Counted from the first letter of the stretch, positions 1 through 64,000 are shown. The stretch: 64,000 nucleotides of DNA from Clostridia bacterium (GCA_017399025.1 JAFQEK010000115.1:374-64373), one strand, 5' to 3'. The notes: generated from the sequence alone by a model not told the origin. A program made the numbers and translations.

Positions 1-876
1 TTTCAACAGAAAAGGGATTGGCTTTGTACGTTTTCTTTTTGCTGATTTCATAGTTTTGCGGTTTGATGAAACATTTTTGACCGGTTTCTTTCAGATACAG
101 ATAGTTTTCGCCGCTTTCGTACCCTGCATCCGCGATGATTCTTTCAAACAATCTTTTTGTATGACTTTTGATCCTTTTGAGGAACGGTATCAAAGTGTTC
201 ACATCATTTCTGTTTGAAAAAGCACCGACTCCTACGATATATTCACTCTCTACGCCGATTTGGATATTGTATCCCGGTTTGAGTTGACCGTTTCGCATAT
301 GATCTTCCTTCATGTGCATAAAAGTGGCATCGATATCTGTTTTGGAGTAACTGTTTCGATTACCAAATTTCCCAAGATGCATGAGATATTCATTCCGCTT
401 GTTCATATATTCGGCTAAGGTTTCAATATCTCTCTGGAGTTGGGTCTTCTTCTGTCCTTTTCCGGAAACAAATGCAAGATTGACCCATTGCGCTTGCAGC
501 AAAAGATTTTCATAACATTTTTTAAGATCAATCGTTTCACAAATTCCGTATCTCTCCGCGATGACGGGAAGTATGTTCGCTATCTTTTGGTTCAATTTTT
601 CAAGATTTTTGTTGACCGCTTTTTTCCATATGAACGTATATCTGTTTTACACGCTTTTGCAATATCTCTTCCTGAATACAGTCGCTCCATATATCCGAAT
701 ACCAATATTTCAAACATCGTAATTGGATTGACTTTTCTCCATGTTCGAACATATGTTGCATACAACTCGCTGTAGTCCAGACTTTCGCATATTTCCGCTA
801 CTTTGAATACAAAATCTTCTTCAGATATACAAATTTCTAAATCTATTGGTAAAACTACTTGATTTTTGTTTCGCAT
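1..876 (-). mobile_element. IS1182-family transposase remnant (internally deleted, frameshifted; 3' part runs off the window start)
   Basis: ORF 592..876 has the IS1182/DUF772-type N-terminus (NPITMFEILVFGYMERLYSGRDIAKACKTDIR). My translation of the minus strand of 1..640 in another frame is open. It reads FIWKKAVNKNLEKLNQKIANILPVIAERYG...NRNSYSKTDIDATFMHMKED...QNYEISKKKTYKANPFSVE, the DDE core region. The two parts abut out of frame at ~630-640, and the segment normally between them is missing. Confidence 0.65.
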
Positions 877-1059
877 TGTTGTATAATATCCTCGCTTTCT
901 TGTTAGTTATTTGTCGCGATTTAATTATACAACAAAGCAAGCGGTTGCTCAATACCTTTTTGGTACTGAACAACCGCTTTTCTTCTTTTAGGTCATCTTA
1001 CAGCCCCTTTTTGTTATTACACCACCGCATTTGGCGGTGAGTAAGTGCGCACATTTATA

Positions 1060-2388
1060 TTATAGGCCGCGGTTACGTAGATCGCTGACAAGCTCAGAAT
1101 AAAAGGCACGAACATCAAAATCGCAAATATTCTCACGATTGAGGTCTATTACATCTCCGTGAGAAATGCCGCGTGTTCCTTTAGAGCGAAGAAGAGTATA
1201 TTTTTCTCCCCAAGCAAATGAGGACTCTCCAACAAGACCATCGTTTTCACCGTCAAAATTTTTAACGAAACGATATGAAAGGTTGAGGGGAAATTGTCCC
1301 TTATGCGGACATTCCATTACCGAGCCTATACTTTGTGCGAAGATTCCCTTGGGAAAAGTGAGCGATTCATTTCGCTTTTGACAAGCCTCAGCCGTCAGAT
1401 CGCCGATTGCAGCCAAAAAATCGGGGTTTTCGTCTCCAAGTGTGGTAAGGGTCGTATTATATACGGTTGCAACCTTGTTTTTTATGGATTCGGGAATCAC
1501 ATACAAAAGTCGCTCAGCAAAAAGACACCCCCTGTGAGGCGTATTAACGGTTGTTATAGAAGCAACGTACGGAGCAAGTCCGAATTCCGAGATTGCATAC
1601 CGACAATCCAACCCACCCTTTGAATGTGCGATGATATTAACCTTTTCACAACCGGAGCGATCTGCGATCAGTTTTATTCTCGATGCAAGTTCTCTTGCAC
1701 TTTCTTTTACGGTCAATGCAGATTGATGTTCCCCATAGTAGATAGTTGCGCCGTGCAATTTCAGTGTTCGCGGAATTCTGCCCCAATAGTTAAATAATTT
1801 GCTATCACGGAAGAATACGCCGTGAACCAACACAAGTGGATATTTGGTTTTGCAGATTTCTGAAAGTGCGGGAGAGGTCGAAATGATTTCCTTTTCGATT
1901 TCAAAATCCACCTCGTCTGACGTGATGTTTATAATTCGGGTAAGTACAATGAGATTTAGTATTGGTATCATACCACATAACGCACCGATTAAGCGCCACT
2001 TGATACCCATTTGTGTTGATGTACAGTAAACACAGATGATTCCATTCCAAAAAAGAATCGCAGAAGCCACAATGCAATAAACTAAACTCCATACCAAGTC
2101 CATATATGTTTTAGGAATTGAAAGAAAAGCCAATACAATGTGCCAAATAAGCGAGGGAATCAAGGAGCAAACAAATATAGTAAGTAGCAACGTTCCGTGA
2201 TTGCATAATTTCAGACGTAGCTTCTTGGTACCTGTAGGTTTTATTCCGACCAATGAGTTTAACAGAACAAAAAGTGGAATTATGACTAAAAGCATAAGGG
2301 GCGAAGTCTTTACCAGCATATAGCTGTTAAGTAATAAACTCATTAAGATGAAATAAACAATGCATATCGGATTTATATATCTCTTCAT
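1060..2388 (-). CDS. membrane-anchored alpha/beta-hydrolase (lipase/esterase family)
   Basis: The N-terminal ~190 aa contains several hydrophobic helices. The C-terminal domain has PLVLVHGVFFRD and the nucleophile elbow IIAHSKGGLD (GxSxG type). The likely start is MKRYINP at 2388, preceded by AAAGGGGG. Confidence 0.7.
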   Translation of the reverse strand: MKRYINPICIVYFILMSLLLNSYMLVKTSPLMLLVIIPLFVLLNSLVGIKPTGTKKLRLKLCNHGTLLLTIFVCSLIPSLIWHIVLAFLSIPKTYMDLVWSLVYCIVASAILFWNGIICVYCTSTQMGIKWRLIGALCGMIPILNLIVLTRIINITSDEVDFEIEKEIISTSPALSEICKTKYPLVLVHGVFFRDSKLFNYWGRIPRTLKLHGATIYYGEHQSALTVKESARELASRIKLIADRSGCEKVNIIAHSKGGLDCRYAISEFGLAPYVASITTVNTPHRGCLFAERLLYVIPESIKNKVATVYNTTLTTLGDENPDFLAAIGDLTAEACQKRNESLTFPKGIFAQSIGSVMECPHKGQFPLNLSYRFVKNFDGENDGLVGESSFAWGEKYTLLRSKGTRGISHGDVIDLNRENICDFDVRAFYSELVSDLRNRGL

Positions 2389-2543
2389 AAAAACCCCCTT
2401 TCTCAAACCCCAAGGTGTACTGTGGATTTCATCAAAGCACATTTAGCTTTGAAAAGCTATCCTTTAAGACACAACACATAATCCTGTCGGATTTTTTATG
2501 CAAATAAAGACAGTTCCGTTTTTCGCCGGGAAATCAGCGTCTA

Positions 2544-2981
2544 TCAATCCACGTTCGTGGGAGTATAGAGATTGGTATATGCCTTTTTTTCGTTTTCTTT
2601 CTTTGTTGTAACAAAATGGTATACACAACGAATCACTGCAAGAATAAGATAAAGAACAGAGAACACAAGAACCGCGAATATTGCAGTTCTTCCTCGTTCA
2701 ATCAAGCCGGAAACCCGGATAAATGCAAAAGCAAAGGAAGCAATCGTCAGAATACCGTGAACCACCGTCTTCGCAATATAGGAACGAAGATATGGAAACA
2801 TAAAGATCAGGTCACAAAGAGCCACCAAAGCGCCGAACGTCAGCGCCGACCAGATCAAAGGAAGATTTACCGTAGAGCTTTTCAGCATTTCAGCAACCAG
2901 AACAAAGACAAGAGTCGAAAACATAAAGTAAGCGCCCGTATGACCGATATAAGATTTCAGAACAGAAACAAATTTTTTCAT
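2544..2981 (-). CDS. small polytopic membrane protein, function unknown
   Basis: About 145 aa with four hydrophobic segments. ATG at 2981 (MKKFVSVL). No family recognised. Confidence 0.45.
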   Translation of the reverse strand: MKKFVSVLKSYIGHTGAYFMFSTLVFVLVAEMLKSSTVNLPLIWSALTFGALVALCDLIFMFPYLRSYIAKTVVHGILTIASFAFAFIRVSGLIERGRTAIFAVLVFSVLYLILAVIRCVYHFVTTKKENEKKAYTNLYTPTNVD

Positions 2982-3247
2982 ACCTTTTTCCAAATTCTTT
3001 CATTGATTTCTTTATATCCGCCCATCCAAGTTTTTATTCTCATCCGGGAATAAAATGACAGCAGATATTTCGAGTAATTTCCTATAAGTCAAGAAAGTGG
3101 GCAACGCCCACCGGAAGTTGCTCGCCTATCGTAGTTTTTCTTGTATCCATGCAATACAAACGGCGAGGTCAAATTTGAGTAATTTCCTATACATCAAAAA
3201 ACGGACTTTATTTTCAAAAGTCCGTTTCCGTTTTGCAAATTCTAAAA

Positions 3248-3526
3248 TTATTCAGCAACAACACTTACGCGTTTTTTGTTATCGCCATAGCGTTCGAACT
3301 TAACAACGCCGTTGGTGAGAGCGAAAAGTGTATCGTCAGAACCAATGCCTACATTGGTGCCGGGATGTACGTTTGTACCTCTCTGACGAACGATGATGTT
3401 ACCTGCGAGAACGGTCTGACCGTCGGATTTCTTAACACCGAGTCTCTGCGCACGGCTATCACGGCCGTTCTTTGTAGAACCTACACCTTTTTTATGTGCA
3501 AAAAATTGCAAGCCAAGTCTCAACAT
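3248..3526 (-). CDS. rpmA: 50S ribosomal protein L27 with Prp-cleavable N-terminal extension
   Basis: [32 protein letters not shown]...; ATG at 3526 behind GGAGG. The LQFF/AHKKG propeptide junction is typical of Firmicutes. Confidence 0.95.
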
Positions 3527-3563
3527 GACTGTAGTACCTCCATCTTCAGATTTTGTGTAACTG

Positions 3564-3920
3564 TTAAATCGGTTTTTCCACTTCTTCGACGTCAATATAG
3601 TCCCCGTAATCTTCGATCATATCCATAAGCTGATAAAAATAGCCCTGAATCAGACCGGAAACGGCAAACTGCTTTTCATCAGACGAAGCGTATTTGGGAA
3701 CAGCTTCCTTTACGGTTACGGTAATATCGGTGGTTTCGTCGTCAATTTCATATTTCACGTCAACGCCCCAAACGGTTTCGATGGTGTTGATGATCAGCAT
3801 GGTCATTGCGGAAAGCGCGGAGCAGATGATATCCGTTCCGAATTCTCCGTAGCCGGCGTGTCCGATTTCATGAAAGCCGTAAAAGTTGCCCTTGTGTTTG
3901 TAAAAAACAACTTTCGTCAT
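3564..3920 (-). CDS. prp: ribosomal-processing cysteine protease Prp (DUF464/YsxB)
   Basis: Lies between rplU and rpmA. Carries [20 protein letters not shown], which contains the His and Cys dyad region of Prp. Confidence 0.85.
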
Positions 3921-3926
3921 GGAAAA

Positions 3927-4235
3927 TTAACCAAAGATTTTTTCGATCTGAACCTTGGTATAAGGCTGTCTGTGACCGATTTTCTTCTTTTCGTTCTTTT
4001 TGGATTTGTATTTAAGAACATGGATCTTCTTACCCTTGCCGTTCTTAATTACATTTGCAGTTACATAAGCACCTTCAACGGTAGGCTTGCCTGCTACGAA
4101 AGTTTCGCCGGAAACTGCGAGAACTTTTTCGAATTTTACGGATTCGCCTTCGTTAACTTCGAGCTTTTCAACGAAAATAACGTCGCCTTCCTGAACTTTG
4201 TACTGCTTTCCGCCTGTTACGATAATTGCGAACAT
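3927..4235 (-). CDS. rplU: 50S ribosomal protein L21
   Basis: [25 protein letters not shown]...[13 protein letters not shown]; ATG at 4235 behind GAGAGGTG. Confidence 0.95.
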
Positions 4236-4345
4236 GGAAAAGCACCTCTCTTTCATCATATGACTCGCTAAGCAAGGCAACAAATCTTCGTGAAAATCCT
4301 TCATTTCGTTTGTTTTTTATGGGCCTTTGCATTATGCGGCGATTT

Positions 4346-4375
4346 ATTATATCATAAATTACCCGTCATTGTCAA
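4346..4375 (-). promoter_or_regulatory. sigma-A promoter of the rplU-prp-rpmA operon
   Basis: Minus strand reads TTGACA (4375..4370), an 18-nt spacer, then TATAAT (4351..4346), ~110 nt upstream of rplU. Confidence 0.6.
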
Positions 4376-4476
4376 GTGCTTTTCTGTTTTTCTTTTGTTT
4401 TTTTCGTTATTTTTCATAATTTTTTTCAGTTGTTTTTTTACAGTGTCAAAAAAAACCGCGAATTCAAAAAAAATAC

Positions 4477-4505
4477 TTGACGGATTTTCCCGCTTTTGCT
4501 ATACT
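4477..4505 (+). promoter_or_regulatory. sigma-A promoter of gdhA
   Basis: TTGACG (4477..4482), 17-nt spacer, TATACT (4500..4505), 44 nt upstream of the gdhA ATG. Confidence 0.55.
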
Positions 4506-4548
4506 AATTCCATAATTTGATTTCATATCGAAAGGAGTTTAATATTAT

Positions 4549-5883
4549 ATGAAATACATCGAAAGAGTTCTTTGTGAGCTCAATCAAAAATATGCGGATC
4601 AGCCTGAATTTCTGCAGGCTGCGCGCGAAGTTTTGGATTCCATTGCGCCCGCTGTGGAAAAAAATGAAGCCGTTTACGAAAGAAACGCCATTCTGGAACG
4701 CATTGTGGAACCCGACCGCCAGATCCAATTTAAAATTCCGTGGGTTGACGACAACGGAAACGCACATGTCAACATCGGTTACCGTGTACAGTTCAATAAC
4801 TCTATTGGTCCTTACAAGGGCGGCATCCGTCTTCACCCCTCCGTCAATACCAGCATCATGAAATTTCTGGGATTTGAACAGGTTTTCAAAAACTCCCTCA
4901 CAGGTCTTCCGATCGGCGGTGCCAAAGGCGGTTCCGATTTTGATCCCAAGGGCAAATCCGACCGCGAAGTCATGGCATTCTGCCAGAGCTTCATGACTGA
5001 GCTCTACAAATATATCGGAGCGGACACCGACGTTCCCGCAGGCGATATCGGCACGGGGGCGCGAGAAATCGGTTATTTCTACGGTCAGTATAAGAGAATC
5101 CGCGGTATTTATGAAGGCGTTCTTACCGGAAAAGGACTTTCCTACGGCGGTTCTCTCGCACGTAAGGAAGCTACCGGCTACGGTTTGCTCTACATGACGG
5201 ATGAGTTGATGAAAGATCACAACGATACCCTTGAAGGAAAAACCGTTGTCATCTCCGGTGCAGGCAACGTTGCCATTTACGCAGCCGAAAAAGCCATGCA
5301 GCTCGGCGCAAAGGTCGTTACCCTCAGCGACTCCACCGGCTGGATTTACGATGAAAACGGTATTGACCTTGCACTCGTAAAAGAAATCAAGGAAGTCCGC
5401 CGCGCGCGTATTTCCGAATACGTCAAGGTTCGCACACAGGCGGTTTATACCGAAGGCAAAGGTGTATGGAGTGTTCCCTGTGATATCGCGCTTCCCTGCG
5501 CAACACAGAACGAATTACTTGCAGACGATGCAAAAATGCTCGTTGCAAACGGCTGTAAGGCAGTTTGCGAAGGTGCCAATATGCCTACCAGCATGGAAGC
5601 GACGCAGATTCTCATGGAAAGCGGTGTCATGTTCGTTCCCGGCAAGGCTGCCAACGCAGGCGGTGTTGCAACCTCCGCTCTGGAAATGTCCCAGAACAGC
5701 GAACGTCTCAGCTGGAGCTTTGAAGAGGTTGACGAAAAGCTTCACGGCATTATGAAAAACATCTACAAGAGCATTTCCACCACCGCAAAGAAATACGGTG
5801 CGGAAGGAAATTACGTCATCGGTGCAAACATCGCAGGCTTTGAAAAGGTCGTTGACGCCATGCTCGCACACGGAGTTTGCTGA
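4549..5883 (+). CDS. gdhA: NADP-specific glutamate dehydrogenase
   Basis: 444 aa. Carries the Glu/Leu/Phe/Val dehydrogenase signature PYKGGIRLHPSVN and catalytic-Lys region GGAKGGSDFDPKGKS. A Rossmann motif VVISGAGNVA is present. Confidence 0.95.
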   Translation: MKYIERVLCELNQKYADQPEFLQAAREVLDSIAPAVEKNEAVYERNAILERIVEPDRQIQFKIPWVDDNGNAHVNIGYRVQFNNSIGPYKGGIRLHPSVNTSIMKFLGFEQVFKNSLTGLPIGGAKGGSDFDPKGKSDREVMAFCQSFMTELYKYIGADTDVPAGDIGTGAREIGYFYGQYKRIRGIYEGVLTGKGLSYGGSLARKEATGYGLLYMTDELMKDHNDTLEGKTVVISGAGNVAIYAAEKAMQLGAKVVTLSDSTGWIYDENGIDLALVKEIKEVRRARISEYVKVRTQAVYTEGKGVWSVPCDIALPCATQNELLADDAKMLVANGCKAVCEGANMPTSMEATQILMESGVMFVPGKAANAGGVATSALEMSQNSERLSWSFEEVDEKLHGIMKNIYKSISTTAKKYGAEGNYVIGANIAGFEKVVDAMLAHGVC

Positions 5884-5902
5884 TTTTTCTTAAAATTTAT
5901 TC

Positions 5903-5938
5903 GGGCTGATTCATATAAAAATCGAATCAGCCCTTTTA
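5903..5938 (+). terminator. rho-independent terminator of gdhA
   Basis: GGGCTGATTC / GAATCAGCCC stem followed by TTTT. Confidence 0.75.
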
Positions 5939-5960
5939 TCATATAAAAGGAAGTTGTTTT

Positions 5961-7550
5961 ATGGGCTGCTGGGGCATGGGCATGACACAGACCGATGAGT
6001 TCTGCGAAATATACGAAAAATTTATGGAAGAATACGACGATGGCAAAGCCGTTTCAGAAATTACCGCAGAAATTCTTGCAAATTATCATAACGAATTCGA
6101 TGATGACGACGGTGTCATGCACGATGTCTATTTCGCGCTCGCGAAAGCAGAATGGATGTGCTGTGAACAATCCGAGCCGATTCTTGCGCGCGTTCGGGAA
6201 ATCATCGGAAGCAAAGCGAATATCACGTTTTACCGAGAGCTGGAAGCCACGGAATCGGATTTGAGGCTCCGGCAAAAAAATCTCGAAAAATTTTGGAATA
6301 TGCTCCAAACACCGCGTGAAAAACCAAGGAAGCGCAAGAGAACGGCACCCCTCGCCAAAAAGACGTTCCCTACGCTTGAAATCGGGGATTGCTTTGCCTA
6401 TAAATATGAAGACGGCTTTCGCGTGATCTGCGTACTCGAACGGTTTCGGCCGCGGGCAGACAGAGAGGAAACCGTTTCCGTCGCGCTTTTCAGTAACGTC
6501 TACTCCTCGGAGAAATTGAAAAACACGGATTTTCTGCAAGAAAACACGGGAAAGATATTCACCGTTACGGCATCGGAATTTCTCGGAAAATCCGTCATCA
6601 GAAAAATTGCGCACGTTAAAATTCCAAGCAATTGCAGACAATTTTTCGAAATCCTGTACGAAAGCAAGCCGGTCTTTCGCATGAAAATTGAGAATCCCTT
6701 GGATTTAACTCTCTCGGAGCTTTTTCGGCATTACGAGCAAAATACCAATGAGGCAATGCAAAAGCTGGAGGTCGGCGGATGCTATGCATACCGATACAAA
6801 AACGGATATCAATTTGCGGTCGTTCTGGATCATACAAAGTCCGATAACGGGCAATATTGGATGATTGCCGTTTTATCCGCTTTTTCCGATACGCCAGACA
6901 TTGATTTTCTCCATACTGATTTTTCTACTCTCGCAGTATACGGCAAGGAAGAAATCCCGAATCTCAGCGGCTGGGAAAAAGTATCTTCCGTTGCAGTACC
7001 GAGCAATATGCAAAAGAGATTTTTAGGGAAAAGCAAATATATCATCAACGGCATCCTTGATTTTTTAAAAAACCACGTCAAGATTTACCGTGAACTGTAT
7101 TTATTGCATCAACTCGCACCTCTGCTGGCATATTGCCAAGAAACCACCGACGAGGCATTTGCCAAGCTCGAAACATACGGACTTTATTCGTATCCGACCG
7201 CTGATGGTTTCCGGCTTGCCCTCATTTTGGATCAGTTCCTTTCATCCTGCGGTACGGAATGCGCGCTCATCGCGCTTCTCCGAAAATTCCCCTTTTCCGC
7301 AGGAGATTACATGAATTACATCATTTCCCACGTCGGCATCTATTCGGCGGATATGCTTCCGAATACGGAAGCATGGGCACTCGTCAACAAAATGATTCCG
7401 GCGGATTACGTTCCCGGCAATCTCCAAGCCTTCAGAGCGAAATACGGCGCCGTTGCCACAGGATGCATCCAACGCTTCTTTCAGAAGAAAGGTTCAGAAA
7501 CGATGCTCACGCTGAATCAATTTCTAAGGACAGATTATGCCCAGGCATAG
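5961..7550 (+). CDS. DUF4259-like N-terminal domain protein with three internal ~130-aa repeats
   Basis: The N-terminus MGCWGMGMTQTDEF resembles the MGxWGxG start of DUF4259. Three repeats are seeded by LEIGDCFAYKYEDGFRVICVLERF, LEVGGCYAYRYKNGYQFAVVLDHT and LETYGLYSYPTADGFRLALILDQF. Confidence 0.6.
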   Translation: MGCWGMGMTQTDEFCEIYEKFMEEYDDGKAVSEITAEILANYHNEFDDDDGVMHDVYFALAKAEWMCCEQSEPILARVREIIGSKANITFYRELEATESDLRLRQKNLEKFWNMLQTPREKPRKRKRTAPLAKKTFPTLEIGDCFAYKYEDGFRVICVLERFRPRADREETVSVALFSNVYSSEKLKNTDFLQENTGKIFTVTASEFLGKSVIRKIAHVKIPSNCRQFFEILYESKPVFRMKIENPLDLTLSELFRHYEQNTNEAMQKLEVGGCYAYRYKNGYQFAVVLDHTKSDNGQYWMIAVLSAFSDTPDIDFLHTDFSTLAVYGKEEIPNLSGWEKVSSVAVPSNMQKRFLGKSKYIINGILDFLKNHVKIYRELYLLHQLAPLLAYCQETTDEAFAKLETYGLYSYPTADGFRLALILDQFLSSCGTECALIALLRKFPFSAGDYMNYIISHVGIYSADMLPNTEAWALVNKMIPADYVPGNLQAFRAKYGAVATGCIQRFFQKKGSETMLTLNQFLRTDYAQA

Positions 7551-7573
7551 AAATTTTGAATATCCATTCACGC

Positions 7574-7610
7574 AAAAGACTCTTTTTCCGACCGGAAAAA
7601 GAGTCTTTTT
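7574..7610. terminator. bidirectional terminator between the DUF4259-like gene and ftsH
   Basis: AAAAGACTCTTTTT / AAAAAGAGTCTTTT stem with A/T runs on both sides. Confidence 0.7.
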
Positions 7611-7618
7611 GATAGGAT

Positions 7619-9733
7619 TTATTTTCTGTTATTCGGATCGTAAGGATCGTTGGGATCATCGTAGCCGTAACCGCGCATTTCCTGCTGTGGAGTTTTGGGA
7701 ATATTTTTTGATCCATCCTGTTCCTGCTGTTCCGCTTCTGCACGTCTGCGCGCTTCTTCTTCATCGCGTTTGCGAGCTTCGGCTTCCGCAGCTTCGCGGA
7801 GTTTATTTTCCTCTTCGGAACGGCGGCGTTTTGCTTCGCCGATTTCCGCAATTTCCGCAATGGTAGGCATTTCTCGTTCCATTGCCGCCTTGAATTGCTC
7901 ATCATCCATCACTTCATATTCCACAAGGAAATCCGCAATGAAATCCAATTTTTCGCGGTGTTCGGAAAGCACAGTCATCGCAACTGCATACGCTTCGTCG
8001 ATAATCTTTTTGATTTCGCTGTCAATCAAAGCGGCTGTTTGCTCGGAATACGCCTGAGAAGAATTGAAATCTCTGCCAAGGAACACTTCGTCATCGCCGT
8101 GAGGATTGCCGAGATGCACGGTACCGAGAACTTCGCTCATACCGTAGATTGTAACCATCTTCTTCGCCACAGCCGTTGCACGCTTGATATCACCCGAAGC
8201 TCCGCCCGAAATATCATCGAACACAAGTGCTTCTGCTGCGCGTCCTGCAAGGCACATAGCAATTTCTTCCTTCATAGCGTTCTTGTATTCGCTGAACTTA
8301 TCCTCTACGGGAGGGTTGAGCGTATAGCCAAGCGCTTTTCCGCTGGGAATGATGGAAATCTGACGAACGGGGTCCTGTGTGGGCATGAAATACGCCAACA
8401 TTGCATGGCCCGCTTCGTGATATGCGGTTTTACGTTTTTCTTCGGGTTTGATCTTATAATTCTTTTTCTGAGTACCGACGGCAATTTTGATCAGAGATTC
8501 TTCAATATCAATCATACCGATCAGAGATTTACCCTTGCGTGCCGCCAACAATGCCGCTTCGTTCAGAAGGTTGGCAAGGTCTGCGCCCGCAAAGCCAACG
8601 GTCGTTTGCGCAATCTTTTTGAAATCCACATCGCTTTCAAAGGGTTTGCCCTTTGCGTGAACATTCAGAATCTCTTCTCTGCCCTTGATATCGGGATAAC
8701 CTACGGTTACCTGACGGTCAAAACGTCCGGGGCGCAAAAGTGCGGGGTCCAGAATATCGGGACGGTTGGTTGCCGCAATGACGATAACGCCGTCATGACC
8801 GCCGAAGCCGTCCATTTCAACGAGAAGCTGGTTCAAAGTCTGCTCTTTTTCATCGTGTCCGCCGCCAAGACCGGTTCCGCGGCGCCTGCCCACTGCATCG
8901 ATTTCGTCAATGAAGATGATGCTTGCAGGCGCTTTTTTTGCCGTTTCAAAAAGGTCTCTTACACGGGATGCACCGACACCGACATACATTTCCACGAAAT
9001 CGGAACCCGAAATGGAGAAGAAAGGAACGTCCGCTTCGCCCGCAACCGCTTTGGCAAGCAAAGTTTTACCCGTTCCGGGAGGGCCTACAAGAAGAACACC
9101 GTGAGGAATCTTTGCGCCGAGACGGCGGAATTTTCCGGGATCGCGCAAATATTCCACAAGCTCGCGAAGTTCTTCCTTTTCCTCATCGCAGCCGGCAACA
9201 TCGCTGAAAAATTTGCGGTTCTTCTCCTTGGAATGCATTTTCGCTCTGGATTTTCCGAACGCATTCATACGGCGTTCGGTATCGCCTGCTTTATTCATCA
9301 TATAGATATAGAAAATAATCAGAATCACAGCAATGATAATACCGGGCAAAAATGCCACGATCCACGGAGTTTCCTTGAGCGCTTCCAAATCCCATGCCTC
9401 AATGTCGAGCGTTCTCTGGTCTTTGGGAAGTGCAAGCTGCGCATGCACGTAGGCGTTTACAACTTCATCTTTCATGAAGAGCTCAATGCTTCTGAGCTTA
9501 TGCGTATACACGACATCCGTATCCTGTTCCGTTTTATCCGTAGTCGTAATCGTCAGTACGTTCACGGAATTGATGGAAAATTTCTTAACTTTTCCTTCCT
9601 GGAACAGTTCGATGACTTCACCGTATGTGATCTTCTCCTGATTTTGCTTGTTGCCAAGAAAAGCAAAGCAAACTGCCATCAAAACAGCAAAGATCACAAG
9701 ATAAAGGATAATTGTTTTTAAGCTACCTTTCAT
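7619..9733 (-). CDS. ftsH: ATP-dependent zinc metalloprotease FtsH (with E/R/K-rich C-terminal tail)
   Basis: Two N-terminal TM segments, Walker A GPPGTGKT, Walker [10 protein letters not shown], and the zinc motif HEAGHA. The C-terminal ~80 aa are charged ([40 protein letters not shown]). Confidence 0.95.
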
Positions 9734-9873
9734 GTCTTTCTTATTCCTCCAAAGGCAATTTTTATGGTAAAACCCATTCGTTCTTACAGTATATCATACT
9801 TTCATGTCAATGTTGTGGAAAAAATGTGAACATTTTCATAAATTTATAAAAATATTATGAAAATTCTTCGGAT

Positions 9874-12690
9874 TTATTCCAAAAGTTTCTTTAAATACAG
9901 ACCTGTATAGGAATTTTCGCAAGCTGCCACCTCTTCCGGTGTTCCCGTTGCAACAACCGTACCGCCGCCGTCTCCTCCCTCTGGGCCGAGATCGATGATA
10001 TGGTCCGCCGTTTTGATCACATCCAGATTGTGTTCGATGACAAGCACGGTATTTCCATTCTCGCAAAGACGGTTCAGTACATCAAGCAATTTCGCTACGT
10101 CATCGGAATGCAAACCCGTAGTCGGTTCATCCAGAATATAAATCGTTCGTCCCGTCGCACGCTTGGAAAGCTCGGTTGCCAGCTTCACACGCTGCGCTTC
10201 CCCGCCGGAAAGCGTTGTTGAAGACTGCCCGATCTTGATATAGCCGAGTCCAACGTCATAAAGCGTTTGTAATTTTCTCGCAAGCTTTGGCATATTGGAG
10301 AAGAAAGAAAGTCCCTCCTCCACCGTCATATCCAGGACATCGAAAATATTCTTTCCTTTATAGCGAACCTCCAATGTATCCTGATTGTAGCGTTTTCCGT
10401 GACAGGTATCACAGGTTACATAAACGTCGGGCAAAAAGTGCATTTCAATACAGCGCACACCGTCTCCCTCGCACATTTCACATCTTCCGCCTTTCACATT
10501 GAAAGAAAATCTGCCCGCCGTATAGCCTCTTGCTTTCGCATCGGGTGTCATAGCAAAAAGCTCGCGGATGTCCGTAAACAAACCCGTATAGGTTGCGGGA
10601 TTGGAACGGGGTGTTCTGCCAATGGGACTTTGATCGATGGAAACGACCTTATCCAAATGTTCCAGTCCCTCAATCCGCTTGAATTTTCCCGGATAGGTCT
10701 GCGCACGGTTCAGTTTCTTGGAAAGCTCCCTGAGAAGAACCGCATTCACGAGAGAGGATTTTCCCGAACCGGAAACACCCGTAACGCAAACGAGTTTTCC
10801 GAGAGGAATTTCCACTGTGATATTTTTCAGATTGTTTTCACAAGCACCGACGATCTTCAGTTTTTCGCCGTTTCCCTGTCTTCTCTTTTCGGGAACGGGA
10901 ATTTTCTTTCTTCCCGAAAGATACGCGCCTGTCAAAGAATGTTCGCAAGCCATCACCTGTTCGGGCGTACCCGCCGCAATGACATTGCCTCCGTGAATGC
11001 CCGCACCGGGACCGATATCCACGATATAATCGGAAGCAAGCATGGTTTCTTCGTCATGCTCCACAACGATCACGGTATTTCCCGTATCGCGCAAACGACA
11101 AAGTGTTTCAATCAGCTTTCCGTTATCCCGCTGATGCAATCCGATACTCGGTTCATCCAGAATATACATCACGCCGACAAGAGAAGAGCCGATTTGCGTT
11201 GCCAAACGGATTCTCTGCGCCTCACCGCCCGAAAGTGTGCCTGATTTTCTCCAGAGAGTCAGATAATCCAAACCGACACTTTTCAGAAAACCGAGTCTTG
11301 CACGGATTTCCTTGAGAATTTCCTTTGCAATCTGCTCCTCCGTACGGTCCAGCTTCAATTCATTGAAAAAGTTCAGCGCGCGATCAACGTTAAGAGAACA
11401 AAGCTCATAAATGTTCAAGCCGCCGACAGTCACGGAAAGAATTTCCGGAGAAAGACGTTTTCCCTTACAGGAGGGACAGGGAACAAAATCCATAAACTCA
11501 TTATAGTATTCCCCGCCGGACTGTGTCATACGCATTTCCATAATATTTAAGATGCCATTCCAGGAAGAAAGCGTTTCTCTGCCTTCTCCGCCGAAATAGC
11601 GGGTTGTTCTATATTTTTTTGCGCCCGTTCCGCGTAAGAGCGCGCGCAAGGCTTCTTCCGAATAGTTTTCAAGCGGTGTATCCAGATCAAAACCGTAATC
11701 CCTGCCGACAGCTTCCAACAAAGGTCCGTTCCAGCTTTCTTCACCCATGGTTTTGAATCCGTTGACCGCAATTGCGCCGCCGCGCAGGGAAAGGGAACGG
11801 TCAGGTATGACTTTATGCTCTGCCATCACCTGCATTTCGCCCATCCCTGCACATTTTTCGCATGCGCCGAACGGACTGTTAAAGGAAAACATTCTCGGAG
11901 AAAGTTCTGTCATGCTGATGCCGTGCTCCTCGCAGGCATAATTTTGCGAAAAACGCATTTCCTCTCCTGTATCGGCAAGGGAAACAATGGCAATTCCGCT
12001 TCCCAGCTCCAGTGTCGTTTCCAGCGAATCCGACAAACGGCGGCGAATATCGCTTTTCATCACGAGACGGTCCACGACGATTTCTATAGAATGTTTTTTA
12101 TTTTTATCCAACGCAGGAACTTCATCCAGAGAATAAAGATAGCCATCCACGCGGGCGCGGACATAACCGCCTTTTCTTGCATCCTCAAAAACCTTTTCAT
12201 GCATGCCTTTCTTGCCGAAAACCACGGGGGCAAGAAGCATGAATTTCGTTCTTTCGGGCAATTCCAGAATTTTATCAATGATGGTATCCGTTGACATTTT
12301 TCGGATTTCTTTTCCGCACACGGGACAATGGGGAATACCGATGCGTGCGTAAAGCAAACGTAAATAATCGTAAATTTCCGTTACCGTTCCCACCGTGGAA
12401 CGGGGATTTTTCGAGGTTGTTTTCTGATCAATGGAAATTGCGGGAGAAAGACCGTCAATGAAATCCACATCAGGCTTATCCATCTGTCCGAGGAACTGTC
12501 TTGCATAAGAAGAAAGCGATTCTACAAAGCGGCGATGCCCCTCTGCGTATAGGGTATCAAACGCAAGGGAAGATTTTCCCGAACCGGAAAGACCCGTAAA
12601 AACAATCAGACGGTCACGCGGAATTTCCACGTCAACGTTTTTCAGATTATGCACCCGAGCGCCTTTAATACGGATATATTTTGCAGACAT
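9874..12690 (-). CDS. uvrA: excinuclease ABC subunit UvrA
   Basis: 938 aa with two ABC modules (GLSGSGKSS and GVSGSGKSS Walker A; LSGGEAQR signatures twice). CxxC zinc-finger motifs are present. Confidence 0.97.
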
Positions 12691-12728
12691 AGATTTATTA
12701 TTCCTTTATTATATCATGATTATGAAAT

Positions 12729-14693
12729 TTATTTTTTCAGCTTCGCTATGGTATCTCTCAGATGAGCGGCATGCTCAAAATCGAGTGCGGCGGCGGCTTG
12801 TTTCATTTCTTTGGTCAGCTTTTCAATCAAAGCTTCTCTCTCCGCCTTCGTCATTTTCTTGCTCTTTTTCTCTGCCTTTGCCGTTTCATCACGGGAAGTA
12901 ATCTCAATGATGGAACGGACTTCTTTCTGCACGGTTCGGGGAATGATTCCGTGTGTTTCATTATATGCAGTCTGAATACTTCTGCGCCGTTCGGTTTCCT
13001 TGATGGCGCGCGCCATGGATCCCGTTACCGTATCCGCATACATAATGACCGTTCCTTCCGCATTTCGGGCGGCGCGTCCGATGGTTTGTACCAGAGATGT
13101 TTCCGAACGCAAAAAACCTTCCTTATCGGCATCCAGTATGGCAACCAGGGAAACTTCGGGAATATCCAACCCCTCTCGGAGCAGATTGATACCGATCAGC
13201 ACATCAAATACACCGAGGCGAAGATCGCGGATCAGCTCCTGCCGTTCCATCGTTTCCACATTGTGATGGATATAACGAACCTTGATCAGGTTCATTTCCA
13301 GATATTCGCAGATATCCTCTGCCATCTTTTTTGTCAGAGTAGTTACAAGAACGCGCTCATTTCTCTGTGCGCGTACACGGATTTCACCCATCAGATCATC
13401 GATCTGTCCTTTGACGGGGCGGATTTCCACTTTCGGATCCACAAGTCCCGTAGGACGGATGATCTGTTCCACAAGCTGTGTCGCGTGCTCCCTTTCATAA
13501 TCTCCGGGAGTTGCGCTGACATAGATCGTCTGATTCAGTTTGGATTCAAATTCAGGGAAAAACAGAGGGCGGTTATCGTATGCCGACGGCAAACGGAAAC
13601 CGAAATCCACAAGATTTTTCTTTCTTGCGAAATCTCCGCCGCTCATACCCTTTACCTGCGGAAGCGTTACGTGAGATTCATCGATGAAAAGAAGAAAATC
13701 TTCGGGGAAATAATCCAAAAGTGTATACGGTGTGGAACCGGGTGCTCTGCCTGAAAGTACGCGGGAATAGTTTTCAACACCCGAACAGAAACCGACTTCG
13801 CGGAGCATTTCCATATCGTATTTCGTTCTTTCCGCAATCCGCTGTGCTTCAATCAATTTTCCTTCGGCTTGAAATTCCGCTACGCGGTCCAACATTTCGC
13901 ACTCAATTTCACGGATAGCGGCTTCCTTTTTTTCCTCCGATGTTGCATAGTGGGATGCAGGATAGATCGCCGCATAACTGAGTACGCCGAGAATTTCACC
14001 CGTAACCGTATTGATCTCACAGATACGGTCGATTTCATCACCGAAAAATTCCACGCGGATGGCAGATTTTCCCGAAGCGGGCATGATATCAAAAACATCG
14101 CCGCGGATACGGAACTTATCACGTTCCAGAGAGATATCGTTTCTGCTGTACTGAATGGCAATCAATCGAAGCGCCAATTCTTCCATGGAAATCTGCATAC
14201 CTGGACGGAGCGCAAGAACAAGCTTCTGATATTCCGCGGGATCGCCGAGCGAATAAATGCAGGAAACGCTGGAAACGATAATCACGTCCCGCCGTTCAAA
14301 TAAAGAAGAGGTCGCGCTGTGACGCAAGCGGTCAATTTCATCATTGACCGAGGAGTCTTTTTCAATATAAAGGTCTTTGCCCGGGATATAAGCTTCGGGC
14401 TGATAATAATCGTAATAAGAGACGAAATATTCCACGGCATTTTCGGGAAAAAATTCACGAAATTCCGAACAAAGCTGCGCCGCCAGGGTTTTGTTGTGCG
14501 CAAGCACGAGAGTCGGGCGGTTGCATTTTGCAATGATATTCGCCATGGTAAAGGTTTTACCGGATCCGGTAACGCCAACCAGCGCCTGTGCGCGGTCTCC
14601 GCGTAAAACACCTTTTGTCAAAGCTTCGATGGCTTCCGGCTGATCGCCCGTAGGCTGATAAGAGGAAACCAGCTTAAAGCAGGAGTTCGACAT
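12729..14693 (-). CDS. uvrB: excinuclease ABC subunit UvrB
   Basis: 654 aa with GVTGSGKT Walker A, a DESH box, and a C-terminal UVR domain ([19 protein letters not shown]). Confidence 0.97.
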
Positions 14694-14800
14694 CGTAATC
14701 CTCCGTTTCGCTTATAGTTATAAACAGATATTCATTTTATTATATCACAGGAAAAGCTTTTTTTCAATAGATTATGGCCAAAAGATTTGATTTTTCATGA

Positions 14801-14842
14801 AAAAAAGTACAAAAGCGATGACTCCCGCTTTTGTACTTTTTT
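14801..14842. terminator. bidirectional terminator (ends the ABC operon)
   Basis: GTACAAAAGCG / CGCTTTTGTAC stem flanked by an A6 run and a T6 run. Confidence 0.7.
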
Positions 14843-14856
14843 ATATATTTTGAAAA

Positions 14857-15627
14857 TCACAATTGCTTTTTATTGAATATCGGTATACTGAAAGAAAAGC
14901 AGAGCAAAGCAGATACCACCGCAATCCCAAGCGCCGCCATGTACTTTTCCGTTTCCGCAATACCGAAAATCAAAGAATTTCCGTCAGTCAAAAAGGTTGG
15001 TAAATATCTGCTGATTTTGGGAAGCAATCCAATCAGATAAGAGATTAGAACAACGCTTCCCGTTCCCAGAAGCACGCCCGTATTGGCATTGGTAACAACG
15101 GAAAACAGAATCATCAACGCAATCACCCATACGCCGAACAGCCACCAGCAGACTGCGGAAAACACAGGATTCCGCACCGTCGAATGATCCCAGAAATATG
15201 CGTTATACGCGTATGTGATTCCAAAGCAAAGCCAATATCCCGCAGTCCAGAGCGTAAAAAGAACTGCTGATTTGGAGACCACAACATGAAAACGTTCCAA
15301 GCCTCTCGTCAGGGAAAGCACCAACGTACCGGATGCATATTCTTTGGTAAAAATACTGCTTTGAAGCACGACGAAGGCAATCAATGCCATCGGGACGTTT
15401 TTATAAAATTGCATCCAGGAATCCAGTGCGCTTACGGTAACCTCGGTAACCGTCATGCCGCTTCCCTCCAACGATTCCGCAAACATTTCAAGCAGCCAAG
15501 GCGTCAGCTTTGCAATAGCCGGATTCATGATTCCGAAAAGGACGAACAGAATGCCGAGAATCAACAATCTGCCCGAACGAAGCTGTTCCGTCATTTCCTT
15601 TTTCATAAAGGCATGTAAGGATTTCAT
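14857..15627 (-). CDS. ABC-2 type transporter permease
   Basis: Six hydrophobic segments. Its ATG overlaps the stop of the upstream ATPase gene (ATGA). Start chosen at MKSLHAFMKKE. Confidence 0.7.
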   Translation of the reverse strand: MKSLHAFMKKEMTEQLRSGRLLILGILFVLFGIMNPAIAKLTPWLLEMFAESLEGSGMTVTEVTVSALDSWMQFYKNVPMALIAFVVLQSSIFTKEYASGTLVLSLTRGLERFHVVVSKSAVLFTLWTAGYWLCFGITYAYNAYFWDHSTVRNPVFSAVCWWLFGVWVIALMILFSVVTNANTGVLLGTGSVVLISYLIGLLPKISRYLPTFLTDGNSLIFGIAETEKYMAALGIAVVSALLCFSFSIPIFNKKQL

Positions 15628-16526
15628 TTTCTCGTCACCTCCATAAACAGGGATTCCAGCGTAGGCTCTTCTCGCTCCCATTTCAGAAGGGAAATTTTCC
15701 GATCCGCAAGAAAACGCAAAACAACCTCTGCGGCGTAATCGTTTGCAGAAAACACAACTTGATTTTGACCAACAGATTTCATCTGCGGAAAAGCTTTGCG
15801 AAGAATGGTGATATCCGTTTCTCTTTCCGTTTCCAAACGGTATTCTTCCCTGCGGTATCTCATTTTCATTTCGGAAAGCTTTCCCTGTATTTTCGCCGCG
15901 CCGTTATTAAGAAAAGCCACGTCGGTACAAATCCTCTCCACATCCGAAAGAATATGTGTGGAAAAAAGCACCGTTGTCTGTTTCCTGACGGCAAGCAGAA
16001 TATCCAGAATTTCTTTTCTGCCTACGGGGTCCAGCGCAGAGGTGGGTTCATCGCAAATCAAAAGCTTCGGTCTGTGCAGAAGCGCTTGCGCTATGCCGAG
16101 CCGTTGCTTCATCCCCCGCGAAAAGCCCTTGATGCGATGCGTTTCCTCTCCGAGTCCCACCAAATCCAGAAGCTCTTTACAACGGCTCTCGTTTTCCGCT
16201 TTTTTCATTCCGCAGATCTCACCGCAGAATCTGAGATATTCCCGCGCAGTCATAAACGGATAAAATTCAGGCACGTCGGGGAGATAACCGATATAACGAT
16301 TCGTTGCGGTTTGTCCGTAAACCACATGCTCGCCGTTTACCGTGATCTCTCCCGCATCCGCTTGTAAAAGTCCAAGCACGGTTTTCATTGCCGTTGTCTT
16401 GCCCGCACCGTTTTTTCCGATAAATCCATAGATGCTATGCTCCGGTACGGAAAGATGAAGTCCGCGCAAAACTTCTTTTTCCCCAAAACGTTTATGCAGA
16501 TCACCAATGCGGAGCATATCCATCAC
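15624..16526 (-). CDS. ABC transporter ATP-binding protein
   Basis: Walker A GKNGAGKTT, signature FSRGMKQRL, Walker B LLICDEPTSALD. Confidence 0.9.
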   Translation of the reverse strand: MMDMLRIGDLHKRFGEKEVLRGLHLSVPEHSIYGFIGKNGAGKTTAMKTVLGLLQADAGEITVNGEHVVYGQTATNRYIGYLPDVPEFYPFMTAREYLRFCGEICGMKKAENESRCKELLDLVGLGEETHRIKGFSRGMKQRLGIAQALLHRPKLLICDEPTSALDPVGRKEILDILLAVRKQTTVLFSTHILSDVERICTDVAFLNNGAAKIQGKLSEMKMRYRREEYRLETERETDITILRKAFPQMKSVGQNQVVFSANDYAAEVVLRFLADRKISLLKWEREEPTLESLFMEVTRK

Positions 16527-16726
16527 GCATCCTCCTTACCGAACAGAAAATAAAGAACCGGACCGACAAAATTCATCAGCAAGACCGTAATGAGAATCCA
16601 AAGCGTACGGGTTCCGCGCTTATAGCTTTCGTGCGTAAGAATATGATACAGCGTATAGCCAAGCAAAGCAAATTCCGCAATGACAAGAGGAATCAGAAAC
16701 GGCAGAAATTCCATCACCTTATCCAT
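16523..16726 (-). CDS. small PLDc_N-type (cardiolipin synthase N-terminal-like) membrane protein
   Basis: About 67 aa with two TM segments and the WILITVLLMNFVGPVLYFLFG motif. Overlaps both neighbouring genes. Confidence 0.6.
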   Translation of the reverse strand: MDKVMEFLPFLIPLVIAEFALLGYTLYHILTHESYKRGTRTLWILITVLLMNFVGPVLYFLFGKEDA

Positions 16727-17456
16727 GATTTTTCTCCTCCTTTTCTGCGTATATTTCAATGCAAAGACCCTTTCGTCCGCAATTCGGACAGGTCAGACGG
16801 CGCATTCTCGGGGTATGATATGCCCAAAAGGATTCCTTGAAACGAGGCTTGAATACCGTATGGCATTCGGGACAAATATAATCCACGTGTCTGAAATAAT
16901 ACACGGAAGCCCAAACGCCCCATAGAATTGCAATTCCTGCCCAGACAACAAATAGCCACCAAAAACCGTTCATAATCCACAATACGATGGACACACATTG
17001 CAAAATGCTCACGGGGAGGCCCGAAAGGATCATGCTCCATCTCATTCCGGAGAGTTTATTTTTTTGTTTCATTATGTGCGCTATATCGCCGATAGATTCA
17101 ACGGAAAAATTCGGAATCTCTTTCACCTCACGCTGAATGCCTTCCAGAAGCTCAAGCTTTTTCTGACACTCACAAAGCTCCCCGCGCAAGCTTTTCTCCT
17201 GCTCCTCCAACAGCACCGAAATAATATTTTCGGGATTTTTCTCCGCAAACAACGCGGATATGCTGTTGATGGGAAGCCCTGCCTCACGCAAAAAGCAAAT
17301 GATGTGCATACGCTTCAGATCGTCCTCTGTATAGAGTCTGCGGCCTCCTTCGGAAAGCTCACTCGGAATGAGAATGCCTCGGTTATCATAATACTGGACC
17401 GTCCTCACCGAAACACCGCAAAGCTTCGCAATCTCTCCCGTTGTGTATTTTGACAT
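16719..17456 (-). CDS. MerR-family transcriptional regulator fused to two TM helices and a C-terminal CxxC...CxxC zinc ribbon
   Basis: N-terminal MerR HTH: YTTGEIAKLCGVSVRTVQYYDNRGIL. A coiled-coil linker follows, then hydrophobic segments (PVSILQCVSIVLWIMNGFWWLFVVWAGIAILWGVWASVYYF). The protein ends with CPECH...CPNCG. Confidence 0.85.
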   Translation of the reverse strand: MSKYTTGEIAKLCGVSVRTVQYYDNRGILIPSELSEGGRRLYTEDDLKRMHIICFLREAGLPINSISALFAEKNPENIISVLLEEQEKSLRGELCECQKKLELLEGIQREVKEIPNFSVESIGDIAHIMKQKNKLSGMRWSMILSGLPVSILQCVSIVLWIMNGFWWLFVVWAGIAILWGVWASVYYFRHVDYICPECHTVFKPRFKESFWAYHTPRMRRLTCPNCGRKGLCIEIYAEKEEKNHG

Positions 17457-17478
17457 AGCAAATCACCTCCTTGACTTC

Positions 17479-17509
17479 ATTTTACAGCATTACGCGGCGT
17501 AACCAGCAA
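17479..17509 (-). promoter_or_regulatory. MerR-type promoter with 19-bp spacer containing a palindrome
   Basis: Minus strand reads TTGCTG, a 19-nt spacer GTTACGCCGCGTAATGCTG, then TAAAAT. The spacer holds the palindrome TTACGC-C-GCGTAA. The overlong spacer is the MerR hallmark. Confidence 0.6.
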
Positions 17510-17671
17510 TACCTTACGCAGGGGTATTTTTTAAAAAATTCCCTTTTTACCGTTTTTTATTTTGGGAACAATCTCCTTTTCGTTCCGAAAAACGTAAGGA
17601 CTGACCTTTCAGCCAGTCCTTATATGCATTTCGATTACATGTTCTATTCCGGATATCTCCGGCCAAGGCTT

Positions 17672-19960
17672 TTACGCTTTTTTGCCAAGCTTCACTTCAA
17701 CCTTGAAGGTCTTGCCGGCAACGGGAGCAATGATATTGCCTTCAATCGGTTCGCCGTCAACGGTAATACCGAGAACGTCGGAGCCTTCGCCATCACAGGT
17801 GAAATGAATATCAAATGTGCAATCGCGCATAACCTTTACGATGCTGCATTCATTCCAACAGAGCGGCAGGCAGGGATCAATGCGAAGTCCTTCGATTTCG
17901 GGATGCATACCGAAAATAAATTCAACCACGCTCTTGAGCATCCAGGAGCTGGAAGCCGTACGCCAGCTCTGACCGGGTGTACCTGCGCGATAGCCGACTT
18001 CGGGAGCGAAGTAGGAGTTATACATCGCGTAAGGTTCGCCACAGGTCTGACCGACGGTGCCGTCATCATAAGTCTGATCCCAGGGAAGCATCTTGCGGAG
18101 CCCTTCTTCCACGCGGTCGGGACGTTTGAGAATACTGTCAACCGCAAGCTTCCATGCGGAGGGATGGAGGTAAATGCCGCCGTTATCCTGTACGCCGGGG
18201 AATTTTTCAGCCATAGAGCCGATGTAAGGTCTCTGATAAGAGTAAGCGGGGTAAGAAAGACGGATACCAATGGGGGTTTCGAGAAGCTCTTCTGCTTTGT
18301 CCATTACAGCAGCTCCCTTTTCCATTCCCGCGAGAACTGCCCAGAGCTGAGGATTGAGGAAGATCTTGCCTTCATCGCATTCGGAGGAGCCCATGATGAT
18401 ATCATCATCGGTGCGGGCGTAAATATAGTAACCGCCCTTTTCGTCATAACCGTATTTTTCAATCTTATCCGTCATATCCGCAACACGTTCCATTGCAAGC
18501 TTTGCATCGTCTTCTTTACCAAGCATACGCGCAACCTCAGCAAACATCTTGCCGGCACGTACCCAAGCGATGGAAAGCCATACGGAAACACCCTTGCCCT
18601 TGATTCCGGCAAAGTTGATACAGTCGTTCCAGTCGCCGCCCCAGATACGAATCAAACCATAATTACCTTGGAAATTATAAAGAAAGTCAACGGAGCGTTT
18701 GATATGTTCGTAAACGGAAAATTCTTCTTCGGTATCGTTGAATTTTACTTTTTCGTACAAAAGATTCGGATCACCGAGCTCCTTGATGATGGTGTTCACG
18801 GCATAGGTCATCCAAACGGTATTATCCGCGAAATTGTTATCCTTGATTCTGCCGTCGGAGAAGGTACGGGGTGCGTAACCGCTCTGATACTGATAGGTAA
18901 GCACGCGTTTCATTCTTTCCCATGCAAGCTTCGGATTGAAGCAGCCGAGACATTCCGTATCGCTGGTCATATCACGGTAGCCGTTATGACGGACACGCGC
19001 CCAACGGGAACCCATGTGCGCCGCATATTTCATCCAGCCGTTGATAAGATGGTCAAAGTTTTCCCAAGGCGTTTTGATGGAAACACCGGAAAGATCTGCG
19101 GCATATTTTGCTTTCATCGCTTCGAAATCCGCTTCCACACCGATTGCCGTGGGAGAAACGATTTCTTCCGTATCAATGGCAACACCCACACGGAAATGCG
19201 CGGTTTTTGTTTCACCGGGCGCAAGGGTGATTGTGTTCTGCAAAGCAAGACAAAGCTTTTCGGAGTTGGCATCGCTGTTTGTACAGCCTTTATTTTTGCG
19301 GAGTGCAACGGGAGTCTGTTCATCACCGAACGGACCGATAAACGCATTTCTTCTTGCATCGAAGCCGGTGATTTCTTCGGAAGCAGTCATATAGCACCAG
19401 ACCTTACGTTTTTTATCGGAGCCGTAAGGACGGTAATCCTTTGCGAAAACGGCTTTCTTATCTTCCATGAAGCCGCCCTGTCCAAGGCTGTAACACTGGG
19501 GCTTATACGCACCGTCAACCTCTGTTTTTCCGTAAGCAACGAGATTCAGCGTGCGCGCGGTATCGCCGTTATTCGTGAGCGTTACGCTCCAGAACTCGTG
19601 TCTGCCCTCGTTGGGAACGAAAATACGAACGGCACTTGCAATATCCTTATAAGTCAAGCGAACAGTGGAAAAACCGGTTGCATGGTCGCATGCGTAATCC
19701 GTATAACCGTAATCCATCGGCAAACCGAACAAGCTCCAGTAAGCATCCTTTTCCGCAACAAAAATATTTCTGTTGGAAAGAAGCTGTACTCTTCTGCCCA
19801 TGATATCCTGACAAACCGCTTCGCCGAAACCAACCTGAGAAGTGAAGCTTACATATTCATCGTTGAACATGTAGTTATACCAATGACGGGGCGTTTCGGG
19901 CTCCGTGATGGTATAGGAATTGTCTGCGTTAAAATGACCGTACCATTTGAATTCTGCCAT
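17672..19960 (-). CDS. GH94-family glycoside phosphorylase (cellobiose/chitobiose phosphorylase-like)
   Basis: The N-terminus YTITEPETPRHWYNYMFND resembles the cellobiose phosphorylase N-terminus. A catalytic-region-like GGDWNDCINFAG motif is present. ~760 aa. Confidence 0.75.
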   Translation of the reverse strand: MAEFKWYGHFNADNSYTITEPETPRHWYNYMFNDEYVSFTSQVGFGEAVCQDIMGRRVQLLSNRNIFVAEKDAYWSLFGLPMDYGYTDYACDHATGFSTVRLTYKDIASAVRIFVPNEGRHEFWSVTLTNNGDTARTLNLVAYGKTEVDGAYKPQCYSLGQGGFMEDKKAVFAKDYRPYGSDKKRKVWCYMTASEEITGFDARRNAFIGPFGDEQTPVALRKNKGCTNSDANSEKLCLALQNTITLAPGETKTAHFRVGVAIDTEEIVSPTAIGVEADFEAMKAKYAADLSGVSIKTPWENFDHLINGWMKYAAHMGSRWARVRHNGYRDMTSDTECLGCFNPKLAWERMKRVLTYQYQSGYAPRTFSDGRIKDNNFADNTVWMTYAVNTIIKELGDPNLLYEKVKFNDTEEEFSVYEHIKRSVDFLYNFQGNYGLIRIWGGDWNDCINFAGIKGKGVSVWLSIAWVRAGKMFAEVARMLGKEDDAKLAMERVADMTDKIEKYGYDEKGGYYIYARTDDDIIMGSSECDEGKIFLNPQLWAVLAGMEKGAAVMDKAEELLETPIGIRLSYPAYSYQRPYIGSMAEKFPGVQDNGGIYLHPSAWKLAVDSILKRPDRVEEGLRKMLPWDQTYDDGTVGQTCGEPYAMYNSYFAPEVGYRAGTPGQSWRTASSSWMLKSVVEFIFGMHPEIEGLRIDPCLPLCWNECSIVKVMRDCTFDIHFTCDGEGSDVLGITVDGEPIEGNIIAPVAGKTFKVEVKLGKKA

Positions 19961-20050
19961 AACAAAAACCAAACCTTTCTGAAAAAATGATATATAAATT
20001 TTAATTTTTCCGAATGATGAGCGTTTGTATCCGTGCGAGTACGTTTTGAT

Positions 20051-21250
20051 TTAATTCCAATACGGCAAATACTGTCTGGGATCCGTGGTTACGTAAACAT
20101 CTCCCTTTTTCACGCGAATCTCAAAATGCAGATGGGTACCCGCGTAAGGCTTCCCTGCTGTGGGAGCGGGATTGACTCTGCCAGTATTTCCGCTGTAACC
20201 GATGATCTCTCCGCCCGAAACCGTATCGCCGACGGAAACCGTCCTGCTTTTGAGATGCGCGTAATAGGACCGCATACCGTTATCATGCTCGATCACAACA
20301 TAGGTTCCGTACGTCCAGAGAATATTATCCTTTGAGAAATATCCCTCGTCATATGCGGCAATAACCTTACCGCCCCTGATCGCGCAGATCGCATCTCCGT
20401 ACCATACGCCGAAATCCAACGCTCTGTGGGTACTGCTGAAGCTCTGCGTAACCGGATAATTATATCCGCCGTGCGCCGCATCCAAAAACGGCATATAAAA
20501 CGCCTGCTCCTTCGTTCCGACGACAATTACTTTATCAACGGGAGCGTAAGTTTTTTCGGAAACACATTCTCTGCCGATTTCATTTCCTTTATAATATGTA
20601 ATACGGTAAGTCGATTCCGTATAGCCGTCCGAGCCGTGCGTTTTGATCTGCGTTATGCCCGCTTCCAATGTGCTGTCGTACTCATAACGTGTTACAAAGG
20701 AAATCATGTTTTCTATTCGAGTTTCCGTTTTCTCTGTGTAGGATGGTTTTGTTCCGACAATGATTTCCTTTGATATCGGCTCCGTAACCGTAAAAGAGAT
20801 TCTTTCTCTGGAAATTTCCTCTCCGTTTTCGTAAATCACGCGATAGACGGAAACCGTATAACCGTCCGAACCTTCCTTCAGCACAATATTTTCATCGTCA
20901 TAAAGATTTTCATCATAAATATAATGAACATCAAACGGAATCTCATTCTCTGTTATGCTTATGATCTGCTCTGTCCTGTCCGGCGCTGCCGAATCCTCAG
21001 GTATTTCCGTTTCCGTCGTTGCCGAAGTTCCCTCTGTCACCGAAGCTGAAGTATCGGAAAATGTCGTTTCTCCTTGATCGGGGTTGAGAGAGGTCGTCGT
21101 GTCCTCCGTAGATTGATAAAGCGGAGGAAGGTCGGGGAGTTCGGAATGATCGGCACAGGATGTCAGCGTAAGGGTTGCCGCAAGGGCTGCTGCGGAAAGG
21201 AAGATCGCCTTTTTTTCACGTCTTCCGAAAGAATTGTCATGGAATTTCAT
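20051..21250 (-). CDS. M23-family metallopeptidase lipoprotein with two G5 domains
   Basis: Lipobox LTLTSC. Two G5-like repeats end in IIVGTKP and VIVVGTKE. The C-terminal LytM domain has HRALDF and GTHLHFEIRV. Confidence 0.85.
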   Translation of the reverse strand: MKFHDNSFGRREKKAIFLSAAALAATLTLTSCADHSELPDLPPLYQSTEDTTTSLNPDQGETTFSDTSASVTEGTSATTETEIPEDSAAPDRTEQIISITENEIPFDVHYIYDENLYDDENIVLKEGSDGYTVSVYRVIYENGEEISRERISFTVTEPISKEIIVGTKPSYTEKTETRIENMISFVTRYEYDSTLEAGITQIKTHGSDGYTESTYRITYYKGNEIGRECVSEKTYAPVDKVIVVGTKEQAFYMPFLDAAHGGYNYPVTQSFSSTHRALDFGVWYGDAICAIRGGKVIAAYDEGYFSKDNILWTYGTYVVIEHDNGMRSYYAHLKSRTVSVGDTVSGGEIIGYSGNTGRVNPAPTAGKPYAGTHLHFEIRVKKGDVYVTTDPRQYLPYWN

Positions 21251-21519
21251 CTTTGGTAAGTTCTCCTTTTTTTGTATTGATGAGACAATTATAAACCTTA
21301 AAAACGCTTTCATCAATGCAAAATGATTTCCTCTCAAGAAATAACTTTCCAAAATGATTCATTTGTTTCACTTCAAAGATTTCCATGGAAGCAACCGCCA
21401 AGGAAATTTTTGATCAGAAAAACGGCATCCGTTTCCATAACGTGTTTTTTCGCACTTATACAATTTCATTATACCTTATTCTGCGGAAATATTCAACAGA
21501 AAATCAAAATTTTTCTTTC

Positions 21520-21567
21520 CCGAAAAAGAAAAAAGTCCCGAAAACCTTTTCATCGGTTTTCGGGACT
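21520..21567 (-). terminator. terminator of the PPIase gene
   Basis: AGTCCCGAAAACC / GGTTTTCGGGACT stem followed by a T-run on the minus strand. Confidence 0.7.
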
Positions 21568-21605
21568 GCTTTTCGCTTACAAAAACAAGCCGAAAATTCT
21601 GTTGC

Positions 21606-22088
21606 TTATTCCGTTACGATCGTTACGGATTTCATTTTCTGCGGCTTCAAGGGTTTGTCGGACCAGTTGGTGGAAACACCCGCAATGCGGTCCAGAACAT
21701 CAAAACCGTCTGTCAGCTGACCGAATGCGGCGTAATCACCGTCAAGATGAGGGGCATCCTGGTGCATGATGAAGAACTGGGAACCTGCGGAGTTGGGATG
21801 CATGGAACGTGCCATGGAAATCACACCTCTCTTGTGTTTCAGCGTATTCTTTACACCGTTGGAAGCAAATTCGCCCTTGATCTGATAACCGGGACCGCCC
21901 ATACCGGTACCCGTAGGATCGCCACCCTGAATCATAAAGCCTGCAATAACTCTGTGGAAGATCAGACCGTCATAAAATCCTTCGTTTACAAGTTTTATAA
22001 AGTTAGCGACAGTAATGGGCGCAATTTCCGGATAAAGCTCCAAGGTCATGGAACCGCCGTTTTCCATTTCAATGATTGCTTTTGTCAT
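21606..22088 (-). CDS. peptidyl-prolyl cis-trans isomerase, cyclophilin type
   Basis: FHRVIAGFMIQGGDPTGTGMGGPGY and SMARSMHPNSAGSQFFI. ATG at 22088. Confidence 0.92.
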   Translation of the reverse strand: MTKAIIEMENGGSMTLELYPEIAPITVANFIKLVNEGFYDGLIFHRVIAGFMIQGGDPTGTGMGGPGYQIKGEFASNGVKNTLKHKRGVISMARSMHPNSAGSQFFIMHQDAPHLDGDYAAFGQLTDGFDVLDRIAGVSTNWSDKPLKPQKMKSVTIVTE

Positions 22089-22170
22089 ATGAAAAATCCA
22101 TATCCTTTCTTTAATAAATAGAATCAGTATTTTTATTTTATCACATTCCGCAGTCTGTGGCAAGTACCTT

Positions 22171-22746
22171 TCAGAATTTTTTCAAAACGATATAGGAAAA
22201 AAGATATGCACAAAACAAAAGCAACATAAAATTCACGCCGCTGTAAAAGAATATATAAAGAGATAAAATCCATAGCAACGAAAGCAGCATGAGACTGAAA
22301 AAATCGGAAATACGTGCCGAAAATTCCGAACCGAACACAGGCGAAATCAAAGAAGACAACATTCTTCCGCCGTCCAGAGGTGCAATCGGAATCAGATTGA
22401 TCGTTGCCAGCAATAGCGAAACGCTCCGAACTGTTCCGCCAATGCCGTATGGGAGAAATCCGCACAAAAGTGCATAAAATACGTTCATCAGAGGACCTGC
22501 CGCCGCAATCAGAAATTCTTCCGTATAAGAAGAAGCGGGCGGCAGGACAATGCTGATTCCTGTCGGAATGATTCTCAGGGAAATCGGCTCTTTATGCCAT
22601 AGCAAAGCCATCATCATATGCCCCAACTCATGCAGAAGCACAGATGAAAGCACGGAAAACGCATACGGGCGAGGCGAAGCAAATAACAGAAGAAACAAAC
22701 CCGAAACCGCAAACGGATGTACAGAAAAACGAGGAATTCTTTTCAA
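22171..22746 (-). CDS. M50-family (site-2 protease-like) membrane metalloprotease
   Basis: HELGHMMMA within a TM helix, and a second motif NLIPIAPLDGG. 191 aa, polytopic. Confidence 0.8.
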   Translation of the reverse strand: MKRIPRFSVHPFAVSGLFLLLFASPRPYAFSVLSSVLLHELGHMMMALLWHKEPISLRIIPTGISIVLPPASSYTEEFLIAAAGPLMNVFYALLCGFLPYGIGGTVRSVSLLLATINLIPIAPLDGGRMLSSLISPVFGSEFSARISDFFSLMLLSLLWILSLYIFFYSGVNFMLLLFCAYLFSYIVLKKF

Positions 22747-22785
22747 AATGAATTTTCCTTTCCGAAGTGATTGTTCCCATCATGT

Positions 22786-23859
22786 CTATCCTCTGTTTTT
22801 TCGTACTTCCATTAAATTTTTGGTCGTAACCGTCAGAAACGGAGCGATCAGCATACCGCCGATGCCAAATAGCTGTAATCCAGCATACATCGCACAAAGC
22901 ATGATCAACGGATGGACACCGAGACCCGCACCCAGAATCCGAGGTTCCAGAATCTGTCTTAAAACCGTAAGAATCAGATATAAGACGCAGAGTCCGATTC
23001 CGTATCCCACCTCTCCCGTCATAAAATGAAACAGCGCGAGAGGCAATATCACAATACCCATGCCGAAAATCGGTAAACTGTCCACAATTGCCGTAATCAA
23101 CGCAAACAAAAAAGCATATGTTTCACGCAAAAGAACAAATCCCAAAAAAAGTCCGGCAAATGTAATCAGAAACAACAGTAAATAAGACCTCAGAAATTTC
23201 CACGCCGTTTGTTTTAAGGTATCAATAAACGAGACCGCCGTCTCCCGCCGTTCCATCGAAATCAAAGATTTGAAAAAATGACAAATTTTTTTATAATCCA
23301 AACAAAAATATACGGCAGACAATACGGTAATCACGCAAAAAATAAAGATCTGCGGAATTGCCGAAACCAATTTGCTTGCCAAAGCGGGAAAACGGGATGC
23401 CGCCGATACAAAAATATTTTTTATCATTTCTGAAAAGGTTTGCAGCATGCTTTCTTTCAATTCCAACCCGGTCTTTCCCGAAAAAAACGGCATTTCCGAT
23501 ACAATATTTCCCATTTTTTCCACGACACCCGATAAATTTTCCAACAGCGCATTTTCTCCGCTCAGGGCTTCTTTTGCAAAACTGCCAATCTCACTAATCG
23601 TTTGCCAGAGAAGAATGCCGATCAAACCCAATAATACGGAAACCGAAAGAACCGTCAGCCCAATCGCCGCCGCGGCATATCGGATTTTGCATTTCTCCGA
23701 AATCCAATATGCGGGATACTGCAAAACGGAAGCCGCCAGAAACCCGGCAAGAAAAGGGAGCGCCGCCGAAAAAAACTGTTTGAAAAACAGCAATATCAAA
23801 ACCAATACAATGGCACCGTAAAACAAGGAGTATGACTTCTTCAATTTTTCTTTTTCCAT
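22786..23859 (-). CDS. ytvI: AI-2E/PerM-family permease, YtvI-like sporulation membrane protein
   Basis: 357 aa with ~8 TM segments. Overall resemblance to YtvI/AI-2E family proteins, from memory only. Confidence 0.55.
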   Translation of the reverse strand: MEKEKLKKSYSLFYGAIVLVLILLFFKQFFSAALPFLAGFLAASVLQYPAYWISEKCKIRYAAAAIGLTVLSVSVLLGLIGILLWQTISEIGSFAKEALSGENALLENLSGVVEKMGNIVSEMPFFSGKTGLELKESMLQTFSEMIKNIFVSAASRFPALASKLVSAIPQIFIFCVITVLSAVYFCLDYKKICHFFKSLISMERRETAVSFIDTLKQTAWKFLRSYLLLFLITFAGLFLGFVLLRETYAFLFALITAIVDSLPIFGMGIVILPLALFHFMTGEVGYGIGLCVLYLILTVLRQILEPRILGAGLGVHPLIMLCAMYAGLQLFGIGGMLIAPFLTVTTKNLMEVRKNRG

Positions 23860-23950
23860 GATATTCCTCCCATTGCAGTATTTTTCAAAAAACTTTTTAT
23901 TGAAAGCGGAAAAGATTTTTTTGAAAAATATAAAAGTGTTTCATTTTTTA

Positions 23951-23979
23951 TTGACAAAATCGATAATATATGATAGTAT
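23951..23979 (+). promoter_or_regulatory. sigma-A promoter of the LRR lipoprotein gene
   Basis: TTGACA, 17-nt spacer, TAGTAT. Confidence 0.5.
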
Positions 23980-24084
23980 GGATTATATGTAAAAATAAAA
24001 ATGATTATTCTGGATGCTTCTATTTTTACATCATAACCGATTTTAAAAACGAAAAAACAATGTTACAGAAAGGATTTCCGTATT

Positions 24085-24819
24085 ATGAAAAAAATAATTG
24101 CCTTGTTCCTTGTTGTGGTAATGGCATGCTCTTTGTTCATTTCCTGCAATAAGAACAAAAATGAAAACACCACCTCCAATTCCACTCCGGAAAGCACGAC
24201 TGCTCCCTCGCAAACTTCTTCCGACAGCAGTTCCGGATCGCAATCCGAAGAAAGCACATCGGCAAGCACCACCGAAAAGCCGCCGCTTGTTTTTGAAGAT
24301 CCTCAGTTGAAAGACAGCAACGATTACGATTATGTCATCCGCATCGCAAGAGATCCCAATACCCACGTCATCACCGATGTGGCTGTTGTCTTCTGGAAAA
24401 ACGAAAACGCCGCTTCCGAACTTGTTTTCGATGCCGAATATGTTTTGGACGGCGTAGCTTACCCCGTAACACAGATCGGTTTCGGTCAGGGTGTTATTTC
24501 CGGTTTCCATGACCGTGTAGAATCCATCACCATTCCCTCCAGCGTCGTTTCTATCGGGAAAAAAGCTTTTTCTCCTTGCAACGCTTTGAAGACTCTCACA
24601 CTTTCCGAAGGTTTGGAAAAGATCGGCGAAATGGCTTTCTGGAACTGTGGTTCTTTGGAAAGCGTATCCATCCCCTCCACCGTTCAGGAAATCGGCGCCA
24701 ATGCATTCTCCGGTTGCAAAAATTTGAAACACGTCAAGATTCCCCGCAGATTTGAAACTCAAATTGATTCTATCTTCTTCGGTCATCCTGCCGATATGCA
24801 AATTGAATATATCGATTGA
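24085..24819 (+). CDS. lipoprotein with BspA-type leucine-rich repeats
   Basis: Lipobox LFISC, a Ser/Thr-rich linker, then LRR_5-like units (ITIPSSVVSIGKKAFSPCNALKTLTL; VSIPSTVQEIGANAFSGCKNLKHVKIP). Confidence 0.8.
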   Translation: MKKIIALFLVVVMACSLFISCNKNKNENTTSNSTPESTTAPSQTSSDSSSGSQSEESTSASTTEKPPLVFEDPQLKDSNDYDYVIRIARDPNTHVITDVAVVFWKNENAASELVFDAEYVLDGVAYPVTQIGFGQGVISGFHDRVESITIPSSVVSIGKKAFSPCNALKTLTLSEGLEKIGEMAFWNCGSLESVSIPSTVQEIGANAFSGCKNLKHVKIPRRFETQIDSIFFGHPADMQIEYID

Positions 24820-24832
24820 TCACCAAGTATAA

Positions 24833-24882
24833 CAAAACACAGACCTTTGAAACCATTCGTTCTCATCGGTCTGTGTTTTCTT
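24833..24882. terminator. bidirectional terminator between the LRR lipoprotein gene and mntP
   Basis: AAACACAGACC / GGTCTGTGTTT stem with T-rich tails on both strands. Confidence 0.55.
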
Positions 24883-24892
24883 CTATCCTGTT

Positions 24893-25477
24893 TTAAATAA
24901 AGCTTGTAATAAATATTTCAAGTCCGATAAAGATCAGAATCGCACCGCCGAAAATACCTGCTTTCCCAGCCAATTTCGTTCCGACCTTCTTACCGATTTC
25001 AATACCGCAAAGGCAGATGGCAAATGTAACAATCGCAATCAGGAGTGCCGCCAGAAGTGCTTCACTCAAATTATATTCGGCAATCGTAAAGCCGACGGAA
25101 AGCGCATCAATGGAAGTGGCGATTCCCTGTACGATCAGAGCGCCAAGCGTAATCGCGTGAAGCTCAACCTCACATCCGCGGCACTTGATGCCGTCAACGA
25201 GCATTTTACCGCCAATGTAGCAAAGCAAAATCAATGCAATCCAAGGAATCCATTTTTCAAATGCGGAAAAATATTGAACGACCGTGTGAATACAGATCCA
25301 TCCGATGACAGGCATAAGTGCCTGAAAGAAAGCAAACAAACCTGCAATACCCGTCATTTTTCCGAACTTCATGCGCGGTTCATTCAAACCGTTCGCCAAT
25401 GAAACGGAAAATGCATCCATGGCAAGTCCGACACCGAGCAGAATACTGCGAAAGAAAAATTCCAAACCCAAATTCAT
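24893..25477 (-). CDS. mntP: manganese efflux pump MntP
   Basis: Two DUF204 repeats (GLAMDAFSVSLANG and ATSIDALSVGFT). ATG at 25477 behind GGGAGGA. A Mn riboswitch lies directly upstream. Confidence 0.88.
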   Translation of the reverse strand: MNLGLEFFFRSILLGVGLAMDAFSVSLANGLNEPRMKFGKMTGIAGLFAFFQALMPVIGWICIHTVVQYFSAFEKWIPWIALILLCYIGGKMLVDGIKCRGCEVELHAITLGALIVQGIATSIDALSVGFTIAEYNLSEALLAALLIAIVTFAICLCGIEIGKKVGTKLAGKAGIFGGAILIFIGLEIFITSFI

Positions 25478-25569
25478 GTTACGTCCTCCCCTTCGGCATA
25501 CTTGCCGAATCGCATTTTGTTTTTGCAAAACGCAGAACTGCGAAGTCTTTACAAAAAAATTTCATGCAA

Positions 25570-25750
25570 CAAAAAACGGACACAGTAAAACTGTACCCGG
25601 ACCTTTCAACATTGTATAAAGACTCCATGTACAATTCCGCCTGCTGATTTGCAGTTATACATGAGTCTCGCAATTCAAAATAAGCCAGACCGTACGGTCA
25701 GTATGTTGACTTATTACGCAAAACATGCGCTCGCTACTCCCTCATAAAAT
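25570..25750 (-). promoter_or_regulatory. yybP-ykoY manganese riboswitch with terminator-type expression platform
   Basis: Minus strand: ATGAGGGAGTAGCG...AAGTCAACATACTG...TTGCGAGACTCAT. These match the conserved GGGAGUAG, GUCAACAUAC and GCGAGAC blocks, closed by an ATGAG/CTCAT P1 stem. A hairpin plus T6 follows at ~25571..25604. Confidence 0.8.
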
Positions 25751-25891
25751 TTATTGTACCATAAAATAAATCTTTTGTCAATATTTTAAATAATTTTGAA
25801 ATGAAAAATCGAATTTTTTCTTTTGTTCGTCAATATCACAAAAGAAAAAGAAAAATATTTGCAAAAATATTTAAAAATAGCCAAAAAAGTT

Positions 25892-25920
25892 TTGCATTTT
25901 TGATAGTTATGCGTTATAAT
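25892..25920 (+). promoter_or_regulatory. sigma-A promoter of glpK
   Basis: TTGCAT, 17-nt spacer, TATAAT. Confidence 0.55.
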
Positions 25921-25954
25921 ATAATTATACTCCAAAGCGGAACAGTAAAATGCA

Positions 25955-25999
25955 AACGGAAATCCGCATTGAGCAAATTTTCCGTTCTGATTTCTTTTT
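25955..25999 (+). terminator. leader hairpin / possible attenuator upstream of glpK
   Basis: AACGGAAA / TTTCCGTT stem followed by CTGATTTCTTTTT. An overlapping alternative stem GCGGA...TCCGC sits just upstream. Confidence 0.4.
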
Positions 26000-26042
26000 G
26001 CAAAAAATATATGACACGAAGAAAAGGAGGAGAGGCCCATAT

Positions 26043-27539
26043 ATGAAAAAATACATTCTTTCGTTAGACGAAGGAACAACCGGCACCCGCGCGATCATTT
26101 TTGACCGCAAAGGTAAAATCATTGCAAAAGCCCATAAAGAATTTACGCAGTACTATCCCGCAGCCGGTTGGGTGGAACACGATGCCAGAGAAATTTACGC
26201 TTCCCAATACGCCATTATGACGGAAGCGGTTATCTCTTCCGGCATTTCCACAAATGAGATCGCCGCCATCGGTATTACCAACCAACGGGAAACCACGGTC
26301 GTCTGGAACAAGCTTACAGGACAGCCGATCTGCAACGCAATCGTCTGGCAATGCCGCAGAACGCTGGATTTCTGTGAAAAGATGAAAGCAGACGGTTATG
26401 AAAATATCATACGCAAAAAAACAGGGCTTCCCATCGATGCTTATTTTTCCGCTTCCAAAATCCGTTGGATTCTTGACCATACAGAAGGCGCAAGAGAAGC
26501 TGCAGAACGCGGAGAGCTTCTCTTCGGCACGATGGACACATGGCTGATCTGGAAATTGACGGAAGGCAAAGTACATGCAACCGATCTTACCAATGCTTCA
26601 CGCACCATGCTCTTTAACATTCACACGAAAGAATGGGACAGCGAATTGCTTTCCCTCTTCCGTATTCCGCGCAGTATGCTCCCCGAAGTCAAAATGAGTG
26701 CAGATAACTATGGAACCGTTTCTCTGCTCGGTGAAAAAATTCCTATTTGCGGTGTAGCCGGAGATCAGCAAGCTGCACTGTTCGGTCAAACCTGTTTTCG
26801 GGAAGGCGATGCCAAAAATACATACGGCACAGGTTGCTTCCTTTTGATGAACACAGGAAAAAAACCAAAAGTCAATGACAGCGGACTGATCGTTACCCTT
26901 GCCGCTACAGAAAAAGGAATGGAACCCGAATATGCTCTGGAAGGCAGTGTTTTTATCGGCGGAGCCGTTATACAATGGATCCGGGATGAATTGGGTTTAA
27001 TCCGAGAATCTTCGGATTCTGCCTATTTCGCGCAAAAAACATCTGATAACGGCGGCGTTTATATCGTCCCGGCTTTTGCGGGACTCGGTGCGCCTTACTG
27101 GAACATGCGCGCAAGAGGAACGATTACGGGACTGACAAGAGGGAGCGGACGAAATCACATCATCCGTGCAGCTCTGGAATCCATCGCTTATCAAACCAAT
27201 GATATTCTGATCGCCATGCAAAAAGCACTCGGAACCTCACTCCATGCACTGAAAGTCGACGGCGGTGCTTCCAAAAATCCATTTTTAATGCAATTTCAAG
27301 CAGATATTTCCAACATACCTGTGGAAAAATCCGCGGAAACGGAAGCCACTGCACTCGGTGTCGCATTTTTAGCCGGACTTTTCGTCGGATTCTGGAAAGA
27401 CAGAGATGAACTTTCCTTGCTTTGCTCAAATTCTGAAGTTTTTCTTCCGTCTATGACGGAAGATGCAAGAGAGAAAAATCTGGAAGGTTGGCAAAAGGCC
27501 GTCAAGGCTTCCATCCATCTTTCCGAGCTTGAAACATAG
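26043..27539 (+). CDS. glpK: glycerol kinase
   Basis: [27 protein letters not shown] and [13 protein letters not shown] at 26043 behind AAGGAGGAG. Confidence 0.95.
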
Positions 27540-27550
27540 GAGGTGATTCC

Positions 27551-28474
27551 ATGCAGAAAATCCAAAAAGAAATTCCCTCCTCCGATGGAATCCACACCCT
27601 GCGCGGTATGATATACCTCCCTGAAGCACCGAAAGGTATTCTTCAGATTGTGCACGGTATGGCAGAACATATCGGACGTTACGAAGCATTTATGGTGTAT
27701 CTTGCGGAAAACGGCTGGATTGCTTGCGGACACGACCATCTCGGACACGGGAAAACAGCGGAAAACGATGAGGAACTCGGTTTTTTTGCCGAAAAAAACG
27801 GTTATCTTACCGTATGTGAAGATACTTTTGCATTCGGAAAGGCTGTGAAGGAACTGTATCCATCCCTCCCTCTGATCCTGCTCGGACACAGCATGGGATC
27901 CTTTATCGTACGGCATACAGTCCGATTGCATCCCGATGCCTGCAAGGCTCTGATCATCATGGGCACGGGAGGTAAAAACCCGCTTTCCTCTTTCGGTCTT
28001 GCTCTCTCTTCTGCCATTTGCGCAATCCGAGGTAAAAAGCATATCTCCAAACTTGTTCTCGGTGCCGCATTTTCCTCTTACAACAAACGGACAGGTGCCA
28101 ATATCGATTCTTTCGCATGGCTTTCGCGCGATGAAAAAGAGATTGAAAAACACGATGCGGATAAATATTGCACGTTTCATTTCACCGTCAGCGCCATGCA
28201 CGATCTGATCAAAATGCAGAGCCTTGTCAATCAGAAAGCATGGTACGAAAATATCCGCAAAGATCTTCCGATTTTCATTGTTTCTGGCGCAGAAGATCCC
28301 GTAGGAAATTACGGAAAAGGTGTGGAAGAAGTATATGCTTCCCTGATTGCGGAAGGCATTACCGACGTAACTCGGAAAATTTATCCCGATATGCGCCATG
28401 AAATTCTGAACGAATTGGACCGTGAAACCGTTTACGAAGACATTCTTTCGTTTATTTCTTCACAATTTTCTTAA
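27551..28474 (+). CDS. alpha/beta hydrolase (lysophospholipase / monoacylglycerol lipase-like)
   Basis: IVHGMAEH oxyanion region, GHSMGS nucleophile elbow, C-terminal DMRHE. Confidence 0.8.
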   Translation: MQKIQKEIPSSDGIHTLRGMIYLPEAPKGILQIVHGMAEHIGRYEAFMVYLAENGWIACGHDHLGHGKTAENDEELGFFAEKNGYLTVCEDTFAFGKAVKELYPSLPLILLGHSMGSFIVRHTVRLHPDACKALIIMGTGGKNPLSSFGLALSSAICAIRGKKHISKLVLGAAFSSYNKRTGANIDSFAWLSRDEKEIEKHDADKYCTFHFTVSAMHDLIKMQSLVNQKAWYENIRKDLPIFIVSGAEDPVGNYGKGVEEVYASLIAEGITDVTRKIYPDMRHEILNELDRETVYEDILSFISSQFS

Positions 28475-28607
28475 AATTTCATAAAATTTTCAAAAATCAT
28501 GTCCCTTTTTTCCATTCTCATTCGTTATATTTACAGTTTGTTGAATGATAACGTATAAAATCAAACCGCTTCCCCTGCGATCAAAAAATAGAGAGAGGAA
28601 CTTATCC

Positions 28608-29516
28608 ATGAATCATTACAAAATTATTTCCGATTTCGGTTGCAATTTACCCGAACATCTCGTAAAGCAATATGAAATCGAAATTATTCCTACCCATCTG
28701 CATATCGAAGGCGAACAAAGTGTTCTCTCAGATCAGATTGACATCTCAGATTTTTATCAAAAACTGCGTGAGAAAAAAATGATCAAAACCTCTGCCGTCA
28801 ATATGCAAACCTTCAAAACCCGATTTTCCGAAGCATTGGAAAACGGAGATGATGTTTTGTATATCGGCATGTCCTCCGGACTCAGCGGCACATTCAATGC
28901 CGCAAGGCTCGCTTCCTTGGAGCTTTCGGAGAAATTTCCCGAAAGAAAAGTTTATTGCGTGGACAGCCGAAGCGGATGCGGCGGTATCGGTCTTGCCGTT
29001 TATCTTGCAGCACTCAAAAGGGAAGAGAGTGCAGACCTTGAAACCAATTTCGCATATATCTCCGATATTTGCAACCGTATGCAGTCCTGGTTTTCCGTGG
29101 ACGATCTTTTCTTCCTGAAAAGAGGCGGCAGGCTTTCCTCTTCCTCCGCAATTGTCGGTTCGCTTTTCATGATCAAGCCGATCTTGACGGTAGACGACGG
29201 CGGAAAACTTTTCGCATGGGGAAAAGCAAGAGGCAAAAAAGGTGTTGCAGATGAACTTTTAAACCGCATCAATCAATTGGCATTTGATCCTGAAAACAGT
29301 ATTATTTTCATCAGCCACAGCGATTGCATGGAGGATGCCGTGAATTTTGACATGAAGCTCCGCACAAAATGGGATGTACAGGATACGATCATTACCGATA
29401 TCGGTCCCGCATTCGGCGCCCATTGCGGTCCGGGCGCACTTGCTGTTTTCTTCGTTGGAAAAGAAACGGAAGAAAACACGCAGACAGAAGAATCCGAAAA
29501 AACAATAAACGAATAA
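28608..29516 (+). CDS. DegV-family fatty-acid-binding protein (FakB-like)
   Basis: DegV-type motifs KTSAVN and MSSGLSGTFNAA. Sits immediately upstream of a FakA-like gene. Confidence 0.85.
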   Translation: MNHYKIISDFGCNLPEHLVKQYEIEIIPTHLHIEGEQSVLSDQIDISDFYQKLREKKMIKTSAVNMQTFKTRFSEALENGDDVLYIGMSSGLSGTFNAARLASLELSEKFPERKVYCVDSRSGCGGIGLAVYLAALKREESADLETNFAYISDICNRMQSWFSVDDLFFLKRGGRLSSSSAIVGSLFMIKPILTVDDGGKLFAWGKARGKKGVADELLNRINQLAFDPENSIIFISHSDCMEDAVNFDMKLRTKWDVQDTIITDIGPAFGAHCGPGALAVFFVGKETEENTQTEESEKTINE

Positions 29517-29558
29517 ATAACCCGTATCAAGAAAAATTGAAAGGAAGCATTTGTTATT

Positions 29559-31232
29559 ATGACACCCATTCAGACCATCAGCGGCAAGCTTTTCCATGAA
29601 ATGCTTGTTTCCGCGGCAAACAGCCTTGAAAACAACAAACAAAAGATCAATGACCTCAATGTATTCCCCGTTCCCGATGGCGATACGGGTACCAACATGG
29701 GATTGACCATCAGCGCAGTTTTGAACATGCAGCCTCAGGAATCCGCTTCCGATTGCGCATCCAAAGCAGCCAATGCCGTTTTGCTTTCCGCAAGAGGAAA
29801 CTCCGGTGCTATTCTTGCTCTCTTTTTCCGTGGTTTTGCCAAAGCCACCAAAGGACACGATGAAATCAATTCCGAAGTTCTGGCAAACGCTTTTTCCATC
29901 GGTAAAGAAGAAGCTTATAAAGCAGTTATGAATCCCGCAGAAGGTACCATCCTTACCGTCATCCGCAGATGTGCTGAGGATGCGATGGAACTCAAAGATC
30001 AATTTACAGACAACATTTCCGGTTTCCTCACCAAACTCCTTGAAACTGCAGAAATCACTCTCGATCAAACCCCCGAAATGCTCCCCATTCTGAAAGAAGC
30101 ACACGTTGTGGATGCCGGCGGCTGTGGCTTTGTTACCATTCTCCGCGGTATGTTGGCAGCGCTCATCGGCAAACCCGTTATCGCTATTGCTCCCAATGCT
30201 TCCGGTGTAACTCCCATCGTTCAGGAAAAAGCGGATTTTGCCGATTTCAATACAGAAGACATCAAATTCCAGTATTGCACGGAATGTATCATTGAAAAAT
30301 ATGACTGCTTCTTGGGCGAAGGCAAAGCAACCGTGTTCTATGACAGAATCGAAGAACTCGGCGACAGCATTGTTTTCGTAGATGCAGAGGAAATCGTCAA
30401 GCTTCACATTCATACCAACCACCCCGGTCTTGTTCTGGAACTTGCAACCACATTCGGTTCTTTTGTAACAGTAAAAGTAGAAAACATGAAAAATCAGCAT
30501 TCCGCGCTGACGGACGTTGCTCCCCAAGCTCCTGCTGAACCCGAAGAAGAAATCCCCACCATTGCAGCTCCCGAAAAGAAATACGGCTTCGTTTCCGTTT
30601 GTATGGGTGACGGTATCCGCGATATGTTCGGCGATTTCGGCGTAGATCAGATCGTTTTCGGCGGACAGACCATGAATCCGAGCATGCAAGACATTCTGGA
30701 CGCTGTCAATAAAACACCTTCCGAAATCGTATACGTTCTTCCGAACAACAAAAATATTGACATGGTTGCAACACAGGCTGCGGAAGCTTCCGAAGAAAAA
30801 CAGGTTATCGTTATTCACACCAAGAGTGTTCCCGAAGGCATTTCCGCTCTCCTCTCCTTTGACGAAACAGCGGAAGCCGACGATAATACTTATGCAATGT
30901 CCGAAGCCATTACCCATGTAAAATCGCTCTCCGTTACACACGCAGTCCGTGATGCTTGCATTGACGGCATTGCAGTACGTTCCGGTCAATCCATGGGACT
31001 TGTCGGCGGTAAGATCCGTTCCGTTGGCAATACAAACAGCGAATGTGTTGAAAAACTGGCTTCTTATATGAAAGAAGCAACCTATATTACCATTTTCTAC
31101 GGTGAAGACGCTGCTGAATATGAAGCAGATAAGGTTTGCAAGATCATTACCGAAGCCGCTCCCGATGCAGAAGTCGTTCTGGCGCGCGGCGGTCAGCCTC
31201 TTTACGATTATATCATTTCTGTCGAAGAATAA
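29559..31232 (+). CDS. DAK2-domain fatty acid kinase subunit (FakA / YloV-like)
   Basis: N-terminal Dak2 domain (PVPDGDTGTNM, SARGNSG). 557 aa, the length of FakA/YloV. Confidence 0.85.
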   Translation: MTPIQTISGKLFHEMLVSAANSLENNKQKINDLNVFPVPDGDTGTNMGLTISAVLNMQPQESASDCASKAANAVLLSARGNSGAILALFFRGFAKATKGHDEINSEVLANAFSIGKEEAYKAVMNPAEGTILTVIRRCAEDAMELKDQFTDNISGFLTKLLETAEITLDQTPEMLPILKEAHVVDAGGCGFVTILRGMLAALIGKPVIAIAPNASGVTPIVQEKADFADFNTEDIKFQYCTECIIEKYDCFLGEGKATVFYDRIEELGDSIVFVDAEEIVKLHIHTNHPGLVLELATTFGSFVTVKVENMKNQHSALTDVAPQAPAEPEEEIPTIAAPEKKYGFVSVCMGDGIRDMFGDFGVDQIVFGGQTMNPSMQDILDAVNKTPSEIVYVLPNNKNIDMVATQAAEASEEKQVIVIHTKSVPEGISALLSFDETAEADDNTYAMSEAITHVKSLSVTHAVRDACIDGIAVRSGQSMGLVGGKIRSVGNTNSECVEKLASYMKEATYITIFYGEDAAEYEADKVCKIITEAAPDAEVVLARGGQPLYDYIISVEE

Positions 31233-31261
31233 TAAATAACCGATCATCATTCTCAAAATAT

Positions 31262-31296
31262 CGCACGGGTTTCTCCTTTCCCGTGCGGTATTTTTT
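31262..31296 (+). terminator. terminator after the FakA-like gene
   Basis: CGCACGGG / CCCGTGCG stem followed by GTATTTTTT. Confidence 0.7.
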
Positions 31297-31302
31297 GCAA
31301 AG

Positions 31303-31340
31303 CAAAAACCTCCCAAATTCGGGAGGTTTTCTGTTTTTCA
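31303..31340 (-). terminator. terminator after the 610-aa LRR gene
   Basis: AACCTCCC / GGGAGGTT stem with T-rich tails on both strands. Confidence 0.6.
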
Positions 31341-31342
31341 TA

Positions 31343-33175
31343 TCAAGCAAATTCATCTTCATCTGTATTTTGAAGCATTTTATAATAAGCTTCCATTTTC
31401 TTTTTCCGATAAATCACACTCATTACAATGCCGATACCGACAAAAAGGAAGAGCATAACGGAAAATACGGCAATACCAAATTGGAAAAGGCTCAATCCCA
31501 TGAACAATCTCACACCTGTTACAACATATTCAATGGATTCATAATACACAACCTTTCCGTTGTCCTTTGCAATATCTTCGGGAATGATGGCTGTGGAAGG
31601 ATCCACATCTTTTACATCAAGCGCGATCAGATACTGCGTAGTATCTTTGGTGGATTGCAAATAATATGTTGCATAGCCGCTTTTATCCACAATGACCGAT
31701 TGCAAAAGCGAGAGGCCTCTGCCGGGAACATACTGATAAAGCGTTGCTGTTTTATACGAATGAAATCTTCCGAGATAAATTTTCGGAGAAAAATCCATTT
31801 CCAGACTTCCGTCAAAGGAAAGGAGATAACTTTGCGCATCGCCAATGGTTTTGATATGCTGCTTGGTAGGATTTAAATTTTGAGAAATATGGTACGATAA
31901 TGCAAGCGGTTTTTCTTTTTCTTCTTCCGTATATTCCAATCTTCCGCAATCGATTTTCACGGAAGAACCGTCCTGCATATCAATGGTAAGATCTACTTTA
32001 TCTTTGCCTACAAACTGATTCAGGGTACTTCCCGTAATTTCTGTGGAATCCTTTACGGTTACATCAACTTTGATCTGATTCAAATCTTTGTTCTGATTTT
32101 CACCGTTCTGAACGGCATCCAATAATTCTTTCCAACCATTTTCATTTTCGATCACGGCATCGATGGAAACATCAACTTTAGAATCGCCGTATACACGGTT
32201 TTCATCCTGAACCGTGTATTCCGTTGTATTGGTAACCGTTGTGGAAATGGTGGAATTATTGGTTTGTGTAATGGTATTCGTCCCTATAACCACAGTTTCT
32301 CCATCGTCATCGGAAGAAGAAGTTTGCCCCGAAGAAAAAGGCTTTTCCTCATAATCAAAAACGTATTCGAATTCGCTTCTTCCGCTTTGACGAACAATTT
32401 CATCCAAAATCGGTTTGCCTTTTTCTTCCGTACCGCCGTAATTCACCTTATAAAAGCTTGGGCAGTTTTCAAAAGAACCCTCTCCGATTTGAGAAATATT
32501 TTCCGGCAAGAAAACTGCGGTCAGCAATTCACAGCCGTAAAACGTCCAGACGGGCAATGCTTCCACGGAAGCTTTGATATTAGCGTTTACAAGACTCGTA
32601 CAATACGAAAAAGCAAGGTCCCCAAATGATGTAACCGAAGCCGGAACATCAACGGTTTTCAAGGAAAAACAAAGATAAAAAGCTTTTCTGCCTAAGGTTT
32701 TCAGTGTTTCCGGCAAACGGATTGCCATCAAAGACTCACAGCTTTCAAACGCACCTTCTTTGATAGTTTCCAATCCCTCGGAAAACGAAACCATTTTCAG
32801 TTGGGTACAATTGAGAAAAGCATAGTTGCCGATGGTTTTCAAAGTAGACGGAAGCGTTACGGAAACCACGTGCTCTAAACCGCGAAATGCACGGTTGCCG
32901 ATTGTGGTTATACCTTCTTCCACTACAATCACACGAATGTCATTGCGATGGGAATACCACGGTGCGGGATACAGTTCCGAATAGATGGGCATTTCGCCCG
33001 TACCGGAAACGGTTAAAATTCCCGTTTCGGAAAGCGTCCATTTCAAATTTTCACCGCAGGTTCCGCTTGACTCCGCCGCCGAAACGAACGGAACAAACAG
33101 AGAAACGAACAACGCTGTCAAAGTCAAAATCAAAATAAGACGCCTCATATTGTCTTTGGTTGTTTTTTTGCGCAT
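31343..33175 (-). CDS. cell-surface BspA-type leucine-rich-repeat protein with C-terminal TM anchor
   Basis: Signal peptide (LFVSLFVPFVSAAE), ~8 LRR_5 units, and a C-terminal TM segment (LFQFGIAVFSVMLFLFVGIGIVMSVIY). Confidence 0.85.
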   Translation of the reverse strand: MRKKTTKDNMRRLILILTLTALFVSLFVPFVSAAESSGTCGENLKWTLSETGILTVSGTGEMPIYSELYPAPWYSHRNDIRVIVVEEGITTIGNRAFRGLEHVVSVTLPSTLKTIGNYAFLNCTQLKMVSFSEGLETIKEGAFESCESLMAIRLPETLKTLGRKAFYLCFSLKTVDVPASVTSFGDLAFSYCTSLVNANIKASVEALPVWTFYGCELLTAVFLPENISQIGEGSFENCPSFYKVNYGGTEEKGKPILDEIVRQSGRSEFEYVFDYEEKPFSSGQTSSSDDDGETVVIGTNTITQTNNSTISTTVTNTTEYTVQDENRVYGDSKVDVSIDAVIENENGWKELLDAVQNGENQNKDLNQIKVDVTVKDSTEITGSTLNQFVGKDKVDLTIDMQDGSSVKIDCGRLEYTEEEKEKPLALSYHISQNLNPTKQHIKTIGDAQSYLLSFDGSLEMDFSPKIYLGRFHSYKTATLYQYVPGRGLSLLQSVIVDKSGYATYYLQSTKDTTQYLIALDVKDVDPSTAIIPEDIAKDNGKVVYYESIEYVVTGVRLFMGLSLFQFGIAVFSVMLFLFVGIGIVMSVIYRKKKMEAYYKMLQNTDEDEFA

Positions 33176-33188
33176 AGGCGCCTCCTTT
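33126..33188. repeat. direct repeat copy 1 (~63 bp; covers RBS and first ~17 codons of the LRR gene)
   Basis: AAAATCAAAATAAGACGCCTCATATTGTCTTTGGTTGTTTTTTTGCGCATAGGCGCCTCCTTT recurs at 33861..33923 with 3 mismatches. Confidence 0.85.
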
Positions 33189-33230
33189 AGAGATACATAA
33201 AAGTTTCACAAATGTAGTTATAGGTCCGAA

Positions 33231-33605
33231 TCAAAACAGTTGAGATGATACGCTTTGTATTCTCTCGTTGACCGTTTTGTCAATCACGGTACAAACGCCC
33301 TGCAAATTTACCATCACTTCATGATTGGTAAACCGCAAAACCTTTACACCTTGTTCATTCAAATAATTGGTTCTGCACAGATCATGCTGTTTCCCTTGAG
33401 GAAGATCATGTTGCGCACCATCAATTTCAATTGCAAGTTTCACACGGGCACAGTAAAAATCTAAAATATAGATGCCTACCGTTACTTGGCGGCGGAATTG
33501 AACAGGATATTTACGCAAATATGCATACCATAATTTTGCTTCCGCTTGTGTCATATTTCTACGTAAATCTTGGGCAAAAGGAGTTAATTTTGGATTGTGT
33601 TCCAT
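33231..33605 (-). CDS. DUF559 (Vsr-like) endonuclease domain protein
   Basis: 124 aa: LWYAYLRKYPVQFRRQ...YILDFYCARVKLAIEIDGAQH...VLRFTNHEV, the typical DUF559 core. Confidence 0.85.
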   Translation of the reverse strand: MEHNPKLTPFAQDLRRNMTQAEAKLWYAYLRKYPVQFRRQVTVGIYILDFYCARVKLAIEIDGAQHDLPQGKQHDLCRTNYLNEQGVKVLRFTNHEVMVNLQGVCTVIDKTVNERIQSVSSQLF

Positions 33606-33641
33606 GATATATATATTCTCCTTTTGGAAATTTCGAGGTGT

Positions 33642-33849
33642 AAAACCTCATCCGTCTTGCCTTACGGCAATCCACCTTCCCCAAAGGGGAAGGGCTCGCG
33701 GCGCGTAAGTAACATAGATTTCAGAATTTTCTTTTTCTCAAATCTTTCATTCTCAGAGCCTTCAGCCCTTCCCCTCAGCTTTCGCAGAAAATCTGTAAAT
33801 CATCAGCGTATGGGGAAGGTGGCAACCGTAGGTTGACGGATGAGGCTTT
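33642..33849. repeat. imperfect ~38-bp inverted repeat pair with GGGGAAGG motifs upstream of the DUF559 gene
   Basis: Left arm: AAACCTCATCCGTCTTGCCTTACGGCAATCCACCTTCCCC (33642..33681). Right arm: GGGGAAGGTGGCAACCGTAGGTTGACGGATGAGGCTTT (33812..33849). A local hairpin CCTTCCCCAAAGGGGAAGG lies inside. Confidence 0.75.
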
Positions 33850-34117
33850 TTGATAAGTTAAAAATCAAAATAAGACGCCTCATACTGTCTTGGGTTGTTT
33901 TTTTGCGCATAGGCGTCTCCTTTTTCTCAATATTAAACATTTTGAATTTTACTGTTTTTTCGATTGAGATTCTGTTTGCATCTTCATAAATACATAGCAC
34001 AATATAAATAATATCCAATACAAAAATAATAACTCCTATACCGCGACAGTTAATGGAGTAATTATAAAAATGCGTAGCCGTCCAAGCCAATACATTTATA
34101 ATATCAAATACTATCAT
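33803..34117 (-). CDS. hypothetical small membrane ORF whose 3' end is the duplicated LRR-gene start (doubtful)
   Basis: The first ~70 aa are hydrophobic (GIGVIIFVLDIIYIVLCIY). The ORF then reads through duplicated MRKKTTQDSMRRLILIF into the inverted-repeat region. Confidence 0.25.
   Translation of the reverse strand: MIVFDIINVLAWTATHFYNYSINCRGIGVIIFVLDIIYIVLCIYEDANRISIEKTVKFKMFNIEKKETPMRKKTTQDSMRRLILIFNLSKSLIRQPTVATFPIR
33861..33923. repeat. direct repeat copy 2 (~63 bp)
   Basis: Near-identical to 33126..33188. Confidence 0.85.
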
Positions 34118-34772
34118 TTTTTCTCAATTGTCTTTTTCTAAAAATCAAAATGCCAACACCAATGGCGAAAGAAATAACAGACCATATCGTTCCCATAGGA
34201 ACAAAAAGCTCTGTGGTTACCCATTCTTTACGGAAGAAATTCAAAATAAATCTCGTCGCACCGTAAAGTACAAGATACCACGGATATATCGTGCCTTTGT
34301 TTTTTTCGCGATATGCTAAAATCATCAAAATTGCAACTACCAACAAAGCAGCGCTCAATTCGGCAAGCTGGCTGGGAAAAATAACATCCGTTCCGTCTGC
34401 TTTTGTCCAAAGAACTCTGCCGGCACAACAGTTTTCCATAAAACACAAGGTTTTCATCAGCACGAGCATAATACATTCCGCAGGCGCACACAAATCCATA
34501 AGCTGTCCGTAAGGAATCTTCAATAATTTTGCCACAAACAAAAACAGCACCGGAACGATAAAAACTGCGCCATAGAAGGAACGTCCTCCAAGCTCAAGAT
34601 TTTCAACAAAATACCAGATATAGGTTCCCAAAACACCTGAGATTGTCAGTAAAACTGCCGCTATCGCAATTTTTGATTTGCGGATACGATACCATTTTCC
34701 GATAATTAACATCGGAATCGACATGGAAAGCGTACCAAGCGCAAGAAAAATTAAAAATTTTGAATTCATCAT
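34104..34772 (-). CDS. divergent prolipoprotein diacylglyceryl transferase (Lgt)-family membrane protein
   Basis: Polytopic. GGRSFYGAV, DLCAPAE, FPSQLAELS and YLVLYGATRFILNFFR parallel the Lgt blocks. The GRxGNF block is replaced by ENCCAGRV. Confidence 0.5.
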   Translation of the reverse strand: MMNSKFLIFLALGTLSMSIPMLIIGKWYRIRKSKIAIAAVLLTISGVLGTYIWYFVENLELGGRSFYGAVFIVPVLFLFVAKLLKIPYGQLMDLCAPAECIMLVLMKTLCFMENCCAGRVLWTKADGTDVIFPSQLAELSAALLVVAILMILAYREKNKGTIYPWYLVLYGATRFILNFFRKEWVTTELFVPMGTIWSVISFAIGVGILIFRKRQLRKNDSI

Positions 34773-34785
34773 ATACCTTTTTCCC

Positions 34786-34820
34786 AAGTCAACCACTTAC
34801 AATATGCAAGTGGTTGACTT
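34786..34820. terminator. 13-bp stem hairpin downstream of the 1674-aa gene (terminator-like, no clean T-run)
   Basis: AAGTCAACCACTT / AAGTGGTTGACTT. Confidence 0.45.
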
Positions 34821-34905
34821 TTATCATTATTCATTATTTCGGATCTGTAACCGCTATACTGATTTCAAAATTAACAGTATAAAACCATTACATTTGATCA
34901 TCGGA

Positions 34906-37900
34906 TTAATACGGGTTATTGATCGTGATCGTTGTAACCGCATTGCCGTTCAGGTCTTTCAGTGCCATACCGGAAAGGTTAACCGTAAATGTTACACCTT
35001 CATAGGTCAATGTCAATACGCTTGCAGAAATTGTGCCTGCTGCAGTCTTCGTGTCCGAAGCAGCTGTTCTGGAAGCATAGTAACCGATATTTCTGGAGCA
35101 ATTACCGTCAGCAGTCCAAGCAAAACCGGTTGTCTTGGTTGTGCCATTATAGACATGGACATTATCACCGAAATTCAATGCCGCCGAAGCTGCATTACCC
35201 AAACCGGAAAGTTTAATCGTAACACTCGGACGGGAGTAATTATGTCTGTAAGGATCGCATGTACTACCAGAGCCGCTTCTGCTACATCTGAAGTAAACTT
35301 CCGCGTAACCGCTGGCGAATGCAGCCGCTTTATGATTTTCCGTATGACTGTTATTTTGATTACTGTCTGTCGTATCTACCGCACCTGTGCCTGTGGGAGA
35401 AACTGCCGTAACAGCTACCGTCGGCAATGTCGAGGTTACCGTAATTGCGGACATTGTCTTATCTTCATACAAGCTGGTATCCGGATCGTTCGGAGAAGCT
35501 GCCACCGTTTTCAAGGATACACTGTACTGTCCTGCAAGATAGATTTCCTTTGTGGGAAGTTCCGCAGAATATACACCGTCGCCATCGGGGTCAGTCAAAG
35601 TTGCCTGAATCAGTTTGGATGCTATGCTATCATAACCGTTACCCGAAATGGTGTAATACTGATTCATGGTATCTCTGCTATGCGTAATGGTAAGACTGAG
35701 ATCGCCCAAAGCCTTGATAGGCTTATTTTCGAAGTCTACAAGAGAAACATCAATCACACCGTCACCGAAGAGAGTGTGTTTTTCAAGGAATGCACCCGTA
35801 AAGCCGGTGGTATAACCTTTACCACCCTCAACAGATGTTTTGATGGTAGCAATGATCTTAATCTTCAAAGCAGCCTGTTCTTCTTCCGTATAAGAAATAG
35901 AAAGGAATCCGCTTTCTTCGTTTGCCGCATCAAAGGCATCCGAGCCTGTCAGACTTGCCAAATTTGCATTCGACTGATAGAAGGTCTTATCCGTGTCTGT
36001 AACATTGGTAAACTTTACTTCAACCAATTGATAGAATCCGTCTGCAAACATGGATTTGTCTCCCAATTTGGGAATTTGGAAAGAGAAAATACCGCTTGTT
36101 TCATCAATCTGTACATATTCCTGAGATTGCAAAACAATATAACTTTCACTTCCGTCTGCAGCAACGACTTTGAATTTACCGAAAACCGAAGCCGAGCTTG
36201 CATGTTTGAATGTCAAATCCACTCTGGGATATTCATGTACCTGAGGATTGGAATTTGTAACCGCAACAAACTCGGAAATCGGAGCGTTTACACCCAGATA
36301 TTGATACGGATCTTTGGTTGCCGCAACAACTCTGGTTGCACCGATTGATGCCGTTACTTCCTGGTCGCCGGATTCCATGGGAATAATAACTTTGGTGAAT
36401 GCATACGAACCGGGCGCATTTACGGTCAAAGCCGTACCGGCATAGTTATCAGCGATAGGATCCCATTTCAGCTTCATTGTAATGTTACCGTAAATCAAGC
36501 TGATACCGCCTACACCACCGAGCTGTTTGATTTCTTTTCCTGTTTCATCATAAATTTCAAGTTTTGCATCAAATTTATGTTCTTTGCTGAAATAGAAATA
36601 AGTATGGACATCATTGGTTCTGTCATAACGGTATTCTTCATTTTCAGCAAAATCTGTGGGAGCTGTCAGCCAAACCTGTGTTTTCAATCCGAGAACAACC
36701 TCACGGATGAAAGGATTCACTTCGTAATATTCTCCGTCCAACAGGAGATAACGGAGCGTATACGTACCGCTGGCATTAAAAGTAACCTTTGCACTCCAAT
36801 CTCCGGAAGTGCCTTTCTGAACAAAGTTTACGTCAACGTTGACGTTATCTTCATTGGTAAAGATACCTTTCACTGTTTTCGGCATTGCGTAGCCTTCACT
36901 GGCTTTGATCGAAAGCGTAAAGGAATCGCTGACGTAGGAATCTGCTGTCATAAACGTGTAGTCCGGACCAAGATTGCTTTGCAAATTCTCGATTTTCAGA
37001 CCTTCAATGATAAATTCTATCGGCGTTTGCAGCAACCGCTCCTGTCCGTCAACCAAAACACTTCTCAAAATATACGTACCGGGAGTCGCAAACGTAAAAT
37101 CACAAACCCACTGATCGCCCGATTTTATAAAAGGAATATCTTCTTCGAAATAGAGAGAACCTTGGGTAGAGCTGATCTTACGCGTGAAATTCGCTTTCAC
37201 GCTGTTGGGCTCCATACCGTCAACCTTAACGGTAACCGTCTTGACATGTGTAATGCCAGACTGGGATTTATCTGCGATAGTTGCGGAAACGGTAATTTTC
37301 TCATCCATCAAAGCTTCGTCTTTCAAAGCTTCTTCGTCATATGTTGTACCAAATTGAATATTGAACTGACCTTTGATATCAGAAGATGCCAAAACGTCCT
37401 TATTTTCAATGGAAGTACCTTCCAGATAAATCAATGCAGAAATCAAAGCAGGGTCTCCGGTTTTCAAACCGGTAATCGTACGGTATGTGGTTTCCTCGCC
37501 TGTAATGGGATCCGTTACCGTCTGTTCTCCGTAACCGCTGTACAAAACAAGAGGAACCAAATGGCGTCCGTATTCAGAGAAACAGTATTGCGTATCCAAT
37601 TTTGCAACTGCAAGCAAATTACCGTTTGCATCGACAAAAGCAACACGCATAAGTTCAAGAACACCGAGAATGGTATTCAAGTCTGTCGGGTCTGCATAGA
37701 AAGTATAACAGCTTCCCGAACCTTGAGAGGTACTGTATTTCGCTTCATCCACACCGAAAGGCAGATCTTCGATATCCCAAATACGGTTGGAAGCGCTGTA
37801 ACCATTCGGAATTTTATTAATTTTCAGTTCAGGAGAACCGGAAATTTCTTTTTTTACCGTCGCGCGAAGCGTTTGATCTTCGTTGTAAAGCTTTTCTTCC

Positions 37901-39930
37901 ACTTCAATTTCCGAACCGCTGTCCGCATAATACCAAACGGTTTTGCCGCCTGTTGTCAGCTTGTATACCTCAATACCCTCCAAATCCAAAATTTCGGGGT
38001 CTTTGCCTTCTTCCGTTGTGGTTTGTTTGATGTTTGCAAGATAAATTTGCACTTCGACTTCTTCTTCTCCAACAACAACCTTTTTGGTAACGGGAATTTC
38101 CTCAAAGGTAACTTCGCCTTCCAATATCAGGGAAGCTCCCGGAACGTTGGTGCGAAGCCAAAAGTCAATCGCAAGACCGTAAGTATCCAAAGCCTGATAG
38201 CTGTAAACAACATAACCTGTATCCAACGTATCCGTTGCGCCAATCATCGTTTGGGTGGAAAGCGAAGGAGCCAGCTTTCCGTCTGATCCTGTTGTGGGCG
38301 CATTGGTTTTTACGTTTGCTAAGATCGTTTGGTCTGTGGTAATACCCGCAAATGACAGTGCCCATGAATTATCACCGGCGCGGTTCTTGATCGCATTGAT
38401 TTCAGCCAAAACAGAAATTTTTTCAATTTTAATGCCGCCTTCGCTGCTGTAGAGAAGTGCATCGATATCACGGATAACACCCTTCTGAACAACGGCGTTG
38501 TTGTCAGTTTCCTTACCGTTCAAAATTCCCGTCAAACCGCTGAGATTCTGGCTCAGACTGGAGAACCACGAGCTCAAAGATTTTCCGTTTACCTGTGTTG
38601 ATTCGATATTAACAAGATTGTTAACATCGGTAGCAACCTCATACCAGTAAATCTCGTCGCCTTCCGTCAATTCTCTATTCAGATTGGAAATTGCGGTTTT
38701 CAAGGAGTTTCTTATTTTTACATAACTCGTAAGTGTAGTTTTGAAAGAAGCGGGAATTTTATTATCGGAAGCGCGTTCCTTATTCATCGCATCGATCAAA
38801 GAGGAATATCGCGAACAGAAATCGTCAAGACCTTCTTCCGTAAGATAGCCTGTTTCTGCATCCTCTGCAAATCTTACCCAAGTTTCGGGCCATTTGAAAT
38901 CTTTTTCCGGATTTGCCAATGCGTCATATTCTGCTCTGTTGATATAAGTATCCATCTGATACAGATAGAACAATTCCGCAAATCCTTCGCCCGCCATATG
39001 CAAAACCTTATTGTCCAAATCTAACATCAAATCATAAAGCGCCTGCATATCCTTCTGGTCGCAAGAAATCGGAACATAGGTTTTGGAGGCATCCCAATCG
39101 CTCGGCGGCGCTTCCGTTAAGGTTTTATAGAGCATACCGTTCAGATATGTTCCCATCAAGCCGCTGAGAGGAGAGTGGTCCACATATTTCAAGTCCATTC
39201 TCTGCACAATGGATGTCAATTGCGATCTCGATTCGCCGAACAACTGAACGGGAATCGTTTCCGTCAGCATCTTCGTATAATAAAGACCAAGCTTACTTTC
39301 TACGTGTGTCGGCTTTGCAAGAATGGAAGATACCGCTTTAACACCGGGAATATCCGATTTCAAAAAACCGTATTTGCCATTTGCAATTTCCATATACTGC
39401 GTATAACCGAAATCCGAGTTTTTATCATTTTCCACACGTCCGTCCGGTCCGTACGTCGCAGATACGAAGGGTTTTTTCGACAAAGAACCCGTGTTCAAAG
39501 TTGTCGGACGCAAAATGATCTGATCCAAACCGTAAGAGGGATCCGAAAGGTTAATTAAGTTACCCCACGTCTGGTTACGCTGCTGTATGGAAAGCAACGA
39601 GTCGCCGACCGCAGATTCACCCGGCGGTATTGCTTTGATTTCTTTTACAATGGGGTTGCCGTCACCGTCAAGAACATTGTTTCCTTCGTCATCTGTTTCA
39701 TATATGATTTCATATGAACCTGCCAATGCAATTTCCAAGTTACCGTTGGCGGTGATGGTTGTGGTTGCGCCCGAAACTTCGGGGGCAACAGAAAGCGTTG
39801 TCCAAGCAAATGCCGTCATGGTAACCATGGCAATGGAAAACGCAAAAATCAGAAGCGAAGCAAAAACGCGTTCTTTCACATGAGGCAACTGCGCCTGATA
39901 CATTCGTATCCTTTTTTCTGTTTCTCTCAT
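34906..39930 (-). CDS. 1674-aa giant surface protein: SipW-type signal peptide, TasA-superfamily-like head (~aa 40-870), Ig-like repeat tail
   Basis: N-terminus ...MVTMTAFAWTTLSVAPEVSGATTTITANGNLEIAL. Shares the blocks TWGNLINL..YGLDQIILRP..YGPDGRV, IDFWLRTN and IYLEGTSIENKD...GQFNIQFGT with ORFs 51744..53879 and 50421..51410. The C-terminal half has repeated ~100-aa modules with a GTY.L...L.DG motif. Confidence 0.8.
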   Translation of the reverse strand: MRETEKRIRMYQAQLPHVKERVFASLLIFAFSIAMVTMTAFAWTTLSVAPEVSGATTTITANGNLEIALAGSYEIIYETDDEGNNVLDGDGNPIVKEIKAIPPGESAVGDSLLSIQQRNQTWGNLINLSDPSYGLDQIILRPTTLNTGSLSKKPFVSATYGPDGRVENDKNSDFGYTQYMEIANGKYGFLKSDIPGVKAVSSILAKPTHVESKLGLYYTKMLTETIPVQLFGESRSQLTSIVQRMDLKYVDHSPLSGLMGTYLNGMLYKTLTEAPPSDWDASKTYVPISCDQKDMQALYDLMLDLDNKVLHMAGEGFAELFYLYQMDTYINRAEYDALANPEKDFKWPETWVRFAEDAETGYLTEEGLDDFCSRYSSLIDAMNKERASDNKIPASFKTTLTSYVKIRNSLKTAISNLNRELTEGDEIYWYEVATDVNNLVNIESTQVNGKSLSSWFSSLSQNLSGLTGILNGKETDNNAVVQKGVIRDIDALLYSSEGGIKIEKISVLAEINAIKNRAGDNSWALSFAGITTDQTILANVKTNAPTTGSDGKLAPSLSTQTMIGATDTLDTGYVVYSYQALDTYGLAIDFWLRTNVPGASLILEGEVTFEEIPVTKKVVVGEEEVEVQIYLANIKQTTTEEGKDPEILDLEGIEVYKLTTGGKTVWYYADSGSEIEVEEKLYNEDQTLRATVKKEISGSPELKINKIPNGYSASNRIWDIEDLPFGVDEAKYSTSQGSGSCYTFYADPTDLNTILGVLELMRVAFVDANGNLLAVAKLDTQYCFSEYGRHLVPLVLYSGYGEQTVTDPITGEETTYRTITGLKTGDPALISALIYLEGTSIENKDVLASSDIKGQFNIQFGTTYDEEALKDEALMDEKITVSATIADKSQSGITHVKTVTVKVDGMEPNSVKANFTRKISSTQGSLYFEEDIPFIKSGDQWVCDFTFATPGTYILRSVLVDGQERLLQTPIEFIIEGLKIENLQSNLGPDYTFMTADSYVSDSFTLSIKASEGYAMPKTVKGIFTNEDNVNVDVNFVQKGTSGDWSAKVTFNASGTYTLRYLLLDGEYYEVNPFIREVVLGLKTQVWLTAPTDFAENEEYRYDRTNDVHTYFYFSKEHKFDAKLEIYDETGKEIKQLGGVGGISLIYGNITMKLKWDPIADNYAGTALTVNAPGSYAFTKVIIPMESGDQEVTASIGATRVVAATKDPYQYLGVNAPISEFVAVTNSNPQVHEYPRVDLTFKHASSASVFGKFKVVAADGSESYIVLQSQEYVQIDETSGIFSFQIPKLGDKSMFADGFYQLVEVKFTNVTDTDKTFYQSNANLASLTGSDAFDAANEESGFLSISYTEEEQAALKIKIIATIKTSVEGGKGYTTGFTGAFLEKHTLFGDGVIDVSLVDFENKPIKALGDLSLTITHSRDTMNQYYTISGNGYDSIASKLIQATLTDPDGDGVYSAELPTKEIYLAGQYSVSLKTVAASPNDPDTSLYEDKTMSAITVTSTLPTVAVTAVSPTGTGAVDTTDSNQNNSHTENHKAAAFASGYAEVYFRCSRSGSGSTCDPYRHNYSRPSVTIKLSGLGNAASAALNFGDNVHVYNGTTKTTGFAWTADGNCSRNIGYYASRTAASDTKTAAGTISASVLTLTYEGVTFTVNLSGMALKDLNGNAVTTITINNPY

Positions 39931-39954
39931 GATGAAATTTCCTTTCCTGAGAAG

Positions 39955-40653
39955 TTATTGTAAATTTTTATCTTGAAAATGATAATTGTCTGCCTTTGAA
40001 CTGTCTATATCTGAACCGTGAGGCAAAGATGGAGGGTTCGCTTTCATCTGCGTTTCCATTTCCTCTCGGAGTTTTTTCATTTCTCGCTGTATTTTTTTCA
40101 GATTTTCATGTAAAATAAATGCCGCTATAATGACTACGGGAATGATAATCAAAGTGAAAAAGCCGATTCCGCTTGTCAAAACCGAATATGCATTCAAAAG
40201 GAAACTGTCTTCTCCCGTAACGGAAATGACTTTACCGATGAAGTTGGATTCTATTACATAATAGGAATCTTCACTGTTATTGGCATCGCCTCGCGTGGTC
40301 AATGCAACTTTTCCGTCAATGGTTCTGATATCCACAACACGGTGGGTAACGATATTTCCGTTCATATACGATTCCATGGAACGGAAACAAATGATATCTC
40401 CGACTTTAATTTTTTCAATGTCGGTTTCTTTATTGAGAATCAGCGCGCCGACAGGAATTGCCGGCTCCATACTGTCGGTTACAACGCGGAATACGCTGAA
40501 ACCGAAAATAGAAACATAACGTTTTGTCTGAATTTGAACGACTACGGTAAAGCAAAACGCGAGCGCCACAATCAGAAGAATGGTTGTGGAAATGGAGATT
40601 ATTTTCGATAATCGCGTTTTCTTTTGTTTTTGAGGATAGATTTCTTCGTTCAT
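39955..40653 (-). CDS. sipW: signal peptidase I, SipW (ER/archaeal) type
   Basis: N-terminal TM segment, SDSMEP catalytic Ser box, VTHRVV His box, TTRGDANNSED box, and a C-terminal TM segment. Confidence 0.85.
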   Translation of the reverse strand: MNEEIYPQKQKKTRLSKIISISTTILLIVALAFCFTVVVQIQTKRYVSIFGFSVFRVVTDSMEPAIPVGALILNKETDIEKIKVGDIICFRSMESYMNGNIVTHRVVDIRTIDGKVALTTRGDANNSEDSYYVIESNFIGKVISVTGEDSFLLNAYSVLTSGIGFFTLIIIPVVIIAAFILHENLKKIQREMKKLREEMETQMKANPPSLPHGSDIDSSKADNYHFQDKNLQ

Positions 40654-40690
40654 GATATAAAATCCTCCCTCCGAAAAATATTGGTTCCGT

Positions 40691-40720
40691 TTATCGGAGG
40701 ATTTTTCAATCCTCCGATAA
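40691..40720 (-). promoter_or_regulatory. intercistronic hairpin between the beta-helix gene and sipW
   Basis: TTATCGGAGGAT / ATCCTCCGATAA 12-bp stem with no T-run. Confidence 0.4.
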
Positions 40721-40738
40721 ACTTCAAGGAGATTTATC

Positions 40739-42817
40739 TTATTCTGTGGGTGTTTGTGTTGATTCTACTGTATATTGTCTGTTGTTTGTTTCGATGTAAT
40801 CGGCAATCACATCGCCGGGGAACATACAGTCTTTCAAAATGCAGTCGAAATCACCTAATGTCGTTTTTTCCGTGGAAAGAATCAGACACAGGTTATCTGT
40901 AGATGTTTTTGTTTGGAATGTACATCCATCAAACTCTGCATTCGCGTAAACCGTAACACCGCCGATAAATATACAGTTATCAAAGACGACGGTTTCCGCA
41001 TACGCGTAGGTATACGATCTGTCATCCGTAACCTTGACGACTTTTGATGTTGTATAAGACTTTTTGTTCTGAATAATAAGATTTTCAAAGAAAAACTTCG
41101 AACCGGGTTTGAAAGATGTCTTATAATCGCCTATATTTCCGAAATTGAAGCCCGATGCAGACTTTGTCTGACCTTTACCGAAGCTTTCACTCGTAACAAC
41201 ACTGTTCAAAACGAGCGTTGCCGTTGCGTTTTCACCGCCATAGGCTTTCACGGTAATCTCGTTACCGGTAAAACGCATTTCCTCTTTCAGTGCGACCGTT
41301 CCGTAAAGCAGCCATTCCTGCTTATCACTCGTCAGACATTGCACTGTATTCGGATGCATTCTGCCGTAAACCACCGCAGAGTGAAGCTCTGCATTGGTTT
41401 TGGTATCAACAAAAGTTAAGCTACCGCTATCGGAAGGAACGAACCGTCCGTAAAGTGTCTTATAAGGGTCATCATTACTATGGGGATCTGCTACGCCTTC
41501 CTGTGTCAAAGTATTTTTCAATATCTCAGACACCATGGGGTTTACGATCGATACGCATCCTTGGTTGGCTGTTCCGACAAACTCGCCCACACGCCAGGAA
41601 GCGCCCTCTTCAACACAAGCAATCGTTGTATTTTCCACAAAGCAATCAACAATGTATGTATTATTGCTTTGAGAAGCACTCGCATGACCAACGATACCGC
41701 CGGCAGAAGCACCTGTCAGCGTACAGCCGCGAACCGAACAATCTTCGATCCGAAAATCGGAAGTCTTCGTATAACCGACAATGCCGCCGGTTCTGGAATA
41801 TTCATTTGCAGCATTCGGAGCACTGCTGATTGTACTGTTCAGCAAATGACAGTTTCTGATGAGAACAGAACCTGATTTGAAATCTGCATTTGAAATAAAT
41901 GCGCCTGCATTTTCATAGTCGCTTGTGTCCAATGTCATTTCTGCTCCAATAATTGTGATATCTTCCAGCACGATTCTTGCCGCAGAAGCTTCAGATTTTA
42001 CGTTTCCGAACAAAGGTACTTTCAATCCCTTGATGAAGGCTGTCGATGTGCCCAAGGTTTCGGTATCTGCTTTGATTGTGATTGTTTGCATGACCTTATT
42101 GGGATCGTTGATGGTTACACCTGTAAAATCATAATCCGACAAATCAAAATGTCCTTGCAAAATAATCGTGATATCTTTGGAAAGGTCTGCCGATTCATTC
42201 AGCATGGACATGACGGCAATGAATTCCTCCGCGGTATTGATCAGATACGCGCCGTTTGCATCCGTTTGAATCTCGGAAAGCTCCGGAATGATCGCATCAG
42301 CCGCAGGTGTTTTATATCCGATCAAATGATCGGGAGATTTCACACCGCCGTTATTGCCGTTTTCCGTTTGATCATATTTCGATTTTGTCAGCTGATCGGC
42401 ATTTTGGTATTGTGCCCGTGTCAAACAGGATTCTCCGTTGAAGGTACAATCCTCATTCATGGCAAGAATACCGCCGTCTTCGCTGTAAAACATATTTTGT
42501 TTATCTGTAGTAACCGCCGTTTCTCCATTCAGAACGATTGCGGGATATTCCGTGCTGTTCATAAATTGGGAATTTTGAACGGTCAAAGCGTTGGTTCCGT
42601 TGGAAACCACGCAGGACTCTGCATCCTCTTTTGCCGTGAACGTACAGTTTTTGATCGTACAGTCATAGCCTTTATTGTCAAGAATCAAACAGAGATCGTT
42701 TGCCCTGAACGTTTCAAAGGTACAAGCGTCGAATACTGCGTTTCCGTATACAACCACACCGTCTTCAAACGTACAACTTGTATAAGATACGTCTTGTGCA
42801 AAAGCGTAGGTGTACAC
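40739..42817 (-). CDS. C-terminal part (third module) of a frameshifted giant GLUG / parallel beta-helix surface protein
   Basis: No signal peptide of its own. About 55-60% identical by eye to the second half of ORF 42765..45875. The reading frame stays open upstream to ~42838. Confidence 0.7.
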   Translation of the reverse strand: MYTYAFAQDVSYTSCTFEDGVVVYGNAVFDACTFETFRANDLCLILDNKGYDCTIKNCTFTAKEDAESCVVSNGTNALTVQNSQFMNSTEYPAIVLNGETAVTTDKQNMFYSEDGGILAMNEDCTFNGESCLTRAQYQNADQLTKSKYDQTENGNNGGVKSPDHLIGYKTPAADAIIPELSEIQTDANGAYLINTAEEFIAVMSMLNESADLSKDITIILQGHFDLSDYDFTGVTINDPNKVMQTITIKADTETLGTSTAFIKGLKVPLFGNVKSEASAARIVLEDITIIGAEMTLDTSDYENAGAFISNADFKSGSVLIRNCHLLNSTISSAPNAANEYSRTGGIVGYTKTSDFRIEDCSVRGCTLTGASAGGIVGHASASQSNNTYIVDCFVENTTIACVEEGASWRVGEFVGTANQGCVSIVNPMVSEILKNTLTQEGVADPHSNDDPYKTLYGRFVPSDSGSLTFVDTKTNAELHSAVVYGRMHPNTVQCLTSDKQEWLLYGTVALKEEMRFTGNEITVKAYGGENATATLVLNSVVTSESFGKGQTKSASGFNFGNIGDYKTSFKPGSKFFFENLIIQNKKSYTTSKVVKVTDDRSYTYAYAETVVFDNCIFIGGVTVYANAEFDGCTFQTKTSTDNLCLILSTEKTTLGDFDCILKDCMFPGDVIADYIETNNRQYTVESTQTPTE

Positions 42818-45800
42818 TCTGTCTGTCGTAGTATTTTATTGTACAAGATTTTTTGTTTTGAATCTTCAGATTTTCAAAATAAATCTTCGAATTCGGTTTG
42901 AAAGAAGTTTTCTTCGTATAAGCTCCGAAATTGAAGCCCGAAGGTGTTTTTGCCTGCCCCATACCAAAGCCATTGGTTTTAACCGTACTGTTCAGCAAAA
43001 TCGTTGCCGTTTTACCTTCAGCGTACGACTTCACGGTAATATCATTTCCCGTGAAACGCATTTCCTCGCTCACGCGCGCCGAATCATAAATCAGCCATAC
43101 TTGGCTTTCACTTGTCAGGAATTGCGCTGCATTCGGATCAAAACCGCCGTAAACCACGGCTGTATGCAATTCGGGATTGGTTTTGTTATCAACAAAAATC
43201 AGTTTACCTCTGTTGGCTGCCGAGAAACGACCGTAGAGGAAATAATTGGGGTCGCCGTTATTGCTGCTTCCTTGCGCTTTTGACACGCCATCGGTTGCAG
43301 TTTCTTGAATCAAATGATTTTCCAAAACCATAGGATTCACGATTGTGATGCCGCCTTGGTTGGCGGTACCGACAAATTCACCCACACGCCATGTGGCATC
43401 TTCCAGACAAGTCAAAGTATTTCCTTCCGCAAAGCAATCCACAATATGGGTTTCATTGCTTTGAGAAGCACTCGCATGCCCGACAATACTACCAACGGAG
43501 GCGCCTTCAAAGGTACATTCTCGAACCGAACAATCCGAAATCCGAACTTCGGAAGCATTGGTATATCCAATGATACCGCCAATTCTGGAATATTCGTCAC
43601 TTTCATTTTTTTCGCTTATAATACTGCTGTTCATCAAATGACAATTGGTAAGTTCCGCCGCAATTTTACAGTCCGAAACAAAGGCACCGCTGTTGGGATA
43701 ATCCGCAGTTGACAATTTCATATCGGAATGTATCACTGTGATATCTTCAAAAACAATTTTTGTTTGTGTCGATTTGGATTGCAAAACACCAAACCAAGGA
43801 GCGTTAAAGCCTTGAATGAAAGCTGTGGAAGTTCCCAATGCTTCGGTATCCGCTTCAATCGTAATCGTTTGCAATTTTTTGTTAACGTCATTGATAGAAA
43901 CGCTGTTCCAATCGTAACCACTAAGGTTGATATGGGTTTTCAGAATAATCCGATAATTGCCTTCGAGTGTGCTTGCGCCACTCTCATCCTTTTGATTCAG
44001 CATATTCATAACGGCGATAAATTCTTCTGCCGTATAAATCAGATATGCGCCGGTTTCATCTTTTTGAATGTTGGAAACATCGCCTGGAATTTCTTCCTGC
44101 ATAACACCGTCATAGATAATATCCGCATCGAAATCCTTGCTTGCGTTGTTTCCGTGTTCTGTACGATCCAACTGCGCTTTTGCCAAAACATCGGCATTTT
44201 GATATTGTTCCTTGGTCGGACAATAAAATTCGCTGTCGTTAAACGTACATGAATTTTCATTTTCTGCCAGGATACCGCCGGCTTTACTTGTAAAAAGATT
44301 GTTACCGTCGGTGATAATATTCATTTCATCGTTCACATAAACCGCAGGATTTGCAGATTGGTTGGTGAACTCGGAATTATACACCGCAAGAATCTGTTTT
44401 TTGCCGTCAATCAGCACACATCCTGCCGTACCTTCATTCGCCGTAATCTCACAGCTATCCGAAATCACACAAATGGCATTGGAATCGATTACGGTGTTCG
44501 GTGTAAAGAACCACAGACAATACTTTTCGGGATTTGTTTCGGTAATTTTGCAATCCGAAAAATACGCTGTATGAGGAACCGCAACACCGCCCTCAAATAC
44601 GCAGTTGTTATACACCGTGTTTCTTGCGTTTACGTATATATAATACGCGGCAGAAGAAAATTCAAAATCCTCTGCATTTTTTGTATTTTTTAATGTAATG
44701 TCCGTAAATTTCACGGACGAACTGTCTTGAAATTTAGTTGTGATAGAATTTTCTCCAAGTAAGCCGAAGTTAAAACCGGAAGTTCCCGACAATTCAATCA
44801 CAGCATTATTTTTTCCTACTATATCTACATGATTTCCTTGGAAGCGGATTTCATCCGTCAATTGTAACGTGCCGTAAACCGTCCAAAGCTGATTAAAAGT
44901 ATCTGAATTGAAACAATCCGCCGCAACCTGTGCGAAACCGCAGTAGGCTTCTACCGTTGCAAGCTCGGTATTCACAAGATTGAGAATACCATGGTTGCCG
45001 TCAGCTGTAAAACTGCCGTATGGCGTATTTACGGATACGGCTTCGCCATTTTGGAGCAATCTGTTGCCTTCGCACACGGGATCTGCGATCGCTGTCGTAC
45101 CTCCCTCTATGGTTCCGATGATTTCTCCGACGGACGAGCCTGCAATTGTTGAACCGCTGACGGTACAACCTTTAACCAGCACCTCGGCATTGGTATTTGC
45201 GGTTCCGATCATACCGCCAACCTTACCGCCTGAAACCGAGCTGTCAAGCAACCGGCAATTTCGGATCAAAACGGGCATGGTTGCATCGGAAACGAAAGCA
45301 CCGACAGCCTCGGTATTTTCGCCTTTGATCTCAGCTTCCATAAGCGTGATATCGCACAACTCAATGCTTGCCGTCGAAGCTCCTCCGCTGAAAAGTGCGT
45401 CGGTCAAGCCCTTGATGAAAACAGTTGGAGTTTTTAACCTCTCGGTATCTGCATAAATCTTGATTTTCTCAATTTTTGAGGAAGATTCAACATCAACGCT
45501 CTCCAACCCTTTATCCTCAGCCGATGCTCTCCAGATAGAAGTCGGTTCCAATGAGATATGGGTTTGCAAACATATCTCAATATTTCCTGTAATATCTCCT
45601 CGGTCAATCGCGCGCATAACAGCAACGAATTCTTCCGCAGACTTGACGGTATATTTACCGGCATCATCCGCCTTGAGAGGGATATTGTTCAGCGTTTCTT
45701 CCGATACCGTAACGGTATCATAAAAAACCTTGGGAATATCCACAGCGATATTGGAACCGGATACGCTCGGTGCTTTGGAAATAACCATCCACGCATATGC

Positions 45801-45875
45801 CGATATAATCACCATCAATCCGGAAATCAATAAAATGTAGAAGGATGAAATCAATCTCCATAAGGAATGCTTCAT
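42765..45875 (-). CDS. N-terminal part of a frameshifted giant GLUG / parallel beta-helix surface protein with SipW-type signal peptide
   Basis: N-terminus LISGLMVIISAYAWMVISKAPSVSG. Two modules each carry AEEF(V/I)AVM, T(A/V)FIKG, and GLUG-like (V/I/T)GG(M/I)IG motifs in NC/C-x-V repeat strands. ATG overlaps the stop of the upstream gene (ATGA). Confidence 0.8.
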   Translation of the reverse strand: MKHSLWRLISSFYILLISGLMVIISAYAWMVISKAPSVSGSNIAVDIPKVFYDTVTVSEETLNNIPLKADDAGKYTVKSAEEFVAVMRAIDRGDITGNIEICLQTHISLEPTSIWRASAEDKGLESVDVESSSKIEKIKIYADTERLKTPTVFIKGLTDALFSGGASTASIELCDITLMEAEIKGENTEAVGAFVSDATMPVLIRNCRLLDSSVSGGKVGGMIGTANTNAEVLVKGCTVSGSTIAGSSVGEIIGTIEGGTTAIADPVCEGNRLLQNGEAVSVNTPYGSFTADGNHGILNLVNTELATVEAYCGFAQVAADCFNSDTFNQLWTVYGTLQLTDEIRFQGNHVDIVGKNNAVIELSGTSGFNFGLLGENSITTKFQDSSSVKFTDITLKNTKNAEDFEFSSAAYYIYVNARNTVYNNCVFEGGVAVPHTAYFSDCKITETNPEKYCLWFFTPNTVIDSNAICVISDSCEITANEGTAGCVLIDGKKQILAVYNSEFTNQSANPAVYVNDEMNIITDGNNLFTSKAGGILAENENSCTFNDSEFYCPTKEQYQNADVLAKAQLDRTEHGNNASKDFDADIIYDGVMQEEIPGDVSNIQKDETGAYLIYTAEEFIAVMNMLNQKDESGASTLEGNYRIILKTHINLSGYDWNSVSINDVNKKLQTITIEADTEALGTSTAFIQGFNAPWFGVLQSKSTQTKIVFEDITVIHSDMKLSTADYPNSGAFVSDCKIAAELTNCHLMNSSIISEKNESDEYSRIGGIIGYTNASEVRISDCSVRECTFEGASVGSIVGHASASQSNETHIVDCFAEGNTLTCLEDATWRVGEFVGTANQGGITIVNPMVLENHLIQETATDGVSKAQGSSNNGDPNYFLYGRFSAANRGKLIFVDNKTNPELHTAVVYGGFDPNAAQFLTSESQVWLIYDSARVSEEMRFTGNDITVKSYAEGKTATILLNSTVKTNGFGMGQAKTPSGFNFGAYTKKTSFKPNSKIYFENLKIQNKKSCTIKYYDRQSVHLRFCTRRILYKLYV

Positions 45876-47725
45876 CCGTTACCTCCATTACGTGGTTTTT
45901 TTTGTGCGTTATCGTTTTTCCTTTGCTTGCGGAGTTTGCGTTCTTCTTCCAAACGCGCCTGTTCCTCCGCATATTCTTTTCTTTTATTTTTTTGTTGTTT
46001 GAGCATTGCACCGAAATTGCGGACTTCACCGATATAAGGCTTCATCTGCTCTTCGTCTTTTCTGCGCTCCGCTTCTTCAGCCGCACGCCGTTTTGCTTCT
46101 TCAGCCTCTCTGCGTGCGCGTTCTTCTGCTTCTTTTTGCTGCGCTTTCAGGATTCTTTCCCGTTCGAGATTTGCTTTAATCTCTTCCTGACGGCGGCGGA
46201 TACGCTCCGCTTCATCCCTCTTACGCTGTTCCTGATCTTCCAAAATCTTTGCCGCGTCTTCAAATTCCTGGCGTTTTGCATTCAAGCGGATTTCTTCCGC
46301 TTCTTTGGCTCTGAGAGCAAGTTTCTTTTCAAGCTGATCTGTAAATTCCGCAAGCTCTTTCTTGAAAAGTTTTCCGCGGCGGCGGTCTTCGATTTCTCTT
46401 TCCAACCGTTCCACATCGCGGCGGCGCTGTTCTTCTTCTTCCTCTTTTCGGATACGCTCCGCTTCTTTTTCCTGCTCAATACGCAGCCGTTCCTCTTCCG
46501 CTTCTTTTTCTTGGCGGAGACGTTCTTCTTCTTCTTTTTTGCGCCGTTCCTGTTCTTCCACAATACGTCTGCGTTCTGCCTCTTCTTCTGCCAGAAGCTG
46601 TGCTTTCGTAAGCTCTTCGATCAGAACCTTACGGATTTCAACATCGGGCAAGTCGTAATCCTCCGTCATTTCTTCAATGACTTCCGTGATGAATTTCGGC
46701 TTCATCGTACGCTTTTTATCCTTGGCGGGCGTGGGCAGTACGCGGTCGCTTTCGTCCTCCAGATAATTTTTGAGAATGATGTAATTGAAAAGGACATTGT
46801 GGAAAATATCTCTTTGAAATGCTTCATTGATCAGCGGACTTTGTTCCGTGATCTTAATGGCGTAGCCAACATCGTGGTAGCTGTGCAAAAATTCGTAAAG
46901 CTTAACGATTGCCTTGTAATCGGGGTTTTTTTTCAGTACGTTGGTTTTGACGATCGCGCCTTTGATACGGCTTGCTTTGGCAAGTCCCATGGCAAAGGGG
47001 GTTGACATAAAGCCCGTTAACAAACGGTCCAGACGGGCAATGCGTTCCAGCATATTTCTGTGCTTTTCATCGGTAGCAAGGATATCGTCCCGTTCACGGA
47101 TATGCAAAAACATATCCATGTGAAGCTGTTCTCTTGCGCTGAGCATATCGGAGGAAACTTTCAGTTTGGCACCGTATTCATCGTTCAGCGTATTCATCAG
47201 TGCTTCATATCTGATTTTAACAAAGTGGTAAGCGTCCTCCAGGACAGTAATTGCCAGACGGTTTTCATAGATTACGGTAGAGTCATCGCGCAGCTTTTGC
47301 ATAAGCTTACTGGGACTGACCTCGCCCGTTGCCGCATCGAAATCATCAATCATCGTCGAGCCGTGCTGCGCCAGATGGCGGACAACGGAAGAGTCGCTTT
47401 TTTTTGCAAGCCCTACGTTCATGATGAGTTCTTCTTCCTGAATGACGTTTCTCGGACGGCTGATGACGTTCTGAATAGCCGGAAGCGCTTCTTCAATGGC
47501 TTCCACCCAGGATTCATCAATCAGCTTTTCCATTTTTCTGTTGGAAAATTGGATCCGGTTATCGGCGCCGGCAATTGCATCCATGAAATATTCGTAAAAG
47601 TCGGTGCTGCCCAAGGCGCGGATGATGCTTTTCGTATATCTGACGTAAACGGAATCGATCAGCGATAATTCCTTTGCCTTCCCTTCCGCTTCTTCCGCGG
47701 ATATTATTTGTTTTGATTCAGCCAT
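45872..47725 (-). CDS. hypothetical protein: ~390-aa globular N-domain (possible McrC/DUF2357-like partner) plus ~210-aa E/R/K-rich helix
   Basis: Sits adjacent to the McrB-like ATPase. STVIYENRLAITVLEDAYHF resembles the (T/P)ENR motif of McrC/DUF2357. The tail (EEEAERRRIVEEQERRKKEEEERLRQEKEAEEERLR...) runs to the C-terminus. Confidence 0.6.
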   Translation of the reverse strand: MAESKQIISAEEAEGKAKELSLIDSVYVRYTKSIIRALGSTDFYEYFMDAIAGADNRIQFSNRKMEKLIDESWVEAIEEALPAIQNVISRPRNVIQEEELIMNVGLAKKSDSSVVRHLAQHGSTMIDDFDAATGEVSPSKLMQKLRDDSTVIYENRLAITVLEDAYHFVKIRYEALMNTLNDEYGAKLKVSSDMLSAREQLHMDMFLHIRERDDILATDEKHRNMLERIARLDRLLTGFMSTPFAMGLAKASRIKGAIVKTNVLKKNPDYKAIVKLYEFLHSYHDVGYAIKITEQSPLINEAFQRDIFHNVLFNYIILKNYLEDESDRVLPTPAKDKKRTMKPKFITEVIEEMTEDYDLPDVEIRKVLIEELTKAQLLAEEEAERRRIVEEQERRKKEEEERLRQEKEAEEERLRIEQEKEAERIRKEEEEEQRRRDVERLEREIEDRRRGKLFKKELAEFTDQLEKKLALRAKEAEEIRLNAKRQEFEDAAKILEDQEQRKRDEAERIRRRQEEIKANLERERILKAQQKEAEERARREAEEAKRRAAEEAERRKDEEQMKPYIGEVRNFGAMLKQQKNKRKEYAEEQARLEEERKLRKQRKNDNAQKKPRNGGNG

Positions 47726-47850
47726 TCCCGGCTCCTTTCCGAATACATCTGCCGACGATTCGTTTTCTTATTTCTTTTGATTCCCTCACAAAGAAAGCTT
47801 TTTTCTCAAAGAGCAAGCCATCTTCATGAGGGAATCTTTCATGACGGAGA

Positions 47851-49413
47851 TCAGTTCATTTTTTTCAGATACTCAACGTAATCTTTACAGATCGCCATCG
47901 TATTTTTACCGAATTGTTTATCCAGGTAAGTTGAAAATCTTGTCAATTCATCTTTCATATAGCCAAGGTTCAAAGATTCGAATTTACGGAGAACCTTTTT
48001 GGCAACCATAAAGTCAATGGCTTCGATTTCCGTTCCGCCGCATCCCATATAGCAAGGAACGTAATCTTTCAGCTGTTTCATAATACGGTTACCGAAAGCC
48101 AATTTAAAGTTATTGATCAGATATTCATTCATTTCTTCCAGCTTCCTCATATTTTCATCGGAAACTGTATATTGCGCTTTCGCTTGATCAAAAAGCTCGT
48201 TCAAGCGATCAGCCGTGATATAAATCGGTTCTGCCGTACCCTCATCAAAAACAGCTGCTCTGGAATCCAAGTCGATCGGAATCGCACGGTCGTAAACCTT
48301 ATCCGCAACGGCGAACGTCGAGTCGTCGTTGTTGATCGTGCCGACAAACCAAGTGGTGTTGGGGATCTGAAGCTTGCCCTCTTTAATGTGAACGGGGTCG
48401 TTATCCCACATCGCGGTAACAACGTCGATTTTCCATTCTTCCTGTCTGGGCATTTCCAGAATGGAAAGCATTTCCGCAAAGTAATATTCCACACGTGCAA
48501 TATTCATTTCATCGAGAATGACAATATGGGGGTCTCTCTTGAAATTTGCTTCATAAATCGCTTTCAGAAAGTCTGTTTCGGTATATTTCTTTGTAAATTC
48601 ATTGAAATAACCGTAAAGCTCGGTACGTTCACGCCATGCAGGCTGTACGGAAACGACGGTGGAGTCGTTTTGAACAAATTTACCGAAAGCGTAAGGCAGA
48701 GAGGTTTTACCCGTACCGGAAATACCCTGCAAAATAACGATTCTTGCCGCACCGAGCGCTGCAATGAAATGGCGCAACAAACGAATATCATAATAAAGGT
48801 GAAGCTGGCTTGCCGCATACAAACGGAAGCGCGCACAAAATTCGGGGAGAGTAATCTCTGTTTCGTATGTGGGAACAACATAATCGGGGCTCTTAAACTG
48901 ATTATCAACCGTGGTCAAACGGAAGAATCGGCTTTCCAAAGGATCCACGGGAGGTTTATCCATGGTATTCCGATTGGAATCGTGGTCAATTTCTTCGCCG
49001 TCCTTATCGTCCAAAAATTCCTTGGAAGCATCTCCGCCGAGCATTTCCATTCGCATGGAAAGCAAACGATCCTTTTCGTAATTGGCGCGTAGCAGATCCT
49101 TTTGCATTTGCTGAACCTGTTTTTTCAGTTCATCGTACTTCTGGACGGGAACACGGAAACGGAAAAGACGTTTCAAAAGCTTGACGAGGAAAACGATGGC
49201 AATGATAATCAACGCAATCAAAGCCAGATTCGCAATCAGAAGCATAATCCATTCCAGTGTTGTAAACTCGCCTGTGCTTTCCTGAATGATTTCCATTCTT
49301 CCCGGGAAGTTTACAAGTCTGAATAAGAACTGGAAAACCGCGCTGAAAATGTTGATGAAATCATGAAACAGCTGTCCGATATCAGCAATAAAATAACGCA
49401 AAAAATTATCCAT
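47851..49413 (-). CDS. membrane-tethered McrB-like (AAA_5) AAA+ ATPase
   Basis: One TM segment (WIMLLIANLALIALIIIAIVFLV) plus a coiled coil. Walker A ILQGISGTGKTS, Walker B HIVILDEMNIARVEYYFAEMLS, and FVGTINNDDSTFAVADKVYDRA match the McrB/AAA_5 pattern. No DNA-binding N-domain recognised. Confidence 0.75.
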   Translation of the reverse strand: MDNFLRYFIADIGQLFHDFINIFSAVFQFLFRLVNFPGRMEIIQESTGEFTTLEWIMLLIANLALIALIIIAIVFLVKLLKRLFRFRVPVQKYDELKKQVQQMQKDLLRANYEKDRLLSMRMEMLGGDASKEFLDDKDGEEIDHDSNRNTMDKPPVDPLESRFFRLTTVDNQFKSPDYVVPTYETEITLPEFCARFRLYAASQLHLYYDIRLLRHFIAALGAARIVILQGISGTGKTSLPYAFGKFVQNDSTVVSVQPAWRERTELYGYFNEFTKKYTETDFLKAIYEANFKRDPHIVILDEMNIARVEYYFAEMLSILEMPRQEEWKIDVVTAMWDNDPVHIKEGKLQIPNTTWFVGTINNDDSTFAVADKVYDRAIPIDLDSRAAVFDEGTAEPIYITADRLNELFDQAKAQYTVSDENMRKLEEMNEYLINNFKLAFGNRIMKQLKDYVPCYMGCGGTEIEAIDFMVAKKVLRKFESLNLGYMKDELTRFSTYLDKQFGKNTMAICKDYVEYLKKMN

Positions 49414-49444
49414 GTAAAATTCCTCGTTTCAGCTTTGCATAAAG

Positions 49445-50302
49445 TTATTTGTTTTTGGAATCTTCGGATTTTTCGCCGTTGTTTTTCACCATATCGGCAA
49501 GAAGCTCCGCACGCAGTTTTTCACGAAGCTCGGCTTCCATTTCCGCGCGTTCTTTTTCCATTGCTGCCCGTCGGATCTCTTCGCGTTCTTTTTCATCGCG
49601 GATCTGAGATTCGATCAGGTCTTCGGTTCTTCCTCTTTCTTGCTCGTATTTGATCAGCATTTTCACGTTCTGATATTCAAAGAGAACGCGGAAGAACTGA
49701 ACGAGATGGAAAATAAAGAAGAGGAGTACGGGCAGAACGATAACGATCATAAAGCCCGTGGGTGTTTGCAGGTAATCCAGAACCTTACCGACACCGGGAA
49801 CACGGAATTTGTACACACCGACAACTTCCGACTCGTGAACGGTCAAAGGGTCTGCCTGTTCGCTCTTTTCACCCATGGTTTCAAAAATCAGATAATCGCC
49901 GCCGTCGTAAATACCCGCAATTTTATGCGTATTCAGCACACGGTTGCCTTCAATGATTGTCCAATAGGTGATGATATCGCCCACACGGAGCTCTCTGTAA
50001 TCCTTCACTGCAACGTCGATGATCAGATCACCGGGTTTCAAGGTCGGATACATGGAGTCTGTCTGAACGGTGAACGGACGGACACCGAGAATGCTCGGCA
50101 CGCCGTTGCCTGACGTGGATACAAAAGAAACGTAAGTACAAACAGCCGCAAGAAGGATCGCGATTACAAGGAGCACGTTGACAACAATGTTAATGATTTT
50201 TTTCACATTGCGCTTTTTCGGCTCTGTGTCCTGTCCCTGATCCTGCTCCGGTACTTCCGGTACATCCGTAACTTCCGTATCGGTGGAAAGTTTTTTCTTC
50301 AT
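49445..50302 (-). CDS. divergent SipW-type signal peptidase I paralogue with C-terminal TM and E/R/K tail
   Basis: TM segment, TDSMYPTLKPGD Ser box, NTHKIAGI His box. TMGEKSEQADP replaces the GDxNxxxD box. A second TM segment follows, then IRDEKEREEIRRAAMEKERAEMEAELREKLRAE. Confidence 0.75.
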   Translation of the reverse strand: MKKKLSTDTEVTDVPEVPEQDQGQDTEPKKRNVKKIINIVVNVLLVIAILLAAVCTYVSFVSTSGNGVPSILGVRPFTVQTDSMYPTLKPGDLIIDVAVKDYRELRVGDIITYWTIIEGNRVLNTHKIAGIYDGGDYLIFETMGEKSEQADPLTVHESEVVGVYKFRVPGVGKVLDYLQTPTGFMIVIVLPVLLFFIFHLVQFFRVLFEYQNVKMLIKYEQERGRTEDLIESQIRDEKEREEIRRAAMEKERAEMEAELREKLRAELLADMVKNNGEKSEDSKNK

Positions 50303-50420
50303 AAATGTATCTCCTTAAAAAAATTTTTCATATATGAACTATGCCCCGAGGCATAGCAGTTTTCTTACTCAACAATTGTTTTGCAGTCCGTTTTCTGTTT
50401 TTGGGGAAGCACCGGCCGGA

Positions 50421-51410
50421 TTAATGTCTCGGAATTTCTTCCATACCGGAATCGGAAATCAAAACAGAATGGAACTGAATACTTGCAAAAATCTGCGCAT
50501 CCACACCGATTTCATTGGTGCACTCAAAATCCTGCCCTTCCAGCCAGAGATAAATTTCAACCTTTGCCATACAATTGCCATCCAGGTTGAAAAGGAAAGG
50601 GTCATCCAAAAATTCGCCGTAGTCGTAAATCAGAGCATCTTTTTGCACAGGGTCCATTTCTGCCCATGCGGTTTTTGTCTGACGAATCAGGCGGTCGGCG
50701 GGAACAAGAGTTTCCGAACCATCTATGCTGTGTGTCGGAACATACTCCTGCGAACCGTCCTCATGCATATCGCAATTGGGTTCATAAATAATAAAAGACG
50801 GCTCTCCGGTCTGTGCGCCTCCGGCATCGTATTTCGTAATGCGGAAACCTACGCGAACAGCGCTCTGCGCGCCGTTGCCGCCGTCGTTGTGAAGAATATC
50901 TTCTCCGTTCCAGACAGGGGTTCCGATCAGGTATGTACCGGAGTTTCCGTGCGCACGGGAAAGGCTGACGGAAACGTTTTCATCTGTACGAAGATAGCAA
51001 GTCATTTTCAGATAGTAGCCGGCGCTGTCACTGCGATTGGTATTTTTTTCATCCGAAAGAGCATAGCTCAATCCGGTGATTCTTCCGTCGCCGCCAAACA
51101 ATGCGCCGTAAAAAATTTGTTTTTCATCGGAATAGGTAATCGGTTTCAGAAGCGTTTCGGACGGCGCATAATCCGCGTAATCCAAATGCTGTCCCCACGA
51201 ATTTTCATCATCGGGGTTCCATGTGATCTGAAGACCGGCGGGGGTGTTCACATAAAGCGACATGGTATTGATTTTCGGGGTTCTGCTGAGAGAAAACCAA
51301 GTATAGGTGGAGGCAGACAGGAGCGGAACCATGATGAAAAGCAGATACAGGAGCATCCATGTGGTTCTGCGCCTTCTTTTTTCTTCGGGATTTGTAACTT
51401 TCAAAACCAT
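50421..51410 (-). CDS. 329-aa TasA-superfamily-like protein with SipW-type signal peptide (minor subunit candidate)
   Basis: N-terminus MLLYLLFIMVPLLSASTYTWFSLSRTPKI. Shares SWGQHLDY..LLKPIT..FGGDGRI, YLRT and IYLWLEGQDFECTNE...IFASIQFHS with the paralogues. Confidence 0.75.
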   Translation of the reverse strand: MVLKVTNPEEKRRRRTTWMLLYLLFIMVPLLSASTYTWFSLSRTPKINTMSLYVNTPAGLQITWNPDDENSWGQHLDYADYAPSETLLKPITYSDEKQIFYGALFGGDGRITGLSYALSDEKNTNRSDSAGYYLKMTCYLRTDENVSVSLSRAHGNSGTYLIGTPVWNGEDILHNDGGNGAQSAVRVGFRITKYDAGGAQTGEPSFIIYEPNCDMHEDGSQEYVPTHSIDGSETLVPADRLIRQTKTAWAEMDPVQKDALIYDYGEFLDDPFLFNLDGNCMAKVEIYLWLEGQDFECTNEIGVDAQIFASIQFHSVLISDSGMEEIPRH

Positions 51411-51579
51411 CTTCCCTTTCTTGATTTTTTGATATGCGGAAATTTGTTTGAAAATTTCGAATGCGGCGATATACTAAGTCCTCGCCGAGAGGGTTGCGCG
51501 GCTCAAAAGAGCCTCAAACGTGAAAAATTCAGAGCAAATAAGGGGAATAAGGGATTTTTTTGATTTTTCGTGCCCTGCG

Positions 51580-51668
51580 AGAACACAAAACAAAGGCCGC
51601 ACTCCAATCAGCCTTTGCTTTATGTCGTTCGCTTCGTTTCCGAACGGGGAAAACCCCATTCGGAAACG
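51580..51668 (-). terminator. two strong hairpins downstream of the 711-aa gene (15-bp palindrome plus a terminator with T-run)
   Basis: First: CGTTTCCGAATGGGG-TTTT-CCCCGTTCGGAAACG (51635..51668). Second: CAAAGGC...GCCTTTG followed by TTTTGTGTT on the minus strand (51580..51617). Confidence 0.65.
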
Positions 51669-51743
51669 GTTGGAATCAATCTTTTGTTTCAAGAACACCT
51701 GAAAAGGCACGGGAAATCAACTCTTTTTCGGATCTATTCGGTA

Positions 51744-53879
51744 TCAGGTTGTGGGGTTCTGAAGACCGGAATAATCCATGGGTTTCAGTTCTGCGGAGCT
51801 GGAGAACTGGAGATTCAGGTTACCGGAGGTGGAAAGATTGGAGAGCGCTGCAACGTCTGCGTTTGTGATGGTGGTACCGTCAAGGTAAACGTAAACGGAG
51901 ATGTAGGTTGCTTCGTTCTGACCGAGGTCAACGATGTTCTGATCTTCAAGGATTTCACCCCAAGTAAGTGTAGCGGTTTCCAATTCACTGTAAATAGGTT
52001 TGGTAACATCACAGTTTTTCTCATTCCATACAATGATGTTTTCTTCAGGAGTATCTGCGGTTGCTTCTTCGTATCCTGCGAGCGCTTTATCAGCTACAGC
52101 CTCAATTGCCTGAAGCTTAACAGCCGCTTTTACGGTAGAACCGTCAGAGGTTGCAGTAGCGGTATCGAGATAAGCGCCGACAAGAAGTTCGCCCGTCTTT
52201 GTATCAACGAATACGAGTTTGATGTTTTTCATCAGATTCTTAACGGAGTCATCGCCGAAACCGGCCTGTGTGGAAAATTCCATGTAGCTACCGCCGCCCA
52301 TAGTTGCAGAAGTTGCATCGTTATTACTACCATAGATACGGTCTGTCGCAGCCTGCTGGAGTTTCAGAGTAGAGCCTGCAGCGTTGGTACGGAATACGAA
52401 GTCGAGAACGTATGCGTAAGTATCGGTAATAACCGCATTCGCATCTGCACCCTCCTTGGGATCGGGTTTGAGTGCGGCAGTGTAATTTCCAAGATTTGTA
52501 ATCTTACCATCAGCCAAATCGGTGTACATGTTGATATTCATGTTTTCCATTTTCAAATTATTACCATTAACAGTAACGTCAATATTTGCTCTGAAGTTTA
52601 CGTTGATGTTCTTGGTTACGCTTGCGATGTCTGCGTATACACCGGGGTCTTCTTTAGCAGACATACCGATCTTAACGCCTTCCTGCGCAACACCGAACGC
52701 CCAATTGTAAACACTGCCGTTTGTCTGCATCGCTTTAACACTCTCATAGGTTTCGCCGTTGATGGTGATCTTATTGATATCCATGAGAGGAGCAAGAATT
52801 GCAGTCAGGTGATTCCAAGTTGCTTTTCCGCCTTCAACAGCAATAGCCTCATTATATTTGCCCTGTGCAGTGCCTACAGCGGTTTCGATTTTTGCAACAG
52901 TGGTTGCAACCGTTTGCAGTTCTTCGGGAACACTGAAAGTTACGTCAAGGTCAGCACCGTTTTCACCGAGACCTGCAACGGTAAAGGTAACCTCCGCTGC
53001 ACCGGATTTCAGCTGATCAAACATGGTATCCCAATTATCATTGAATGTGGAAACCATCAGTTCAAAATTGGCATCTGTTTCATTGGACTTTGTATCTGCA
53101 AGAGCAATCAGCATGAAATTCTGGATTACTTCTTCCAAGTAACCGGGAACTTCTGCCAATTTGCTGATCATTGCCTGCAAGGGAGCGAATTCGTTGTCTG
53201 TAGTAACATCGAACTCGGGATTATCATTGGTAGCGCCCTTGAGGATCAAGGTAACAAGTTTGCCGCCATTTGCTCTCAAAGAGGTGCTTGCCGCATTGAG
53301 AGCAAGGTCAAGGTTTGTTTTTACGTTAGAGGAAGAGGTTGCGTACTGGAGTTCCTGTGCGCTCATGCTGGAAACTGTACCCAAAGCTCTGACACCGTAG
53401 CCTTCGGTTGCACCGGTTGCCTGAAGAGTAAAGCCATTGTTTCCGTTCCATGTGCCGTAGAAGCCGTTTTTCTCAACGGACGATACTCTACCGTCGGAAC
53501 CGTAAACGGGAGTATAAAGAGGAATTTCGTCAACCTGGCTGTTTTTTGTTACAGCAAGCACGGAGGGTTTCAAAATAATGGTATTCAAACCGTAAGCTGC
53601 ATTACCGAGGTCGATAATGTTACCCCATGTAGCGTTTTTGTCTACAACATTCGTAAGACCGGTACCGTTACCGGGAAGCGTATTGGTGGTATTCAACGCG
53701 ATTTCCAAGTTACCGTTCGCGCCAACCTGTGTGGTAATGCCGGTAACTTCAGGCGCTGTAGAAAGAGTAAACCATGCATATGTAGAAGAAACTACCATGA
53801 AGGATGCAACGAGAAGCATTGCAACTGCCGCAAGGAGTTTACTTCTAATAGACAGGAAGCTTTTCTGAGAAGTATTCAT
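51744..53879 (-). CDS. 711-aa TasA-superfamily-like protein with SipW-type signal peptide (major subunit candidate)
   Basis: N-terminus AVAMLLVASFMVVSSTYAWFTLSTAPEVTGITTQVGANGNLEIAL. C-terminus ISVYVYLDGTTITNAD...SGNLNLQFSSS. As I recall TasA, it has ASGTLDLS near the N-terminus and QGNSIKLQFSFEA near the C-terminus. Strong RBS AAAGGAG. Confidence 0.8.
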   Translation of the reverse strand: MNTSQKSFLSIRSKLLAAVAMLLVASFMVVSSTYAWFTLSTAPEVTGITTQVGANGNLEIALNTTNTLPGNGTGLTNVVDKNATWGNIIDLGNAAYGLNTIILKPSVLAVTKNSQVDEIPLYTPVYGSDGRVSSVEKNGFYGTWNGNNGFTLQATGATEGYGVRALGTVSSMSAQELQYATSSSNVKTNLDLALNAASTSLRANGGKLVTLILKGATNDNPEFDVTTDNEFAPLQAMISKLAEVPGYLEEVIQNFMLIALADTKSNETDANFELMVSTFNDNWDTMFDQLKSGAAEVTFTVAGLGENGADLDVTFSVPEELQTVATTVAKIETAVGTAQGKYNEAIAVEGGKATWNHLTAILAPLMDINKITINGETYESVKAMQTNGSVYNWAFGVAQEGVKIGMSAKEDPGVYADIASVTKNINVNFRANIDVTVNGNNLKMENMNINMYTDLADGKITNLGNYTAALKPDPKEGADANAVITDTYAYVLDFVFRTNAAGSTLKLQQAATDRIYGSNNDATSATMGGGSYMEFSTQAGFGDDSVKNLMKNIKLVFVDTKTGELLVGAYLDTATATSDGSTVKAAVKLQAIEAVADKALAGYEEATADTPEENIIVWNEKNCDVTKPIYSELETATLTWGEILEDQNIVDLGQNEATYISVYVYLDGTTITNADVAALSNLSTSGNLNLQFSSSAELKPMDYSGLQNPTT

Positions 53880-54011
53880 TTGTTTTCTCCTTTTTGATAA
53901 TTTTTATGTAGATTTGCAGGCAATGCTGGAGTGGTCAAAGCCTTGCAAAGAACATACAATGTTGTAATAAATTTGGGTTCTCCGTAAGGGAGAGTTTTTT
54001 GATTTCGCTTT

Positions 54012-55046
54012 TTATTGTTCTTCGTGGATATTCAAAATCTTGAAATTCATTTCAAGACCGAAATGTCCTCCGATCAGATCGTTTGTGCAGTCGGGGTCAT
54101 CACCCTCAATCCAAAGCACAACCGTATATTTGTGTACATCCATCGGTTTCACGGTAAACTGTCTGCCTGTCGCAACCACGGTTTCGGATTTGAAAGGTTC
54201 CGAAATCACACGGTAAAAAGGAATCGTGCTGTTTTCCGTTTCGATGGTTTCGAACTGTTCTTCGGGATATTTTGCATATTCGCCAAAGATCATTTTCGGA
54301 TAGCCGTGCAGATTATCGTCAAGAGGAGGAAGGATTTCGGGCATACCGTCCCTCTTGGCTTCCGCGTGTAACGTCATTTCGTCATCCTCAAAAATCATAA
54401 CCCAACAAGCCTGAGAAATATTCTTGCTTTCCGAGTTGATCGAAACATCCCATTCGTAATCCACGACGGATTTACCGTCGTTTCTGATATAGAAGGTATA
54501 TGCGAAGTAGTCGCCGCCGTGATAATAGCCCTCCGCATCCAAAACGTCCTCGGAAATTTCCATCATGGAAATGCACATCGCACCCTCCAAGGGCGTACTG
54601 TAAAGGTAAGAGCTTGGCTTTGTGAAAGCGGATGATTCACTCACGGAAAAACCTTCGCGGAAAAGGTCATCGGTCAGGTTGATCGTAAAATGACCTTTCA
54701 TTTTTGTAACCAAAGACATCACAAAGAACGTCGTCAGCACAAGGAGCAGGGAGGCAATCAGCGCCCAAAGCCATCTTGCTTTCAGAAACAGAAGAATGGC
54801 TCCACCTGTTCTCTTATCAAAATAGAGTCCCATAGAGGAAGCTGTCAATTCAAAATCCTTTCGGCTTTTGATTCCGACATCGCGAAGCTCCTTTCGGATT
54901 CTTTTTCTTCCCTCTCGGATTTCTCTCACTTCATCTTCCGTGAGAACGACTCCTGCGCGTTTTTTTTTGAAAAGTCTTTTTTGTTCGTTAGTTTTCGGGG
55001 ATTCTATGCCTTCATCGGAAGGCTTTTTCTTTTTTTCATCACTCAT
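54012..55046 (-). CDS. 344-aa signal-anchored paralogue: K/R-rich cytoplasmic N-tail, one TM, TasA-like C-terminal block
   Basis: About 85 aa of charged N-terminus, then TM segment LWALIASLLLVLTTFFVMSLV, then GHFTINLT. The C-terminus YTVVLWIEGDDPDCTNDLIGGHFGLEMNFKI matches the paralogue block. Confidence 0.7.
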   Translation of the reverse strand: MSDEKKKKPSDEGIESPKTNEQKRLFKKKRAGVVLTEDEVREIREGRKRIRKELRDVGIKSRKDFELTASSMGLYFDKRTGGAILLFLKARWLWALIASLLLVLTTFFVMSLVTKMKGHFTINLTDDLFREGFSVSESSAFTKPSSYLYSTPLEGAMCISMMEISEDVLDAEGYYHGGDYFAYTFYIRNDGKSVVDYEWDVSINSESKNISQACWVMIFEDDEMTLHAEAKRDGMPEILPPLDDNLHGYPKMIFGEYAKYPEEQFETIETENSTIPFYRVISEPFKSETVVATGRQFTVKPMDVHKYTVVLWIEGDDPDCTNDLIGGHFGLEMNFKILNIHEEQ

Positions 55047-56499
55047 TTTCTCGTTCCCTTAAAAGCGAGTCGCGAATCAATGTTTCTTCGTCAACCAAAG
55101 GACCTGTTGCAGCGCTGACAAAATGTTTTACGCCGCAGGCAACAAGCCAACGAATGGCATCCTCCGTTTCGGCATCCTTGGCATACGCCGTGATCCCCTT
55201 TTCCGGCAAGGATGTCAAAAGGTCTGCGATATCCCTTTTGAGATACAGATCGGGACGCAAGCGGACATACTTGAAACCAAATTCTTCAATACGTTCGAGC
55301 GGCAGAGTTTCCGGATTCCAGGAATCCACCATCAGCGTAATACCATTTTCAAGATAGCTTTTCAGAATTTCTTCCAATTCTTCGTTTGCGTTGATCACAA
55401 CAAAATCGGGAATCGTCAAAATCAGACATTTTTTATCAACAGGTTGATCTTCAAAAAGTTGTTCGAATTTAGAAAGCTGGGACACATCCATATAGAAAGA
55501 CGGAATCATATCCAGAACGATGGCATCGATTGCAAGCTTGCAATTTTCAATGCGCAAAAGCGTGTCCGCCGCTTCATAAAGAAAATATGTGGAAATTTCG
55601 GGAATCAATTCAAGCCGACGGAGCTGCGGCTCAATGATTTCAATGTTTTCTCTTTCCGAGGGGTTGTCGGCAATGCCTCCGAACCACGGAATTGCTTCAT
55701 ATGCGTTAATTTTTCCTTCCAAGCCGTTTACCATCGGACGGTAACTCAGTCCCATCGGACGATCCGGTTTCTTATCAACGAGAGGGATGGTTTTCGGCAA
55801 GGTCATTGTATAGTGAACATAGTTCAGATAAACCTGATGGCATTTTGCTTTGCAAGCCGTCAGGACCTTGATCAGATCGGGAGAAAATCCCGTACCCGCC
55901 TGCGCGAGCAGCGCTTCATAAGCTTCTTCAAAAGGATTTTCGGATTTTGTTTCGGAAGCAAGTCTGTCTAACTCTTTTGCAAGACCGACAATCTGTGCAA
56001 TCGGACTGATTGCGTTTTCCTTTCTTCCATCGGGATATCCGGAGCCGTCCCAACGCTCCATGTGCTGCTGACAGCTTTCATGGATCATCAGCCACGGGAT
56101 GCTTTCCGTTACAAATTCGCCGTTTCTTTTTTCTTTGATATGGAGAATTTTTTTCTGCAAGGAAATGGTCAGCAGTCGGCCGTCCGTGGTATATTTTTTA
56201 TAAACTTCTTTTTCCTCTTCGGTAAAATCGTTCTGCCAGATCTGATATTCGTGAGGCACGAGCGCTTTTCCGATCTGATGATACATGCCGCATTTATAAG
56301 CGAGATCCGCAAGCTTAATTCGCATACGTTCTGCACCCGCAGGAGTCTGCACACCGTAAGAGGAGGCGCAGGCCTGAGCAAAAAGCACTTGCGTATAGGA
56401 CGCAACGCGAACAGACTGCTGTCTGATCACGGGAGCCAGCGCGCGGAACGCTTCATCCCACGTATTATATTCTTTTCGTGTCCAAGTTTGCTCTTTCAC
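55039..56499 (-). CDS. HD-GYP-like plus EAL-like two-domain protein, both apparently degenerate (c-di-GMP-related)
   Basis: ERWDGSGYPDG is the GYP signature, but MYHQIGK replaces the HD(I/V)GK box. The C-terminal half is EAL-like (AYEAIPW, ...VDSWNPE, AKDAETED). Start chosen at GTG 56499 behind GAAAGGAA; the maximal ORF extends to a TTG at 56601. Confidence 0.65.
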   Translation of the reverse strand: MKEQTWTRKEYNTWDEAFRALAPVIRQQSVRVASYTQVLFAQACASSYGVQTPAGAERMRIKLADLAYKCGMYHQIGKALVPHEYQIWQNDFTEEEKEVYKKYTTDGRLLTISLQKKILHIKEKRNGEFVTESIPWLMIHESCQQHMERWDGSGYPDGRKENAISPIAQIVGLAKELDRLASETKSENPFEEAYEALLAQAGTGFSPDLIKVLTACKAKCHQVYLNYVHYTMTLPKTIPLVDKKPDRPMGLSYRPMVNGLEGKINAYEAIPWFGGIADNPSERENIEIIEPQLRRLELIPEISTYFLYEAADTLLRIENCKLAIDAIVLDMIPSFYMDVSQLSKFEQLFEDQPVDKKCLILTIPDFVVINANEELEEILKSYLENGITLMVDSWNPETLPLERIEEFGFKYVRLRPDLYLKRDIADLLTSLPEKGITAYAKDAETEDAIRWLVACGVKHFVSAATGPLVDEETLIRDSLLRERENE

Positions 56500-56554
56500 A
56501 AGCCGTTCCTTTCTGTTTTCGTGTTCTGATTTGGAGATAGTCGTTTTTTGGATA

Positions 56555-56595
56555 AATTGTGCCCGATCGATTTTTGATTTCGGCCGGGCACAATT
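56555..56595 (-). promoter_or_regulatory. 11-bp stem intercistronic hairpin between the FIVAR protein gene and the HD-GYP/EAL gene
   Basis: AATTGTGCCCG / CGGGCACAATT with a ~19-nt loop. Confidence 0.45.
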
Positions 56596-56644
56596 TTTCA
56601 ATGATCATTTATCGCGTTCGCGATATAAAAATTCTGATACAGAA

Positions 56645-58042
56645 TTATTCTTCGTCAGAAGCTTCGTCTTCGAGAACTTCTTCAGTTTCTTCTGCTTCTT
56701 CAGCTTCTTCAGACGCTTCTTCGTTTTCGCCTTCCATGGAACCGTCTTCATTTACAGTGCTTTCGCCGCCAATGCCTTCGGTGTCATTTCTGTTTTTGTT
56801 CTTCTTGAGCATACCCACAATAAGGAGAATTGCAAGAATTACGCTGATGACTGCGAATACGATGAAGAGAATCAGCCAATGTGTACCATTATTGCTATCA
56901 CCGGGTTCCACAGGAGCAACAGTTGTGCCGGTTGTTGTAGTTTCACTGCTGGTTGTGGTTTCTTCCGGTTGGGTTGCAGGAGTATCCGAAGTAGATTCGG
57001 ATGTGGATTCCGAAGTAGATTCCGTTGTGGATTCCGTTGTGGATTCCGTTGTAGATTCCGTTGTGCTGGATTCTGTGGTTACACCGAGTTCTTCCAGCAA
57101 AGCAGCCAACTTATCTCCCAAATCTATGAGCAAATAGGCAGCATTATCGATTTCTTCCTGATTTGCAGGGATATATTCGGGAGCGAGAATTGCTCTGCCT
57201 GCTTCAAGCGCATCCATCAAGGCCTGTCTTGCCTCTTCCAATTTCTCGTTCTGGAAAGTAACGAATTCAAGAAGTCCGTCTGCTCTGTTAACTGCAGCTT
57301 CCAGTTCACTGTAGTTAAACTTTGCATCATCCAGTGCATCCAATGCCTTCTCAAGTGCGTCAGCGCAGTTATTTACTTCTGTCTGATTTCTGCTGGAGCC
57401 CGCAAGTTCTGCACGAACCAAAGCATTCTCGAAATTGCTCCATGCTTCTGCAGGGTAGAATTTCCGGTCGCCTTCGTAATCTTTAGCTCTTTCCAGCTGT
57501 GCAATCAGCTTGGAGTAGTCCATTTTAACTACGTTGTCAACAACTTCGATGTCAAGGCGGATTTCGCGTTCAACAAGGTCTACGGGACCGTCAACGCCGA
57601 AAACATTGTAGGTAATAACAATTGTAGCCTTGGCACCGGTTCTTGCGTTATTAGCAACATCTACGGTAATAAAGAGTTTAAGATCAGGAAAATCGCCTTC
57701 CTCTTCGCAAGCAAGAATAAGATTGGAATAGCCATTTTCACGCAAACTTTTCGTATTAAAAGCTACCAAACCCCAACTGTTAATTGCGGAAACCCCAACG
57801 GTAACCAAATCTTTATCGCCTTCAATTCTGATTTCGCCATCAAGAATCTGGTTGTAAGGAATTCCCAATTCAAAGCCACTTGTTCGTACTGCTTTATCTC
57901 CCTTTGCAACTTTGAGTGTCTGTTGACCGACGAGCATAACATCTCCGGCAGTTTCTGTTCCTGCAAAAACAGGAACGGAAACCAAACTAACAAGGAGAGA
58001 CAAAACCACAAACAATATTAAAAGTTTATTGGTTTTTTTCAT
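56645..58042 (-). CDS. surface protein: Sec signal peptide, FIVAR-like helical repeats, Thr/Glu/Ser stalk, TM anchor, acidic tail
   Basis: Signal peptide MKKTNKLLILFVVLSLLVSLVSVPVFAG. FIVAR-like DYSKLIAQLERAKDY...QTEVNNCADALEKALDAL and NYSELEAAVNRADGL. Stalk TESSTTESTTESTTESTTESTSESTSES. TM segment WLILFIVFAVISVILAILLIVGM. Tail EEASEEAEEAEETEEVLEDEASDEE. Confidence 0.8.
   Translation of the reverse strand: MKKTNKLLILFVVLSLLVSLVSVPVFAGTETAGDVMLVGQQTLKVAKGDKAVRTSGFELGIPYNQILDGEIRIEGDKDLVTVGVSAINSWGLVAFNTKSLRENGYSNLILACEEEGDFPDLKLFITVDVANNARTGAKATIVITYNVFGVDGPVDLVEREIRLDIEVVDNVVKMDYSKLIAQLERAKDYEGDRKFYPAEAWSNFENALVRAELAGSSRNQTEVNNCADALEKALDALDDAKFNYSELEAAVNRADGLLEFVTFQNEKLEEARQALMDALEAGRAILAPEYIPANQEEIDNAAYLLIDLGDKLAALLEELGVTTESSTTESTTESTTESTTESTSESTSESTSDTPATQPEETTTSSETTTTGTTVAPVEPGDSNNGTHWLILFIVFAVISVILAILLIVGMLKKNKNRNDTEGIGGESTVNEDGSMEGENEEASEEAEEAEETEEVLEDEASDEE
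56985..57080. repeat. 12-nt tandem repeats encoding the (T/S)ES(T/S) stalk
   Basis: GTGGATTCCGTT / GTAGATTCCGAA units repeated ~8 times. Confidence 0.75.
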
Positions 58043-58074
58043 AATTCAATTATTCCTCCGCATTCTTTCAAGTA

Positions 58075-61000
58075 TCAATGCTTGATATTGGATTCATAGT
58101 TAGCTGCACGAGCAAACTTCTGAATCATCAGTGCCAGGTCCTGACCGTTGATCACACCGTCGCCGGAGAGATCGCCAGCGTAATAGAACAAGGAATTTTC
58201 AGGCTTGCTGTTTTCGTCCAAGGCAAACTTGTCATCCTTTTCAACGTAGCTGTTAGCCCATGCCTCGTTGTCGATTTTATCAACTTTACCGTCGCAGTTG
58301 ATATCACCTGCAACAACAATGTAAAATTCCTGACCACCGTTTACCTTAATATAGTCAGTTGTAGCAATCAGTTTTCTGCCTGTCTTTTCAACGCCGTCTT
58401 TACTGAAGATTTTAACATCTTCAACATTGAGCAGTGCTTTCAACTGATCAACAGTAATACCCTTAGCAACTGCATCGAGGATAATTGTATTGTTATCTGT
58501 AAGGATATCGGAACCGTAGAGGAGATCGGAAGTTCCGATGGAAATGCCGGTGTAGAATACGGTATCTTCATCAAAGAGTACCATGGTGAGGTCAACATCA
58601 AAGCCTTTTACGTTTTCTCTGTCGAATACGTAAGTAGCGTCTGTGTCGCTGTTGGTCTCAAGGTAGGAACCGAGGAATTTGGAATAGCCGCCGGAAATGT
58701 CGAGACGAGCAAGAACTTTTCCTGCGATATTGAGAAGATCTGCATAAACAGCTTCAAGAGCAACCAGAGAAGAAGATTCAAGGTCGATTGCAGCCATCAT
58801 GGTTTCAAAATCAGCAGTGCTGAGTTTTTTCAGAGCATCGATGAAGTCGCCAACGGAAACTTTACCGAGTGCTTCGGTAAGAGCAGCGTAGCCATCGCCG
58901 TCCATTGCACTCTTGATTGCTCCAACAAGCGCAGTTTTGTGATCGGGGCAAGCATAAGCAACAGCAGCTGCCATGAGCGCACCGTAACGTCCGTCTTCGG
59001 AGAAGTCGAGAGTTGCAGTAACTTTACCGGTGAGATCAACGGTAACTTTGCCGTTTGTGTAACCGAAGCCGCCGAGATTAATGGAAGCATCGATATCAGC
59101 AATCTTTGCAAAAGCATTGAGAAGTTCAACAAGAGCTTTTTCTTCTGCTTCTGTTTCAGAAACAACTCTGAAGCTGAGGGTTGCAGTCTTTTCGTCTTTG
59201 GATGTTACGTTAACAGTAACGTATTTCTTGGAACCGTCAACAACTTTTGTTGTGATTTCCCAAGAGCCTGTTTTAATTTCGTAAGAAGCGAATGCTTCGC
59301 CGTTATCTACAGCTTTTGCAAGAGCTTCAAAGTTTGTGAATTCTGCGATAAGAGTATTTGCGAAATTGGTAATACCTGCAAAATCAACACAGTTATAAAT
59401 GTTTTCTGCGATTTCTTTCTTAGAGCTGTCGAGCATACCGAGAATGTCGAGTTCAACAGCATAAATCTTGTTGCCGTCAACAGTCAGGGAAGCTGCGGTA
59501 AATGCGTTGATTGCGATGTCAAAAGCAGTATCAACGAGGAATTCTTTTACGCTGGTATTGTTTGCAGCTGCAATAAAGCCTGCATTCAGAAGAATTTCAA
59601 CGTTGCCGTTTTCATCTTTGACAACTTTGTAAATCTTGCTTTCAACAACGCCATTGTTCACAGCGTAGCCGTTAGCGAGCATGGAAGTAACGTCGCAGGT
59701 GTATTTACCGCCGGTAATAACAAAGTTACCGGAAAGTTCACCGTTTACGCCGCCATTCTTTTCGAGGTTGCTGTTTGTGATTCTGACAGCAGCCTTTGTG
59801 GACATATTACCATCAATGGTAAAGCCGTTAAGGTTAATGAATACTCTGTTAGGAATTACAACATCGGAAGAAAGAGTAACGTCATCAAGAAGAACGATGA
59901 TTGTGTTTGCGGAAGCATTCTTCAATGTTGCAGCGAGGTCGCCTGTTGTAGCAAGAACACCGATGTAATCTTTGGGATTAGCCATGATGTTACCTGCCAT
60001 GTCTTTGAGATCTTCTTTATTAAGATCATCTTTGCCATTGATACCGATTACGGAAGGATCAATTACGATTGCTTCGATATCGGTTTTTTCAAAAGTAACG
60101 TCTTCAATGGAAACCTTGATGGTGATGCCTTCACCGTTTTCAAGTTTGCCGTCTGCTTCGGCAATGGCATTTTTCAGCATAATCTCAAGGGTAGGATCAT
60201 CGTCGCCCATTCTATCAATAAGTTTATCAACAAAAGCAGTGATATCGAAAGTATCCTCTGTTGTTGCTTTCATGTTATTGCCTTCAGCATCTGCTATGAA
60301 TTCAATATTATTGACAAGGGAATTGAGAAGTTTACGAACAGTAGCAAAATTGCTTTCGCTCATAAATCCGGAGAGTTTGTAGTTCACGCCTACTTTTTCA
60401 AGCGTATTTTCCAATGCTTCGAGAGTGAGATTTTCATCAGCAAGGAGGGTTTTGACCAAAGAAAGAATAAAGTTTACAGAACCTTCGAAATCGACATTGT
60501 CAATATTGGTAATATCTGCATAATCAAGAACGAAAAGTTCTGCAAGGTAGTAAGCCAAAAGTTTGGAAGGAACCTTGAAAGATACGTTCAGCATGCCGTT
60601 TTCACCTGTAATGGTAAGATAATCATCAAGTGTGGAAACAGCTCTGTCAAGATAACTCATTTCTTTTGCCATCTTGCCGTAATCTTCAAATGTAATGTAG
60701 AAGTCGTAGTTTGCGAAATAACGATCCTGTACATCAGCTACTTGCATATCGGTTCTGAGAAGTTTGCCACCGAGTTCTTCGGAATAAACAACATCAAAGC
60801 CTTCAGCAACTGTTGCGTTCTTAAGAGCAGCAACGGTATCTCTGATATCGATGATATTACCATTTGCGCCGATCATTGTACTGATTGCTTTCAAAAGATT
60901 ATCACCATCGTTACCGCAATTAAGGAAGAGGTTAACGAGTGACTGCATATAGAACTTACGGGAGAACATACCGGTACCGGCTTCATAAAGAGTTTCTCCG

Positions 61001-63009
61001 TCAAGTTTGATATCTTTATAAGGAGCAACCATAATGAACACTTCGATAATGGAACCGAGGAGATCCTGGTAGTCAATTGCATTCACATAAGGAGTAATGC
61101 GAAGAACAACGGAAAGTTTGCCGTCTACTTCAACGGGGATGAATGTCATAACAGGAACCTGAAGGCCATTTACTTCAATGGTGGAACCTGCAAGCATATC
61201 GTTGAGATTCTTGAGGAATTCAAGGAGATCAGCATTAGGATCTGCTTCTTTGTCCTCTTTATCGACACCACCGCCGATGATTTCTTCGAAAAGATCTTCC
61301 CAAACATCAAGATTTTCATCACCGAGGTCGCCAAGAATTTCGTCGAAATTGATTTCACCGTCATCACCGATAAAGTCATCAAGATTAATATCGCTGTCAC
61401 CAAGAATTTCTTCAAAATCGATGTCACCGCCACCGATGATGCCGGAGATCAGATCATTGATACTATCATATTCACCGATTGTGAAGTCTTCGCCACCGAA
61501 AGGAACGTTAACGGAACCCTGGCCAACAATATTTTCGATCGCATCACCAAAGATATATTCATAATAAATATCAGATTCATCGGGAGCAGGGAGAAGGAGG
61601 CTGTAGCTACCGTTAGAGTAGGAAACATTGAAAGTAACATTACCAAGCTGAACCTCGATAGTCTTTTCGGGTTCTACGGGAACGGTAGGTTTCTGAGTTT
61701 CTGTTTCTGTTGTGGTTTCTTCAGTTGTAGTTTCAGATTCTGTTGTAGTTTCAGATTCTGTGGTTTCGGATTCTGTTGTAGTTTCAGATTCTACTGTGGT
61801 TTCGGATTCTGTTGTAGTTTCAGATTCTGTTGTAGTTTCAGATTCTGTGGTTTCGGATTCTGTTGTAGTTTCAGATTCTACTGTGGTTTCAGATTCTGTT
61901 GTGGTTTCAGATTCTGTGGTTTCAGATTCTGTGGTAGTTTCAGATTCTTCGGGATCTCCAGGTTTTTCATATTCGATCACAGAGATACCTGCAACGGTAA
62001 GAACAACATCTTCGGAAGCACCATTTACAGCAAGAATAGCATCAACAAGAGAAGCCATGTCTTCTGCATTGGTATCAATCGCCTCATTTACAGGAAGCAA
62101 CTGGAGATCTTCGCGATTCATGTTTTCGATGATTTTGTTGATCAGATCTTCTTTACCGGAAGTTTTGATCAGCCATTTGAAGCTGGGGTCCGCAGAAAGA
62201 TCGTTAAAAGCAGCTCTCAAAACTGCAATCTGTTCTGCGAATTCCGCACTGTGAACACCGGTATAGTAATAAGTAAAGCCATCGTTTACATAACCCGCAA
62301 GATAAGTATAGAGAAGAAGGGTTCTTCCATCTTCAGCAACGCACTTATCAAGAAGCATATCGATTGCCGCAACGCCTGCCTCGGTCTGAAGGATTCCCTT
62401 CATGCCTTCAAGGTCGAATTGCTTAACATCGAAAGCTTTGAGTTCGTTAATCATGGAAGCATAAACATCCAAAGCAATTTTCTGTTTTGTTGCCTCTTCA
62501 GCAAGAAGAGCAGGAAGCTTTACAACCGCATCAGCTTCAGAGCCTTCGGTTACAGCAATGCTGTAATTCACTTCGATTGTTTCGAACTCGGTATCAAGAA
62601 TTGTGGTCTGACCGTCGATCAAAACGGCTTCATAACCATTGACAACAATGCTTACGGGAGTCCATGTACCAACTACGGTTTCAATGGATTCTGCTTTCAC
62701 GGTTGTTGTCAGTTTGCCAAATTCAACACCGATATAGGAATCGACATTGCCGGCAAAAAGCTCAGTCAAAGAGGCATTCACAGCCGGATGATTGAGTACC
62801 GCTTTTTCAGCATCGGTAAGGCCATTTGCAACAAGTGTTGCAAGTGTTGCAGACTCGATTGCTACGGAAAATTTAATTTCTTCCGAGGAATCAGTCGCTT
62901 TGTTTTGTTCGTCTGCGAAATCAGCTGCGAAAACACCAATGTTCAAGCTACCGAAAAGCATGAACACAGCCAAAGCAGTCGAAACAAAACGCAAAAATGT
63001 TTTTTTCAC
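58075..63009 (-). CDS. ~1645-aa secreted giant protein with acidic repeats, ESETT stalk, beta-helix-like region and C-terminal type-I dockerin
   Basis: Likely GTG start (VKKTFLRFVSTALAVFMLFGSLNIGVFA/AD) 8 nt after GGAGGA; the ORF track extends to 63180. The C-terminal dockerin has two Ca-loop repeats, GDINCDGKVDKIDNEAW and GDLSGDGVINGQDLALMIQKF. Confidence 0.85.
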   Translation of the reverse strand: MKKTFLRFVSTALAVFMLFGSLNIGVFAADFADEQNKATDSSEEIKFSVAIESATLATLVANGLTDAEKAVLNHPAVNASLTELFAGNVDSYIGVEFGKLTTTVKAESIETVVGTWTPVSIVVNGYEAVLIDGQTTILDTEFETIEVNYSIAVTEGSEADAVVKLPALLAEEATKQKIALDVYASMINELKAFDVKQFDLEGMKGILQTEAGVAAIDMLLDKCVAEDGRTLLLYTYLAGYVNDGFTYYYTGVHSAEFAEQIAVLRAAFNDLSADPSFKWLIKTSGKEDLINKIIENMNREDLQLLPVNEAIDTNAEDMASLVDAILAVNGASEDVVLTVAGISVIEYEKPGDPEESETTTESETTESETTTESETTVESETTTESETTESETTTESETTTESETTVESETTTESETTESETTTESETTTEETTTETETQKPTVPVEPEKTIEVQLGNVTFNVSYSNGSYSLLLPAPDESDIYYEYIFGDAIENIVGQGSVNVPFGGEDFTIGEYDSINDLISGIIGGGDIDFEEILGDSDINLDDFIGDDGEINFDEILGDLGDENLDVWEDLFEEIIGGGVDKEDKEADPNADLLEFLKNLNDMLAGSTIEVNGLQVPVMTFIPVEVDGKLSVVLRITPYVNAIDYQDLLGSIIEVFIMVAPYKDIKLDGETLYEAGTGMFSRKFYMQSLVNLFLNCGNDGDNLLKAISTMIGANGNIIDIRDTVAALKNATVAEGFDVVYSEELGGKLLRTDMQVADVQDRYFANYDFYITFEDYGKMAKEMSYLDRAVSTLDDYLTITGENGMLNVSFKVPSKLLAYYLAELFVLDYADITNIDNVDFEGSVNFILSLVKTLLADENLTLEALENTLEKVGVNYKLSGFMSESNFATVRKLLNSLVNNIEFIADAEGNNMKATTEDTFDITAFVDKLIDRMGDDDPTLEIMLKNAIAEADGKLENGEGITIKVSIEDVTFEKTDIEAIVIDPSVIGINGKDDLNKEDLKDMAGNIMANPKDYIGVLATTGDLAATLKNASANTIIVLLDDVTLSSDVVIPNRVFINLNGFTIDGNMSTKAAVRITNSNLEKNGGVNGELSGNFVITGGKYTCDVTSMLANGYAVNNGVVESKIYKVVKDENGNVEILLNAGFIAAANNTSVKEFLVDTAFDIAINAFTAASLTVDGNKIYAVELDILGMLDSSKKEIAENIYNCVDFAGITNFANTLIAEFTNFEALAKAVDNGEAFASYEIKTGSWEITTKVVDGSKKYVTVNVTSKDEKTATLSFRVVSETEAEEKALVELLNAFAKIADIDASINLGGFGYTNGKVTVDLTGKVTATLDFSEDGRYGALMAAAVAYACPDHKTALVGAIKSAMDGDGYAALTEALGKVSVGDFIDALKKLSTADFETMMAAIDLESSSLVALEAVYADLLNIAGKVLARLDISGGYSKFLGSYLETNSDTDATYVFDRENVKGFDVDLTMVLFDEDTVFYTGISIGTSDLLYGSDILTDNNTIILDAVAKGITVDQLKALLNVEDVKIFSKDGVEKTGRKLIATTDYIKVNGGQEFYIVVAGDINCDGKVDKIDNEAWANSYVEKDDKFALDENSKPENSLFYYAGDLSGDGVINGQDLALMIQKFARAANYESNIKH
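61695..61950. repeat. tandem 12/15-nt repeats (69-nt higher order) encoding (ESETT[T/V])n
   Basis: GTTTCAGATTCTGTTGTA / GTTTCGGATTCTGTG units encode ESETTTESETTESETTTESETTV repeated. Confidence 0.85.
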
Positions 63010-63397
63010 AGTTCTAATCCTCCAAATTTTTTCTTTTTTATACCGTAAGCAAAAGCGAAAAGAAACCAATCCATACGGGTTCATATCCTTTCGGCTTTGC
63101 GAATCGGAAACCACATCCGGAATCTTCGTCATCGTCATGTATATGTAGGAAACCCGATTTCCATAACGACAGGGAAGCAAAAATTCCGGAACCGCACGGC
63201 TTTTTTATTTCAGCCGTATTAAGGAGATCCGAGCGCAACGCTTTCGGATACGATCGCATGCGGTATAAAATTGATTTCGTTTTTGACGGAAACCCGTCCT
63301 CTCGCTTTGCCATAAGCTTTCCTTTCGATCTTGCAAAGCGCATGTTTTTCATGCTTTTTTACATTTCTCGTCAGGTAGGCAGTATATAGCTATAGAT

Positions 63398-63426
63398 ATT
63401 ATAGCATGTCATTTTCATTTTGTCAA
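63398..63426 (-). promoter_or_regulatory. perfect consensus sigma-A promoter of the 28-kb locus (coordinates +/-1)
   Basis: Minus strand reads TTGACA, a 17-nt spacer AAATGAAAATGACATGC, then TATAAT. It lies ~380 nt upstream of the first gene start. Confidence 0.65.
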
Positions 63427-63816
63427 TCCATTATCATGACAATTACAACATATTTTCGACATAAAATGTCAACAAAATAACCAAATCGAAAGAAATTTAT
63501 CTCAAATACCAAATCTGATTTCATCAAACAAGCATTTTTCCTTGAATGTTTCTTCTACGATTATAATACATGGAAATTCAAAAAATTTCAATATTTTTTA
63601 AACAAAATTAAAAAATTCTTAAAACATTGCTCTCATTTCTTTTTTTCGATCCTTTGCAAAAAATCATCCTTATTATTTATATATTGATTGTTAACGCTTT
63701 TTTCGAAAGAAATCAAAAAATTTTGAAAACCCTCTGTTTTTTTTCTTTATTTTGTGATAGAATAATATTGAAACATGCTTTTATGCTGAATAACTTACAG
63801 AAAGGAAGGTATACCC

Positions 63817-64000
63817 ATGCCGAAATACAGACGTGCAAGAATCAATGATGAAGTTTCCCGTGTCATTGCCGAAGCGCTTCGTGATGTAAAAGATCCCCGT
63901 GTAAAAAACGAAATGATCACAATTACCAGCTGTGACGTTTCCGGCGATTTGAAATTTGCAAAGGTTTACTTCTCCGTTTACGGCGCAAAGCCCGAAAACA
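63817..64000 (+). CDS. rbfA: ribosome-binding factor A (5' partial, runs off the window end)
   Basis: MPKYRRARINDEVSRVIAEALRDVKDPRVKNEMITITSCDVSGDLKFAKVYFSVYG. ATG at 63817 behind AAAGGAAGG. Confidence 0.85.
   Translation, partial: MPKYRRARINDEVSRVIAEALRDVKDPRVKNEMITITSCDVSGDLKFAKVYFSVYGAKPEN

Follow-up and report, generated by a model that had tools for sequence, protein, structure and literature searches.

A putative membrane-anchored McrB-like NTPase with a McrC-like partner, in which no nuclease was detected, as core genes of a SipW signal peptidase operon in Clostridia

The gene pair described here lies in a window of 64,000 nucleotides (the whole stretch of DNA analysed, with positions counted from its first letter) and is best explained as a CoCoPALM-type module, that is, a putative derivative of McrBC restriction with neither a DNA reader nor a nuclease. 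As regards its function, we favour, with a probability of about 60%, a cytoplasmic switch or scaffold which would be driven by NTP and serve the SipW-dependent assembly of surface fibres. Both genes are fixed core components of an operon which also contains an HD-GYP/EAL gene, together with genes for two paralogous membrane/secreted proteins, for one or two SipW-type peptidases and for secreted proteins that vary (Table 1). An earlier note on this DNA had considered that such a co-opted McrBC-type NTPase would be new. This has to be corrected, since the same architecture and association were already named CoCoPALM in the McrBC census of Bell et al. (2024; PMC11090510), in one paragraph and with the analysis deferred.

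Table 1. Coordinates of the gene pair and of the neighbouring genes and elements in the window
Feature	Coordinates	Strand	Evidence
Variable cargo, 1674-aa secreted protein with signal-like motif ..TAFAWTTLS..	34906..39930	-	N-terminal motif
Second SipW-type signal peptidase I	39955..40653	-	TIGR02228
Large repeat or beta-helix-like secreted protein	40739..45875	-	ORFs, comparison with L088
McrC-like partner, 617 aa	45872..47725	-	DUF2357 match, motifs, AF2 helix
Intergenic spacer between NTPase and partner genes, 125 nt	47726..47850	-	RNA folding
McrB-like AAA+ NTPase (CoCoPALM 'McrB'), 520 aa	47851..49413	-	Pfam, PDB profile, motifs, AF2
SipW/archaeal-type signal peptidase I with second TM and 80-aa charged cytoplasmic tail	49445..50302	-	TIGR02228
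Conserved 329-aa secreted or anchored protein, core cluster member	50421..51410	-	Motifs, synteny
Variable 711-aa secreted protein	51744..53879	-	hhalign
Conserved 344-aa membrane protein, core cluster member	54012..55046	-	Synteny, hhalign
HD_5 (HD-GYP-like) and EAL protein, first conserved cluster gene	55039..56601	-	Domain matches

The sequence of the 520-aa protein assigns it to the McrB-like AAA+ NTPases of the NxD branch, with every catalytic motif present. It matched Pfam AAA_5 (E 2.7e-5; 24.6 bits against a cutoff of 22 bits), and E. coli McrB (6hz4/6ut6/7vsr) was its sole PDB family match (E about 2e-4), in an alignment that spans the Walker A, Walker B and signature motifs, all of which are intact. 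The McrB/AAA_5 hallmarks that the earlier note had pointed out were confirmed, and all features quoted there lie at the coordinates given: GISGTGKTS (Walker A) is at residue 230, VILDEMNIARVEYYFAEML at residue 298, GTINNDDSTF at residue 358 and ADKVYDRA at residue 370. Among 24 relatives with 66-87% identity to the window protein, GISGTGKT, the Walker B sequence ILDEMN, the signature N-N-D-D-S-T (N361-N-D363-D364-S-T) and R376 were invariant, and the signature of the family, taken from 150 representatives, was N-x-D-[D/E]-S-T with a variable second position. The branch is defined by this NxD variant, "usually followed by E or a second D" (Bell et al., 2024). It must be noted that NNDD can also be read as NxxD in the ungapped HMMER alignment of the protein to E. 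coli McrB. With the AF2 model of the NTPase, Foldseek recovered generic AAA+ folds only.

The N-terminal part of the NTPase consists of hydrophobic helices with one strong transmembrane (TM) segment at residues 59-77 (Kyte-Doolittle 3.21), a juxtamembrane helix at about 90-125 and a low-complexity acidic linker at about 126-160; the AAA+ core (about 189-381) and a helical C-terminal domain (401-519) follow. AF2 placed helices at residues 52-83 and 90-125. Since a +5 cluster (LKRLFRFR...) comes after the TM segment, the positive-inside rule puts the AAA+ domain on the cytoplasmic side. The protein is predicted to be membrane-anchored through its N-terminal TM helix. No DNA-binding family was matched by the NTPase, whose residues 1-160 are taken up by the hydrophobic helices, TM segment, helix and acidic linker, in agreement with the earlier proposal that a TM helix and a coiled coil replace the usual DNA reader.

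The McrC-like partner comprises a DUF2357 domain (about 25-281), a short region (282-362) and a predicted E/R/K-rich helix (363-609). As the earlier note had suggested, it is a DUF2357/McrC-like protein with a YENR motif, located at residue 153: its first 375 aa alone matched Pfam DUF2357 (E 5e-7; 29.7 bits against a cutoff of 23.3 bits), many of its relatives carry a precomputed PF09823 annotation, and residues 73-281 aligned by BLASTP with the DUF2357 part of a CoCoNuT-type (CnuC-like) McrC homologue. Within the domain, FSNR (60-63), K67 and YEN (153-155) were invariant. The absence of a PD-(D/E)xK nuclease, noticed at first by eye, also held: no nuclease was matched in Pfam (E up to 10), in the PDB profile search or by Foldseek, and an alignment of 30 partner sequences contained no invariant D...(D/E)xK. 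Only about 80 residues separate the end of the DUF2357 homology (~281) from the start of the helix (363), too few for a PD-(D/E)xK domain. AlphaFold models, a check proposed in the earlier note, were obtained for both proteins; Foldseek recognised no nuclease fold in that of the partner, nor did it recover McrC with it. Confidence in these models is low (mean pLDDT of 62.7 for the NTPase and 66.0 for the partner). For this reason, it is mainly the sequence that supports the domain boundaries and the lack of any nuclease remnant. On this basis, the partner would correspond to the N-terminal DUF2357 domain of McrC only, with a very long charged helix after it and no PD-(D/E)xK domain, a tiny remnant being possible.

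Regarding this helix, the E/R/K-rich composition attributed to it previously was found (57% E+R+K), and the predicted length was 247 aa instead of about 210. Its heptad periodicity was not significant (p = 0.07), and it may be a single alpha-helix of the ER/K type, not a coiled coil. The length of the tail varies among relatives between about 0 and about 500 residues, and the tails of Ruminococcus match crescentin, tropomyosin and DivIC-type coiled-coil models. These tails, together with the report of Bell et al. (2024; PMC11090510) that the TM segment and coiled coil at the N-terminus are homologous to FtsB, are what speaks for a positional or cell-division-linked scaffold. In such a scaffold, the NTPase ring would be brought to the septum or poles by its FtsB-like N-terminus, and the partner helix would be a cytoskeletal ruler that determines where secretion takes place, with hardly any direct part in processing or polymerisation. 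We consider this explanation quite unlikely, given that residues 1-160 of the NTPase had no FtsB or DivIC match in Pfam (HMMER, E up to 10), that there were no division genes within the conserved neighbourhood, and that the tail in the window has a single-helix look with no significant heptads.

The pair shares with the type IV restriction system McrBC of E. coli (PDB 6hz4, 6ut6, 7vsr) the AAA+ core with its Walker A and B motifs, the N..D signature and the conserved Arg after it, as well as a McrC N-terminal domain on a separate partner encoded immediately downstream. In contrast, it has a TM helix where McrB carries its N-terminal DNA-binding domain, NxD instead of NxxD, a partner with no PD-(D/E)xK nuclease, and a secretion/surface operon, not a restriction-modification one, as its context. 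In a survey of 80 species-representative genomes, the partner gene was directly downstream of the NTPase gene in 72 of 73 loci (median gap, 27 nt), a SipW gene was on the same strand in 53 of 54, and a homologue of the 329-aa or the 344-aa protein was found in all 54 of 54. The loci are spread over Oscillospiraceae, Ruminococcus, Lachnospiraceae, and Bacilli and Mycoplasmatota MAGs, and the SipW/surface-protein operon with the McrBC-like pair occurs in hundreds of gut Clostridia. The genes are tightly packed or overlap by ATGA. Median identity was highest in the cluster for the NTPase (64%), followed by SipW (60%), the partner (55%) and the variable subunit (33%). The pair is therefore an operon member, as first proposed, and not an inserted island. 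That an ordinary type IV restriction pair had been inserted by accident into a surface-protein operon of this lineage is extremely improbable. Its McrBC ancestry is consistent with such an origin, and nothing further is. Chance insertion is refuted by the above counts across distant Bacillota; besides, neither a DNA-binding nor a nuclease domain was detected and the G+C content of the pair (0.445-0.461) is in line with that of its flanks (0.43-0.47).

The spacer between the two genes folds into a long stable RNA hairpin (dG -44.4 kcal/mol, z -4.5), with no U-tract after it; it is kept in the closest relative (L088) and absent at most other loci. Two SipW/archaeal-type signal peptidase genes accompany the pair, one 31 nt upstream of the NTPase gene and the other about 5 kb downstream. 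Both exceeded the TIGR02228 cutoff of 51.85 bits (83.4 and 97.4 bits, respectively), whereas both were below the cutoff of the Bacillus SipW equivalog model (87 and 84 bits versus 190). Across loci, the SipW tails had median lengths of 72 and 59 aa and were about 42% charged. The 344-aa protein combines a basic N-terminal segment on the cytoplasmic side (across loci, median 64 aa, net charge +10) with one TM segment and an ectodomain. The 329-aa protein, whose ectodomain is a paralogue of this one (hhalign probability 98%, E 2e-13), bears an N-terminal signal-like motif (...STYTWFSLS...) and a C-terminal WLEGQDxxCTN. The 711-aa protein, a candidate major subunit, shares a homologous N-terminus (about 130 aa; hhalign probability 99.7%) with the 329-aa protein, and the HD_5/EAL protein is likely a c-di-GMP-linked regulator. 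The beta-helix-like gene is translationally coupled to that of the partner, with stop and start overlapping as ATGA as the earlier note had read them; a frameshift splits it into ORFs of 1036 and 692 aa in the window, and L088 has a single 1806-aa ORF in their place.

In Bacillus subtilis, the biofilm-fibre operon tapA-sipW-tasA encodes a SipW-type signal peptidase with its secreted substrates. The cluster in the window is similar in that a SipW-type peptidase shares one operon with secreted proteins, and N-termini such as …GGTFAWY… and …STYAWF… are like the TasA-type signal region; a signal-like N-terminus, (S/T)xYxW(F/Y), is common to the variable secreted proteins of the cluster. However, the Bacillus operon has no NTPase, and the cluster is much larger, includes an HD-GYP/EAL gene, and has secreted proteins with no detectable sequence similarity to TasA. 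Neither the 329-, 344-, 711-, 1036-, 692- and 1674-aa proteins nor the 256-259-aa proteins of locus L057, from the cultured Lachnospiraceae bacterium 10-1, had any Pfam, NCBIfam or PDB sequence match, TasA/camelysin (Peptidase_M73) included. The label of SipW substrates or fibre proteins given to them earlier was not supported, its basis being the shared N-terminal motif alone; in sequence they resembled neither TasA nor any protein of solved structure. In the same way, of the SipW/TasA-like company for which the synteny of the NTPase clade was to be checked, the SipW part was found and the TasA similarity of the neighbours was not. The neighbours show no demonstrable TasA-like or fibre-forming sequence similarity, an observation which runs against a role in fibre assembly.

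The relationship with defence systems must also be considered. CoCoNuTs (CnuB/CnuC with HEPN or other nucleases) belong to the same NxD NTPase branch, carry coiled-coil extensions and include McrC homologues whose nuclease has been lost or inactivated. Their NTPases, however, are soluble and always adjoin nuclease, SF1 helicase or TerY-P genes, while a TM anchor and SipW genes are found here, and no nuclease. In the one case examined, the nearest soluble relative (P0287) adjoins VWA/kinase/PP2C genes and an SF1 helicase, which is a CoCoNuT context, and a relative with four TM segments adjoins a SLOG-family gene, typical of conflict systems. The nearest relatives outside the clade thus appear to be defence or conflict systems, and a defence function was possibly retained.

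If the McrBC/CoCoNuT role was kept, the pair could be a membrane-anchored immune system that protects the fibre or pilus, which phages are likely to use as a receptor or DNA as a point of entry. At the membrane, it might recognise nucleic acid from an invader or a protein of the phage and respond with abortive infection or a block of secretion. The characterised contexts of the NxD branch, which are those of CoCoNuT defence systems, the SLOG-family neighbour and the designation of CoCoPALM as "CoCoNuT-like" (Bell et al., 2024; PMC11090510) agree with this explanation, as does a match of the AAA+ core to the PADLOC defence candidate PDC-M26A (5.5e-44). Nevertheless, we regard it as unlikely. 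It would require an effector other than a PD-(D/E)xK nuclease, and no nuclease, HEPN, helicase or other recognisable effector was found among the nine proteins encoded between 39955 and 55046 and the 1674-, 520- and 465-aa proteins. The genes keep one order in different families and taxonomic orders, with the NTPase as the most conserved protein, whereas defence islands are usually patchy and fast-evolving. Moreover, the PDC-M26A match is partial, its best stretch covering only profile positions 314-439 of 724, and all the NxD-branch relatives tested matched the profile just as well (1e-35 to 1e-47). The partner matched no PADLOC model, PDC-M26 components included, and no description of PDC-M26 was found in the literature searched.

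Under the preferred reading as a switch or scaffold, the NTPase would form a hexameric ring suspended below the membrane by stalks that consist of the TM segment and the helix and, by analogy with McrBC, the DUF2357 domain of the partner would insert into this ring and stimulate NTP hydrolysis. Instead of cutting DNA, the complex would couple the cytoplasm to a surface fibre or pilus whose processing and assembly would depend on SipW. Possible routes for this coupling are the charged tails that SipW has in the cytoplasm, the basic tail of the 344-aa protein and the c-di-GMP state. The ER/K-rich helix of the partner would serve as a spacer or interaction arm.

With respect to CoCoPALM as published, an NxD McrB-like NTPase with an N-terminal TM segment and helix, a McrC homologue with a long helical extension, so that long helices are present on both proteins (90-125 and 363-609, respectively), closely associated signal-peptidase-family genes and placement beside the CoCoNuTs within the NTPase family were all found, and nothing contradicted membership. 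Of the FtsB-like N-terminus described, the TM segment and a helix were present and homology to FtsB was not detected with HMMER. The tail in the window is ER/K-rich with no clear heptads. Our analysis further adds to the description of CoCoPALM that its peptidases are of the SipW/archaeal type and that the conserved core is wider, comprising an HD-GYP/EAL gene, two paralogous membrane/secreted proteins and motif-bearing cargo.

The minus strand of the window carries every gene from approximately 34.9 to 63.2 kb, and the organization of the cluster is provided in the table.

Features of the NTPase cluster, listed in order of transcription
Feature	Position (nt)	Strand
1701-aa protein and 465-aa surface protein (first in order, before the HD_5 plus EAL gene)		-
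520-aa HD_5 plus EAL protein	55039-56601	-
344-aa membrane protein	54012-55046	-
711-aa secreted protein	51744-53879	-
329-aa protein	50421-51410	-
SipW-type signal peptidase	49445-50302	-
McrB-like NTPase	47851-49413	-
NTPase-partner spacer	47726-47850	-
McrC-like partner	45872-47725	-
Large repeat protein (two pieces here)	40739-45875	-
Frameshift region of the large repeat protein	42765-42860	-
Second SipW-type peptidase	39955-40653	-
1674-aa secreted protein (last in order)	34906-39930	-

The GC content across the NTPase/partner pair (0.445-0.461) was like that of its flanks. The first SipW gene ends 31 nt before the start of the NTPase gene, and the ATGA overlap of the partner stop codon with the start of the large repeat protein gene, described in an earlier note on this DNA, was also seen. 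The scan for operon promoters and terminators was uninformative, the terminator counts being close to the shuffle expectation. The 125-nt spacer between NTPase and partner harbors a long hairpin (dG -44.4 kcal/mol, z -4.5) without a U-tract, which is retained with some changed stem positions in the closest relative, the 94%-identical locus L088, and is missing from most loci, where about 27 nt separate the two genes. The hairpin may function in mRNA processing or stability, fixing the ratio at which the two proteins (B:C) are expressed. With respect to the large repeat protein, its 1036- and 692-aa "beta-helix" ORFs are a single gene, split by a frameshift that lies in the vicinity of 42,835, at an A-run. 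Past ...QNKKS, homology resumes in another frame (..TTDRVYTYAFAQDV..), and L088 has one 1806-aa ORF (13537-18957) in the place of the two. The gene is internally duplicated over approximately 600 aa: residues 412-1012 of the first ORF and 2-589 of the second share 51% identity. An assembly error, a pseudogene or phase variation may lie behind the frameshift.

The NTPase motifs quoted in the earlier note were all found at the expected residues, and the proposed McrB-like identity was sustained: the match to Pfam AAA_5 exceeded the gathering score, and E. coli McrB was the sole family of solved structure matched, both by the single sequence and by the family profile, in an alignment spanning Walker A, Walker B and the signature motif. 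In addition, PADLOC gave a partial match to its candidate-defence model PDC-M26A. These three sequence searches (Pfam, PDB and PADLOC) place the protein in the McrB family. PDC-M26A itself was rejected as a family assignment, given that the AAA+ core alone matches it and does so equally in all NxD relatives; no paper on PDC-M26 was found among the literature searched. GISGTGKT (Walker A), ILDEMN (Walker B), the NNDDST motif, D371 and R376 were invariant in 24 relatives with 66-87% identity to the window protein, and the NTPase is therefore likely to be active. The stretch 1-56 has a net charge of -4, and a single strong transmembrane (TM) helix (residues 59-77) precedes a +5 charge cluster; under the positive-inside rule, this predicts a cytoplasmic AAA+ domain.

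Structure prediction of both proteins, which the earlier note had called for, yielded the helices and no nuclease match, but the models were of low confidence and the McrB and McrC folds were not confirmed. In the AlphaFold2 (AF2) model of the NTPase (pLDDT 62.7, from an alignment of 24 close relatives), helices at 2-45, 52-83 and 90-125 precede a disordered acidic linker, an alpha/beta core and a helical C-terminal domain. At this confidence, Foldseek against the PDB returned generic AAA+ folds only (such as MCM, Vps4 and BrxL) and did not confirm an McrB fold. The partner model (pLDDT 66.0, 30 close relatives) contains an unbroken helix at 363-609; its best Foldseek match to the PDB was not significant (E 0.24), and the search confirmed neither an McrC fold nor the full absence of a nuclease remnant.

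The full-length partner had no Pfam match. Residues 1-375 alone matched DUF2357, the McrC N-terminal domain, above threshold, in agreement with the DUF2357/McrC-like identity suggested earlier. PF09823 is annotated on many partner relatives, and BLASTP aligned residues 73-281 to the McrC-like protein encoded beside a soluble, CoCoNuT-type relative of the NTPase. The partner had been suspected to be nuclease-less, and several negative results agreed with this: no nuclease family was detected in Pfam at E up to 10, the partner-family profile retrieved coiled-coil noise only from the PDB sequences, no invariant D...(D/E)xK was present in the 30-sequence alignment, and the Foldseek search of the low-confidence model was negative. 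Moreover, about 80 partly disordered residues are left between the DUF2357-aligned region and the predicted helix, too few for a PD-(D/E)xK domain. Invariant residues cluster instead in a predicted beta-hairpin (F60-S-N-R63, K67 and D70) and in Y153-E-N155; by analogy with published McrBC structures, this hairpin plausibly corresponds to the finger that McrC inserts into the ring of McrB. In the tail, E+R+K make up 57% and hydrophobic residues 17%, there are 0.29 opposite-charge i/i+4 pairs per residue vs. 0.04 in the N-domain, and the heptad periodicity was not significant (p = 0.07). An ER/K single alpha-helix seems a better description of this tail than a classical coiled coil, and it would be about 37 nm long if wholly helical. 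Its length varies widely among homologues, which range from approximately 370 to 895 aa in total, and the tails from Ruminococcus match coiled-coil models.

The family is very large, with at least 8,000 clusters at 90% identity retrieved by the NTPase search and 1,553 by the partner search. The gene cluster is carried by at least 581 species-representative genomes, including Oscillospiraceae, Ruminococcus, Lachnospiraceae, Bacilli and Mycoplasmatota MAGs, and mostly by uncultured Oscillospiraceae, Ruminococcus and Lachnospiraceae from gut and rumen. The earlier note had viewed the pair as an operon member and had proposed a synteny survey with SipW, and the 80 loci annotated by BLASTP against the window proteins support that view well. 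The partner is the next gene downstream of the NTPase in 72 of 73 loci (median gap 27 nt); in the loci with adequate flanks, a SipW gene is found on the same strand in 53/54 and a homologue of the 329- or 344-aa protein in all 54. The locus without the partner after the NTPase (L034, 9863-12175) has a homologue of the 711-aa protein there instead. In the compact operon of Lachnospiraceae, the order is HD_5, 344-like, 329-like, McrB-like, McrC-like, SipW and three proteins of 256-354 aa, two of which have N-termini such as ...GGTFAWY... or ...SATYGWY.... Among the closer loci (L003-L040), conservation within the cluster is highest for the NTPase (median identity 64%), followed by SipW (60%), the partner (55%), the HD/EAL gene (54%), the two core proteins (45-46%) and the variable subunit (33%). 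This pattern of synteny and conservation excludes chance insertion of the pair and is unlike that of a typical defence island. One MAG, Faecousia sp. T1900044749, has two NTPase/partner clusters on separate contigs (L074 and L077), and hence the system can be duplicated within one genome.

Profile-profile comparison related the ectodomains of the 329- and 344-aa proteins (probability 98%, E 2e-13), which terminate in W(L/I)EGxDxxCTN, and showed the 711-aa protein to have an N-terminus homologous to the first approximately 110 residues of the 329-aa one (probability 99.7%). From these two relationships, the cluster encodes a paralogous family with common ends and variable middles, an arrangement frequent in pilin sets. 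All three proteins share an N-terminal (S/T)xYxWF segment and the C-terminal motif, of which W289, E291, G292 and D294 are invariant in the 329-aa family. They had no relatives in Pfam, NCBIfam or the PDB, nor did their own relatives have recorded Pfam matches, and they make up an undescribed family of predicted secreted or membrane proteins. The N-termini in the cluster, a hydrophobic stretch followed by (S/T)xYxW(F/Y), resemble the TasA-type SipW signal. A TasA-likeness of the neighbours was not borne out by phmmer, by the family profile against the PDB or by permissive Pfam/NCBIfam searches.

In each SipW paralogue, a long charged cytoplasmic tail comes after a second TM helix; it measures 80 aa in the first and 52 aa in the second peptidase of the window (family medians 72 and 59 aa, about 42% charged, in loci L001-L082). 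Such tails are unusual for a signal peptidase and may be where the NTPase complex docks; together with the basic cytoplasmic N-terminal segment of the 344-aa family (median 64 aa, net charge +10), they are candidate contacts of this cytoplasmic complex. The first conserved gene of the cluster encodes HD_5 plus EAL in the window lineage and HD_5 alone in Lachnospiraceae (221 aa, L057 7374-8039), which indicates that the EAL half is dispensable.

Among 1.84 billion representative proteins, 8,331 matched the NTPase. Full-length matches had the same one-TM architecture, and distant relatives, which match the AAA+ and C-terminal part only, formed two-TM, four-TM and soluble (700-800 aa) groups; the N-x-D-[D/E]-S-T motif was constant in every group. 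Two-TM relatives occur in tandem pairs adjoining LRR and transglutaminase surface proteins. At L086 (4692-12923), a 465-aa two-TM protein and its 604-aa DUF2357-like partner are followed by a 493-aa copy. Their neighbours are a giant LRR surface protein and a 1141-aa protein of the transglutaminase/AgI-II-domain type, and the search for SipW was negative over the 17 kb examined. One soluble relative has a large SF1 helicase as a neighbour, along with genes of VWA, kinase and PP2C type, which is the context of CoCoNuT types II/III. At L085 (133-4261), a 517-aa protein and a SLOG (LDcluster4) protein come after a four-TM relative (658 aa), and these surroundings point to a conflict system more than to a surface operon.

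The arrangement had been thought to be new, but its class was already named CoCoPALM in 2024: an NxD GTPase fused to an FtsB-like TM plus coiled coil, whose details were left to a forthcoming paper (Bell et al., 2024, PMC11090510). No such follow-up was found in our literature search, nor were details found in the text supplementary files of that work. The window pair has the architectural and contextual features of the class, FtsB homology alone not being reproduced with HMMER (hmmscan gave no FtsB/DivIC match to the NTPase N-terminus). It differs from canonical McrBC by having neither of the two defining features, DNA reader and nuclease, and from CoCoNuT by having no nuclease tandem. It is a further example of a class named in 2024 and otherwise unstudied, and the novelty lies in the class and not in the window instance.

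As read from sequence, the cluster combines an intact McrB-type NTPase predicted on the cytoplasmic face of the membrane, a partner comprising DUF2357 only plus a long charged helix, and an obligate co-occurrence of the pair with SipW, two conserved paralogues, a c-di-GMP-type regulator and motif-bearing cargo. By analogy with McrBC, the NTPase would form a hexamer and the partner would plug its ring and stimulate hydrolysis. A surface fibre or pilus would be processed and assembled in a SipW-dependent manner, driven or gated by NTP turnover, and the charged tails would act as contacts for the complex. We give this reading a probability of roughly 0.6. We consider a retained defence role of the pair unlikely, and a role as a positional scaffold more so. 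A bolder proposal, possible although we lean against it, is that the pair would be the first non-defence derivative of McrBC, a membrane-anchored, NTP-driven hexameric motor or switch for a hitherto unrecognised family of surface fibres or pili. In such a case, the pair would gate SipW processing and polymerisation, the nuclease-less McrC plug would bear an ER/K single-helix "ruler", and the fibres or pili, for which no relation to TasA is detectable, would be widespread in gut Clostridia.

McrBC is the textbook GTP-dependent restriction enzyme, and surface fibres of gut and rumen bacteria are relevant to adhesion and colonisation. The branch described here, without DNA reader and nuclease, with a membrane anchor and better conserved than every other gene of its surface-protein operon, would, if this reading is true, be a defence machine re-used as cell-envelope machinery. 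The secreted components of the cluster fall outside described families. Given that at least one carrier, Lachnospiraceae bacterium 10-1 (locus L057; KE159821.1, about 116.6-138.2 kb), is cultured, the question of CoCoPALM function is tractable.
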